Source: Nitrospirota bacterium (GTDB taxonomy: Bacteria > Nitrospirota > Thermodesulfovibrionia > JACRGW01). From it: 33,471 nucleotides of DNA. A program made the translations under genes and the position numbers. Below the pieces are notes generated by a model. The model made no database searches. It saw nothing but the letters and a program-made list of their open reading frames with translations, and was not told the DNA's origin. The stretch covers positions 1-33,471 of the forward strand of contig JACRGW010000158.1 in NCBI GenBank assembly GCA_016212195.1. Direction: 5' to 3'. Within the stretch, counting starts at the first letter, position 1, and each line of letters starts with the position of its first letter. Below, piece by piece: positions 1 through 33,471 of the stretch.

Positions 1-351
1 AATACCCGGTATCTCCGGGATAACAGGATTTGAGCCTGCTGCTATGAGAAGCCTGTCATACCCCAATCCCGTACCATTCGAGAGCCTGACCCTGTTATCA
101 TCAGACATGACCTCTGTAACCGCAGTACCAGGGATGATCTTTATCCTGTTTACATCATAAAAATCATCACCTCTTATATAAAGTCTCTCTTTTTCTATCT
201 CCCCGGACACATATCTATAAAGAAAGCACGGGGTATAGGCAGGCTCTCTTTCCTTTGATACGATCGTGATTTCGCAATCCCTATTTAGTTGACGGATCGC
301 CTCTACAGCGCTTATGGCAGCAATCCCGTTACCTATGATTACAATTCCCAT
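1..351 (-). CDS. FAD/NAD(P)-dependent pyridine nucleotide-disulfide oxidoreductase (FNOR-like). Only the N-terminal 117 codons are present; the gene continues left of the window.
   Basis: Missing from the ORF track because it is open-ended. The reverse complement from ATG 351..349 reads MGIVIIGNGIAAISAVEAIRQLNRDCEITIVSKEREPAYTPC...LLIAAGSNPVIPEIPGI. This carries a GxGxxA dinucleotide-binding motif at the N-terminus. The gene starts 2 nt after the cooS stop (354..356), so it is probably co-transcribed. Confidence 0.75.
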   Translation of the reverse strand, partial: MGIVIIGNGIAAISAVEAIRQLNRDCEITIVSKEREPAYTPCFLYRYVSGEIEKERLYIRGDDFYDVNRIKIIPGTAVTEVMSDDNRVRLSNGTGLGYDRLLIAAGSNPVIPEIPGI

Positions 352-353
352 AT

Positions 354-2255
354 CTAAATCCCCAGCGCTGATCTCTTCTGCGCGATGTGAGCCATCATCC
401 CTGCTGCCGCCTTTTCAGGGTCAAGCTCCACATACGCCCTGCCGCCGGTAAGATTCTCCAGGTCCTGCGTCAATACCTTCGTAGCAACCGGACTCCCGAG
501 AACCCTCGGAACCGGCGCTATATGAACCATCAAACCAAGTGCGAGCAACCATGTGCCTATAGAAATCGCCTTTTCCTGTACGAGTTCTGGAGCGGAACCA
601 GCAACCGGAAGCTGACTTATTTTTACATCAAGCTTGTTTGCAAGGGCGCCGAGAAGTGTGCCAATCCTTGAATTATCCACACACGACCCCATATGCCACA
701 CAGGCGGCAGCGGCCCATCAAGCCCCGCAGCCTCACCAAGGGCCGTAAGAACTGATTTCAATCCATCGCCGCAGTATTTATTTGTGGCAGCAGTGTCCAT
801 AAAGCCTGCCTGGGCACAGATGTGGGCTGTGCATCCTGTGGTGACAATTAATACGTTGTTTTTCAGAAGCTCCTTTGTCATTATCTCTGTCATGGATGTG
901 TCCCTTAACTTTATACTCGGACACCCTGCAAAACCTACTGCACCATAGATATTACCGTTAACAATATTGTCAATAACAGGTTTCAGAGGATCTGATGGGT
1001 TGACCTTTTTGAGCACATCGAGGATCGCCTCCACCGAAAAACCAATAAGTCCCACTGATTTTTCCTTGGGGATAGAGACTTCCTTCCCTTTCCTTGCCTT
1101 AAATGCCTCTACTGCCATCTTCACGACCTTCTTTGCCGCATCATCTGCATGCTCTGCTTCAAAGGCGATATGTGCTGCACCTGGCATCTTAACAAAGGAC
1201 TCTGTGGTAATAATCTTTGTATCAAAACACTCCGCGATCTTTGTGGTAGACGGCCAGATGCACTGCATATCCACAACCATGGCATCCACAGCGCCTGTAA
1301 GGAGTATCAATTCTGACTGGAGATTATGGCCTGCCATCGGGACTCCACGCCTCATGGTAAGCTCATTTCCTGTGCAGCATACACCAACCACATTTATACC
1401 CTTCGCTCCCGCCTCTTTTGCCTCATTCTCGAGCTTACCTGCCCATTCGAGTATCTTCTCTGAAAGAACAGGGTTGTGTCCGTGCATTGCTATATTTACC
1501 TTGTCTTTCTCGAGGACGCCCATATTCGCCTCTATCATCCTTGGCTTAGGTGTTCCGAACATGATGTCATGAAAATCCGTAGCCATATGCAGTCCTGCAT
1601 AACCGTCTACGAGTCCTATCCTTAAACATGCGAGGAGTAAGTTTGTCGGGTCAGCGTCATTGCCCATGGATGTCCTGTGCATCCCCTCTTCAATCTCATT
1701 ATGGGCGTTAGATACAAGGATTCCGAGTTCACGCCACATATCTATCTCTTTTTTCGGAGCTCTCAGTTTAATCCAGCTCATCGGCTCATCGTCCTGCTTT
1801 GAGAGGTCTCCAAGGGCTTTGTTCACTACCTCTAAGGCAATTTCCCTATCAGATTTTCCGTCTGCCCTAATACCGAGCCCGCCGGCAACTTCCATGAGCT
1901 TATCCCTGTCGGTGATCTTATATCCAGAAGCCTTACCTTCGAGCATCTTCTTAAATGAAAGAACCACATGCCTTGCATGACCGACATGGGAGGATGCACC
2001 TCCGATCTCTTCTCTCAAAAGGTTTCTGCATACAATGGTATCCACAGAGGCGCCACATACCCCTGTTGTTGCTCCTTCACCAAAAGGGTCTATCCGGCAT
2101 GGCCCCATATAACACATCCTGCAGCAACTTCCCAGTTGTCCGAAACCGCACTGTGGCGTCTGGGCCTCAAGCCTGTTAATGCCTATACTTATGCCCATGT
2201 CCTCTGCCTTGTTTACTAAGAACTGCGAAGCCTTATCGAGCACCTTCATCGTCAT
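354..2255 (-). CDS. cooS: Anaerobic Ni-Fe carbon monoxide dehydrogenase catalytic subunit
   Basis: The translation carries the CooS N-terminal cysteine signature CGFGQLGSCCRMCYMGPCRI, and family-typical sequence runs along the whole length. The ORF track starts at GTG 2264. I prefer ATG 2255 (the fourth track residue) because GGGAGG lies about 8 nt upstream and this start removes the overlap with the cooF stop at 2257. Confidence 0.95.
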   Translation of the reverse strand: MTMKVLDKASQFLVNKAEDMGISIGINRLEAQTPQCGFGQLGSCCRMCYMGPCRIDPFGEGATTGVCGASVDTIVCRNLLREEIGGASSHVGHARHVVLSFKKMLEGKASGYKITDRDKLMEVAGGLGIRADGKSDREIALEVVNKALGDLSKQDDEPMSWIKLRAPKKEIDMWRELGILVSNAHNEIEEGMHRTSMGNDADPTNLLLACLRIGLVDGYAGLHMATDFHDIMFGTPKPRMIEANMGVLEKDKVNIAMHGHNPVLSEKILEWAGKLENEAKEAGAKGINVVGVCCTGNELTMRRGVPMAGHNLQSELILLTGAVDAMVVDMQCIWPSTTKIAECFDTKIITTESFVKMPGAAHIAFEAEHADDAAKKVVKMAVEAFKARKGKEVSIPKEKSVGLIGFSVEAILDVLKKVNPSDPLKPVIDNIVNGNIYGAVGFAGCPSIKLRDTSMTEIMTKELLKNNVLIVTTGCTAHICAQAGFMDTAATNKYCGDGLKSVLTALGEAAGLDGPLPPVWHMGSCVDNSRIGTLLGALANKLDVKISQLPVAGSAPELVQEKAISIGTWLLALGLMVHIAPVPRVLGSPVATKVLTQDLENLTGGRAYVELDPEKAAAGMMAHIAQKRSALGI

Positions 2256-2256
2256 A

Positions 2257-2835
2257 TCAAACACCTCCCATTTTTCTTAAAAGTTCTAATGGTATTACTT
2301 TTGATTTTTCCTCTTTTATCCTGCCCACTGCCATGGCGACCGTTTGTGCAGTAATCAACCTCTTTTCCTTTGAAAGATCTTCTGCCTCACCAAAGGTCAT
2401 GGCATTGGTAGGACAAGCCTCCACACAGGCAGGCTCCTTTCCTTCCTTCAATCGCGATTTGCAAAAATCACATTTCACAGATACACCTCTTTCGGTACCC
2501 ATAGATATTGCTCCAAAAGGGCAGACCATGGCACACATCCAGCATCCCATACATCTGTTTTCATTGACAATAACACTGCCTGTTTCTGCGTCCCTGTGCA
2601 TCGCACCAGTAGGACATGCCGTAATACACACAGCGTCAGCGCAATGCATACACTTCGATGGATACGAGAAGGAATAAGCCTTTTCCACATGCACCCTCTT
2701 TCTCGGCACAGGCTTTTCAAAGATGGCTGCATATATATCTTTTGAGGACGAATGCTCTACTGCACAGGCAATCTCACAGGACTTACAGGCAGTACATCTC
2801 TCGATATTGATAAACACCTCTTTCACTCCCATCAC
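2257..2835 (-). CDS. cooF: CooF-type 4Fe-4S ferredoxin-like iron-sulfur electron-transfer protein
   Basis: Four Cys clusters are visible: CTACKSCEIAC, CMHCADAVCITACP, CMGCWMCAMVCP and CDFC...CVEACP. The gene lies directly upstream of cooS. Confidence 0.9.
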   Translation of the reverse strand: MMGVKEVFINIERCTACKSCEIACAVEHSSSKDIYAAIFEKPVPRKRVHVEKAYSFSYPSKCMHCADAVCITACPTGAMHRDAETGSVIVNENRCMGCWMCAMVCPFGAISMGTERGVSVKCDFCKSRLKEGKEPACVEACPTNAMTFGEAEDLSKEKRLITAQTVAMAVGRIKEEKSKVIPLELLRKMGGV

Positions 2836-2918
2836 CTCCCTTTTTCATAGGTTATGGCAGGCAATCATTCAGGAGCAAGAAATTTTTGATGAACGGTCAG
2901 GATGAATTGATAAAAGGT

Positions 2919-3632
2919 TTAGATAAGAGCTAACGCCTTTTTGAGGTCTTTAAGCCTTCTTCTCGCCACAGGGACAGCAGGGATCTCTTCTCTATCGAAA
3001 ATGATCTGGGTCTGTCCCCTCCCTGCAGGTTGAATCTTACGTATATGTTCTGTGTTTACCACGAAACTCTTATGAACCCTTAAAAACTTCTGACCCACAA
3101 ATCGTGTGAGGATGTTCTTTAAGGTGAGATGGAGATAATAAGAGTTCTTTTCCGTAGAAATCTTGCAGTAATTCCCCTCGGACCTGATAATATATATGGA
3201 GGATACATCCAGAAACAGAAATGCCCTTTTATCACACACCGGAAATTTCTTCAATTCTACCATTCCTGTGCCGGGGTTAACCTTCGCGCCTGTCTGCTCT
3301 GTAACATCTATAAATGTCATTGCATAAAGAGGTGCCGTGGATGCCTCTTTCATCTCGATTCTGCATACATTAATCATCAGTACCTTGTTTAAAACATCAA
3401 TAATCATGGCGACAGGTACCTCGGAATCGCAGGCACTGGCTTCCTGTAAAAGGCCCTCTATTTTGGGGTGGCTTTTTCTTGGATGGTAACCGAAGACCTT
3501 CTTTCCAAAATCCGACATCGCAGGCCCCAAAACCTTACGGGCATAGGCATTCATACCGATAACCCTGTAATCTGGCGAGAGTAGAACCAGGCCGATGTTC
3601 AAACAGGACATAAAAACCGGCGGTGTGTCCAT
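2919..3632 (-). CDS. rcoM: Single-component regulator with an N-terminal PAS-like sensor and a C-terminal LytTR DNA-binding domain. This is the RcoM-type (CO-responsive) architecture.
   Basis: The C-terminal LytTR pattern reads FLFLDVSSIYIIRSEGNYCKISTEKNSYYLHLTLKNILTRFVGQKFLRVHKSFVVNTEHIRKI. The N-terminal ~120 aa are PAS-like (LLSPDYRVIGMNAYARKVLG...YAMTFIDVTEQ). The gene sits immediately upstream of cooF-cooS on the same strand. The LytTR call is firm. The rcoM assignment rests on architecture and context only. Confidence 0.6.
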   Translation of the reverse strand: MDTPPVFMSCLNIGLVLLSPDYRVIGMNAYARKVLGPAMSDFGKKVFGYHPRKSHPKIEGLLQEASACDSEVPVAMIIDVLNKVLMINVCRIEMKEASTAPLYAMTFIDVTEQTGAKVNPGTGMVELKKFPVCDKRAFLFLDVSSIYIIRSEGNYCKISTEKNSYYLHLTLKNILTRFVGQKFLRVHKSFVVNTEHIRKIQPAGRGQTQIIFDREEIPAVPVARRRLKDLKKALALI

Positions 3633-3713
3633 TCCAGATAAAGTATATCATAATAATATGGTCCGTCTCCAGAAGAGTTAGTATAATCATGAGGAGGCAA
3701 GTGGTCAAGGGTT

Positions 3714-3755
3714 CAAGGATTCGAGGGAAGCGGAGGTTTCAATCCTTGTTTTATT
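3714..3755 (+). terminator. Plus-strand intrinsic-terminator-like hairpin (8-bp stem, 19-nt loop, TTTTATT tail)
   Basis: CAAGGATT at 3714..3721 pairs with AATCCTTG at 3741..3748 and is followed by TTTTATT. The T-tract is on the plus strand only, although both flanking genes are on the minus strand. Confidence 0.3.
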
Positions 3756-3840
3756 GGAAGTTGCTGTTTGCTACTTTAAAGGCATCACAAAAACTCATTT
3801 TCAATAACAGAACCACACTTAAGTTAACCACAAAGTCTTT

Positions 3841-4971
3841 TCAGTAAAAGAGCATAAATCTCCGCATCTTAACATTCATCAATATACCTATTGCCATAAA
3901 GGCGGTTATGACAGAGGTTCCACCATAACTCAGAAAGGGAAGGGGGAGTCCTACTACTGGCATAAGTCCCAACGTCATCCCTACATTCACAATAAGATAG
4001 GTGGCGATCATCGAGACAACCCCGATCGCTATAAGTGCACCAAGGCGGTCTTTAGCCTTTTTTGCAATCCCTATACCCCAGAAGATAAGGAAAAAGTAGA
4101 GTGCGATCAGTACCAGGGACCCCAGAAATCCCCATTCTTCAGCAAATATAGAGAAGATAAAATCTGTATGCCTTTCAGGGAGGAATCGTAGTTGTCCCTG
4201 CGTCCCTGAGAGGTAACCCTTTCCGATAATCTTGCCCGATCCGATAGCAATCTTAGACTGGGCTATATGGTAACCAACACCGAGGGGGTCTACATCGGGC
4301 TTGAGGAAAACGAGGACCCTTGCCTTTTGGTAACCCTTAAGGGAGTTCCAGAAAAGTTTTACCCAGAAAGGTGAAGTCAGAACTGCTGGCAGTATGATGA
4401 TGAGAAGCGATTTCCACCTAACGCCTGCCATGAGAACCATAGAGGTAAAGATAAAGAAGATCATCATCGCTGTCCCTAAATCAGGTTGTTTTAAAACCAG
4501 CAAAAGAGGGAGGAAGAGGAAGAAGAATACGGGTTGAAACAGATCCCGTAGCCTCATTGGGGTACTCCGTTCTTCTGAAAGAAACCATGCCAGAGATATT
4601 ATTAGAAAAAGTTTGCTTAACTCAGATGGTTGAAATGATATAGGGCCAAAGGAAAACCACCTCTGCGCACCCATACCACTCTTTCCTATGAATAGTACCA
4701 ATATCAGTAAAATGAGAGAAAAACCGTAGACGACATAGGAATACTTCCCTAATTTCCTGTAATCTATAAAAAGGATAACGAACAGAGAGACTATCCCGAT
4801 TCCTACCCATATTATCTGTTTGATATAGTAAGGTAATGTTGATAGAGTCCCATCTTTAAATGTGAGCGTTTTTGCGGCGCTGTAGATTGTGAAGACTCCG
4901 ATGAAAGCGAGGATACAGGTTACAAGAAAAAGGATCCAATCAAAGTTCTGTATTAACCGACGGTCTATCAT
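3841..4971 (-). CDS. rodA: SEDS-family peptidoglycan glycosyltransferase RodA (rod-shape determining)
   Basis: A 376-aa polytopic membrane protein with FtsW/RodA family motifs (GAQRWF, PSELSKL, KQPDLGTA, LPERHTDFIFS, GLPLPFLSYGGTS). It is the last gene of the mre/mrd operon. Confidence 0.9.
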   Translation of the reverse strand: MIDRRLIQNFDWILFLVTCILAFIGVFTIYSAAKTLTFKDGTLSTLPYYIKQIIWVGIGIVSLFVILFIDYRKLGKYSYVVYGFSLILLILVLFIGKSGMGAQRWFSFGPISFQPSELSKLFLIISLAWFLSEERSTPMRLRDLFQPVFFFLFLPLLLVLKQPDLGTAMMIFFIFTSMVLMAGVRWKSLLIIILPAVLTSPFWVKLFWNSLKGYQKARVLVFLKPDVDPLGVGYHIAQSKIAIGSGKIIGKGYLSGTQGQLRFLPERHTDFIFSIFAEEWGFLGSLVLIALYFFLIFWGIGIAKKAKDRLGALIAIGVVSMIATYLIVNVGMTLGLMPVVGLPLPFLSYGGTSVITAFMAIGILMNVKMRRFMLFY

Positions 4972-5026
4972 AATAAGTTACAAGTTAAAAGTTACAGGTT
5001 GCAAGTTATAAGTCAAAACCTACTGG

Positions 5027-6859
5027 TCACTTGTTGCTTGCCACTTGTGACTTGTTAATGGTTTTTATATATTCCTCTATCACACGCTTTGCCAATGGGG
5101 CAGATGCTGCTCCCCCGTGACCTCCATGTTCCACGAAGGAAGCAACGGCTATTCTGGCATTCTCTGCGGGGGCAAAGGCAACAAACCATGCATGGTCCCT
5201 GAACCTTTTGGGAATATTTTCCGATTTTACCCTTTCTTTCATACCGATTATCTGGGATGTACCTGTCTTTCCACCAATCTTTGCTATAGTTGATCTCGCT
5301 CGATGTCCTGTTCCTCCTGGCTCTTCAACCACACCTGCCATTGCATCTCTCAGGAATTTCATAGTCCCGTTATTGATCTGAATTTTAGTGCCTTCAGGAA
5401 GAAGATCTATATAACCATTTTTCCCATTTATCCTCTTTACTACCTGAGGTTTATAGATAATCCCGTCATTAGCTATAGAGGCAGATACCTGAGCCATCTG
5501 GAGAGGTGTGACGAGGAGATAACCCTGTCCTATAGAAACTGAAAGGGTCTCACCGGGAAACCATGGTTTCCCCAGCGCCCTGTTCTTCCATTCAGTCGAA
5601 GGGACAAGACCGGTCTTTTCAGAAGGTAAAGGAACCCCTGTAATCTTTCCTAAACCGAAGGCCTCTGCATACTTAGATATAACATCTATCCCCAATTTCT
5701 TCCCCAGTTCATAGAAATATACATCACAGGATTCAACTATAGCCCTGTGCAGGGATACTCTACCGTGACCTCCTGCCTTCCAGCATCTGAAATCTCTGTT
5801 TCCGAAATGGATAGAACCCTGGCAGTTCACCTCTGTGGATGGAGTAATCTTTCCTGTCTCAAGACCAGCTGCTGCCATCACTATCTTGAAAGTGGATCCG
5901 GGAGGTACTTGGCTTTGAGTCACCCTGTTCATAAGGGGGTGGAGGGGATTGTTCATCATCTCTGTCCAATATTGCTTTTGTGTGCCTTTAGAAAACATAT
6001 TTGGATCAAGGGAGGGACGTGAACTGAAGGCAAGGATTCCACCATTATTAGGGTCTATAGCTACTATAGCCCCTGCCTCTTTTCCTAAGGCGTTTTCTGC
6101 AGTCTTCTGGGTATTAAGATCTAATGTGAGGTATATGTCGTCCCCGGGGATAGATTCCTTTTCTGCAAGGACCTTTACCTCACGACCAAGTGCATCAACC
6201 TCGATTATCCTTTCTCCTGGAATTCCCCTTAAGGCACTATCGAAACTCTTCTCAATGCCCCATTGTCCGATGAGGCTGTCTCTCGGGAAATTGAAATATT
6301 CCTCCAGTTCAGCCTGTTCAGGTGTAATCCTGCCGAGATGACCTATAAGATGAGCCCCAAGGTCCCCATAAAGGTAGTTTCTTGTGACTTCCACTTCGAC
6401 AAAGACACCAGGCATATCAACTTTACGTGCCTCAATTACCGCAACTTCCTCCCAGCTTGTTTTTTCTTTTATCTTTACGGGTTGAAAGGGTTCTTTACGC
6501 TTCGCTACTTCAATTTTTTTCTTTATTTCCTCTTCTGGAATTCCAATGAGCTTAGCAAGCCTGCTGATAGTATCTCCTTCCTTATAGATATCCTCAAGGA
6601 TGAGGGATATATCAAAACTCGGAATATTTTCTACAAGAGGAATACCTTCACGATCATAGATGATACCCCGCGGTGGTAAAATTTTTATTATCCTCAAACG
6701 GTTATTCTCAGAAAGCTCCCTATAGTAATTCCCCTTTAAGACCTGGAAATACCAGATCCTCAGGACAATCAGGGCTATCAGAATTAATATGGCATAGCCA
6801 AGATAGGGGAGTCTTTTCTGTATGTCACTGTTTTTATTCTCTTGCAGGTTCTCTAACAT
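5027..6859 (-). CDS. mrdA: Penicillin-binding protein 2 (elongasome transpeptidase)
   Basis: N-terminal TM anchor followed by a PBP dimerisation domain. The transpeptidase motifs are STFK (PGSTFKIV), SCD (an SxN-type variant) and KTGT (GGKTGTSQ). Confidence 0.9.
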   Translation of the reverse strand: MLENLQENKNSDIQKRLPYLGYAILILIALIVLRIWYFQVLKGNYYRELSENNRLRIIKILPPRGIIYDREGIPLVENIPSFDISLILEDIYKEGDTISRLAKLIGIPEEEIKKKIEVAKRKEPFQPVKIKEKTSWEEVAVIEARKVDMPGVFVEVEVTRNYLYGDLGAHLIGHLGRITPEQAELEEYFNFPRDSLIGQWGIEKSFDSALRGIPGERIIEVDALGREVKVLAEKESIPGDDIYLTLDLNTQKTAENALGKEAGAIVAIDPNNGGILAFSSRPSLDPNMFSKGTQKQYWTEMMNNPLHPLMNRVTQSQVPPGSTFKIVMAAAGLETGKITPSTEVNCQGSIHFGNRDFRCWKAGGHGRVSLHRAIVESCDVYFYELGKKLGIDVISKYAEAFGLGKITGVPLPSEKTGLVPSTEWKNRALGKPWFPGETLSVSIGQGYLLVTPLQMAQVSASIANDGIIYKPQVVKRINGKNGYIDLLPEGTKIQINNGTMKFLRDAMAGVVEEPGGTGHRARSTIAKIGGKTGTSQIIGMKERVKSENIPKRFRDHAWFVAFAPAENARIAVASFVEHGGHGGAASAPLAKRVIEEYIKTINKSQVASNK

Positions 6860-7334
6860 CTTTTATTTTAAACCTTTCAAACAATGCCCATATTATAACA
6901 CCGAAAAGGGTATTATAAAGTGCCTGAGGAAGAATGATGGATAAGAATACATTAAGGAAAGGAAGGGCGCTCAGGAATACATTGATAGAAATGAAGTTCA
7001 AAATCCCATCAAGAAGTGAGAGGATAAAGAGAAAAATTAGACTCACAGTTACCGTCATCCTGAATACCTTTCCTTTAAGGTATCCTGAAAGAAAACCGAC
7101 TGTAGCCTTACTTGTAAGATTAGGTCCTAACAGTATACCTGTAGAGCTATCCATCATAAGACCGATAAATCCTCCCCAAAATAAACCATTCATCTCACCC
7201 TTATAGAGTCCTATACCATAGGAGAGGATAAAGAGGAGATCTGGTTTAATGCCCTTAAAGCTAAGGTTCTCAAGGAGTGTCCCCTGAAGGGCTACAAGAA
7301 GGAAGATGAAAAGCAAGAAGGCAATAACCTTCAT
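6834..7334 (-). CDS. mreD: Rod shape-determining protein MreD
   Basis: A 166-aa hydrophobic multi-TM protein located between mreC and mrdA. It overlaps mreC by 4 nt and mrdA by 26 nt. Confidence 0.8.
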   Translation of the reverse strand: MKVIAFLLFIFLLVALQGTLLENLSFKGIKPDLLFILSYGIGLYKGEMNGLFWGGFIGLMMDSSTGILLGPNLTSKATVGFLSGYLKGKVFRMTVTVSLIFLFILSLLDGILNFISINVFLSALPFLNVFLSIILPQALYNTLFGVIIWALFERFKIKDVREPARE

Positions 7335-8143
7335 TTCTGCCCTACTATAATTACTTCCTCAAGTTTTGTAATATCAGTGGATGGGATTACATCTATCTCC
7401 TGGAAAAAACCGGACTTTTTCCTCTCAACTTTAGAGACTGTTCCTATAATGAGTCCATTAGGAAAAACCCCATCAAGCCCTGAACTCAATAAAACATCGC
7501 CAACCTTGATTTCGCTTGACTGGCGGATATACTTAAGACGGCAGAGACCTCCCTCTGTCCCTTCCAGAATTCCTTCATCCCTTGTTCTCAGCACCCTTGC
7601 AGCCAGAGAACTGCCGTGATCGGTGATAAGAAGAATCTTTGCTGTCCTTGGCATGACTTTGTATATCCTTCCCACAATACCAGAATGAGAAATAGCGGTC
7701 ATATCCTTTTTAAGACCATCCTTCTCACCTTTATCTATAACGATAGTTCTGAACCAGTTACCTGGATCCCTTCCTATCACCCTTACTGTAGCAATATAGG
7801 CTGATTGAGACTCCTTTAATGAAAGGATGGTTTTAAGTCTTTTATTCTCTTCCAAAACATCCTGATATCTTTTTACTTCTGACTTTAACTTCTCTATCTC
7901 TTCAATTAAACTCTTATTCTCTTTTGCTTTACCAACAAGATAGAGATAATGATCTAAGAATCCCTTTACCCTATTAGTAAGGACTGTGATTACTTTCTGG
8001 GGAGGGGAAAGAAGGTTGTCAGAGAGTCTTTTCACGCCAAATTTATCTCCCCGTTTAACCTGGTGGGTCATCCATAAAAATGCGAGGAAAATGATAAGGA
8101 AAAGGACAAGTAACCTTTTATGTTCAACAAGGTAGCGATACAT
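7331..8143 (-). CDS. mreC: Rod shape-determining protein MreC
   Basis: N-terminal TM helix, a coiled coil (ENKSLIEEIEKLKSEVKRYQDVLEENKRLK), then beta-rich repeats (GIVGRIYKV..., GLIIGTVSKV). Confidence 0.9.
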   Translation of the reverse strand: MYRYLVEHKRLLVLFLIIFLAFLWMTHQVKRGDKFGVKRLSDNLLSPPQKVITVLTNRVKGFLDHYLYLVGKAKENKSLIEEIEKLKSEVKRYQDVLEENKRLKTILSLKESQSAYIATVRVIGRDPGNWFRTIVIDKGEKDGLKKDMTAISHSGIVGRIYKVMPRTAKILLITDHGSSLAARVLRTRDEGILEGTEGGLCRLKYIRQSSEIKVGDVLLSSGLDGVFPNGLIIGTVSKVERKKSGFFQEIDVIPSTDITKLEEVIIVGQK

Positions 8144-8155
8144 CGCAGATCAGTT

Positions 8156-9187
<1,032 letters not shown>

Positions 9188-9263
9188 TTATCTCCTTCTA
9201 TATTCATAGTAAAATTATCATCTGAAATCCTGGTCTGTCGTCAGGATATATTTAATATTTTGT

Positions 9264-9292
9264 AATGCTAAATGCTAATTTCAAAATGTAAT
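9264..9292 (+). repeat. Short dispersed intergenic repeat, copy A (AATGCTAAATGCTAATTTCAAAATGTAAT)
   Basis: By my alignment, 16 of the first 19 nt are identical to copy B at 12536, and a similar TTT(A)CAA(AA)TG tail follows. It lies between the RDD stop and the mreB start. Confidence 0.45.
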
Positions 9293-9724
9293 CTGATTAT
9301 TATTTTTTCGGTCATCAATAACCTGCGTTTTTGCCAACTCGTCTCCTATCCTTGCACCAGTTTCGCTACCAATAACCAGGAGCCCTTCAAAGGTGCAGAT
9401 TATCAATGCGAAAATCCACCCTATCCAGGGGATACCGAACAGGATATAACCTATGCCGAATGGTAAGTTTCTTATAATGGATTCCCTGAAACTACACCCC
9501 ACATCCTTATTGGTAACGATGACCCTTAACCCTATAAATTTTTTACCAAGACTCCTGCCATCAAATAGACCATCGCCTATCAGGAGATAGGTGATACCTG
9601 CCAAGAAACCTATTGGGGGGAGGAGTTTGAGAAGAGCTCCTGCAATGAGGAAATCAATAAATTTAGCTATAAACCTGTTCAGGAGATTAGCCTTAATGGA
9701 TATTTTATGGGCATGCTCTTCCAA
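9281..9724 (-). CDS. RDD-family small integral membrane protein
   Basis: 147 aa. The N-terminal sequence (NRFIAKFIDFLI) and three hydrophobic helices with R..D..D spacing are typical of RDD domain proteins. Assignment is from sequence pattern only. Confidence 0.6.
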   Translation of the reverse strand: MEEHAHKISIKANLLNRFIAKFIDFLIAGALLKLLPPIGFLAGITYLLIGDGLFDGRSLGKKFIGLRVIVTNKDVGCSFRESIIRNLPFGIGYILFGIPWIGWIFALIICTFEGLLVIGSETGARIGDELAKTQVIDDRKNNNQITF

Positions 9725-9821
9725 CCAAATATATCCCTCCTCTAAAGTTTACTTTAATATCGAAAATCCGATGAACGTTACCTTGTTCAGTATCATAACA
9801 AAGCCTCTTAAGTATTTCAAG

Positions 9822-9879
9822 AAATAAGTGGATTGACTGTCCTTGCCATATATGAATGAAAAAATAAGTGATTGAATGT
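9822..9879 (+). repeat. Near-identical 18/19-nt direct repeats with 40-bp period in the divergent RDD/dtd promoter region
   Basis: AAATAAGTGGATTGACTGT at 9822..9840 and AAATAAGTG-ATTGAATGT at 9862..9879. They differ by one indel and one mismatch. Confidence 0.5.
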
Positions 9880-9968
9880 ACAATCAATAGACTTTCATCA
9901 AAGGTTAAGATATAATTTTCGAAACAGTAATAGAGAATAAGATTTAACTTTCAGGAGGGTATTTAAAT

Positions 9969-10409
9969 TTGAGAGTGGTGCTACAGAGGGTGAGGGAGGC
10001 ATCGGTAGAAATAGATAAAGAGGAGTTAGGGAGAATTGGGTATGGACTGGTTGTCCTTCTCGGAGTTGCTAAGGGAGACAGCTTCAGTGATATAGAGTAC
10101 CTTGCAGAAAAGATATGCAATCTAAGAATATTTGAGGATGAGGAGGGGAAACTTAATCTTTCCCTTCTGGATAAGAAAGGGGATTTACTTGTAATTTCTG
10201 AGTTCACCCTTCTTGGGAATACCAGAAAGGGGAGAAGGCCTGGTTTTGATGATGCAGCCCATCCAGATGAAGCAAGGAAACTCTATGAAAGTTTTGTAAC
10301 TGTCTTAAGAGATAAGGGCATTAAGGTAAAGACAGGGGAGTTCGGGTCTAAGATGTTAGTGAAGATATACAATGATGGGCCAGTTACATTTATAATTGAT
10401 AGTGGATAG
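9969..10409 (+). CDS. dtd: D-aminoacyl-tRNA (D-Tyr-tRNA) deacylase
   Basis: MRVVLQRV...SVEI, SQFTL-type motif (ISEFTLLGNTRKGRRPGF), C-terminal NDGPVTFIIDS. The start is TTG, with AGGAGGGT 9 nt upstream. Confidence 0.93.
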   Translation: MRVVLQRVREASVEIDKEELGRIGYGLVVLLGVAKGDSFSDIEYLAEKICNLRIFEDEEGKLNLSLLDKKGDLLVISEFTLLGNTRKGRRPGFDDAAHPDEARKLYESFVTVLRDKGIKVKTGEFGSKMLVKIYNDGPVTFIIDSG

Positions 10410-10424
10410 AAAAATGTTTTTCAA

Positions 10425-10453
10425 TTGATATTCCAGAGGTTATATGATAAATT
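10425..10453 (+). promoter_or_regulatory. Candidate sigma70-type promoter TTGATA-17 nt-TAAATT directly in front of cheA
   Basis: The -35 is at 10425..10430 and the -10 at 10448..10453. The cheA ATG at 10460 follows after 6 nt with no Shine-Dalgarno sequence. Confidence 0.3.
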
Positions 10454-10459
10454 CGGTAT

Positions 10460-12487
10460 ATGCCAGATACAGGTGGTGAGAGATCAAAGAAGGAGTTTTT
10501 AGGTGAGGCCGAAGATCTCCTGACAGAAATCAACAATAATGTTGAAGAATTAGAAGAAACCTACCAGGAGAGATTTAATCCTGATACCCTGAATGCCATC
10601 TTTAGGGGAGTCCATTCCCTAAAAGGGCTATCAGGGATATTTAGCCTCAATAGAATGTCCGAGTTGAGTCACCGCCTTGAATCCCTTCTTGATACTCTCC
10701 GTCTCGGTAAGATTGAACTTAACCGTGATGTCCTCAATCTTATTATAGAAGGATTAGGTATATTGAGGAAACTTCTTGGAGATGCAGAAAAGGGAGAAGA
10801 GGTTACTGATATTGAAGGCATACTTTCTGATATTGATCTCTTTATTAGAGATAGGACAAAAAGTTCTGAGATTTCTATCATAGATACCCTTGATATCGAC
10901 CAGGCAATCCTTAAAGTCCTCACCGAATATGAAGAGTACCGCCTGAAGACCAATATTAAAGAAAGCAGAAATATCTTTCTTCTGAAGGCAAGTTTTGGCC
11001 TGCAGAGTTTCGATACAGATCTGGAGGGTCTAAATAACAAAGTGAAGACCGTAGGAGAGGTTATTACAACCTTGCCTTCATCAGGGGTATCTCCTCAGGA
11101 AGGAATCCAGTTTACCCTTCTGATAGGTAGCAGTGAAGACCTTGAAGGGATAAGCGAGAGAGTAGGGAAGGGAAAGGTTGTTATTGAAGAGGTTGGCAGG
11201 AAGAAAGGGGTAGGAAATGTTGAAGGCATACAAACTTCGGAGAGATCAGACGAACCAAGGGTCAGACCTCCTTCTACCTCAGATACATCATTAAAAAGTA
11301 TGAGCAAGACAGTAAGGGTAGATATTGAGAGGTTAGATAGGCTTATGAATACAGTAGGTGAACTTGTTCTGACTAGGGCCGCCGTTGGCAGAATAAGTAA
11401 GGAACTAAAGCAGCTTCAGGGATATAGCATTCTTTCTATGGACCTTCAAAGGGTGTCACAGTCATTAGGTAAGAGACTCACCGCATTACAGAATGAGATT
11501 ATGGAGGTGAGGATGATACCTGTAGGGCAGATCTTCTCAAGACTTTCTCAGGTTGTGAGACGTTACAGCAAGGATATAGAAAAAGAGGTAGATATGGAAT
11601 TTTATGGCGAAGAGACAGAACTGGATAAATTCTTGGCAGAGGAGACAGCCGATCCGCTGATGCATATTATAAGAAATGCTATCGATCATGGTATCGAAAC
11701 CCCTGATATCAGGAGAAGATCAGGCAAAAAAGAGAGTGGTACTGTACGGCTCAGCGCCTTTCCAAGAGGTAATCATGTTGCCATAACTATCGAAGACGAC
11801 GGAGCAGGCATTGACACGGACACAGTCATTAAAAAGGCGATTGAGAGAGGTCTCGTCGAGAGGGATGCCGTATTGAATAAAAGAGAGATACTGGAACTTC
11901 TCTTTCTCCCTGGTTTTACTACTAAAAGAGACGTGACAGAAATGTCAGGCCGTGGTGTGGGATTGGATGTGGTGAAGACAAGGGTCTCTGATCTTAGTGG
12001 TTTCATTGATATTGATACAGAGTTTGGAAAGGGGACTACCTTCACAATTACAATTCCTATTACCTTAGCGATCATTAAAGCACTTATTGTAAAGGTTTCG
12101 AAGGAGATATTTGCGATCCCTATTAACTCGGTATCTGAAAACCTGATGATTCCTTTCCAGAAGGTGCAGAGGATAGAGAAGAAGGAGGTCTTGGAACTGA
12201 GGGGAGAGATGCTACCTCTTATGAGACTGGATAAGACATTCAATCTGCCTCCTGGTGAGGATACAGAGAATATTAATATTGTAGTAGTAGGTTTTGGAGA
12301 GAGAAGGATCGGCTTAGTGGTGAGTGATTTTATAGGACAGCAGGAGATTGTAATAAAATCTCTTGGAGAAAGCCTCAAGGGTGTCCCTGGGATTTCAGGG
12401 GCAACAGAAATGGGAAAGTATAAGGTTATACTCGTTTTAGATGTAGAGGCCCTTATTGACGAGGCAATGACGAGGAGAAGGGCATAA
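10460..12487 (+). CDS. cheA: Chemotaxis histidine kinase CheA
   Basis: Hpt domain with the phospho-His context FRGVHSLKGLSG, dimerisation segment VRVDIERLDRLMNTVGELV, HATPase boxes (HIIRNAIDHGIE, DDGAGID, GRGVGLDVV) and a C-terminal CheW-like domain. Confidence 0.93.
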   Translation: MPDTGGERSKKEFLGEAEDLLTEINNNVEELEETYQERFNPDTLNAIFRGVHSLKGLSGIFSLNRMSELSHRLESLLDTLRLGKIELNRDVLNLIIEGLGILRKLLGDAEKGEEVTDIEGILSDIDLFIRDRTKSSEISIIDTLDIDQAILKVLTEYEEYRLKTNIKESRNIFLLKASFGLQSFDTDLEGLNNKVKTVGEVITTLPSSGVSPQEGIQFTLLIGSSEDLEGISERVGKGKVVIEEVGRKKGVGNVEGIQTSERSDEPRVRPPSTSDTSLKSMSKTVRVDIERLDRLMNTVGELVLTRAAVGRISKELKQLQGYSILSMDLQRVSQSLGKRLTALQNEIMEVRMIPVGQIFSRLSQVVRRYSKDIEKEVDMEFYGEETELDKFLAEETADPLMHIIRNAIDHGIETPDIRRRSGKKESGTVRLSAFPRGNHVAITIEDDGAGIDTDTVIKKAIERGLVERDAVLNKREILELLFLPGFTTKRDVTEMSGRGVGLDVVKTRVSDLSGFIDIDTEFGKGTTFTITIPITLAIIKALIVKVSKEIFAIPINSVSENLMIPFQKVQRIEKKEVLELRGEMLPLMRLDKTFNLPPGEDTENINIVVVGFGERRIGLVVSDFIGQQEIVIKSLGESLKGVPGISGATEMGKYKVILVLDVEALIDEAMTRRRA

Positions 12488-12535
12488 AAATCAAAGTGCA
12501 AAATTATCATTTAGCATTGAAGATTTTAAATTTAA

Positions 12536-12562
12536 AATGCTAATTGCTAAATTTACAATGAA
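12536..12562 (+). repeat. Short dispersed intergenic repeat, copy B (AATGCTAATTGCTAAATTTACAATGAA), with an inverted partial copy at 12507..12518
   Basis: See copy A. TCATTTAGCATT at 12507..12518 is the reverse complement of AATGCTAAATGA. It can form an 8-bp stem with 12536..12543 across a 17-nt AT-rich loop. Confidence 0.45.
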
Positions 12563-12581
12563 AGATTAAACGGACTTTACG

Positions 12582-13394
12582 ATGTACGAAGAATATTATG
12601 GATTTAAGATGAAGCCATTCAGTAAGACCCCTGATCCGAGATTTCTCTATATGAGTAAAGGTCATGCCGAGGCACTTGCCAGGTTACAGTATGGAGTTGA
12701 GGAGAAAGAGTTTATTCTGCTCACCGGAGAGATTGGCTCGGGGAAAACCACACTTTCGAGGGCACTCATAGACTCCCTTAATAGTTCCCATAAGATTGTC
12801 TTGATTATTAATCCCCGTCTGAGCCCGGTTAACCTGTTAAAGACCCTTGCAAACGGATTTGGCATAGATCGCCCTTCGAGATCCAGAAATAATATCCTGG
12901 AAGTTATCTATAACTCTCTCTATAATCTTTATACCGAGGGGAATGTACCTGTTATTATCATCGATGAGGCACAGCTGATACCAAGTAAAGATACCTTTGA
13001 AGAGATCAGGCTGCTCACAAATTTCCAGCTCGATGATACAAACCTTCTCTCAATAGTCCTTATAGGACAACCGGATTTAAGGAAAAGACTTGGGGGGAAG
13101 TCGTATCAATCTCTGAGACAGAGGATAGGTCTGCTCTATCACCTTGAAGGACTTACTGAAGAAGAGGTTTGTGCCTATATAAATCATAGAATATCTGTAG
13201 CAGGAAGGGAGGAAAGGACCTTCACGGAAAGTGCCATCAGATCTGTCCACAGGCATTCAGGAGGGATCCCGAGGAAGATTAATAACCTCTGTACATATGC
13301 CCTCCTCGAAGGTTTCGGAAGAGGTGTGAGCCTGATAGAGGAAGATATAATAGAGGATGTCGCAGGGGAGTTAGGCTTTGCTCTAAAAGGATGA
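12582..13394 (+). CDS. ExeA/MshM-type AAA+ (AAA_22-like) ATPase consisting of the ATPase module only
   Basis: The N-terminal YGFKMKPFSKTPDPRFLY is typical of ExeA. Walker A is GEIGSGKT and Walker B is VIIIDEAQ, followed by LIGQP. At 270 aa there is no room for the C-terminal peptidoglycan-binding part of ExeA. Confidence 0.85.
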   Translation: MYEEYYGFKMKPFSKTPDPRFLYMSKGHAEALARLQYGVEEKEFILLTGEIGSGKTTLSRALIDSLNSSHKIVLIINPRLSPVNLLKTLANGFGIDRPSRSRNNILEVIYNSLYNLYTEGNVPVIIIDEAQLIPSKDTFEEIRLLTNFQLDDTNLLSIVLIGQPDLRKRLGGKSYQSLRQRIGLLYHLEGLTEEEVCAYINHRISVAGREERTFTESAIRSVHRHSGGIPRKINNLCTYALLEGFGRGVSLIEEDIIEDVAGELGFALKG

Positions 13395-13406
13395 GTATTT
13401 CTTTTT

Positions 13407-13435
13407 TGTCACCATGAACGTAGCGAAGGGCTCAG
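13407..13435 (+). repeat. Possible solo relative of the 24647 repeat family (TGTCACCATGAAC...AGGGCTCAG)
   Basis: It shares the 13-mer pattern TGTCAYSMTGAAC with 24647 (+, TGTCACCCTGAAC) and 24706 (-, TGTCATGCTGAAC). It is not itself a hairpin. Confidence 0.3.
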
Positions 13436-13459
13436 AGTAACAAAAAGTGAGGAATAGAA

Positions 13460-14143
13460 ATGGATTTAGTGAATATTAGGAAAAAGGCACAGCAGGAGAA
13501 GGCGAAAGAAGAAAAACCCCAGGACTCAACCCAGAAACAGGTTCAGGGAAAGACTGAGGATGCTGAGGCAAATCTTCAAGTCGAAGGGGAGATAACAGAA
13601 GAGGCAATATCAATTGAAAAGGATGAAACAGGGATGCCTTTACAATCAGGCGGGGTTGAGTTATCCCAAGAGATAAGGGAAGAGATTCAGGAGATTCCTT
13701 CTTTACCATACAGCGAAGAAGAGTCAGTAGTTGAGGTAATATCCTTTAGGCTTGGGGATGAAATTTACGGTGTGAAGATAGATTATGTAAGGGAAATACT
13801 CAAACCTCTCGAGATAACATCTGTTCCGAGAACACCTTCTTATCTAAAGGGTGTAACATCCTTAAGAGGGGAGATTATCCCTGTCTTTGATCTCAAGGAA
13901 AGATTGGGTCTGGAAGGAATTCAGCAGGATAAAAAGAGAAGAATTCTTATACTCTCAATAAGGAACGAGACTATAGGTGCTGTGATTGATGAGGTTCTTG
14001 GAGTTATTAAGCTCCTTAAGGAGTCTATAGATTCTACTCCTACTATTATCACAGGTATAGAGGCAGATTTTCTCGAAGGGATAAGCCTGGTAGATGATAG
14101 ATTCATTGGCCTCCTTAATGTTGAAGAGGTCATGAAAATATAG
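13460..14143 (+). CDS. cheW: CheW-like coupling protein with an ~85-aa acidic, low-complexity N-terminal extension
   Basis: The CheW domain starts around VISFRLGDEIYGVKIDYVREI...LRGEIIPVFDLKERLG. The preceding part is rich in K, E and Q. Confidence 0.85.
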   Translation: MDLVNIRKKAQQEKAKEEKPQDSTQKQVQGKTEDAEANLQVEGEITEEAISIEKDETGMPLQSGGVELSQEIREEIQEIPSLPYSEEESVVEVISFRLGDEIYGVKIDYVREILKPLEITSVPRTPSYLKGVTSLRGEIIPVFDLKERLGLEGIQQDKKRRILILSIRNETIGAVIDEVLGVIKLLKESIDSTPTIITGIEADFLEGISLVDDRFIGLLNVEEVMKI

Positions 14144-14167
14144 TCGAAAAACTATTTGAGGAAGAAT

Positions 14168-16642
14168 ATGAGTCTACCTAATATCTTTAAGGGAAGATTA
14201 AGAATAAAAATCCTCAGTCTGGCGGTCGCAATCCTGGGCCTCGAGATGGTATTCCTTGTTATCCTGACATTAGAATTAAAGAGGGATATAATCCAGCTTT
14301 TCCTTTTGGCATCAACTGTAGCGATCTTCTTTACGATAATCCTTCAGGTTCTTTTGAGAAGGATGGTCATTGAGCCCATTGAAAGACTGGTGGATTCTAT
14401 GAAGAAGGTCTCTGAGGGAAATCTCACCCCGATTTCTGGGATTACATCAAGGGATGAAATAGGTGATCTAACTAATACAATAAATGAATCCATATTCCAT
14501 ATGGGGAGCATGATTGGTGGAATAAATGATGTATCAAAAGAAGTAGAGAGGGTGGGTTCTCAGGTATCCGATGATTCTAAGAGGTTAATCGAATTTGCCC
14601 AGATACAGCTTGGTTCTATTGAAACAATTACTGGATCAATTGAAGAATTAAATGCAGCAATCAAGGGGATCGCCTCCTCTATAGATGAGTTGTCTATCTC
14701 GGCTGTACAGACCTCATCTTCTATACTCGAAATGATGTCATCAGTGGATGAAGTGGCAAATTCAACTGTTACACTATCCACCTCTGTAGAGGGAACAGCG
14801 TCTTCTATAGATGAGATGAACGCCTCAGTAAAGGAAGTGGCTCAAAGTGCAGAGGTCCTTTCTAAGGCGTCAGAAGAGACATCTTCTGCTGTTGAGGAGA
14901 TCAACGCTACTATAAAAGAGGTAGAAATCGCTTATAGGGAGAGTGCGAGGCTCGCTGATAAGGTTAAGGAAGATGCCTCACAGCTCGGAATGGTCTCTAT
15001 AGAAAAGACAATAGAGGGAATGAAAGGGATAAAAGAGAAGGTGGAGAGGACCGCGGAATTGATAAACAGGCTCGGCAGCAGAAGCGAAGAGATAGGGAAG
15101 GTCATTAATGTTATAGATGAGGTTACTGACCAGACATCCCTCCTTGCCCTTAATGCTGCTATCCTGGCTGCCCAGGCAAAGGAACATGGCAAGGGTTTCT
15201 CAGTGGTAGCGGAGGAGATTAAGGATTTGGCTGAAAAGACAGCGGCTTCTACAAAAGAGATAGGAGACCTCATCGCCTCTGTTCAGGGAGAGGCTAAAGG
15301 TGCGGTAGAGGCGATGGGAGAGGGGCTCAGTAAGGTGGAAGAAGGGGTCAGGCTTAGCAAGGAGGCAGGAGATGCCTTAAAACAGATACTGGAAAGTGCG
15401 AAGATTTCTTCTGAGATGGCATCTTCGATAGAGAGGGCGACTATAGAACAGGTCAAGGGTATAAAACAGGTCGTTGGGGCAATGGACAGGATAAGGGATA
15501 TGATAGTTCATATTTCTAACGCTATTTCCGAACAGACAAAAGGGGTTGGACAGATAGTCCTTGCGGCTGAGAAGATGAGGGATATTACAGAGAAGGTTAG
15601 ATCTGCCACTTCTGAGCAATCTAAGGCAAGTAAGCAGATAACCCAGGCAGTTGAGATTGTTACTGAAAAGATTCAGGACATGTCACATTCTATACAGGAG
15701 CAGAAGATTGGAAGTAATTTGATAATGAATTCTATAGAGGGGGCAAGGGATATACCAAAGAGGAATGTAGATATCGCCTTCGAGATAAACCAGAGGATAC
15801 TTACCCTGATAAAGGCTACAGACCTTCTTAAGGCAGAAACGGGGAGATTTAAGATAAGCGAGGTTTATATCCGAGAAAAGGGTTTAAGGATGGGTGTTAT
15901 ACCCTTAGAGTCCCCGGCAGAGATGTTCAGGAAATTTACCCCCTTGACTGAATATCTATCGATAGCCCTTGGTATGAAGGTAAGTCTTAAACTTGCCCTC
16001 GATTTTGAAGGGACTATAGAAGATTTAGGCAAAGGTGTTACCCAGATCTGTTATATGACACCCACAACCTATATAGAGGCAAGCCAGAGATACGGGGTTA
16101 GGCCCATTGTTAAAGAAGTCCTCGATGGAAAACCTTTCACCAATTCTGTAATAGTAGCAAAGGAAGGGAGCAAAGTTAATACGGTTGAAGATATAAGGGG
16201 TAGGACCTTTGCCTTTGGCGATCCAAAATCGACAACAAGCCATATCATCCCAAGAAATATGCTCCTGGAGGTTGGAATAGATCTTAAAGACCTTAGGTCT
16301 TATAGATACCTGGGACATCATGATAATGTTGCCCAGGCTGTTCTAAAAGGGGAGTTTGATGTTGGCGGAATGCTCGAATCTATCGCCTATAAGTTCATCC
16401 CTCAGGGGCTGAAGATTATCAAGGTATCTACAGATATCCCGGGGTTTAATATATGTGTAGCTAAAGACATTGACCCAACAGTAAAGGAAAAACTTAAAAA
16501 GACCCTTCTCGACATAAACAATCAAAAGGAAGAGACAAAAAAAATCCTTAAAGCTATAAATCCGAGACAGACAGGATTTGTCGAGGCCCATGACGATGAC
16601 TACAGCGGGATAAAAAAGATGATGAGAACTATTAAATTATAA
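14168..16642 (+). CDS. Methyl-accepting chemotaxis protein: TM hairpin, HAMP, very long signalling domain, and a C-terminal PhnD-like (type 2 periplasmic-binding-protein fold) domain
   Basis: Two adjacent TM helices with almost no loop, then HAMP (PIERLVDSMKKVSEGNL...DEIGDLTNTIN). The conserved hairpin tip is LLALNAAILAAQAKEHGKGFSVVAEEIKDLAEKT. The C-terminal ~250 aa resemble PhnD (GVIPLESPAEMFRKFTPLTEYLS..., FAFGDPKSTTSHIIP, GHHDNVAQAVLKGEFDVGG). The track starts at TTG 14156. I prefer ATG 14168, which lies behind GAGGAAG. Confidence 0.9.
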   Translation: MSLPNIFKGRLRIKILSLAVAILGLEMVFLVILTLELKRDIIQLFLLASTVAIFFTIILQVLLRRMVIEPIERLVDSMKKVSEGNLTPISGITSRDEIGDLTNTINESIFHMGSMIGGINDVSKEVERVGSQVSDDSKRLIEFAQIQLGSIETITGSIEELNAAIKGIASSIDELSISAVQTSSSILEMMSSVDEVANSTVTLSTSVEGTASSIDEMNASVKEVAQSAEVLSKASEETSSAVEEINATIKEVEIAYRESARLADKVKEDASQLGMVSIEKTIEGMKGIKEKVERTAELINRLGSRSEEIGKVINVIDEVTDQTSLLALNAAILAAQAKEHGKGFSVVAEEIKDLAEKTAASTKEIGDLIASVQGEAKGAVEAMGEGLSKVEEGVRLSKEAGDALKQILESAKISSEMASSIERATIEQVKGIKQVVGAMDRIRDMIVHISNAISEQTKGVGQIVLAAEKMRDITEKVRSATSEQSKASKQITQAVEIVTEKIQDMSHSIQEQKIGSNLIMNSIEGARDIPKRNVDIAFEINQRILTLIKATDLLKAETGRFKISEVYIREKGLRMGVIPLESPAEMFRKFTPLTEYLSIALGMKVSLKLALDFEGTIEDLGKGVTQICYMTPTTYIEASQRYGVRPIVKEVLDGKPFTNSVIVAKEGSKVNTVEDIRGRTFAFGDPKSTTSHIIPRNMLLEVGIDLKDLRSYRYLGHHDNVAQAVLKGEFDVGGMLESIAYKFIPQGLKIIKVSTDIPGFNICVAKDIDPTVKEKLKKTLLDINNQKEETKKILKAINPRQTGFVEAHDDDYSGIKKMMRTIKL

Positions 16643-16664
16643 CAGGATTGAAAGGAGGAAGAAT

Positions 16665-16694
16665 ATGAATCTAAGAAATATGAATCTAAGAAAT
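16665..16694 (+). repeat. Perfect 15-bp tandem duplication that includes the MCP start codon
   Basis: ATGAATCTAAGAAAT occurs twice in a row, giving MNLRN-MNLRN. Confidence 0.8.
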
Positions 16695-18746
16695 AAAGCA
16701 ATTTTATTAATGGTCCTGATCCTCCTTTCGGTATTAAGTATAAATACAATAGTTCTCATGAAGGTAGTGACAGGTAGATACAAAAATGCCCTTCTTGTTA
16801 AAACAACACTTATAGGGAAAGGAATTAAAAGTGAGATAAGTAGGCCAGCGGAAGTAGGCGTCCCCCTCGGGAGTCTTTTAGGGGTTAATGATATGTTGAG
16901 GAGGCTAATCGAAGAGAATAAGGATATTGGTTATTCTATGGTTGTTGATAGCACAGGTAAGATCCTCTTCCATAATGATCAAGTTATGATTAGTAAAACT
17001 CTTACAGAGATACCGGAGATGGAGGCTATAAAGACCGAGGAGTTTATAACTAAACCCGTGGGAGATTATTATGAAACAACCCTTCCACTATTTGGTCCTG
17101 AGAAAAAACTCGTTGGCTTTATAAAAGTGGCACTTAAGAAGAAAGAGTTATCAGCTCAGATCTCCTCCATGCTTTTGAAATCTATAACTGTTGCTCTCGT
17201 AGGATTTATCTTGGGCATTACCCTTGTAGCCTTCTTTGTTTCAAGATTCATAACAAGGCCTATAACAACCTTTGCCTCTACAGCCTTTGAGATAACAAGG
17301 GGAGACTTCACAAAGACAATAGAGATAAGATCTAATGATGAAGTTGGGGAACTAGGTGGGACGATAAACAGGATGGTAGAGAACCTCGGAAATATTTTCA
17401 AAAGGTTTAAGTCAGCTGCTATGAATGTATCCATGGCAGCCGAGCAGATAGCGATAAACTCTAAGAAAATGACTACAGGTTCAAGAACTCAGGTAGAGGC
17501 AGTTGAGAAGACATCCTCCTCTCTACAGGAGTTGAACTCAACTATCAGGGAGATTGCAAACTCTGTATCTACACTTTCTACATCTGCAGTAGAAACTTCA
17601 TCTTCTGTCCTCGAGATAAGTTCCTCAATAGAAGAGGTTGCAAATAGTACCTCCGGCCTTGCAGGCACTATCTCTGAAACAACGGCTTCCCTGGAACAGA
17701 TAGGGGCCTCTGTTAAAAAAGTTGCAAGGAGTGCGGAGGTCTTAGAGGAGGCAATATCCGAAACAGGAGGGGCCGCAGCGGAGATTGATGCTGCCATAAG
17801 GACTGTAGCGGATAATGCAAAGGAATCATCAATGCTTGCAGGTAAGGTTGTCTCCGATGCCTCGGAGTTTGGGATGGTCTCTGTTGTTAATGCAATAGAT
17901 GGGATGGATAAAATAAAAGGTTCTGTAAAGAAGGCCGGTGATTCAGTAAACCACCTGAAGGAGAGATCATTGGAGATAAATAAAATCGTTGCTGTTATTG
18001 ATGCAGTAACTTCCAGAACAAACCTCCTGGCATTAAACGCAGCAATCTTAGCTGCCCAGGCAGGGGAACACGGTAAAAGTTTTTCTGTTGTGGCAGAAGA
18101 GATCAGGGAACTTGCAGAGAAGACTTCTGCTTCTACAAAAGAGATAGCCGATCTGATAGTGACGATCCAGCAGGAGACACAGGATACTGTAGATATAATG
18201 AAGGAAGGTCTTATAAGGGTAGATGATGGTAATAAACTGGTTTACGCAGTAGGTGATGCCTTAAGGACGATCATCCATTCTTCACAGCAGTCCCAGGTTG
18301 CAGCAAAGGGCATAGAAGGGGCAGCTGTTGAACAGGCGAGGGGTGTGAAACAGGTGACTGAATCTGTTGAAAGAGTAAAAGATATGATAGTGAATATTGC
18401 GAATGCAATCCGTGAACTCAGGAACGGGACAGACCAGATTGTGAAGGCAATGGAGGTTGTAGATAGTATATCTAAACATGTGAAAAAGGCTATGGAAGAC
18501 CAGTCAAGTGGGAGCAGGCAGATAGGCTCAGTTGCTGAAAATACGGTGGAGAAGACACGGCTAATATCAAAGGCAACAGAAGAGCAGAGAATCGGGACTG
18601 AATCCATCCTTCGGTCTATCGACGAGGTTAAGACCGTGGCTGTGGAAGGAATGGATATAGCCTCTGAGATAGATCTTGCTATGGAGGGCATCAGGAAGGA
18701 TGCTGAAGACCTGAAAAGAGTGGTTGAGGTATTTAAGGTAAAATAA
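16665..18746 (+). CDS. Methyl-accepting chemotaxis protein: TM, ~135-aa Cache-like periplasmic domain, TM, HAMP, very long signalling domain
   Basis: The periplasmic segment carries the Cache-like GYSMVVDSTGKILFHND. HAMP reads RPITTFASTAFEITRGDF...DEVGELGGTINRM. The tip is LLALNAAILAAQAGEHGKSFSVVAEEIRELAEKT. It is a paralog of the preceding MCP. Confidence 0.9.
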   Translation: MNLRNMNLRNKAILLMVLILLSVLSINTIVLMKVVTGRYKNALLVKTTLIGKGIKSEISRPAEVGVPLGSLLGVNDMLRRLIEENKDIGYSMVVDSTGKILFHNDQVMISKTLTEIPEMEAIKTEEFITKPVGDYYETTLPLFGPEKKLVGFIKVALKKKELSAQISSMLLKSITVALVGFILGITLVAFFVSRFITRPITTFASTAFEITRGDFTKTIEIRSNDEVGELGGTINRMVENLGNIFKRFKSAAMNVSMAAEQIAINSKKMTTGSRTQVEAVEKTSSSLQELNSTIREIANSVSTLSTSAVETSSSVLEISSSIEEVANSTSGLAGTISETTASLEQIGASVKKVARSAEVLEEAISETGGAAAEIDAAIRTVADNAKESSMLAGKVVSDASEFGMVSVVNAIDGMDKIKGSVKKAGDSVNHLKERSLEINKIVAVIDAVTSRTNLLALNAAILAAQAGEHGKSFSVVAEEIRELAEKTSASTKEIADLIVTIQQETQDTVDIMKEGLIRVDDGNKLVYAVGDALRTIIHSSQQSQVAAKGIEGAAVEQARGVKQVTESVERVKDMIVNIANAIRELRNGTDQIVKAMEVVDSISKHVKKAMEDQSSGSRQIGSVAENTVEKTRLISKATEEQRIGTESILRSIDEVKTVAVEGMDIASEIDLAMEGIRKDAEDLKRVVEVFKVK

Positions 18747-18763
18747 CTCAAGGACTGATTTAT

Positions 18764-19237
18764 ATGGAAGATCAAGAAACCAGAGTAGCTATTTTTTCCG
18801 TAGGTGAAGAGGAATATGCGATAGATATAATGAGAGTGGTTGAGATTCTTAGACCACAAAAGGTAACAAGACTTCCTAAGAGTCCGGATTTTATAGAGGG
18901 GGTGTTAAACCTGAGAGGAAAGGTTATCCCTATAGTAGACCTCAGAAAAAGATTCGGTATTGAACCTACTGACAGACATGGGAATGAACGGATATTATTA
19001 ATCCGGGTAGGGGAAGAGATAGTTGGACTTCAGGTGGATGGAATAAGTGATGTACGCAGTCTCTCAAGGGAAGATATAGTGTCTCCCCCAACTATTGTTA
19101 AGGGAATAAAAACCGAATATCTCGAAGGTGTTGGAAAGGTAGGGGAGAAGTTAATAATAATACTGAATCTTGATAAGATCCTCTCTACAGAAGAGATGCT
19201 TGTTCTTGAATCAATTGAAGAGACTGAAAAGGCATAA
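18764..19237 (+). CDS. cheW: CheW coupling protein
   Basis: A 157-aa protein consisting of a single CheW domain (FSVGEEEYAIDIMRVVEILR...LRGKVIPIVDLRKRFG). Confidence 0.9.
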   Translation: MEDQETRVAIFSVGEEEYAIDIMRVVEILRPQKVTRLPKSPDFIEGVLNLRGKVIPIVDLRKRFGIEPTDRHGNERILLIRVGEEIVGLQVDGISDVRSLSREDIVSPPTIVKGIKTEYLEGVGKVGEKLIIILNLDKILSTEEMLVLESIEETEKA

Positions 19238-19251
19238 GGTCTAACATCCTC

Positions 19252-21264
19252 ATGGAGAGAATATTGGATAGTTTTGCGGATTTGGTGAAGGGTATTAATG
19301 ACGAAAATGCAGAGATAAGAAGATTATCTGCCTTGGGGCTTGCTGATTATGGTGAGGAATCTATCCCTCACCTCCTTAAGACCTTAGGAGATGCTGATTG
19401 GCGTGTCAGGAAGACCTCTGTTGAGTCATTCCTGAAGATTGGCGGAAGAAGGGTTATAGAAAGCCTCATCTCATCCCTGAATATCCAGGATAATGCAGGG
19501 GCAAGAAACTCCGCAATAGAGGCACTCACAAGGATAGGGAAGGAGGCAGTCCCATTTCTTATAAACAGCTTTGAGGACGCCCATCAAGATGTCAGAAAAT
19601 TCATCGTCGATATCCTCGGAGAAGTAGGAGACAAAAGAGCTACCCCTCTCTTTATTGCGGCGTTAACAGATAGGGATGATAATGTTAGATTCTCTGCAAT
19701 AGAACATCTCGGTAAGATAAGAGATGAGAAGGCAATAAATCCCCTTTTGAAGATATTTAAAAAGAAGGAACTCTGGCTTAGCTATCCTGCTGCTATTTCA
19801 CTCGGTAATATTGGAGATTCAAGGGTTCTCGAGCCACTTCTTGATGCCCTTAAAGAGAAACCACTGAGAGAGGCAGCCTTAAAAGGCCTTGGTGCCCTGG
19901 GGGATAAAAGGGCACTGGCTCAGGTTATAAAATTCCTGAAAGACCCTTCGAGGTCAATCAGGGAAATTTCACTCCAGGTTATTATAGATATTTCGAAGAA
20001 GAATCCTAATGATAAGGGGACCATCACAATTATAAAGGAAAATATTGATAGAGAGATATCAGACTATCTGCTCCAGTCCCTCAAAAGAGAGAAGGCTCAG
20101 ATAAAATTAGCATCCGTAAGGCTTTTGGGATGGGTGGGGGCTGAAAGGGCTGTTGAGCCACTTGTAAACCTTCTCCAGGAAGACGAACTTCAAGAAAAGG
20201 TAATGGAGGCACTCTTAATTCTTGGTAGGGGTGGTGCTATCCATGCCCTTATCCCCTTCTTAGATAACCCTGATAATATTATCAGGAGATGTATATCCTA
20301 TCTCTTAGGAGAGATAGGTGATAGTACTGCTGTTGAGGCACTGATAAAATCCCTATCTGATGAAGACGGGCATGTAAGGGGAAACTCAATGATAGCCTTA
20401 GGGAAGATAAAGGATAGAAGGGCTATAATCCCTCTCATGGATTTCCTTAATGATGAATATAATAATGTCCAGGAATCTGCCGTAACTGCCCTGGTCGAGA
20501 TAGGGACTGAGGTGGAACAACTCCTTCCTATGCTTTCTTCAAAGGAATCAGATTTTAGAAAGAATATAGCCCTGCTTTTAGGCAGGCTAAAAGCGAAGAA
20601 AGCGGTCTCATCCCTTGGCTTTGTTATCAAAGATGAGTCACCTGAAGTAAGGGAGGCGGTTGTAAAGGCACTTGGTATGATAGGGGGAGAGGAGGCAGGA
20701 AGATTTTTAATTTCAGCCTTGACCGACGAGGAGCCACGGGTAAAAATGGCATCTGCCATTGCCATCGGCGAAATTAGTTATAAAAAGGGGATTGATTCCC
20801 TTATCATACTTCTTAAAGATGAAAATAGCAGGGTAAGAGCAGCAGTTGCAAGAGGTATTGGAAAACTTAAGAATCCAGCCGCCGTCCTTCCCCTTATAGA
20901 ACTCCTTGATGATAAAGACCCTATGGTCAGAATCTCTGTAATTGAGTCCTTAGGAGAGATAGGAGATATGTCAGCACTTCCGTACCTATTACGACTCCTT
21001 AAAGAAAAAGACCCTGAACTAAAAAAGATCACCATCAGAACACTTTCTAAACTGGGCTTTAATAAGGTTCAGGCCCTTGAAATCTTAAAGGAGCTTCTGC
21101 CTCTCCTTTCGGATAGAGACTGGGGTGTAAGGAAGGCAGTATTAGAAGTATTAGGGAGATTTCCTGAGAAGGATGTTAAAGGATATATCATTAAGGTAGC
21201 CGAGACAGATGAAGACGAAGTGGTCAGAAAGACAGCGGATGATATACTTAAAGGTAAGAAATGA
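19252..21264 (+). CDS. HEAT-repeat protein (PBS-lyase HEAT-like repeats, roughly 20 units)
   Basis: The whole 670 aa shows ~31-aa periodic units of the form D.D..VR..A..ALG.IGD..A...L...L.D. Confidence 0.85.
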   Translation: MERILDSFADLVKGINDENAEIRRLSALGLADYGEESIPHLLKTLGDADWRVRKTSVESFLKIGGRRVIESLISSLNIQDNAGARNSAIEALTRIGKEAVPFLINSFEDAHQDVRKFIVDILGEVGDKRATPLFIAALTDRDDNVRFSAIEHLGKIRDEKAINPLLKIFKKKELWLSYPAAISLGNIGDSRVLEPLLDALKEKPLREAALKGLGALGDKRALAQVIKFLKDPSRSIREISLQVIIDISKKNPNDKGTITIIKENIDREISDYLLQSLKREKAQIKLASVRLLGWVGAERAVEPLVNLLQEDELQEKVMEALLILGRGGAIHALIPFLDNPDNIIRRCISYLLGEIGDSTAVEALIKSLSDEDGHVRGNSMIALGKIKDRRAIIPLMDFLNDEYNNVQESAVTALVEIGTEVEQLLPMLSSKESDFRKNIALLLGRLKAKKAVSSLGFVIKDESPEVREAVVKALGMIGGEEAGRFLISALTDEEPRVKMASAIAIGEISYKKGIDSLIILLKDENSRVRAAVARGIGKLKNPAAVLPLIELLDDKDPMVRISVIESLGEIGDMSALPYLLRLLKEKDPELKKITIRTLSKLGFNKVQALEILKELLPLLSDRDWGVRKAVLEVLGRFPEKDVKGYIIKVAETDEDEVVRKTADDILKGKK

Positions 21265-22145
21265 TAGGAATGAATGGATCGTTCAAGATGTCTGATGACA
21301 CATTCAGACTCATCCGAGATTTTATAAGGAATTATTGTGGGGTATATTTCGACGATGGATCTAAATTCCTCCTGGAAAAGAGGCTATCGAGAAGGGTAGA
21401 GAATTATCTCTTAAATAACTTTGAGGATTATTACCATTTTTTAATGTATGATAAAAGGAGAGATGAAGAACTGGCATCGGTGATAGATGTCTTAACAGTA
21501 AATGAAACCTACTTCTTCAGGGAATTCTCTCAGCTTAAGGCATTAAGCGATGAGATCATCCCTGAAATCGGTGAGAGGAGGAAGGATAAGAAAAGACTCA
21601 GGATATGGTCAGCAGGTTGTTCTACAGGCGAAGAGCCTTATACAATCGCGATATTGATACTTGAGAAAAATCTCATGCCTGAATGGGAGATAGAGATACT
21701 GGGAAGTGATATAAACCAGAGGGTTATTCATGCAGCAAGGAGAGGGATTTACAGAAAGAACGCCTTCAGGAGTATTGATGATTATTATATCAGAAAGTAT
21801 TTCACAGATGAAGGAGAAGGGAATTACAGGATTGTTGATCCTGTAAGGAGTTTGGTGAACTTCAGCCTTCTGAATCTCGTAGACCCCTTTAAAGTAAGAT
21901 TTGTTGGTAAGATGGATGTGATATTCTGCAGGAATGTAATTATCTATTTTGACAGGGACGCAAAGAAAAAGGTAATCAATAATTTTTATGATAGACTCAC
22001 AGAAGAAGGTTATCTCCTTTTAGGTCACTCCGAGTCTTTAATGAATATTTCTACTGACTTCATGCTAAAGCATCTCAAGAATGACCTTGTTTACCAGAAA
22101 CCCACAAGATCGGCATTAACAGGAGAGATGGTATGGAAAAGATAA
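21261..22145 (+). CDS. cheR: Chemotaxis protein methyltransferase CheR
   Basis: The N-terminal helical domain contains TVNETYFFRE. The SAM-binding fold contains RIWSAGCSTGEEPYTIAI and IFCRNVIIYFD. The start overlaps the upstream stop as ATGA. Confidence 0.9.
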   Translation: MIGMNGSFKMSDDTFRLIRDFIRNYCGVYFDDGSKFLLEKRLSRRVENYLLNNFEDYYHFLMYDKRRDEELASVIDVLTVNETYFFREFSQLKALSDEIIPEIGERRKDKKRLRIWSAGCSTGEEPYTIAILILEKNLMPEWEIEILGSDINQRVIHAARRGIYRKNAFRSIDDYYIRKYFTDEGEGNYRIVDPVRSLVNFSLLNLVDPFKVRFVGKMDVIFCRNVIIYFDRDAKKKVINNFYDRLTEEGYLLLGHSESLMNISTDFMLKHLKNDLVYQKPTRSALTGEMVWKR

Positions 22146-23200
22146 GGGTTCTTGTTGTAGATGACTCTCCATATAGTCGTCAGACAATAACAAGGATGCT
22201 TCAGCAGACATCTTTCATCGATGCAATCGGTACCGCTTCTGACGGTAAGGAGGCGATGTCAAAGGTGATAAAATTCAGGCCTGATGTAGTGACACTCGAT
22301 TTAGCGATGCCGGTTATGGATGGTTTTGCCTTCCTTAGATGGGTAATGAAAGAATTTCCTCTACCTGTCATAGTAGTAAGTTTCTACGCGGATGACAGGA
22401 GTTTTCTTAAGGCCTTTGAGCTTGGTGCAGTAGATTTTATTTTAAAGCCGACAGCCAGGGCATCACCTGAACTTCAGAAGATCAAGGACGAACTGATAGA
22501 AAAGATAAGTGCAGTCGCACATCTTGAAATGTCTAAAATGAAGGCTAATCTTGATCTCCTTACGAGTGATGATAGTAAGTATAGAGAGATTGAAGATGTG
22601 TTTCCTGAGCCAAAGGGAGTTGAGCTTATTGCGATCGGCGCATCAACAGGTGGACCTCCTGCGATTCAGGCCATCCTTTTGAGGCTTCCGAAAAACCTTC
22701 CTGCTGGGGTTGTTATATCCCAGCATATGCCTGAAGGATTCACAAAACATTTTGCTGAAAGGCTTGATACCATATCTCCCCTCCATGTAAAAGAGGCAGA
22801 GGATGAAGATACTGTTGAAAGGGGGAAGATTCTTATAGCACCTGGCGGTTATCATATGGTCCTGGAAAAGAAAGGGGAAAATGTTAAGACAATACTAAGA
22901 AAGAAAAGTGATGCTGATAAGTATGTCCCTTCGGTAAATCTGATGATGAAGTCTTCCGCAGCAGTTTATGGAAGAAAGGTACTTGGTGTTATTCTTACAG
23001 GAATGGGAAACGATGGGAAGGATGGTATGAAGGCGATAAAAGAGAAGAAGGGTCAGACCATTGTAGAGTCTGAGGAGACCTCTGTTGTATTCGGGATGCC
23101 ACAGGAGGTTATAACTGCAGGGGCTGCTGATAAGGTGCTCCCCTTAAAGAAGATCCCCGAGGAGATAATTAAGAGATGTATGATGGATGAAAAACCGTAA
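22133..23200 (+). CDS. cheB: Chemotaxis response regulator protein-glutamate methylesterase CheB
   Basis: The REC domain contains VLVVDDS and TLDLAMPVMDG. The esterase domain contains IGASTGGP, SQHMPEGFT and GMGNDG. The gene overlaps cheR by 13 nt. Confidence 0.92.
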   Translation: MEKIRVLVVDDSPYSRQTITRMLQQTSFIDAIGTASDGKEAMSKVIKFRPDVVTLDLAMPVMDGFAFLRWVMKEFPLPVIVVSFYADDRSFLKAFELGAVDFILKPTARASPELQKIKDELIEKISAVAHLEMSKMKANLDLLTSDDSKYREIEDVFPEPKGVELIAIGASTGGPPAIQAILLRLPKNLPAGVVISQHMPEGFTKHFAERLDTISPLHVKEAEDEDTVERGKILIAPGGYHMVLEKKGENVKTILRKKSDADKYVPSVNLMMKSSAAVYGRKVLGVILTGMGNDGKDGMKAIKEKKGQTIVESEETSVVFGMPQEVITAGAADKVLPLKKIPEEIIKRCMMDEKP

Positions 23201-23243
23201 ACAGTTAACCGTAAACTGTCAACCGTTTTAAGGGAGGTATAAC

Positions 23244-24068
23244 TTGGGACCCAGAAAAGGAGAAGGCAAAATTCAGAAAAAGTCTGAGGAGTTCCTTCAG
23301 ATATTCAGAAAAGGTGAGGAATTTACACAGGAACTTCTTAAAGAGAATGAGAGGTTAAGGTTTAAATTGGTTGAGCTTGAGGAAGAACTCAAGGAGATGG
23401 GTAAGAACAGGGTAAAATTCCTTGAGGAGCGTAGTCGTATCCTTGAGAAAGAGAAGAAAGAGATTCAAGAGAGGTATAGACAGGTGGAGGCAGAGAATAA
23501 AGACTTTGTTGCTAAATATCTGGATGTAGAAGAGGAGAATAATAATCTTGCTAACCTGTATGTGGCAAGCTACCAGCTCCACTCCACACTCGATTTTAAT
23601 GAGGTATTGAGAACTGTTATCGAGATAGTATCAAATCTCATCGGGGCCGAAAGATTTGCTATTATGATTGTGGATGAAATGACAGAAGAGCTAAAAGTGA
23701 TCGCCTCTGAGGGACTTAATAAGGAAGATATCCCTAAAGTAAAATCTGGAGAAGGGATTATAGGAGAGGTAGTAATAACAGGAGAAAGTTACTTTGAAGA
23801 ATTTGTTCCAGGACGCACCTCAAAGGACCTCTCTAAACCAGTAGTCTGCATACCCCTTAAGATCAAAGAAAAAGTAATAGGGGTAATAGCAATCTATTCA
23901 CTCCTTATACAGAAAAAGGGTTTTATAAATGTTGACTATGAACTCTTCAATCTTTTAGTCGGTCATACAGCAACGGCAATATTTTCTTCGAAGCTCTATA
24001 CACAATCTGAAGGAAAACTGACAACAATTCAGACTTTCATTGACATTCTAAACGAGAAACCTCTATGA
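23244..24068 (+). CDS. Protein with an N-terminal ~100-aa coiled coil and a C-terminal GAF-like domain
   Basis: The first ~100 aa are heptad-rich and E/K/L-rich. The remainder (LDFNEVLRTVIEIVSNLIGAERFAIMIVDE...VIGVIAIYSL) follows the GAF pattern. The start is TTG with GGGAGG 6 nt upstream. Confidence 0.7.
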   Translation: MGPRKGEGKIQKKSEEFLQIFRKGEEFTQELLKENERLRFKLVELEEELKEMGKNRVKFLEERSRILEKEKKEIQERYRQVEAENKDFVAKYLDVEEENNNLANLYVASYQLHSTLDFNEVLRTVIEIVSNLIGAERFAIMIVDEMTEELKVIASEGLNKEDIPKVKSGEGIIGEVVITGESYFEEFVPGRTSKDLSKPVVCIPLKIKEKVIGVIAIYSLLIQKKGFINVDYELFNLLVGHTATAIFSSKLYTQSEGKLTTIQTFIDILNEKPL

Positions 24069-24099
24069 AAAGGCACCATATATTGAAGGGGGATTAGAG

Positions 24100-24474
24100 A
24101 TGTCAGATATAAACTTTCTTATAGTTGAAGATTCGCCGACGATGAGGCAATTGATTGCCTTTGCCCTTAAAAGGATTCAGAAGGCAAGGGTAGTGGAGGC
24201 CACAGATGGTGTTGATGCCCTGAAAAAGATGGTAGGTCAGAATTTTGACATGCTTTTTGTTGATATAAATATGCCTGTTATGGATGGTCTTAAGTTTGTT
24301 AGCCTCGTAAGGGCAGATCCAGCCAAAAAGGATGTTCCTATAATAATGATCACAACAGAAGGGGCTGAAGAAGATAGAAAAAGGGCTCTATCGCTCGGGG
24401 CCAGCGCCTATTTAACGAAGCCGATTCTGATACAGGAACTTCTACAGATTGTGAGTCAGCATCTGAAACAATAA
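24100..24474 (+). CDS. cheY: Single-domain CheY-like response regulator
   Basis: 124 aa with the acidic pair ED (IVEDS), phospho-acceptor context LFVDINMPVMDG, T in MITTEG and K in LTKP. Confidence 0.85.
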   Translation: MSDINFLIVEDSPTMRQLIAFALKRIQKARVVEATDGVDALKKMVGQNFDMLFVDINMPVMDGLKFVSLVRADPAKKDVPIIMITTEGAEEDRKRALSLGASAYLTKPILIQELLQIVSQHLKQ

Positions 24475-24541
24475 GGGCTGAAATCTTTTATAATCAACTG
24501 TCTCCTTATATCCATATAAAAAAATTAAAATCCCCTTTTCC

Positions 24542-24570
24542 TTGACCCTGATATTTCTATAGAGTAATAT
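24542..24570 (+). promoter_or_regulatory. Candidate sigma70-type promoter TTGACC-17 nt-TAATAT upstream of the TSUP gene
   Basis: The -35 is TTGACC at 24542..24547, followed by a 17-nt spacer and the -10 TAATAT at 24565..24570. This would give a leader of roughly 148 nt. Confidence 0.35.
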
Positions 24571-24646
24571 ATACACCGTTTCACTAAAGAAATACTTCAT
24601 TGCTAAATGAAACACATATATACAAATGCCACAAGTGAGAAGAAAA

Positions 24647-24706
24647 TGTCACCCTGAACTTGTTTCAGGGTCTATAGGGGATGCTGAAACAAGTTCAGCA
24701 TGACAG
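24647..24706. repeat. Palindromic doublet (REP/BIME-like): two 21-nt hairpin units in opposite orientation
   Basis: Unit 1, 24651..24671: ACCCTGAA-CTTGT-TTCAGGGT. Unit 2, 24681..24701: ATGCTGAA-ACAAG-TTCAGCAT. The 15-nt cores CTGAACTTGTTTCAG and CTGAAACAAGTTCAG are exact reverse complements. The outer TGTCA and TGACA also pair. Confidence 0.7.
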
Positions 24707-24724
24707 TCATTTGAGGAGGAGAGA

Positions 24725-25705
24725 TTGATTAATTCAAAAAGATTTTTTAATGTTCTATTGATTATTTCTTCTCTATCTCTATTGTTTATATTCTTAAATC
24801 CCTCTGTATTCGCCTCTGAAGGTCAGGATATTGTCAGAGAAGTAGCTTCAGGTTCAAACACACCCTGGTGGGTTTGGCCTCTCGCCCTTTTCATTGTAAC
24901 ATTTATCCTCGGCATCTTGGCGGTCTTAGGTGGTGTGGGTGGAGGTGTTTTATTTGTACCGATTGTGGGCGGTTTCTTCCCCTTCCATCTCGACTTTGTG
25001 AGAGGTGCCGGCCTTCTTGTCGCACTTTCCGGTGCCCTCGCAGCGGGTCCGGGGCTTCTCAAGAGAAACCTCGCAAGTCTCCGTCTTGCCCTACCTGTTG
25101 CACTTATTGCATCATCTGCGGCAATAGTAGGTGCGATGATCGGACTTGCTCTGCCAACCCATATAATCCAGACACTTCTTGGTGCAACGATTATATTTAT
25201 TGTAGTGATCATGGCCTCGGCAAAGAAATCTTACTTCCCAAATGTCCCAAAACCTGATACCCTATCTCATAGCCTGGGAATAATGGGAATTTACAGGGAA
25301 GAATCCCTCGGAAAAGATATCGAATGGCGAATCCATAGGACACCACAGGGGCTGGCTCTATTTATAGCTATCGGCATAATGGCAGGCATGTTCGGGCTCG
25401 GTGCAGGGTGGGCAAATCTCCCTGTCTTAAACCTCCTTATGGGGGCCCCACTAAAGATCTCTGTTGCCACAAGTAAGTTTCTCCTTTCTATTACAGACAC
25501 AACTGCTGCCTGGGTTTATCTAAACGAAGGTGCAGTGTTGCCAATGATTGTCGTCCCATCCATGATTGGTATAATGCTCGGTTCAATTGTTGGTGTTAGG
25601 ATACTTGCAAAGGCAAAGCCAAAATCGATTAAATGGATTGTTATAGGACTCTTACTTTTTGCAGGGGTTAGGGCATTATTAAAGGGACTTGGAATATGGA
25701 AATAG
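24725..25705 (+). CDS. TSUP (TauE/SafE, DUF81) family anion exporter with an apparent N-terminal signal peptide
   Basis: Polytopic and Gly-rich, with GG(V/A)GGG-type motifs (LGGVGGGVLFVPIVG and the internal repeat half GMFGLGAGWANLPVLN). The N-terminus FFNVLLIISSLSLLFIFLNPSVFA/SEG looks like a signal peptide. The start is TTG behind GAGGAGGAG. Confidence 0.85.
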   Translation: MINSKRFFNVLLIISSLSLLFIFLNPSVFASEGQDIVREVASGSNTPWWVWPLALFIVTFILGILAVLGGVGGGVLFVPIVGGFFPFHLDFVRGAGLLVALSGALAAGPGLLKRNLASLRLALPVALIASSAAIVGAMIGLALPTHIIQTLLGATIIFIVVIMASAKKSYFPNVPKPDTLSHSLGIMGIYREESLGKDIEWRIHRTPQGLALFIAIGIMAGMFGLGAGWANLPVLNLLMGAPLKISVATSKFLLSITDTTAAWVYLNEGAVLPMIVVPSMIGIMLGSIVGVRILAKAKPKSIKWIVIGLLLFAGVRALLKGLGIWK

Positions 25706-25717
25706 GGAGGAAATAAG

Positions 25718-26137
25718 ATGAGTGATGATAAGACAAAGGCCTCAGAGGAACAGATAGCATACGCAAATATCTTAAACATCGGAATGTGGATCGGTCTTTT
25801 AATACTCGTCGTAACATTTATAGTTTATGTATCAGGGATATTCCAGAGCTTTGTCCCTATAGAGGAACTTCCAAAGTACTGGGGTCTGAAGGTGAAGGAC
25901 TATCGCCACACCCTTAATGCACCGAGTGGATGGGGATGGGCAACTTTGATCGGGAAAGGCGACTATCTGAACTATGTCGGCATAGCGATACTTGCAGGGT
26001 TAACCATAATTTGTTATCTCGTTATATTACCTATTCTCCTAAGAAAAAAGGATATGCCCTATGTGGTGATAGCGATAATTGAGGTGGCAGTCCTTCTCCT
26101 TGCAGCAAGTGGGATACTCAAGGCAGGAGGTCACTAA
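25718..26137 (+). CDS. Small 3-TM membrane protein, tentatively the DUF1634-type partner of TSUP transporters
   Basis: 139 aa with three hydrophobic helices. It begins 12 nt after the TSUP gene behind GGGAGG. The family name comes from size, topology and adjacency, not from a search. Confidence 0.55.
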   Translation: MSDDKTKASEEQIAYANILNIGMWIGLLILVVTFIVYVSGIFQSFVPIEELPKYWGLKVKDYRHTLNAPSGWGWATLIGKGDYLNYVGIAILAGLTIICYLVILPILLRKKDMPYVVIAIIEVAVLLLAASGILKAGGH

Positions 26138-26245
26138 GATGGCACAGGCATTTTCAAAATTTTATCGAGTAAAAGTTGTGGAACAGGCAGTGATTGTTCT
26201 TTGAGTAAGATGGTTTATAATATATCTTTCAAAATTATATAACAG

Positions 26246-27391
26246 ATGGCCACTATTGAACTACAGATAAGTTTAGTCTTGCTCTTTGCACTCGCAGGTT
26301 ATCTGCTATCTTCGAGGATTAACCAGTCAGCAGTTGTGGGCGTGATAATTGTCGGGATAGCAATCGGCCCAAGCCTTTTTCATGTAATAGAGTATAGCGT
26401 TGCTATCAAGATGCTTGCCCATCTCGGGGCAATAATGCTCTTATTCTCCATAGGACTGGAGTTCAGGATCAGAGATATCTATCGGATGAAATATATGTTG
26501 ATAGGACTGATCGGAATTATTCTTCCATGGATAGCTGGTTATTTTTTAGGGTATCTTTTTGGCTACGGCTTTAAAGAATCGATGCTTATCGGTGTTGCCT
26601 TAACCGCCACGAGTATTGCCATTACCGCAAAGGTCCTGGAAGAGATGAAAAAGCTAAACACCCCTGCAGCAAAGGCAATAATCGGCGCAGCAGTTATTGA
26701 CGATGTCCTCGGATTACTGGCACTATCAGTCACTATTCAATCAACAACGGGGGATATAGAGGTTGTGGAAATCCTGACGATAGCTATAAAGGCAACGGTC
26801 TTCTTAATTGCAGGGATCTTTGCAGCGCCGCATTTAAAGAAGTTATTCCTGAAAGTGGATGAAAAAAGATTTGCAAAAAATTTCCCTGATTTTTTGTTTA
26901 TCATGTCGATAATGTTCTGTTTCTTGTATGCCTCTATTGCTGAGGTAATCGGTCTATCGGCGATTGTTGGCGCCTTCTTATCAGGTGCAGTATTAGAGGG
27001 GGTAAAGTTTAAAAACAGCAAGGATTTAAAAGAGGGCGCAGAATACCTCCATGTAATCTTTGGGGCGATATTCTTCATAAGTTTGGGGATACTCGCAAAT
27101 CTCAGAGAGTTGACAATCGATATATTGCCCTTCTTTGCAGTATTGCTTATTGTTGCTATATTAACAAAGGTTGTAGGATGTGGAGTTGCATCGAAAATAG
27201 TTGGTTATAATAAGACAGAGTCACTCATTATAGGATTTGGGATGTCTCCAAGGGGTGAGGTCGCTATGATAGTTGCATTGATAGGTTTGACCTCTAAGAT
27301 CATCAGCCAGAATATCTATGTCTCGATAGTGCTGATGTCTCTAATGACCACGATAATAACTCCTATTGTAATAAGAAAACTGAAATGGTGA
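26246..27391 (+). CDS. Cation:proton antiporter (CPA2/Kef-NapA type Na+/H+ exchanger family), membrane domain only
   Basis: 381 aa with about 11-12 TM helices. Family-like motifs include GVIIVGIAIGPS, LLFSIGLEF and AAVIDDVLGL. There is no RCK/KTN domain. Confidence 0.85.
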   Translation: MATIELQISLVLLFALAGYLLSSRINQSAVVGVIIVGIAIGPSLFHVIEYSVAIKMLAHLGAIMLLFSIGLEFRIRDIYRMKYMLIGLIGIILPWIAGYFLGYLFGYGFKESMLIGVALTATSIAITAKVLEEMKKLNTPAAKAIIGAAVIDDVLGLLALSVTIQSTTGDIEVVEILTIAIKATVFLIAGIFAAPHLKKLFLKVDEKRFAKNFPDFLFIMSIMFCFLYASIAEVIGLSAIVGAFLSGAVLEGVKFKNSKDLKEGAEYLHVIFGAIFFISLGILANLRELTIDILPFFAVLLIVAILTKVVGCGVASKIVGYNKTESLIIGFGMSPRGEVAMIVALIGLTSKIISQNIYVSIVLMSLMTTIITPIVIRKLKW

Positions 27392-27428
27392 GAACTGGGG
27401 AGTCTCCATTTATGGGAGTAAGGAATTC

Positions 27429-27515
27429 GATACTTCGTATGTTTTTCTGGCAATACTTGAAATTTTGGTTCTGGTTTTTGCAGCTTCAGGGATACTTAAG
27501 ACAGGAGGGCATTGA
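27429..27515 (+). pseudogene. C-terminal relic (last ~28 codons plus stop) of a paralog of the 25718..26137 small membrane protein
   Basis: This frame reads DTSYVFLAILEILVLVFAASGILKTGGH*. The intact gene ends DMPYVVIAIIEVAVLLLAASGILKAGGH*. By my alignment 18 of 28 residues are identical and the stop codons align. There is no start codon and no homologous sequence upstream. Confidence 0.6.
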
Positions 27516-27767
27516 TCAGGAATCCTCTTTGTAATTGAAAAAGATAAAGAAACATATAATAGATGCGAATAACAGATACATAAATATTGGTTTTTGCGTT
27601 GCGGCAGCGAAGACACCGCTAATTAATGCGACAACAAAACTTATTCTGTTTAACTTCTTTACCATTGCAGGAGGGATTTTCTGGACATATCTTCCCACAA
27701 TGAACAGAACAGCAAGCATACCTATAAACAACATAGTGTAATAAGTTATGTTCGATACATTATCCAT
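27516..27767 (-). CDS. Hypothetical small membrane protein (83 aa, about 3 TM helices)
   Basis: Strongly hydrophobic helices, with AAGGA about 6 nt upstream of the ATG. It lies 32 nt downstream of hepT on the same strand. I recognise no family. Confidence 0.5.
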   Translation of the reverse strand: MDNVSNITYYTMLFIGMLAVLFIVGRYVQKIPPAMVKKLNRISFVVALISGVFAAATQKPIFMYLLFASIICFFIFFNYKEDS

Positions 27768-27799
27768 GGTATTCCTTTTCGATAGAAAGTGTTATTCTA

Positions 27800-28237
27800 T
27801 TATTTCTTCAATGCTATAATAAAATCTCTTATCTCTTTTACAAACCGCTCAAAATCGGTAAGGTTTTCTTTTAAAATGGTATATAGTTCTTTATCTTCCA
27901 CCTTATGATAAAAATGGATCAGGCGGTTTCTGTACCCTGCCATCAGGATAAGGCTGTTAGAGCAATCTCTTGTTGTAATCTTTTTATCACCGAGTACTTT
28001 TGCTATCTCTTTATACTCAACAATACCTTTCCCGGCTGTCTTTGCGATTATGTGCCTTCCTATGTCAAAGATCGCCTCCAGTGATCGCCTAAGATAGCTT
28101 TCTGCTATCGCAGGATTATCGTCTTTAAGAAATTCTACTTCACTGTAAAGGGAGAGCCTCTTTAATCTGGCTATAGCCTCATTGATAAAACCGAGTCTAT
28201 CTTCTATCAGCTTTATATTCAAATTCGAAATAACCAT
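27800..28237 (-). CDS. hepT: HepT (DUF86, HEPN-fold) toxin of a type VII toxin-antitoxin pair
   Basis: The HEPN Rx4H motif is present as RNRLIH in GYRNRLIHFYHKV. At 145 aa it is all-helical. It is paired with an upstream nucleotidyltransferase gene. Confidence 0.85.
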   Translation of the reverse strand: MVISNLNIKLIEDRLGFINEAIARLKRLSLYSEVEFLKDDNPAIAESYLRRSLEAIFDIGRHIIAKTAGKGIVEYKEIAKVLGDKKITTRDCSNSLILMAGYRNRLIHFYHKVEDKELYTILKENLTDFERFVKEIRDFIIALKK

Positions 28238-28649
28238 CCTCTATCGCCTCAAACAGGTCCTTTTCATTAAGCTTGAATATCTCCAATTCAGCCGATGCAA
28301 ACATCATCACCTTTTCCTCGTAAGATTCCCTCAGTTCTTCACTACGGGAATATATGTTTATCCCTTTTATCACCTCAAGCTGTATAAGGTGGTCAGCCTC
28401 ATGTAAAAAGAGAAGATCTGCCCTGAAAGGAGATACAAGATCCTGGAGTTCAAGGCTCAGACTTGCATATGTTTTTAAGGTATTTTCAGGAGGCATTGTG
28501 AACAAGACTGCAAAGTCTATATCAGATTCGGCATCTATTGATACCACATCCATACCGTCAAGAAGCGATTTACCTGCCGCTACCTGTGAACCGAAGATAT
28601 AACAAAGGTCAATGTTATATCGCTTACATACATCATCAATCTTTTTCAT
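28197..28649 (-). CDS. mntA: MntA-type minimal nucleotidyltransferase antitoxin
   Basis: The NTase motifs are GS in YIFGSQVAAGKS and the DxD in ESDIDFAVLF. The track starts at TTG 28673. I prefer ATG 28649, which lies 7 nt downstream of a TGTTATAAT extended -10. The gene overlaps hepT by 41 nt. Confidence 0.85.
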   Translation of the reverse strand: MKKIDDVCKRYNIDLCYIFGSQVAAGKSLLDGMDVVSIDAESDIDFAVLFTMPPENTLKTYASLSLELQDLVSPFRADLLFLHEADHLIQLEVIKGINIYSRSEELRESYEEKVMMFASAELEIFKLNEKDLFEAIEDGYFEFEYKADRR

Positions 28650-28656
28650 GGTGTTG

Positions 28657-28665
28657 ATTATAACA
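28657..28665 (-). promoter_or_regulatory. Extended -10 promoter element TGTTATAAT for the mntA-hepT operon (implies a leaderless mRNA)
   Basis: The reverse complement of 28657..28665 is TGTTATAAT. The ATG at 28649 follows after 7 nt and no Shine-Dalgarno sequence lies between. Confidence 0.4.
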
Positions 28666-28695
28666 CACTTCAAACTTTGATTCTGCTAAACTTTT

Positions 28696-30054
28696 TTATT
28701 CTTCCAGTCCATACCTTTTTAACTTCCTCCAGAGCGATACCCTATCAATTCCAAGGATCTGGGCTGCGAGTGTCTTATTACCACCAACCTCCTTTAATAC
28801 CCACTTAATATAAGCCTCCTCCTGCTCTTCAAGGGATGGAATTTTACCCTCCTTTTTCCTGAATGTCCTTATACTCAACTCCTTCAAGTCCTGAGGGAGA
28901 TGGGCTACCTCAATTGTATTCCCGTTTGAAAGGGCCACTCCCCTTTCTATGATATTTTCAAGCTCCCTCACATTTCCGGGGAAGTCATAATTCATAAGTA
29001 TAGAAATAACATCCTGTGAGATCTCTGTGATATCCTTCCTCATGAGTGTGGTGTATTTTTTAAGAAAATAATAACTGAGTAATGATATATCGTCCCTTCT
29101 TTCTGAAAGTGGAGGGATATGGAGTGAGATAACATTCAGCCTGAAATATAGGTCCTGCCTGAAATTGCCATCCTTTATCGCATCTTGGATACTCCGATTT
29201 GTTGCAGCTATGAACCTCACATCCACCTTCACAGGCTCTGTGCCTCCAACCCTTAATACCTCTTTTTCCTGGATCACCCGTAAGAGTTTTACCTGCATAG
29301 ATGGCGGCATTTCTGTTATCTCATCTAAGAATAGCGTTCCCCCTGAGGCCATCTCTATCAGTCCCTTTTTCATCGCAGTCGCACCTGTGAATGCACCCTT
29401 TTCATGGCCGAAGAGCTCATTCGAAAGGAGTTCCTCTGTAAAAGCCCCGCAGTTTATTGCAAAGAAAGGGCCTTCAGCCCTCTTGCTCATGAAATGTATA
29501 TATCTGGCAAAGAGCTCTTTACCCGTACCGCTCTCTCCTGTCAATACGATATTACAGTCTGTAGGTGCTATCTGCCTTGCTGTATCAAGAATGCCCTGCA
29601 TAATTGTATCCTGAGTGATGATTTTGACCTTTCCCTGATACTTCTCTATCTGCTCCCTGAGTTGTGCATTTTCCTTTTTAAGTCTTACTTTCTCTACTGA
29701 CTCTCTCACAACCTTCCTAACCACATCGAGTTTGAAAGGCTTTGCTATATAATCATAGGCGCCCTTTTTCATCGTCTCTACCGCTGAAGGAATGGATGCA
29801 TAGGCCGTAATCATAATAACCGCTGTATCCGGATAGTGTGACTTGCATTTCTCAAGTACTTCAAGGCCATCTACCTTCTCCATCTTGAGATCGGTAAGGA
29901 CTACATCGAATTCCTGCTCCTGAAGTATCTTCAGGGCATTAGTCCCGCTTGTTGTCCCTGTCACCTCATAATCCTCCTTCTCCATTATATGCTGGAGGTT
30001 CTTGAGGGCAACTTTTTCATCTTCGACTATAAGAAGCCTTCCTTTATTTTTCAT
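28696..30054 (-). CDS. Sigma54-dependent response regulator (NtrC family: REC, AAA+ activator, Fis-type HTH)
   Basis: REC domain (LIVEDE, LTDLKMEKVDG), Walker A GESGTGKE, the sigma54-contact loop GAFTGA, Walker B LFLDEI, and a C-terminal HTH (AAQILGIDRVSLWRKLKRYG). Confidence 0.93.
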   Translation of the reverse strand: MKNKGRLLIVEDEKVALKNLQHIMEKEDYEVTGTTSGTNALKILQEQEFDVVLTDLKMEKVDGLEVLEKCKSHYPDTAVIMITAYASIPSAVETMKKGAYDYIAKPFKLDVVRKVVRESVEKVRLKKENAQLREQIEKYQGKVKIITQDTIMQGILDTARQIAPTDCNIVLTGESGTGKELFARYIHFMSKRAEGPFFAINCGAFTEELLSNELFGHEKGAFTGATAMKKGLIEMASGGTLFLDEITEMPPSMQVKLLRVIQEKEVLRVGGTEPVKVDVRFIAATNRSIQDAIKDGNFRQDLYFRLNVISLHIPPLSERRDDISLLSYYFLKKYTTLMRKDITEISQDVISILMNYDFPGNVRELENIIERGVALSNGNTIEVAHLPQDLKELSIRTFRKKEGKIPSLEEQEEAYIKWVLKEVGGNKTLAAQILGIDRVSLWRKLKRYGLEE

Positions 30055-31456
30055 CTTTAAGTTCCTTTACAGGTAGTTTAATAAGAAATGTTGTTCCATG
30101 ACCAGGACTGCTTTCAACATCAATAGTACCTCCATGTTCGCTTATTATGTTATGGACAACAAAGAGACCCAATCCATAACCTTTCTTTGCTATTTTTGTA
30201 GTGAAGAATGGGTCAAATATCTTTGAAAGAATCTCTGGCTCCATGCCTTTGCCAGTATCACTAACCTTTATTTCGACAGTATCTTTAACCTTCCTTGCTG
30301 AAATCGAAATCCTCCCTTCTCCTTCTATCGCCTCCATGGCATTCTTTATAAAATTCAGAAAGACCTGCTGAAGTTGTTGCTTATCTGCAAATAGTTCGAG
30401 ATCTTCATGAATGTTTAGATCAATTTCTACCTTTGCCGGGGCCTCACCTCCAATAAATCGAATCGACTCACTAACCGTCTTTTTCAGATTAATCGTCTTT
30501 TTCTCACCGGTCCTTGAGTAATCCAGAAGGGAACGCAGGATATCCTTCGCCCTGTCTGTTTCACTCTCAATCTGGGATAAGAGCTCTTTCTTATAACCAA
30601 TGTCTGCTTCATCTATCTCTTCTTTAAGTATCTGGCAGGAAGTGGATATGTTTGAAAGTGGGTTATTGAGTTCGTGTGCTACTCCGAAAAGGAGTGTGCC
30701 GAGAGAAGCAAGCTTCTCTGTCTGGACAAGGTGCATCTGTCTTAACTCGAGTTCAACGAGCATCGTGTTAAAGGCTTTACTCAGAGACATCAGCTCCCTG
30801 TCACGGGATACAACAGGTATGAATGAGAATTCCCCGTTGGCAATCCCCTTCATCTGCCTTTCCAGAAGCCTCAGTGGCTTAATAAACATCCTGAAAAATA
30901 TTGCCCCTATGATAAAACCGGCAGATATAAGAAATACCATCGAAGCTATCAGCATATTCCCAGAAGTTTGAAGTGTCGCCTGCATTATTTTCCTTTCAGT
31001 CGTTGACATTTCTTCTGTGGTTGTGACAATAGTTCTTCCCTTTTCTCTTAATTTTTCCTGCCAGACCCTTCTGCTTTCTATGCTATGTAAGGAAGGCAGA
31101 ACCTCAAGTAAACTTCTGTATTCTCTTATGTTATCTCTGAGTTCAGAAATAACTTCAAGCTTAGAAAAGAGATTGAGTTCTTTACTGTTTTCTTTGATGA
31201 GTTCTTCTGCCTTTCCTACGTAAATTAAAAGCTCTGAATAATCTTCGTTTTCTCTATAGAGAAAATAGTTCTTTTCGTATCTCCTGATCTCAAGGGTTGT
31301 ATCAAAGAGGTCGGATACTTTTTCACCAGATTGGACTATGTCTTTTACACTGTCGAGATTGTTCCAGTTAACTAAGACGACACAGGTCATCAAGACAAGT
31401 CCTATGAAATACCCGAGTATTACCTTCTGCTTGAGGCTTCTATGAAGAATATTCAT
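30044..31456 (-). CDS. Sensor histidine kinase (TM, ~135-aa helical extracytoplasmic domain, TM, HAMP, HisKA, HATPase)
   Basis: The H box is FGVAHELNNPL, the N box LNFIKNAMEAI, G1 DTGKGM and G2 GYGLGL. The gene overlaps the regulator gene by 11 nt. Confidence 0.9.
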   Translation of the reverse strand: MNILHRSLKQKVILGYFIGLVLMTCVVLVNWNNLDSVKDIVQSGEKVSDLFDTTLEIRRYEKNYFLYRENEDYSELLIYVGKAEELIKENSKELNLFSKLEVISELRDNIREYRSLLEVLPSLHSIESRRVWQEKLREKGRTIVTTTEEMSTTERKIMQATLQTSGNMLIASMVFLISAGFIIGAIFFRMFIKPLRLLERQMKGIANGEFSFIPVVSRDRELMSLSKAFNTMLVELELRQMHLVQTEKLASLGTLLFGVAHELNNPLSNISTSCQILKEEIDEADIGYKKELLSQIESETDRAKDILRSLLDYSRTGEKKTINLKKTVSESIRFIGGEAPAKVEIDLNIHEDLELFADKQQLQQVFLNFIKNAMEAIEGEGRISISARKVKDTVEIKVSDTGKGMEPEILSKIFDPFFTTKIAKKGYGLGLFVVHNIISEHGGTIDVESSPGHGTTFLIKLPVKELKDEK

Positions 31457-31485
31457 AGATCTATGATAATCGAATTTATTGAAAA

Positions 31486-31519
31486 ATGCAACACATGACT
31501 TATTAGATGCAACACATGA
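31486..31519. promoter_or_regulatory. Two identical 13-bp direct repeats (ATGCAACACATGA) with 21-bp periodicity; a candidate enhancer/UAS for the adjacent NtrC-type regulator
   Basis: The copies are at 31486..31498 and 31507..31519. They lie about 140 bp upstream of the candidate sigma54 promoter and 30-63 bp upstream of the divergent kinase start. Confidence 0.35.
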
Positions 31520-31657
31520 GTAAAATGCTGTCTTTAAAAGAGCTTAAGGCCACATAAAAATATTGATATTACAGATTGAAACATCTAAGGACGATCTTGA
31601 TTCCCGACTCTAATAATATTGCTATGAATTATCAACAGGTTACAAATCTCTGTTTTA

Positions 31658-31673
31658 TGGCATGGATATTGTA
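31658..31673 (+). promoter_or_regulatory. Candidate sigma54 (-24/-12) promoter
   Basis: TGGCATGGATATTGTA compared with the consensus TGGCACG-N4-TTGCW. The GG of the -24 element and the TTG of the -12 region have the correct spacing. There are two mismatches, including T for C at -12. It lies 42 nt upstream of the USP-like gene and is divergent from an NtrC-type activator operon. Confidence 0.45.
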
Positions 31674-31714
31674 ATTTAGATTTTATAGAAATTAATTGAA
31701 AGGAGGAACAGGAT

Positions 31715-32185
31715 ATGAAGATTATGAAGAAGTTTGAGGATATCTTTGCAGCCGCTGCCTTTGCAGAAGAGGGTGAGTTTGAGACTGCAAGGGAAATGGT
31801 TAAAGGGAGACAGACGGTATTACTTGCACTTACAGGAAGAGAATCTGACAGAAAATCGTTCACATATGCCATGAATATCTGCAAGCGTATTGGTGCAGGG
31901 CTCGAGATCGTATATGTACTTAATGGTAGTGAGATGGTTTCTCTGATGGATCAATTCCAGGATGAACTCAAGAAAGAAAATATTCCCTATGAGATATTTC
32001 AGGTGAATGGAAGTATAAAGGAGGAGATTATCAATCACACAGAAAAAAGGAGTGATATTCGGTTTGTGGTTATTGAATCATCAGATAACCTGAATATCGA
32101 CTGCAAGAAGGACAATACAACACCCCCAAAGGCATGGGAAGGATTGAAATGTCCATTGGTAGTTGTAATGGAAGGAGGTAAATAA
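31715..32185 (+). CDS. USP-like (universal stress protein fold) protein that apparently lacks the ATP-binding G-x2-G-x9-G(S/T) motif
   Basis: The core VLLALTGRESDRKSFTYAMNICKRIGAGLEIVYV and the ending CPLVVVMEG follow the USP pattern. AGGAGG lies 8 nt upstream. Assignment is by pattern only. Confidence 0.55.
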   Translation: MKIMKKFEDIFAAAAFAEEGEFETAREMVKGRQTVLLALTGRESDRKSFTYAMNICKRIGAGLEIVYVLNGSEMVSLMDQFQDELKKENIPYEIFQVNGSIKEEIINHTEKRSDIRFVVIESSDNLNIDCKKDNTTPPKAWEGLKCPLVVVMEGGK

Positions 32186-32187
32186 TT

Positions 32188-32436
32188 ATGGCAGGTAGTT
32201 ATGAAAAAAAGAATCCCCTTTGGAAGACAATAATCCTCGGGATTATTTCGGTTGCCCTTTATGCAACCCTACTTTTAAACCAGGATATCATTAATAATTA
32301 TTTCGGGAGGGGTGAGTTATATGCCTTATTACCAATAATCACTGCATTCATCTTCTCCCTTATTCATGGCTCATTTACTGGAAATTTCTGGACTGTCCTG
32401 GGTATAGAAGCAAAGAAGAAAAAGGAGGTAAAATAA
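32188..32436 (+). CDS. Hypothetical small membrane protein (82 aa, 2 TM helices, Lys-rich tail)
   Basis: It begins 2 nt after the previous stop with GGAGGT upstream. It has two clear hydrophobic helices. I recognise no family. Confidence 0.55.
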   Translation: MAGSYEKKNPLWKTIILGIISVALYATLLLNQDIINNYFGRGELYALLPIITAFIFSLIHGSFTGNFWTVLGIEAKKKKEVK

Positions 32437-32437
32437 G

Positions 32438-33471
32438 ATGCATGACGTAGTTAAAGAAGCAACCAATCTAATTAACCTCGATGTGATGAATATAGTTTAT
32501 CTCTTTATTATGGGATTTATAGGCGGGCTTGTGAGTGGATTTATAGGCTCTGGTGGAGCATTCGTTCTTACACCGGGTATGATGAGTTTGGGTGTGCCCG
32601 GGCTTGTGGCGGTTGCAAGTAATATGTGCCACAAGTTCCCGAAGGCACTTGTTGGTGCAATCAAACGTGCAAGATACGGTCAGGTGGATTTAAAGTTAGG
32701 TCTGATCCTTGGCATTTCAGCAGAGGCAGGTGTTCTGTATGGGGTCCACATTCAGGAAAGCATAAAAAGGTCTTTCGGAGATGCAGGTTCCAATCTTTAT
32801 GTCAGTGTGGCTTTTGTTGTTGTGCTTGGTATTGTTGGTTCCTTTGTGTTGCTCGATGCATGGAAGACATACAGATCAGGGAATACCCATGAAGAAGAAA
32901 AGGTTACAAGATTGGCAAAATGGGTGCAATCTGTTAACATACCCGGCACAATGGTATATTTCAAGAGCCTGAATGCAAGAATCTCTATTCTCTTTACCAT
33001 ACCTCTGGGTTTTGCCACCGGCATGCTTGCTGCTACCATTGCGGTTGGTGGTTTCATCGGCGTCCCTTCTATGATTTATGTCCTCGGAGCCCCAAGCCTG
33101 ATGGCATCTGCAACAGAACTCGTAATAGCCTTTGTTATGGGACTTGGCGGATCTTTCAAATATGCCCTGAGTGGACTTGTTGATATCCGCCTTGCAATGA
33201 TTATCCTTGCAGGGTCTCTCTTCGGTATTCAATTGGGGGCGATTGGTACAACCTATGTTAAGGGCTACATGATAAAACTCGTGATGGGAACCATTATGGT
33301 AATTGTCCTCTTCAGCCGTGCATTGATGATCCCCGTTTATCTTGCACAGCTGGATGTTATAGCACCCCTCGGTGAAGGTCTGGTTAAGTTGTTGAAAAGC
33401 ACAAGTTTTGGTATAATGGTACTGGCACTCCTATTTGGAGGGATGATGGTTCTCAGTGCACTCTTTAAAGG
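32438..33471 (+). CDS. Second TSUP (TauE/SafE, DUF81) family transporter; the 3' end lies beyond the window
   Basis: Absent from the ORF track because there is no stop within the window. The translation from ATG 32438 (AAGGAGGT 8 nt upstream) reads MHDVVKEATNLINLDVMNIVYLFIMGFIGGLVSGFIGSGGAFVLTPGMMSLGVP...GFATGMLAATIAVGGFIGVPSMIYVLG... It shows both TSUP repeat halves and stays open for 344 codons. Confidence 0.8.
   Translation, partial: MHDVVKEATNLINLDVMNIVYLFIMGFIGGLVSGFIGSGGAFVLTPGMMSLGVPGLVAVASNMCHKFPKALVGAIKRARYGQVDLKLGLILGISAEAGVLYGVHIQESIKRSFGDAGSNLYVSVAFVVVLGIVGSFVLLDAWKTYRSGNTHEEEKVTRLAKWVQSVNIPGTMVYFKSLNARISILFTIPLGFATGMLAATIAVGGFIGVPSMIYVLGAPSLMASATELVIAFVMGLGGSFKYALSGLVDIRLAMIILAGSLFGIQLGAIGTTYVKGYMIKLVMGTIMVIVLFSRALMIPVYLAQLDVIAPLGEGLVKLLKSTSFGIMVLALLFGGMMVLSALFK

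Follow-up and report, generated by a model that had tools for sequence, protein, structure and literature searches.

A Nitrospirota chemosensory operon with probable kinship to the Geobacter beta-group (Esn) pathway

The beta-group Esn pathway of Geobacter is among the few chemosensory systems that have been tied to electrode colonization. In Geobacter sulfurreducens, the CheA protein EsnC and the CheW protein EsnB are needed for electrode colonization and not for motility; deletion of esnB (GSU2220) or esnC (GSU2222) impairs electrode colonization while leaving Fe(III) oxide reduction unimpaired, and so do Tn-seq insertions in GSU2221, although these could be polar on esnB (PMC5585712). A cGAMP reporter also responds to an esnB insertion (PMC8835794). 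Regulation of the extracellular matrix has been ascribed to beta-group clusters (PMC2577667), which are present in Desulfuromonas strains without flagella (PMC8235581). In annotation, GSU2223–2217 reads cheY, cheA, ATPase, cheW, cheY, cheW, and cheY, and GSU2212 is annotated as cheY. Two other described systems bear on the locus studied here: the Che7 system of Myxococcus, in which CheY7 binds the HEAT protein Cpc7 (PMC11514114), and AioX, a known signaling solute-binding protein (SBP) (PMC8050422).

Here, we compare with these systems an operon from a Nitrospirota bacterium, contained in a window (i.e., the whole stretch of DNA analyzed) of 33,471 nt. A sequence-only reading had described eleven genes on one strand between positions 10460 and 24474; all of these open reading frames were indeed present on the plus strand, and Pfam and NCBIfam backed each assignment (Table 1). 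The locus is an eleven-gene chemotaxis-like operon whose arrangement is far beyond chance. From cheA to cheY, the intergenic spacing is 94, 65, 12, 22, 17, 14, −4, −13, 43, and 31 nt; the earlier description of genes mostly 12–43 nt apart or overlapping thus holds in general, but not for the two gaps flanking the ATPase gene (94 and 65 nt). The overlaps were as described, with an ATGA shared by the HEAT stop and the cheR start (−4 nt) and 13 nt shared by cheR and cheB. The operon is flanked by dtd (9969–10409) and a TauE/TSUP gene (24725–25705). When the larger open reading frames of the window were scanned against Pfam, no flagellar gene, cheZ, cheC, cheD, or cheV was found, in agreement with the earlier reading, and cheX was also absent.

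Table 1. Genes of the chemosensory operon, with positions in the window
Gene product	Position	Strand	Length and domain evidence
CheA	10460-12487	+	675 aa; Pfam Hpt, H-kinase_dim, HATPase_c, CheW
AAA_22 (ExeA-like) ATPase	12582-13394	+	270 aa; Pfam AAA_22 2.4e-25
Long CheW	13460-14143	+	227 aa; Pfam CheW 1e-34
MCP with C-terminal PhnD-type domain	14156-16642	+	Pfam HAMP, MCPsignal, Phosphonate-bd
sCache MCP	16665-18746	+	Pfam sCache_3_2 3.3e-8, HAMP, MCPsignal
Canonical short CheW	18764-19237	+	157 aa; Pfam CheW 5e-40
HEAT-repeat protein	19252-21264	+	670 aa; Pfam HEAT_2 5e-116, 10 stretches
CheR methyltransferase	21261-22145	+	Pfam CheR_N + CheR 9e-60
CheB methylesterase with REC domain	22133-23200	+	Pfam Response_reg + CheB_methylest; NCBIfam PRK00742 388 bits, above cutoff
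Coiled-coil + GAF protein	23244-24068	+	274 aa; Pfam GAF_3 1e-16, residues 119-246
REC-only CheY	24100-24474	+	124 aa; Pfam Response_reg 1e-28

Gene order was analyzed in 80 related genome loci and in 80 independent metagenome loci, the latter anchored on the GAF protein. The arrangement was found again in these loci, and each of its genes has a counterpart in place in two close relatives (L001 and L085). CheA lies directly 5' of the ATPase gene in 79/79 related genome loci, and GAF and CheY follow CheB in 20 of the 22 genome loci with enough flank. Around the GAF anchor, CheB was found in 58/58, CheR in 48/48, and the HEAT gene upstream of CheR in 35/35 loci with enough flank, while CheY was directly downstream of GAF in 72/74; the short CheW is directly 5' of the HEAT gene in relatives too. 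These neighborhood counts bear out the claim that three non-Che partners are conserved in a bona fide chemosensory operon, the accessory genes being syntenic with che genes in relatives. These three partners, the ATPase and the HEAT and GAF proteins, are kept across hundreds of genomes. CheA is less conserved (42–55% identity) than the GAF and ATPase proteins (55–67%). With receptors attached, the core is widespread in Nitrospirota, mostly in Thermodesulfovibrionia groundwater and sediment lineages. In some relatives, a porin–cytochrome conduit is inserted in the operon.

The combination of ATPase, HEAT, and GAF proteins had been thought unplaceable in any described system. This view has to be abandoned, as Desulfuromonadales locus L083 and that of the cultured Geothermobacter ehrlichii (L167) share the core order—CheA, ATPase, long CheW, then HEAT, CheR, CheB, GAF, and CheY—and GSU2212–2224 had already been described. 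The genes flanking L167, leuS at one end and der, holB, and PSP1 at the opposite end, match GSU2209 and GSU2225/2230/2231, and since L167 thus shares flanks with GSU2209–GSU2231, GSU2212–2224 is its positional orthologue; the link to G. sulfurreducens is one of position and annotation, the sequences compared being those of L083 and L167. By position, the cheA, ATPase, and long cheW genes of the window are the counterparts of EsnC (CheA, GSU2222), the ATPase GSU2221, and EsnB (CheW, GSU2220) in che cluster 5. The run of cheA, AAA_22 ATPase, and N-extended cheW was found in the window (10460–14143), in GSU2222-2221-2220, and in L083 and L167; that of HEAT, cheR-cheB, coiled-coil GAF, and terminal cheY was found in the window (19252–24474), L083, and L167. 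The Geobacter-type clusters of Desulfuromonadales also have a CheW before HEAT and, as in the window, no flagellar context, and identity between them and the window is 54–57% for the ATPase and 56–59% for the GAF protein.

There are also clear differences. The beta group was defined as having no mcp genes in the cluster (Tran et al. 2008, PMC2577667), whereas two lie inside the window cluster (14156–18746). The window encodes one REC-only protein rather than the four to five REC proteins of Geobacter, and it is without the PATAN-REC, the upstream CheY (dtd is there instead), the inter-CheW REC, and the Zn-ribbon REC of Geobacter-type clusters (L083 and L167 compared). Its receptors are 64H, in contrast to 40H for Geobacter (by annotation of GSU2222 and EsnA), and its host phylum is Nitrospirota, not that of Geobacter. 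What is new in the Nitrospirota version is that both receptors are 64H, that one of them carries a cytoplasmic PhnD/PtxB-like domain, that CheY is single, and that the long CheW has an invariant MD(I/L)xxIRKK at its N terminus. On balance, we consider the cluster to be probably the Nitrospirota version of the Geobacter beta-group che cluster 5/Esn pathway, with a proposed CheY-to-HEAT/GAF output on surface state. Because Tran et al. (PMC2577667) called the type delta-proteobacteria-specific, this would extend its range to Nitrospirota. Nothing is overturned thereby, but an apparent orphan becomes a tractable comparative problem.

Since the receptor genes lie inside the operon, the likely receptors of the pathway can be identified as one with an sCache sensor and one with a cytoplasmic PhnD-like sensor, both of the very long 64H class with 224–225 aa per arm, the same as in Nitrospirota relatives. 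The PhnD-fused MCP has two N-terminal transmembrane helices and a HAMP domain but lacks a periplasmic domain. The tip of its hairpin is E343, each arm being 224 aa long, and a PhnD/PtxB-like solute-binding domain follows at residues ~575–828 (Pfam Phosphonate-bd 2.4e-63 at 579–816). Against the PDB, this domain matched PtxB (5o2j, 2.3e-31), with the STTSH anion-loop motif aligned to STSSH, and ArrX (1e-17). No signal peptide or transmembrane segment was found after the signaling bundle, so the domain must be cytoplasmic. It belongs to the same family as the AioX/ArrX/PtxB/PhnD sensor SBPs but differs from them in being fused to a chemoreceptor C terminus in the cytoplasm; such a fusion is also present in ~35 related loci. 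The second MCP has a periplasmic sCache_3_2 sensor, HAMP, and two transmembrane segments, and its hairpin tip, E468, lies 224 aa from the HAMP end and 225 aa from the C terminus.

The ATPase carries Walker A (GEIGSGKTT) and Walker B (IIIDEAQ) motifs and is of the AAA_22/ExeA-GspA-MshM type. Against NCBIfam TIGR03015 (PEP-CTERM-type ATPase), it scored 260 bits in a full-length match, short of the cutoff of 324, and its homologues number >7,400. The best Foldseek matches of its AlphaFold2 model (pLDDT 88) were MuB, ORC/Cdc6, RuvB, and TnsC, and the predicted fold is that of the AAA+ initiator/switch clade. In the long CheW, an N-terminal extension of ~90 aa, made of an MDLVNIRKKA peptide and an acidic low-complexity linker, precedes the CheW domain (residues 92–225); the N-terminal motif MD[IL]xxIRKK is kept in 53 long-CheW orthologues, Desulfuromonadales included, while the linker varies. 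We take this layout of short conserved N-terminal peptide, flexible linker, and C-terminal CheW-type domain to be ParP-like. As in Vibrio ParC/ParP and Rhodobacter PpfA, the ATPase gene lies beside a CheW-like gene in a che operon; however, the ParC/ParP ATPase is of the ParA/MinD P-loop type, whereas Foldseek leads from the window ATPase to AAA+ proteins of the MuB/ORC/TnsC clade and RuvB, and membership in the ParC/ParP type of positioning system was rejected for want of a ParA/MinD-family ATPase. An AAA+ switch-type ATPase could serve as an assembly or remodeling factor of the receptor array; its candidate docking site is the invariant basic peptide at the N terminus of the long CheW. More speculatively, and with considerable doubt, the ATPase and long CheW may form an ATP-driven assembly, positioning, or remodeling module of tall 64H arrays, an analogue of ParC/ParP on another ATPase fold, in a pathway that would use its cytoplasmic PhnD oxyanion sensor to signal the redox or extracellular-electron-transfer state and steer surface colonization via a CheY–HEAT–GAF complex. 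The conduit inserted in some related operons fits this idea.

The HEAT protein comprises at least 10 HEAT_2 units with NblB/CpcE-like repeats (NCBIfam NblB/CpcE scored below cutoff) and is 29–39% identical to most orthologues and 68% identical to that in L001. The GAF protein, which among PDB entries most closely matches 5w10 in its GAF domain (4e-8), is the most conserved accessory component, at 56–67% identity to Nitrospirota and Desulfuromonadales orthologues; its family forms 353 clusters at 50% identity (E ≤ 1e-30), mostly of ~270–290 aa, with conserved motifs at the N terminus, the junction, and the C terminus. Like the window, Che7 of M. xanthus is a che operon with a HEAT-repeat phycobilin-lyase-like protein, a stand-alone CheY, and a CheA without REC, and an analogy between the HEAT protein and Cpc7 appears reasonable. 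Che7 also has the desaturase Des7. The window operon, in contrast, has no desaturase gene, and both its MCPs are membrane-anchored, whereas Mcp7 is soluble; nor does Che7 have an ATPase gene between cheA and cheW, judging by the locus-tag continuity of MXAN_6959–6965.

If the Esn-type reading is right, the receptors, CheA, and the two CheWs would assemble into one array with CheR and CheB providing adaptation, and CheA would transfer its phosphoryl group to CheY. Since the operon encodes no enzymatic or DNA-binding output, phospho-CheY would act by protein–protein contact, its most likely target being the HEAT scaffold (compare CheY7–Cpc7), the adjacent coiled-coil GAF protein, or both. The end effect, as in Geobacter, would be on surface colonization or on the matrix/second-messenger state rather than on flagellar rotation. 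This yields concrete interaction hypotheses, in which the ATPase would bind the N-terminal peptide of CheW and the HEAT and GAF proteins would be bound by CheY, contacts that we purely infer. Of the alternative-output array first proposed, the nonflagellar part is now better supported, through the Geobacter electrode phenotype (PMC5585712) and the flagella-less Desulfuromonas strains (PMC8235581), while the output itself is only plausible.

A possible but doubtful alternative is that the pathway governs cell polarity, type IV pili, or a secretin machine related to them. In this case, CheY or PATAN regulators would have the pilus motor as their target, and pilus or secretin assembly would be coupled to the array through the ExeA/MshM-like ATPase. 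A DUF4388/PATAN gene lies just 5' of cheY-cheA in 54 related loci and in Geothermobacter encodes a PatA_N-REC response regulator, and in Synechocystis the motor of type IV pili is bound by PATAN-REC regulators (bioRxiv 10.1101/2021.06.11.447907); the window, L001, and L085, however, have neither the PATAN gene nor the upstream CheY. The ATPase family carries an ExeA/GspA annotation, and PEP-CTERM/MSHA-type ATPases are its nearest kin, but no peptidoglycan-binding or membrane domain was found in the ATPase, and pil and gsp genes were absent from the window and from the recurrent neighbors of related loci. In Geobacter, pil and xap mutations affect the same cGAMP reporter as esnB (PMC8835794).

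Ordinary flagellar (F class) chemotaxis of a motile Nitrospirota, with the ATPase, HEAT, and GAF proteins as lineage-specific swimming auxiliaries, seems to us unlikely, although the set of CheA, CheW, CheR, CheB, CheY, and transmembrane receptors is complete. CheA has the classical five domains, with a P1 Hpt (HSLKG, His52), a P2-like linker, P3, P4, and P5, and its best solved homologues are those of Escherichia coli (6s1k, 332 bits) and Thermotoga maritima (1b3q, 318 bits), a PDB comparison that does not separate Wuichet–Zhulin classes; our domain calls are from Pfam, and the class HMMs lie outside it (PMC6943060). CheA has no fused REC, CheR no TPR fusion, and CheY is single-domain, so that by Pfam these three proteins are without the typical ACF features, i.e., CheA-REC fusion, CheR-TPR, and multidomain response-regulator output (PMC3447774). 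Read from sequence, the CheY phospho-acceptor pocket is intact (E10/D11, D55, T85, Y104, and K107, with T85/Y104/K107 as switch residues), and the best PDB matches are E. coli and Salmonella CheY. This resemblance to classical motor-binding CheY counts against the Esn-type reading. Against a flagellar role stand the lack of flagellar genes and CheZ/C/X/V/D from the window and from the ten recurrent neighbor families scanned from 80 related genome loci, the effect of orthologous Geobacter genes on electrode colonization, and the persistence of beta-group clusters in Desulfuromonas without flagella. Finally, that the three non-Che genes have no tie to the pathway and only happen to lie within the operon, as their products' lack of known Che function and the wide gaps around the ATPase gene might suggest, is scarcely credible and effectively refuted by the synteny counts, with position and order conserved across two phyla in >100 loci, GAF and ATPase proteins more conserved than CheA, and translational overlaps joining HEAT to cheR and cheR to cheB.

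An ORF listing of the window gave eleven co-oriented ORFs in the che cluster, and Pfam and NCBIfam searches with each of them bore out all the gene assignments of the sequence-only reading (see table). In gene order, the intergenic gaps are 94, 65, 12, 22, 17, 14, -4 (an ATGA overlap), -13, 43, and 31 nt. The operon encodes a complete receptor-kinase-adaptation set together with one phosphorylatable CheY, in which the acidic pocket is complete and the T/Y/K switch residues are present; no enzymatic or DNA-binding output was found among the operon's genes. Upstream in the window lie CODH, Fer4, LytTR, rodA, PBP2, mreDCB, an RDD gene, and dtd, and downstream TauE, DUF1634, a Na/H exchanger, a HepT/MNT pair, and an NtrC-type two-component system. 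The CO-dehydrogenase, 4Fe-4S, and LytTR genes are consistent with an anaerobic lifestyle. Co-transcription of dtd with the che operon is possible; the gene has the same placement in L085, a close relative, and is replaced by a CHP04442 gene in L001, another. A scan of the window for sigma-70 promoters and terminators was uninformative.

Features of the window and of related loci
Feature	Coordinates (strand)	Size	Assignment or remark
CO-dehydrogenase/4Fe-4S/LytTR genes	354-3632 (-)	636 aa (first), 237 aa (third)	Prismane/CO-dehydrogenase family protein; adjoining 4Fe-4S dicluster protein; then a protein with LytTR DNA-binding domain at C-terminus as sole Pfam match
dtd	9969-10409 (+)		D-Tyr-tRNA deacylase, 50 nt upstream of cheA
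Promoter-like site	10425-10453		Weak; between dtd and cheA
che cluster	10460-24474 (+)	eleven genes	
CheA (gene 1)			Five-domain (Pfam/NCBIfam)
ATPase (gene 2)		270 aa	AAA_22; closest to PEP-CTERM/MSHA/GspA-type ATPases (TIGR03015, 260 bits, below cutoff)
Long CheW (gene 3)		227 aa	N-terminal extension of ~90 residues
Long CheW N-terminus	13460-13492	first 11 codons	MDLVNIRKKAQ
MCP 1 (gene 4)		828 aa	Phosphonate-bd domain at C-terminus
MCP 1 C-terminal domain	15878-16642	residues ~575-828	PhnD/PtxB-type solute-binding fold
MCP 2 (gene 5)		693 aa	sCache_3_2
Short CheW (gene 6)		157 aa	
HEAT protein (gene 7)		670 aa	At least 10 HEAT_2 units
CheR (gene 8)			Pfam/NCBIfam
CheB (gene 9)			Pfam/NCBIfam
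GAF protein (gene 10)		274 aa	Coiled coil + GAF
CheY (gene 11)			REC-only
HepT/MNT toxin-antitoxin pair	27800-28673 (-)		Overlapping genes for HepT-like RNase and Polbeta/MNT nucleotidyltransferase
Two-component system	28696-31456 (-)		Sigma-54-dependent NtrC-type response regulator + HAMP histidine kinase
Minimal locus	L003/L007:7619-13435		cheY-cheA-ATPase
DUF4388/PATAN gene	L006:6452-7555		Just upstream of cheY-cheA
PatA_N-REC gene	L167:5824-7533	569 aa	Geothermobacter counterpart of the PATAN gene
Cytochrome and porin genes	L019:11650-14604		Paired_CXXCH_1 multihaem cytochrome; MtrB/PioB-type outer-membrane porin

We then analyzed whether the three accessory genes (ATPase, HEAT, and GAF) travel with che genes in relatives. 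The window MreB shares 98% identity with the MreB of a MAG labelled Nitrospirota, and the Hainich groundwater contig that carries the latter (L085) has dtd-cheA-ATPase-cheW-mcp(PhnD)-mcp-cheW-HEAT beside mreBCD, as in the window. ATPase homologues number more than 7400 at E<=1e-20; a genome scan with the ATPase alignment yielded 80 loci (55-64% identity), nearly all from Nitrospirota/Thermodesulfovibrionia MAGs with a few Desulfuromonadales, at which neighbors were counted by tblastn with the eleven window proteins. CheA lay directly upstream of the ATPase in 79/79 loci with room for it, CheB was followed by GAF and CheY in 20 of the 22 ATPase loci whose flank extends 1.4 kb or more, and 17 of the 80 kept the full order CheA-ATPase-long CheW-MCP(s)-CheW-HEAT-CheR-CheB-GAF-CheY; three Desulfuromonadales loci kept it without mcp genes. 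At E<=1e-30, the GAF family falls into 353 clusters of 50% identity, mostly of ~270-290 aa. A 19-member GAF alignment proved too diverse for the loci scan and was dropped for a narrower one, so that the GAF-side counts cover 80 independent metagenome loci and relatives of at least 59% identity only. Within that scope, CheY was directly downstream of GAF in 72/74 loci, and CheB, CheR, and HEAT were upstream in 58/58, 48/48, and 35/35, respectively. Identity is higher for the ATPase, GAF (56-67%), and CheY (58-68%) than for CheA (42-55%) and, at most loci, HEAT (29-39%). Co-inheritance of the three accessory genes is thus conserved, and they belong to the chemosensory system; with these counts on both the ATPase and the GAF side, the objection that they might not be syntenic with che genes in any relative fails.

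What did not stand is the earlier claim that this combination occurs in no described system, since the Desulfuromonadales, and the beta group of Geobacter, share it. L083, a Desulfuromonadales locus, reads REC-CheA-ATPase-CheW(248 aa)-REC-CheW-Zn-ribbon/REC-HEAT-CheR-CheB-GAF-REC, and L167, from cultured Geothermobacter ehrlichii, repeats this order behind a PatA_N(DUF4388)-REC gene; its cluster is bordered by PSP1, holB, era, and der at one end and by infA and leuS at the other. In Geobacter sulfurreducens, the annotation in the Tn-seq paper and its supplement (PMC5585712) gives GSU2223 as cheY40H-1, GSU2222 as cheA40H, GSU2221 as an ATPase, GSU2220 as cheW40H-1, GSU2219 as cheY40H-2, GSU2218 as cheW40H-2, GSU2217 as cheY40H-3, and GSU2212 as cheY40H-4, flanked by GSU2209 (leuS), GSU2225 (engA, i.e., der), GSU2230 (holB), and GSU2231 (PSP1). 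GSU2212-2224 matches in gene count, order, and flanks and is therefore the positional orthologue; by position, GSU2216 would be the HEAT gene and GSU2213 the GAF gene. This link is one of annotation, gene order, and flanks, and G. sulfurreducens was not among the best 120 matches in a homologue search with a Desulfuromonadales ATPase.

Tran et al. 2008 described this che cluster 5 as the "beta group," conserved among delta-proteobacteria and without mcp genes, and mentioned unpublished work in which it regulates extracellular matrix (PMC2577667); their text and supplement use no locus tags or accessory-gene names, and a review of Geobacter chemotaxis (PMC8396549) is silent on the cluster. The names EsnB (GSU2220) and EsnC (GSU2222) were given by Chan et al., in whose work the deletions impaired electrode colonization while leaving Fe(III) oxide reduction intact; insertions in the GSU2221 ATPase gene score similarly (log2 -2.1), with a polar effect on esnB possible (PMC5585712). 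An esnB insertion raised a cGAMP reporter, consistent with signaling via the REC-GGDEF protein EsnD (PMC8835794). In addition, among long-term anode lines of G. sulfurreducens KN400, the "HEAT-like repeat-containing protein" KN400_2162 was mutated in two evolved lines (PMC13194489) and, going by locus number, may be the GSU2216 counterpart. The window cluster is a variant of a known, mechanistically unexplored type of chemosensory system. New in it are the Nitrospirota host, the receptors embedded in the operon (the Geobacter beta group, in contrast, lacks mcp genes), their 64H class, the PhnD fusion, and the single CheY. No new pathway class is revealed, and the main value lies in defining the conserved ATPase/HEAT/GAF module and naming testable interactions.

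The receptors were assigned to a class by arm length. Hairpin tips fall at E343 (MCP 1) and E468 (MCP 2) and the HAMP domains end at ~118 and ~243; since this leaves 224-225 residues per arm, or 32 heptads, both are of class 64H (Tran's '40+24H'). Cluster-embedded MCPs of relatives have a C-arm of 224-225 residues, or ~485-492 when the extra domain is present. In MCP 1 that domain is a genuine PhnD/PtxB-type solute-binding fold; it matches PtxB (2e-31) and ArrX (1e-17), and its STTSH loop aligned with the STSSH loop of PtxB. MCP 1 carries two TM helices at its N-terminus and lacks both a periplasmic loop and any hydrophobic segment past the bundle, so the PhnD-like domain must be cytoplasmic. 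AioX is a known signaling SBP of the PhnD/PtxB-related family (PMC8050422), but AioX-type proteins are periplasmic and free-standing, whereas the window domain is fused to a chemoreceptor C-terminus on the cytoplasmic side. The fusion is conserved in ~35 related loci and absent from the L001 MCP (564 aa). A separate observation concerns L019 (Nitrospirae bacterium GWC2_57_13), in which cytochrome and porin genes interrupt the che cluster after the long cheW and before the mcp genes, with ORF families that recur in ~8-10 related loci; such a porin-cytochrome conduit echoes the electrode-colonization role of the Geobacter Esn genes.

A PDB sequence search with the ATPase returned only P-loop noise. 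Its predicted structure is confident (pLDDT 88) and is a bare AAA+ base plus lid, for which the best structural matches were oligomerizing switch or loader ATPases, namely MuB filaments, ORC/Cdc6, RuvB, and TnsC, and not ParA/MinD. The Walker A and B motifs are invariant, as are several arginines. The cheA and ATPase genes overlap in many relatives, and in about a dozen "minimal" loci nothing but cheY-cheA-ATPase is retained, an arrangement that links the ATPase with CheA and not with the receptors. Next to the minimal set, on the opposite strand, are genes for a Ras-like GTPase and for a diguanylate cyclase of GAF-GGDEF type, a hint of a c-di-GMP link. Across 53 orthologues from both phyla, the long CheW opens with the invariant MD(I/L)xxIRKK(A/L)K; the low-complexity linker that follows is variable (~80-150 residues, not conserved) and leads into the CheW domain. 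The peptide resembles a short linear motif for docking or membrane binding. We propose that the ATPase acts as an array-associated assembly or remodeling factor, for which this basic peptide would be a candidate docking site; the pair resembles the ParC/ParP design by analogy only.

On the output side, an exact sequence look-up of the window HEAT protein found no record. The protein is NblB/CpcE-like, and Cpc7 of the Myxococcus Che7 system is described likewise, a likeness of description rather than of compared M. xanthus sequence. In the GAF protein, the N-terminus, the coiled-coil/GAF junction, and the C-terminus each bear strongly conserved motifs; the GAF domain is nearest to cNMP-type GAFs (5w10, 4e-8) and shows no obvious NKFDE-type motif. 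The GAF-adjacent CheY is the sole stand-alone receiver in the window and its nearest relatives. Phospho-CheY would signal by binding the HEAT scaffold and/or the dimeric coiled-coil GAF protein, with the GAF domain possibly contributing small-molecule input, and, as in Geobacter, the downstream effect would be on surface colonization, matrix, or cyclic-dinucleotide state.

Could the pathway instead control type IV pili or polarity? The ATPase is kin to ExeA/MshM, and relatives encode PATAN proteins: a DUF4388/PATAN protein, ~370 aa in Nitrospirota, lies just upstream of cheY-cheA in 54 loci. However, neither the window nor its closest relatives have the PATAN gene or the upstream CheY that almost all other loci carry, and we consider this reading unlikely. 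Flagellar chemotaxis with lineage-specific auxiliaries seems to us somewhat less probable still. Comparison of CheA with PDB entries cannot tell F1-like from F7-like; the Pfam scan of the window's larger ORFs upheld the earlier statement that flagellar and cheZ/C/D/V genes are missing from it, and cheX is missing too; and beta-group clusters occur in all five compared Desulfuromonas genomes, including the three non-flagellated strains (PMC8235581). That the accessory trio are passenger genes is excluded by synteny. The reading we favor is that of a Nitrospirota version of the Geobacter beta-group/Esn pathway. The two-component system of NtrC type is separate from the che cluster and lies 4 kb downstream of it.

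Follow-up and report, generated by a model that had tools for sequence, protein, structure and literature searches.

ExeA-type ATPases help in the assembly of secretins or pili, and the occurrence of a gene for one of them between cheA and cheW of a Nitrospirota bacterium raises the question of what such a protein is doing in a chemosensory operon. Chemoreceptor arrays are thought to self-assemble, and the only energy-using helpers of these arrays that we know of are positioning ATPases of the ParA type. The gene lies in a stretch of DNA of 33,471 nt (contig JACRGW010000158.1 of assembly GCA_016212195.1), hereafter the window, for which a first-pass annotation offered two explanations: either a secondary insertion into the operon or a new type of ATPase for the assembly or positioning of the array.

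An ExeA-type ATPase in a chemosensory cluster

The ORF at 12582-13394 (+ strand, ATG start) encodes a soluble AAA+ protein of 270 aa of the ExeA/GspA/MshM type, as indicated by Pfam, NCBIfam, the alignment of its orthologs and an AF2 model. AAA_22 is the sole Pfam domain (E 2.4e-25, aa 41-170; 89.8 bits against a cut-off of 27), and neither a PG_binding nor a C39-like domain was found in a Pfam scan of the 270 aa; the protein has no transmembrane segment. The N-terminal signature of ExeA, PFSKTPDPRFLY (12615-12650, + strand, aa 12-23), is followed by a Walker A motif GEIGSGKT (12726-12749, + strand, aa 49-56) and a Walker B motif IIIDEAQ (12954-12974, + strand, aa 125-131). In this regard, the Pfam results and the translation confirm the initial description of an ExeA-like module with these three motifs and lacking a peptidoglycan-binding part. 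The wider signature (Y/F)GLxxxPFxxxPDPxF, which precedes the ATPase core, reads MYEEYYGFKMKPFSKTPDPRFLY in the window, and its residues P12, F13, P17, D18, P19 and F21 are invariant among the orthologs. The same holds, across 15 orthologs, for G49-T57 (Walker A, including K55), D128/E129 (Walker B), Q163, R181, R231 and N234. Altogether, this is an ExeA/GspA-family AAA+ ATPase, whose intact catalytic motifs predict that it is active.

The top NCBIfam match is TIGR03015, the ATPase of XrtA/PEP-CTERM systems, which aligns from end to end (aa 1-264 with positions 1-266 of 269) with a score of 260.7 bits, below the curated cut-off of 324.5. This family and MshM of the MSHA pilus operons share with the window's ATPase the short soluble form of about 270 aa; the window's protein differs from them in staying below that cut-off and in its context, which is chemosensory and not one of exopolysaccharide (EPS) or pilus genes. 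Its ORF is the only ExeA-like gene in its own genome, a 1.39-Mb MAG that is 84% complete. Public annotations of the orthologs are inconsistent, ranging from ExeA, TsaE and TadA to 'AAA family ATPase'. The ExeA/GspA-family ATPases correspond to COG3267.

The AF2 model (pLDDT 90.4) shows an AAA+ alpha/beta core with a helical lid. The best Foldseek matches were MuB filaments, Cdc6/Orc1 and TnsC, with TM-scores of about 0.6-0.66, and the fold matches as a group (MuB, Orc1/Cdc6, TnsC, RuvB) belong to the AAA+ proteins and not to ParA. MuB, Cdc6/Orc1 and TnsC are AAA+ switches or matchmakers that oligomerise in an ATP-dependent manner, and not unfoldases. A search of the PDB by sequence gave no solved ExeA-type ATPase domain, only matches at the level of the P-loop and a weak full-length match to TnsC. 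Both the AAA_22 domain and the fold led us to consider a transposon origin of the TniB/TnsC/IstB type, which was rejected on the absence of a transposase nearby and the fixed synteny of the gene.

The gene belongs to a cluster that runs on one strand in the order cheA, ATPase, long cheW, two MCP genes, plain cheW, HEAT, cheR, cheB, GAF and cheY. Directly upstream of the ATPase, cheA (10460-12487, + strand) encodes 675 aa with Hpt, dimerisation, HATPase_c and CheW-like domains in Pfam, and the long cheW (13460-14143, + strand) lies directly downstream. The remaining genes, from the MCPs to cheY (14156-24474, + strand), were identified with Pfam, and the same gene set is found downstream in other phyla. 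The first MCP carries a C-terminal PhnD-like domain and the second one an sCache domain, and they are followed by a plain CheW, a HEAT-repeat protein of 670 aa, CheR, CheB, a coiled-coil GAF protein and CheY. This is a non-flagellar chemosensory cluster of the Geobacter 'beta-group' or Esn type, a type that goes with class 40H receptors and a HEAT-repeat protein.

Synteny, descent and spacers

Orthologs of the ATPase, with 54-98% identity, were found in 15 of 40 relatives of the same class, which public relatives indicate to be Thermodesulfovibrionia; cheA directly precedes the gene in all 15 and cheW comes after it in 14. A scan of one genome per species revealed 59 further loci (46-62% identity), 58 of them with cheA directly upstream and most with cheW after the ATPase. 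They come from Nitrospirota, Acidobacteriota (Thermoanaerobaculia and Vicinamibacteria) and Desulfuromonadales/Geobacteraceae, the latter including the cultured Oryzomonas japonica, and their usual order is CheY-CheA-ATPase-CheW-(MCP/CheY)-CheW-HEAT-CheR-CheB-(GAF). Among the Geobacteraceae, exactly one ortholog is present in 109 of the 121 genomes searched.

In a maximum-likelihood tree, the che-linked ATPases, including the one of the window (L001), form one clade of 75 rows with support of 99/97, and 24 non-che paralogs fall outside. Paralogs with identities of 47% or less (L018-L021, L081-L101) lack a che context; the sole apparent non-che row inside the clade, from a Melioribacteraceae MAG (L083), is followed by a CheW protein of 426 aa. 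Moreover, the pairwise distances of the ATPase follow those of the neighbouring CheA (r = 0.89, Mantel p = 0.001), with the ATPase as the more conserved of the two (mean distance 0.44 vs 0.53). From its fixed place, its single clade and this co-divergence with CheA, it follows that the ATPase is an old part of the cluster, an ancestral component that has been co-inherited with it in three phyla. The first-pass annotation had proposed a comparison of synteny in related genomes, and its outcome, the same place after cheA in 15/15 and 58/59 cases, does not support the secondary insertion.

The same annotation had also seen a che cluster lacking the gene as a possible sign of a passenger, and such cases do exist, in three more distantly related genomes of the class, two of them with whole clusters, although we read them as losses. 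Orthologous CheA occurs in 18 relatives of the class and the ATPase is missing in three of them. Two genomes of one genus (G010 and G013) keep the order CheY-CheA-CheW-MCP-MCP-CheW-HEAT without the ATPase, and their cheW overlaps cheA; their absence is interpreted as a loss because other members of their family possess the ATPase. In the third genome (G006), the orthologous cheA is kept and an MCP-like gene comes directly after it. The ATPase is thus widespread, yet not indispensable.

With regard to the spacers flanking the gene, those originally pointed out, of 94 nt (12488-12581, + strand) and 65 nt (13395-13459, + strand), are the two longest of the cluster, all the others being of 12-43 nt or replaced by overlaps. 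Repeats had been described in both. The one upstream is clear, an AT-rich palindromic dispersed repeat at 12509-12552 with a related copy at 9259-9290 in the window and about six more on other contigs of the same genome. The one downstream (13407-13435) is present but weaker than implied. It has diverged from a hairpin family (TGTCACCCTGAAC...GGGTCTC) with about 20 members genome-wide, one of them at 24647-24705 in the window, and it is a partial copy that matches only in a 13-nt head (12/13 bases) and a GGGCTC tail. A role of the spacers as terminators or structured RNAs was ruled out, as the stretch from cheA to the ATPase gave no terminator-like site, and RNA folding of both spacers was no better than that of shuffled sequence (z = -1.4 upstream, -1.2 downstream).

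The content of these spacers is specific to each lineage and differs even within the genus. A genome of the same genus (G001), whose ATPase is 98% identical, has a different upstream spacer of about 125 nt and only 14 nt downstream, whereas a genome of the same family (G002) keeps the palindrome-bearing upstream spacer with 96% identity and has 17 nt downstream; in many relatives, the stop of the ATPase and the start of cheW overlap. The repeats therefore landed in a pre-existing operon and are not the marks of an insertion. In other words, the long spacers are recent landing sites for small dispersed repeats and are uninformative on the origin of the ATPase gene.

A passenger, that is, an ExeA-like gene that landed together with the repeats between cheA and cheW, with an expression of its own and no functional link to its neighbours, would fit the two longest spacers of the cluster with their dispersed repeats, as well as the sigma-70-like hexamer matches present in the AT-rich upstream spacer. 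Promoter-like matches, however, are often a product of chance in AT-rich sequence such as this one (19 found over the whole region vs 10.7 expected), and the variable spacer content, the shared position in three phyla, the single clade, the co-divergence with CheA and the tight or overlapping genes of most relatives make such an origin extremely improbable.

The CheW partner and the parallel with GspA/GspB

The CheW encoded downstream of the ATPase carries a conserved peptide at its N-terminus, which a low-complexity linker of 60-100 or more residues connects to the CheW domain. In the window, these correspond to the peptide MDLVNIRKK (13460-13486, + strand), a K/E/Q-rich linker of about 80 aa (13487-13732, + strand), whose length and sequence vary among orthologs, and a Pfam CheW domain (13733-14143, + strand; aa 92-225 of 227, E 1e-34). 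The consensus of the peptide, derived from 61 sequences, is M-D-[IL]-A-K-I-R-K-K-A-K, with an invariant Arg7. With a strict pattern for the peptide, 63 che-linked loci show a single match each, located where the gene after the ATPase begins, and a relaxed pattern brings the number to about 68 of 74. The 25 loci of non-che paralogs, of about 12 kb each, gave no match.

None of the three loci that lack the ATPase has the peptide, and genomes without the ATPase only give spurious matches to the pattern. On the other hand, one genome (G011) has a split cluster, in which CheY-CheA-ATPase abuts a convergent gene, so that the cheY-cheA-ATPase trio stays without an adjoining cheW. A CheW starting with MDIAKIRKKLKD, and hence with MDIAKIRKK, is encoded 17 kb away on the same contig, followed by an MCP. 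The peptide thus disappears with the ATPase and survives the separation of the two genes, so what it tracks is the ATPase rather than CheA or the other genes of the cluster. The ATPase co-occurs strictly, in short, with a tethered CheW that bears the peptide.

A natural read-through chain of ATPase, stop and CheW (L070, translated with table 6) was modelled with AF2, using an alignment of eight paired rows from eight such in-frame loci plus rows with only the ATPase or only the CheW domain. As read from the pLDDT values, both domains are above 90, the linker (29-43) is predicted to be disordered, and the peptide forms a putative helix at residues 274-287 with values of 52-57. Two Geobacteraceae hits with open frames of 473 and 499 aa, candidates for natural fusions of the ATPase with CheW, each resolved into a pair of genes with 9 nt between them.

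A comparable arrangement is known from type II secretion in Aeromonas and Vibrio, where ExeA/GspA works with ExeB/GspB. The AAA_22 core and the ExeA N-terminal signature are common to both systems, and so are a partner gene immediately downstream and the short, conserved and basic peptide at the N-terminus of its product. Canonical GspA/ExeA differs in having a transmembrane segment and periplasmic C39-like and peptidoglycan-binding domains, none of which occurs in the window's ATPase. The cargo differs too, as GspB carries a secretin-binding T2SSB/HR domain and the partner in the window a CheW, with no secretion gene nearby. Work done with these proteins indicated that complex formation with ExeB requires the ATPase domain of ExeA (PMC4098917), and described GspB as a protein with a short N-terminus in the cytoplasm, whose gene usually occurs together with gspA (PMC9239104). 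The E. coli K-12 pair proved too degenerate to be used as a yardstick, its GspA lacking the N-terminal signature (27% identity over 127 aa) and its GspB beginning with MFEFYIAAREQ.

Closer examples of GspA are found in Nitrospirota paralog loci, for instance in a relative of the same class (L019), where a GspA with AAA_22, GspA_C39-like and PG_binding_1 domains is followed by a T2SSB-domain GspB that begins with MSFILDALKK. The window's ATPase has about 42-44% identity with these GspA paralogs and belongs to a separate clade. After the short soluble paralogs of Verrucomicrobiota and relatives, the next protein begins with MSLIQ[DE]AL[KR]R, encoded with 4-nt overlaps, and a scan of one such partner, at L082, gave a T2SSB domain. 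Other partners carry an HD-GYP domain behind the N-terminus MVRITDILKE (L091) or a ParA/AAA_31 domain behind MGKITSALKK (L084). When shifted by one residue, the che-type and GspB-type consensus peptides have hydrophobic-x-x-[I/A]-[R/L]-K-K in common, a likeness that rests on about seven positions and could be due to convergence on a basic amphipathic helix. As a lead rather than a proof, these comparisons suggest a GspA/GspB-type module for the che-linked pair, with CheW as the substitute for the secretin-binding domain.

A second parallel is offered by ParC/ParP of Vibrio and PpfA/TlpT of Rhodobacter, which combine a che-cluster ATPase with a CheW-domain protein that touches the ATPase through its N-terminal part and enters the array through its CheW-like domain. 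By analogy, the ATPase-CheW pair of the window is likely to follow the same logic. The ATPases themselves are different, since ParC and PpfA are of the ParA/MinD type with a deviant Walker A (KGGxxK[ST]), and the window's protein is an AAA+ with the classical GxxGxGKT and a MuB/TnsC/Orc1-like fold, so the likeness is one of function and not of membership.

A putative array module, its rivals and its Geobacter counterpart

We propose that the ATPase and the long CheW would be a two-part module built like GspA/GspB. The N-terminal peptide of CheW would dock on the ATPase, and the CheW domain of this tethered partner would sit in the receptor-CheA lattice. By oligomerising in an ATP-dependent manner, the ATPase would then nucleate, tether, position or remodel the signalling array, in a role analogous to that of ParC/ParP but with another ATPase fold. 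Taken as a whole, a GspA/GspB-like array module is for us the best explanation of the conserved ATPase and its peptide-bearing CheW, and a reasonably probable one. A new ATPase for array assembly or positioning, the other proposal of the first-pass annotation, is compatible with all the findings and plausible, with indirect support from a CheW peptide whose presence depends on the ATPase.

The main rival takes the ATPase as an output of the pathway toward an envelope process. As a downstream effector, or an adaptor to one, it would be kept at the array through the tethered CheW, signalling would control its oligomeric or nucleotide state, and it would act on exopolysaccharide, pilus or secretin assembly. 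The nearest curated family, which is the exopolysaccharide-associated ATPase of XrtA/PEP-CTERM systems, points in this direction, and so do the paralogs adjoining GspB, EPS and BY-kinase-like genes and the reports that the Geobacter beta-group cluster controls extracellular matrix (PMC2577667) and electrode colonisation (PMC5585712). Against such an output, no conserved secretin, GspB, pilus or EPS gene was found in the cluster, either in the window or in the loci compared, and the window's own genome, at 84% completeness, gave no match to the exosortase XrtA (TIGR03109) or to T2SSB, although the positive control for T2SSB gave no match either. The HEAT-repeat protein of the cluster is already a candidate output, by analogy with Cpc7 of M. 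xanthus. Moreover, the only feature of the partner that tracks the ATPase sits on CheW, a structural part of the array, and altogether we consider an effector unlikely.

The ATPase could instead act on the kinase, for example as a switch or chaperone for the dimerisation or turnover of CheA, with the CheW peptide as an unrelated element such as a membrane- or lipid-binding helix. Of all the linkages, that with cheA is indeed the closest and the least variable, as cheY-cheA-ATPase trios persist with cheW elsewhere, and the peptide would be a basic amphipathic helix, of a kind able to bind acidic lipids. An unrelated membrane anchor, however, fails to explain why independent lineages lost the peptide along with the ATPase and why it persists where the genes have come apart, and a regulator on the side of the kinase appears quite improbable. 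The array module that we favour can also be extended to the family, which we do tentatively, as a possibility that we regard as more doubtful than probable. ExeA/GspA ATPases may use a portable docking code, in which an N-terminal peptide of the downstream partner (hydrophobic-x-x-hydrophobic-[L/R]-K-K) would couple one AAA+ engine to interchangeable cargo; the cargo domains seen with a similar peptide are the secretin-binding one of GspB, CheW, HD-GYP and BY-kinase/ParA-like. Next to ParC/ParP and PpfA, the che version would give bacteria a third, AAA+-based means of building or placing arrays, and it would operate in the Esn pathway, which governs the colonisation of electrodes by Geobacter.

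In G. sulfurreducens, GSU2222 (cheA, esnC), GSU2221 ('ATPase') and GSU2220 (cheW40H-1, esnB) are adjacent (PMC5585712). This locus shares with the window the order cheY40H-cheA-ATPase-cheW40H-...-HEAT-cheR-cheB, and the Geobacteraceae orthologs of the window's ATPase (47-52% identity) fall in the same clade. GSU2221 would thus be a member of the che-linked clade, as judged from gene order and these orthologs. Geobacter clusters differ in having extra CheY genes and no MCP genes, whereas the one of the window has two MCPs and the GAF protein. Tn-seq on electrodes gave log2 values of -2.8 for esnC, -2.1 for GSU2221 and -2.4 for esnB, and scarless deletions of esnB and esnC, GSU2221 not being among the deletions, abolished electrode colonisation and retained the reduction of Fe(III) oxide (PMC5585712). 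The Tn-seq phenotype of GSU2221 may be a polar effect on esnB. Tran et al. in 2008 described che cluster 5 as a 'beta group', with unpublished evidence of a control of extracellular matrix, and the text of that paper does not mention the ATPase (PMC2577667). Our literature search found neither a report of an ExeA-like ATPase in che clusters nor a study dedicated to GSU2221.

The conservation of an AAA+ ATPase in one class of chemosensory operons, together with a tethered CheW, points to an unstudied ATP-dependent step in the building, placing or resetting of chemoreceptor arrays. The electrode-colonisation phenotype of esnB and esnC and the Tn-seq signal in the ATPase gene make this idea directly testable in G. 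sulfurreducens. The module proposed here, if true, would provide the first mechanistic handle on the whole ExeA/GspA/MshM family and on how its ATPases contact their partners.

Repeats around the ATPase gene

The 94-nt spacer between cheA and the gene of the ExeA/GspA-type ATPase (12488-12581) contains, at 12509-12552, a dispersed AT-rich palindrome, TTTAGCATT-N16-AATGCTAAA, with a related copy in the window at 9259-9290 and others on six more contigs of the same genome (C13, C49, C95, C168, C47 and C120). Candidate readings of this element are a binding site for a regulator and a REP-like element. In G001, a genome of the same genus, another sequence takes the place of the palindrome-bearing spacer, despite the latter being 96% identical between the window genome and G002, a genome of the same family but a different genus; for the 47 nt of the cheA 3' end, a short coding flank of the spacer, identity with G002 is about 81%. 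The G001 spacer (about 2311-2441 of its locus L003), unlike that of the window, spans roughly 125 nt and is composed of other short repeats, GATGCAGGATGCC / GATGCCTGATACAG / CATCAGGCATCATGCATC. Small mobile repeats thus seem to land preferentially at the cheA-ATPase junction, an apparent hot spot. A different family, the two-hairpin intergenic repeat TGTCACCCTGAACTYGTTTCAGGGTCT ... GATGCTGAAACAAGTTCAGCATGACA, occurs in the window at 24647-24705 and, as a diverged partial copy between the ATPase gene and cheW, at 13407-13435; with about 20 copies genome-wide, it is abundant for a 1.39-Mb genome.

The che clusters of relatives

The first MCP of the cluster (14156-16642) carries, C-terminal to its signalling domain, a complete periplasmic-binding-protein domain of the phosphonate-binding (PhnD-like) type (Pfam Phosphonate-bd, E 2.4e-63), an architecture also present in the orthologous clusters L102 and L103 (MCP1 matches q10-828). 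Loci L105 (G011:C1:44000-62000) and L109 show a split che cluster. In the class relative G011, the CheY-CheA-ATPase run abuts a convergent gene for an MglA-like small GTPase with a long acidic C-terminal extension, and the peptide-bearing CheW and an MCP lie 17 kb away.

In public records the ATPase orthologs go by several names: TsaE, TadA (Flp pilus ATPase), ExeA, GspA and 'AAA family ATPase'. Two of these, TsaE and TadA, are misannotations due to P-loop similarity. In the ATPase tree, one Nitrospirota subclade includes a contig labelled as a Betaproteobacteria MAG (L038, JBLMWN010000020.1). This contig keeps the cheA-ATPase-cheW order of other che-linked loci, and its placement probably reflects mis-binning.

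Partners of non-che ATPases

Two ExeA-like ATPases outside che clusters are followed by an HD-GYP-type protein starting MVRITDILKE (L091:6811-8028) and by a ParA/AAA_31 BY-kinase-like protein starting MGKITSALKK (L084:6970-7776), respectively. Since both partners begin with GspB-like N-terminal peptides, their sequences suggest that a single docking peptide may be combined with interchangeable cargo domains.

What the first reader, a model, noticed from the sequence alone, without database searches (positions are those of the whole stretch)
15884..16642. A PhnD-like binding-protein domain fused to the cytoplasmic C-terminus of an MCP
Seen in the sequence:
- The receptor has two TM helices joined by almost no loop, so it has no periplasmic sensor.
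- After the signalling coiled coil ends (about residue 568 by my count from the track start), a ~250-aa domain follows that resembles phosphonate/phosphite-binding PhnD proteins (GVIPLESPAEMFRKFTPLTEYL, FAFGDPKSTTSHIIP, GHHDNVAQAVLKGEFDVGG).

Established knowledge: PhnD-fold domains are normally periplasmic, either as ABC transporter components or as N-terminal sensor domains. The MCP C-terminus normally carries at most a CheR/CheB tethering peptide.

Inference: a cytoplasmic binding-protein fold acts as the sensor (for a phosphonate, phosphite or other anionic metabolite) or as a docking module. This is an unusual receptor architecture.
Basis: partly seen in the sequence, partly recalled or inferred. 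Interest (0 to 1): 0.6.

Follow-up and report, generated by a model that had tools for sequence, protein, structure and literature searches.

The report
Chemoreceptor with internal PtxB-like binding domain
This is a real chemotaxis-type receptor of an uncultured Nitrospirota bacterium whose tail, inside the cell, carries a normally periplasmic oxyanion-binding domain; the design is common in that phylum and already listed in domain catalogues, but nobody has tested what it does.

Summary
ORF 14156-16642 (probable true start ATG 14168) encodes a receptor with a TM hairpin, HAMP, a roughly 64-heptad MCP bundle, a 13-15 residue linker and a full-length Pfam Phosphonate-bd domain (E 2.4e-63). Its closest solved relatives are the phosphite-binding PtxB proteins, by sequence (E 3e-31) and by predicted fold (TM 0.85). 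There is no hydrophobic segment after the HAMP domain, so the domain should be cytoplasmic.

It is not a one-off. About 105 of 401 sampled Nitrospirota genomes carry the same junction. It usually sits in one conserved cluster: cheA, AAA22, cheW, MCP::PBP, MCP, cheW, HEAT, cheR, cheB, GAF, cheY.

Most relatives also have a periplasmic haem-c (CxxCH) or Cache sensor. The window's protein has lost that sensor, which leaves the tail domain as its only recognisable input.

The lobe-2 anion motif (S-T-T...H-D) is nearly invariant. PtxB's Tyr/Asp latch is replaced by Phe/Leu, so the ligand is probably a small oxyanion but not necessarily phosphite.

The architecture is listed in two Pfam-based surveys (2013, 2020) without functional study. 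This scan has also met it before on other DNA. Verdict: a new member of a catalogued but uncharacterised receptor type. The sensor role is inferred, not shown.

The parts
14156..16642 (+). MCP::Phosphonate-bd fusion gene. The longest ORF is 828 aa from TTG 14156; the probable real start is ATG 14168, giving 824 aa.
   Evidence: ORF list; Pfam domains; SD-like GAGGAAG before ATG 14168; 824-aa orthologues P0001 and L001.
14204..14353 (+). Transmembrane hairpin: TM1 at about residues 17-39, a 5-residue loop (ELKRD), and TM2 at about residues 45-66. The roughly 131-aa periplasmic haem-c sensor of close relatives is missing here.
   Evidence: Hydropathy scan; N-terminal alignment with P0002-P0005, P0006 and P0010; PF21563 in P0002.
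14351..14488 (+). HAMP domain (residues 66-111).
   Evidence: Pfam PF00672, E 3.9e-10.
14510..15844 (+). Long antiparallel signalling and adaptation bundle (residues about 119-563). The tip is E343-HGK. The arms are about 225 and 219 aa, roughly 32 heptads each (64H-like). The Pfam MCPsignal core is at 281-448.
   Evidence: Pfam; arm lengths; helix ends at about residue 563 in the AF2 model.
15845..15889 (+). Short linker (residues 564-578) between the last bundle helix and strand 1 of the binding-protein domain. The model gives it low confidence, so it is probably flexible.
   Evidence: AF2 pLDDT below 50 at fragment residues 38-45, equal to protein residues 566-573.
15890..16603 (+). Cytoplasmic Phosphonate-bd (PtxB/PhnD-family, type-II periplasmic-binding-protein fold) domain, residues 579-816.
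   Evidence: Pfam E 2.4e-63, full length; PDB sequence hits; AF2 plus Foldseek TM 0.85 to PtxB; dN/dS 0.11 against L001.
16229..16237 (+). S692-T693-T694, equivalent to the S130-T131-S132 anion-binding motif of Te_PtxB.
   Evidence: Alignment to 5jvb with residue roles from PMC5700983; S692 is invariant in 78 of 78 family members.
16319..16324 (+). H722-D723, equivalent to H160-D161 of Te_PtxB (the His of the STS-H motif).
   Evidence: H722 is conserved in 77 of 78 members.
16445..16447 (+). F764, at the position of the capping Tyr208 of Te_PtxB. Its latch partner D22 is L584 here (nt 15905-15907).
   Evidence: F764 in 78 of 78 and L/I/V584 in 78 of 78 members.
10460..14143 (+). Upstream part of the conserved cluster: cheA (10460-12487), AAA_22/ExeA-like ATPase (12582-13394), long cheW (13460-14143).
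   Evidence: Pfam; synteny in 12 or more Nitrospirota loci.
16665..24474 (+). Downstream part of the conserved cluster: sCache-MCP (16665-18746), cheW (18764-19237), HEAT-repeat protein (19252-21264), cheR (21261-22145), cheB (22133-23200), coiled-coil-GAF (23244-24068), cheY (24100-24474).
   Evidence: Pfam; synteny.

Best explanation
The gene encodes a membrane-anchored chemoreceptor with a 64-heptad-type bundle. Its C-terminal helix returns to the membrane-proximal end of the bundle, next to HAMP, and continues through a flexible linker of about 13-15 residues into a cytoplasmic Venus-flytrap domain of the PtxB/PhnD family.

The most likely function of that domain is to bind a small cytoplasmic oxyanion in the cleft between its two lobes. 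Candidates are phosphorus- or sulfur-based species such as phosphite, phosphonate, phosphate or pyrophosphate-type compounds, or sulfite/thiosulfate-type compounds.

Ligand-driven closure, or ligand-dependent pairing or docking of the two domains of the receptor dimer beside HAMP, would then bias the packing of the adaptation helices and so the activity of the cluster's CheA. [quoted passage not shown]

In most family members this internal input is combined with an external haem-c or Cache sensor. The window's orthologue group has deleted the external sensor, so the internal domain is its only recognisable input.

The receptor works in a phylum-wide conserved Che cluster with AAA22, HEAT and GAF accessory proteins, which probably controls something other than flagella.

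Shown here: domain identity, fold, order of parts, absence of later TM segments, conservation, and distribution. Inferred: cytoplasmic location (from topology rules), ligand binding, ligand class, coupling mechanism, and pathway output.
For: 1. Identity and fold:
- Pfam PF12974 E 2.4e-63, full length.
- TIGR01098 over its cut-off.
- PtxB E 3e-31.
- AF2 pLDDT 88.5 and Foldseek TM 0.85 to liganded (closed) PtxB, against about 0.70 to apo-open PtxB.

2. Location: two TM segments only, a K/R-rich N-terminus and nothing hydrophobic after residue 110. Both bundle arms are about 220 aa, so the C-terminus ends level with HAMP.

3. Binding site kept under selection:
- S692 78/78, H722 77/78, D723 (D/E), D689, Y639, E741 78/78 and F764 78/78 across family members at 42% identity or more.
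- The same core occurs in the separate short-MCP clade and in most of 41 genomic loci.
- dN/dS of the domain is 0.11 against orthologue L001, the same as the MCP bundle at 0.10.

4. The fusion is ancient and independent of partners:
- About 105 of 401 sampled Nitrospirota genomes have a junction-spanning match in open frames of 830-1000 aa.
- The fused domains form well-supported clades (SH-aLRT 96) nested among signal-peptide SBPs.
- A second class of MCPs of about 620 aa carries the domain as orphan genes outside any Che cluster. This argues that the domain works autonomously rather than as a dock for cluster proteins.

5. The family is already used for signalling with varied oxyanions: AioX (arsenite) and ArrX (arsenate), TtrS/ThsS (tetrathionate/thiosulfate, PMC5408782), and XAC2383, solved with bound ATP (PDB 5ub7).

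6. Precedent for C-terminal sensory input on MCPs: Tlp1 PilZ binds c-di-GMP and modulates signalling (PMC3604760); TlpD has a CZB domain (PMC13001251).

7. Loss of the periplasmic sensor in the window's orthologue group, with the tail domain retained.
Against: - No ligand, binding or signalling experiment exists for any member.
- Three of the lobe-1/cap contacts that PtxB needs are changed: D22 to L584, Y55 to F617, Y100 to T662, and cap Y208 to F764. In Te_PtxB the Y208F mutation alone lowers phosphite affinity about 1000-fold (PMC5700983). Phosphite binding in the PtxB manner is therefore unlikely, and a non-binding domain cannot be excluded.
- A few lineages have lost H722 and F764 (Q and K in L042, L045, L046 and L047; other changes in L048 and L056).
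- The linker is short but predicted flexible, so no rigid mechanical path into the bundle is evident.
- Topology rests on hydropathy and the positive-inside rule only.
- The pocket mapping is by sequence alignment, not by inspection of coordinates.
Confidence: 0.55

Rival explanations
1. Ligand-independent docking or assembly module. The binding-protein fold has been recruited as a protein-protein interaction surface near the membrane. It might organise the receptor array, or recruit an accessory protein of the cluster (HEAT, GAF, AAA22) or CheR/CheB, in place of a tethering peptide.
For: - PtxB's closure latch (Tyr cap to Asp) is replaced by Phe/Leu, and two Tyr ligands are lost.
- Some lineages have lost the His and Phe as well.
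- The long-type fusion is always found beside the same accessory genes.
- The position at the C-terminus is where CheR/CheB tethers sit in other MCPs (PMC7390727).
Against: - The lobe-2 anion motif S-T-S/T...H-D is nearly invariant, which a pure docking surface would not require.
- The short-MCP clade keeps the domain and the motif as orphan genes without the accessory cluster.
- One complete genome keeps the fusion although AAA22 is absent from its cluster (L043).
Confidence: 0.2
2. Catalytic or sequestering role. The PBP fold acts as an enzyme or metabolite sink (as in THI5/NMT1-type PBP-fold enzymes) that happens to be tethered to the receptor.
For: Weak Pfam hits to NMT1-like families (NMT1_3 in the window protein; NMT1 in relatives). 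Foldseek lists Thi5 at low rank, TM about 0.55.
Against: The NMT1-family hits are far weaker than Phosphonate-bd (E 1e-5 against 1e-63). The nearest relatives are all binding proteins. No catalytic motif was identified.
Confidence: 0.05
3. The domain is really extracytoplasmic. An unconventional topology or export route would place the C-terminus in the periplasm, where it would act as a normal SBP-type sensor.
For: All characterised members of the family are periplasmic. The same genome has signal-peptide versions.
Against: There is no hydrophobic segment between HAMP and the domain. The MCP bundle must be cytoplasmic to meet CheA and CheW. The domain follows the bundle after only 13-15 residues. 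There is no signal peptide or TM in any of about 100 homologues at the junction.
Confidence: 0.03
4. Artefact: two genes joined by a sequencing or assembly error or a frameshift.
For: The window comes from a fragmented assembly (188 contigs, 84% complete).
Against: The same uninterrupted junction is found in about 105 independent genomes, including single-contig assemblies, and in 77 protein clusters. There is purifying selection across the junction.
Confidence: 0.01

Closest known systems
Catalogued architecture 'MCPsignal followed by Phosphonate-bd (PF12974)' (Russell et al. 2013 mBio, PMC3604760, Fig. 8; Ortega & Krell 2020, PMC7390727, section 6 and Supp. Fig. 2)
   Same: [quoted passage not shown]
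   Different: Those papers only list the architecture from Pfam. They give no taxonomy, gene context, binding-site analysis or function.
PtxB phosphite-binding proteins (PDB 5o2j, 5jvb, 5lv1); more distantly PhnD, HtxB, ArrX and AioX
   Same: Same family and fold (E 3e-31; TM 0.85). The S-T-S...H-D anion motif is retained.
   Different: - No signal peptide, and no ABC transporter partner in the cluster.
- The Tyr cap/Asp latch and two Tyr ligands are replaced (F764, L584, F617, T662).
- It fails the PhnD equivalog cut-off.
- It is fused to a receptor inside the cell.
Azospirillum brasilense Tlp1 (C-terminal PilZ) and Helicobacter pylori TlpD (C-terminal CZB); also DcrH of Desulfovibrio vulgaris (C-terminal hemerythrin; from my own knowledge and an earlier scan note, not checked here)
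   Same: A cytoplasmic small-molecule-binding domain placed after the MCP signalling domain that adds an internal input.
   Different: The folds and ligands are unrelated. The domain here is much larger (about 240 aa, bilobed) and its ligand is unknown.
Geobacter sulfurreducens haem-c sensor MCPs (Pfam PF21563 Mcp40H-20_sensor)
   Same: Most family members (for example P0002 and P0010) carry this periplasmic CxxCH sensor between TM1 and TM2.
   Different: The window's protein has lost it. As far as Pfam naming indicates, the Geobacter proteins are 40H-class and lack the C-terminal binding-protein domain.
TtrS/ThsS sensor kinases and AioX/AioS and XAC2383-type signalling SBPs
   Same: The Phosphonate-bd family is used for signalling rather than transport, with non-phosphorus oxyanions (tetrathionate, thiosulfate, arsenite) or, for XAC2383, a solved complex with ATP.
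   Different: In those systems the domain is periplasmic and N-terminal or free-standing. Here it is cytoplasmic and C-terminal to an MCP.
LysR-type transcription regulators (from my own knowledge)
   Same: A cytoplasmic type-II PBP fold used as an effector sensor, attached C-terminally to a helical linker.
   Different: A different PBP family and a DNA-binding output; there is no detectable sequence relationship.

Membership tests
Pfam Phosphonate-bd (PF12974) / NCBIfam TIGR01098 subfamily | Profile match above the curated cut-off over the whole domain | tested here: met
   PF12974: 214 bits against 27, profile positions 1-242 of 242. TIGR01098: 151 against 112.
Pfam Phosphonate-bd (PF12974) / NCBIfam TIGR01098 subfamily | Bilobed type-II periplasmic-binding-protein fold | tested here: met
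   AF2 pLDDT 88.5; Foldseek TM 0.83-0.88 (target-normalised) to PtxB and ArrX.
Pfam Phosphonate-bd (PF12974) / NCBIfam TIGR01098 subfamily | Lobe-2 S-T-S...H anion-binding motif | tested here: met
   S692-T693-T694 and H722 align to S130-T131-S132 and H160 of Te_PtxB. They are conserved in the family.
Pfam Phosphonate-bd (PF12974) / NCBIfam TIGR01098 subfamily | Signal peptide or lipoprotein anchor, with periplasmic location | tested here: not met
   The domain follows a cytoplasmic MCP bundle with no TM or signal sequence.
Pfam Phosphonate-bd (PF12974) / NCBIfam TIGR01098 subfamily | Adjacent ABC transporter permease and ATPase genes | tested here: not met
   The neighbouring genes scanned with Pfam are Che proteins, AAA22, HEAT, GAF, Dtd and TauE; none matched an ABC-transporter family above the curated cut-off.
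PtxB (phosphite-specific binding protein) | Capping Tyr (Y208) latched to Asp (D22), plus Tyr55 and Tyr100 ligands, giving the P-H...pi recognition | tested here: not met
   The equivalent residues are F764, L584, F617 and T662.
PhnD equivalog (TIGR03431) | Score above the equivalog cut-off | tested here: not met
   154.6 bits against a cut-off of 261.1.
Methyl-accepting chemotaxis protein | MCPsignal domain with a conserved hairpin tip, and HAMP after TM2 | tested here: met
   PF00015 E 3e-39, PF00672 E 4e-10; tip E343-HGK.
Methyl-accepting chemotaxis protein | Encoded with CheA, CheW, CheR and CheB | tested here: met
   synteny.
Methyl-accepting chemotaxis protein | Reversible methylation at Glu/Gln pairs | not tested
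   No site analysis or experiment was done.
64H length class of MCPs (Alexander & Zhulin classification, as cited in PMC8235581) | About 32 heptads in each arm of the bundle | tested here: inconclusive
   Arm lengths of 225 and 219 aa fit 32 heptads each, but no class-specific HMM was run.
Chemoreceptors with a C-terminal ligand-binding domain (Tlp1/TlpD-like design) | A recognisable small-molecule-binding domain C-terminal to the signalling domain | tested here: met
   Domain order; the design is listed in PMC3604760 Fig. 8 and PMC7390727 Supp. Fig. 2.
Chemoreceptors with a C-terminal ligand-binding domain (Tlp1/TlpD-like design) | Ligand binding to that domain changes receptor output | not testable with these tools
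   Needs biochemistry or genetics.

The most novel reading that the evidence does not exclude
In the window's orthologue group the periplasmic sensor has been deleted, so the receptor would be a purely internal-state sensor. A membrane-anchored MCP would read the cytoplasmic pool of a phosphorus or sulfur oxyanion (or a pyrophosphate-bearing metabolite) through a re-purposed 'periplasmic' binding protein. It would feed that metabolic signal into a non-flagellar, phylum-specific Che pathway (AAA22/HEAT/GAF) of Nitrospirota. That would make it a natural minimal system for learning how a Venus-flytrap domain at the C-terminal end of the adaptation helices controls CheA.
Probability: 0.3. Interest if true: 0.6.

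Novelty: new member of a known kind. Interest (0 to 1): 0.4.

Why it matters
Cytoplasmic use of a PhnD/PtxB-family domain has, as far as I could find, never been studied. NCBI and JGI often label these proteins as 'ABC transporter substrate-binding protein', which is misleading.

The family is a standard component of a conserved chemosensory cluster in a large part of the Nitrospirota. That phylum is important in sulfur, nitrogen and groundwater biogeochemistry and is mostly uncultured. Identifying the ligand would show which internal metabolite these organisms steer or regulate by.

It would also add a third mechanistic class (Venus flytrap) to the few known C-terminal inputs on chemoreceptors (PilZ, CZB, hemerythrin).

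The window's hairpin variant is a convenient natural construct, because the tail domain is its only recognisable sensor.

Tried and rejected
- **Literature.** Searches for 'Phosphonate-bd' with chemoreceptor terms found no functional study. The hyphenated spelling also missed the 2013 catalogue entry, which turned up only when reading PMC3604760 and searching 'Phosphonate_bd'. The 2020 catalogue entry came as a lead from an earlier scan note and was verified.
- **Cultured host.** I looked for a cultured organism with the fusion. Single-contig genomes G069, G256 and G095 carry it. G069 proved to be a complete MAG (OY760142.1) and G095 is also a MAG. Every titled record returned that carries the fusion is a MAG. 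My guess that G069 might be a cultured Nitrospira was wrong. G256's record title was not retrieved.
- **One or two fusion events.** The tree gives two well-supported MCP-fused clades (SH-aLRT 96 each), but the branch joining them is weak (83, drawn open). This stays unresolved.
- **Phosphite as ligand.** I considered it and rate it unlikely, because PtxB's Tyr cap/Asp latch and two Tyr ligands are absent.
- **Internal translation start at M579.** This would produce a free domain. I rejected it because the Met is not conserved in homologues (F or L in others) and no SD-like motif precedes it.
- **Flagellar output.** No FliM or FlhA was found in the 84%-complete genome, while five T2SSE-type ATPases were. 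This is suggestive only.
- **Second structure job.** I did not run a second AlphaFold job (full length or dimer). A monomer model of a 64H hairpin would not settle how the domain docks.
Full report
**What is there**

The window holds a single uninterrupted ORF, 14156-16642 on the + strand, 828 aa from a TTG. A GAGGAAG motif sits 3-9 nt upstream of the in-frame ATG at 14168. The closest orthologues are 824 aa and begin at the equivalent Met (P0001; L001). The real product is therefore probably 824 aa.

Pfam finds three domains:
- HAMP at residues 66-111.
- MCPsignal at residues 281-448.
- Phosphonate-bd (PF12974) at residues 579-816, end to end (profile 1-242 of 242, E 2.4e-63).

NCBIfam places the domain in the broad phosphate/phosphite/phosphonate SBP subfamily TIGR01098, above its cut-off, but not in the PhnD equivalog.

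Among solved structures the best sequence matches are the phosphite-binding PtxB proteins (5o2j, E 3e-31), then ArrX, HtxB, PhnD and AioX. An AlphaFold2 model of residues 529-828, built on a 21-sequence alignment of orthologues taken from genomic loci, has mean pLDDT 88.5. It shows a helix to about residue 563, a low-confidence stretch at 566-573, and then a bilobed alpha/beta domain. Foldseek matches the model to liganded PtxB at target-normalised TM 0.85. It matches the open apo form less well, at about 0.70.

**Topology**

A Kyte-Doolittle scan finds only two hydrophobic segments (about 17-39 and 45-66), joined by five residues (ELKRD). The N-terminal stub is K/R-rich. Nothing after residue 110 rises above 1.14.

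The two arms of the bundle are 225 and 219 aa around the E343-HGK tip, about 32 heptads each. This agrees with another first-stage note that both receptors of the cluster are of the long 64H type. The C-terminal helix therefore ends level with HAMP, just under the membrane. The binding-protein domain hangs there on a linker of 13-15 residues.

No reading of the sequence puts the domain outside the cell. This is still an inference from topology rules, not an experiment.

**It is a family, not an oddity**

A database search restricted to the tail domain returned 77 clusters (at 90% identity) in which MCPsignal and Phosphonate-bd occur together. They come mostly from Nitrospirota/Thermodesulfovibrionia MAGs, and sources often name them 'ABC transporter substrate-binding protein'.

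A 161-aa query spanning the junction (end of the bundle, linker, first third of the domain) was run against 401 Nitrospirota genomes. It gave full-length junction matches in open frames of about 830-1000 aa in roughly 105 genomes. The count is by hand from the match table. Several genomes have two or three copies.

An exhaustive HMMER search of 1.8 billion representatives found 6098 relatives of the domain. Most of the best-scoring hits, down to about E 1e-47, are MCP fusions or fragments of them; tandem Phosphonate-bd proteins and short free-standing proteins are interleaved.

A second class of MCPs of about 610-640 aa also ends in the domain. These are orphan genes in Nitrospirae MAGs, outside any Che cluster.

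In a maximum-likelihood tree the fused domains form two clades (32 and 10 rows, SH-aLRT 96 each) nested among signal-peptide-bearing SBPs. Whether there was one fusion event or two is unresolved.

Every titled record carrying the fusion that I could check is a MAG; I found no cultured host.

**Context**

In 12 loci recovered with the window protein, the long-type fusion sits in the same gene order wherever the contig reaches far enough. The same holds in three genomes fetched from the phylum search, two of them with single-contig or near-complete assemblies. The order is:

(cheY)-cheA-AAA22 ATPase-cheW-MCP::PBP-second MCP-cheW-HEAT-repeat protein-cheR-cheB-coiled-coil GAF-cheY

The only variations are extra MCPs and, in one genome, the absence of AAA22.

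The window's own genome is 1.39 Mb in 188 contigs and 84% complete. In it I found:
- no FliM or FlhA;
- five T2SSE-type ATPases;
- only three MCPs.

A non-flagellar output is therefore plausible but unproven.

**A derived variant**

The closest longer relatives (P0002-P0005, 76-77% identical in the tail domain) have about 131 residues between TM1 and TM2 that match Pfam PF21563. This is the Geobacter haem-c chemoreceptor sensor, and it contains CxxCH. Of 69 family members longer than 900 aa, 42 have CxxCH in the first 220 residues. Others have Cache domains instead (P0017).

The window protein, P0001 and L001 lack exactly this segment. The statement 'no periplasmic sensor' is therefore true here, but it is a secondary loss. 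The conserved hallmark of the family is the tail domain.

After the loss the tail domain stayed under purifying selection. Against L001, dN/dS is 0.11 for the domain, 0.10 for the bundle and 0.39 for TM+HAMP. The last figure rests on only 21 changes.

**The binding site**

The HMMER alignment to Te_PtxB uses the same numbering as Bisson et al. 2017 (PMC5700983). Mapping through it gives the following.

| Te_PtxB residue | Role in PtxB | Window residue | Conservation in family |
|---|---|---|---|
| S130-T131-S132 | lobe-2 anion motif | S692-T693-T694 | S692 in 78/78 |
| H160 | lobe-2 anion motif | H722 | 77/78 |
| D22 | latch for the capping Tyr | L584 | L/I/V in 78/78 |
| Y55 | ligand contact | F617 | F 62, Y 16 |
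| Y100 | ligand contact | T662 | T/H/Q |
| Y208 | capping Tyr (P-H...pi contact) | F764 | 78/78 |

In addition, D723 is D or E throughout, and D689, Y639 and E741 are also nearly invariant.

In Te_PtxB the Y208F mutation lowers phosphite affinity by about three orders of magnitude. The pocket has therefore kept its anion-binding half and has a fixed, more hydrophobic other half. This argues for a conserved ligand that is an oxyanion but is not bound in the PtxB-phosphite manner.

The short-MCP clade keeps both tyrosines and the Phe cap. A few deep lineages have replaced H722 and F764, for example with Q and K in L042, L045, L046 and L047. Specificity, or even binding, is therefore not uniform.

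The family's known ligand range is wide: phosphonates, phosphite, hypophosphite, arsenate, arsenite, tetrathionate and thiosulfate in the TtrS/ThsS sensors, and ATP, seen bound in the solved XAC2383 structure (PDB 5ub7).

The same genome also has signal-peptide tandem Phosphonate-bd proteins. One lies next to a Cache histidine kinase and a sigma-54 regulator, and one lies directly after SoxY-SoxZ and a SoxB-like gene. This is a hint that sulfur oxyanions are a relevant ligand class in this lineage.

**How it most likely works**

My best reading (about 0.55) is a cytoplasmic Venus-flytrap sensor. Its ligand-dependent closure, or its ligand-dependent pairing or docking beside HAMP, biases the membrane-proximal end of the adaptation helices and hence CheA. 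[quoted passage not shown]

In most family members it would be a second input alongside an external haem or Cache sensor. In the window's protein it is the only recognisable one.

The main rival (about 0.2) is a ligand-independent docking or assembly role. The evidence for it is the altered latch, the lineages that lost His and Phe, and the constant company of accessory proteins. The evidence against it is the invariant anion motif and the orphan short-MCP paralogues that keep the domain without the cluster.

Enzyme or sink, periplasmic export and assembly artefact are minor or refuted rivals.

**Comparison with what is known, and novelty**

Russell et al. 2013 show 'Phosphonate_bd' among the C-terminal domains of chemoreceptors in their Fig. 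8, and note several hundred receptors with non-PilZ C-terminal domains. [quoted passage not shown] Their Supp. Fig. 2 lists 'Phosphonate binding protein (Pf12974)'.

The architecture is therefore catalogued but functionally untouched. I found no paper on its ligand, structure, taxonomy or context.

Earlier notes of this scan show the same design has been met several times on other Nitrospirota DNA, including haem-sensor and soluble versions. Those are unchecked AI notes. I verified independently the haem sensor, the Nitrospirota distribution and the catalogue citation.

I file this as a new member of a known, uncharacterised kind.

- The phylum-level frequency of the fusion.
- The fixed gene cluster around it.
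- The pocket signature.
- The recognition that the window's receptor is a sensor-deleted derivative, which makes it a tidy experimental handle.

Interest is moderate (0.4). It is not surprising in principle to a chemotaxis specialist, but it is a clear, testable gap concerning a widespread receptor family in an environmentally important phylum.

Noticed in passing
window 14156-14170: The longest ORF starts at TTG 14156, but a GAGGAAG Shine-Dalgarno-like motif precedes ATG 14168 and the orthologues are 824 aa. The true start is probably 14168.
   Followed up: partly
window 10460-24474; loci L001-L012, L042-L044: The whole 11-gene cluster (cheA, AAA22, cheW, MCP::PBP, MCP, cheW, HEAT, cheR, cheB, GAF, cheY) is conserved in order across Nitrospirota, usually with an extra cheY upstream of cheA. 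One genome (L043) lacks AAA22. L044 has three MCPs in the cluster, one of them the fusion, and L042 has the plain MCP before the fusion.
   Followed up: partly
G000 whole genome (1.39 Mb, 84% complete): No FliM or FlhA was detected. Five T2SSE-type secretion/pilus ATPases and only three MCP genes were found (two in this cluster, one on contig C179). This suggests the Che pathway does not drive flagella.
   Followed up: partly
G000:C148:1776-5800 (L074): SoxY, SoxZ and a SoxB-like 5'-nucleotidase-domain protein are followed directly by a signal-peptide protein with two Phosphonate-bd domains, cut by the contig end. This is possibly a thiosulfate-related binding protein.
   Followed up: partly
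G000:C50:545-5182 (L073), minus strand: A 581-aa signal-peptide tandem Phosphonate-bd protein lies upstream of an sCache histidine kinase and a sigma-54 response regulator. This looks like a periplasmic SBP-dependent two-component system of the same domain family.
   Followed up: partly
loci L015-L021 (Nitrospirae MAGs): A second, shorter class of MCPs (about 610-640 aa) ends in a related Phosphonate-bd domain that keeps both PtxB-type tyrosines. These genes are orphans, not in Che clusters.
   Followed up: partly
L042:7367-10162 and relatives L045-L047: A Nitrospirota lineage in which the fused domain has Q for H722, K for F764 and S-T-L-T for the S-T-S-S motif. This means either a changed specificity or a non-binding domain.
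   Followed up: no
window 14168-14509 against L001: The TM hairpin plus HAMP segment shows a higher dN/dS (0.39, from 21 changes) than the rest of the protein (about 0.10). This is possibly relaxed constraint after loss of the periplasmic sensor, but the numbers are small.
   Followed up: no
protein records P0004, P0012, P0016, P0023 and others: Public annotation pipelines name many of these 950-aa chemoreceptors 'phosphate/phosphite/phosphonate ABC transporter substrate-binding protein', which is misleading.
   Followed up: no
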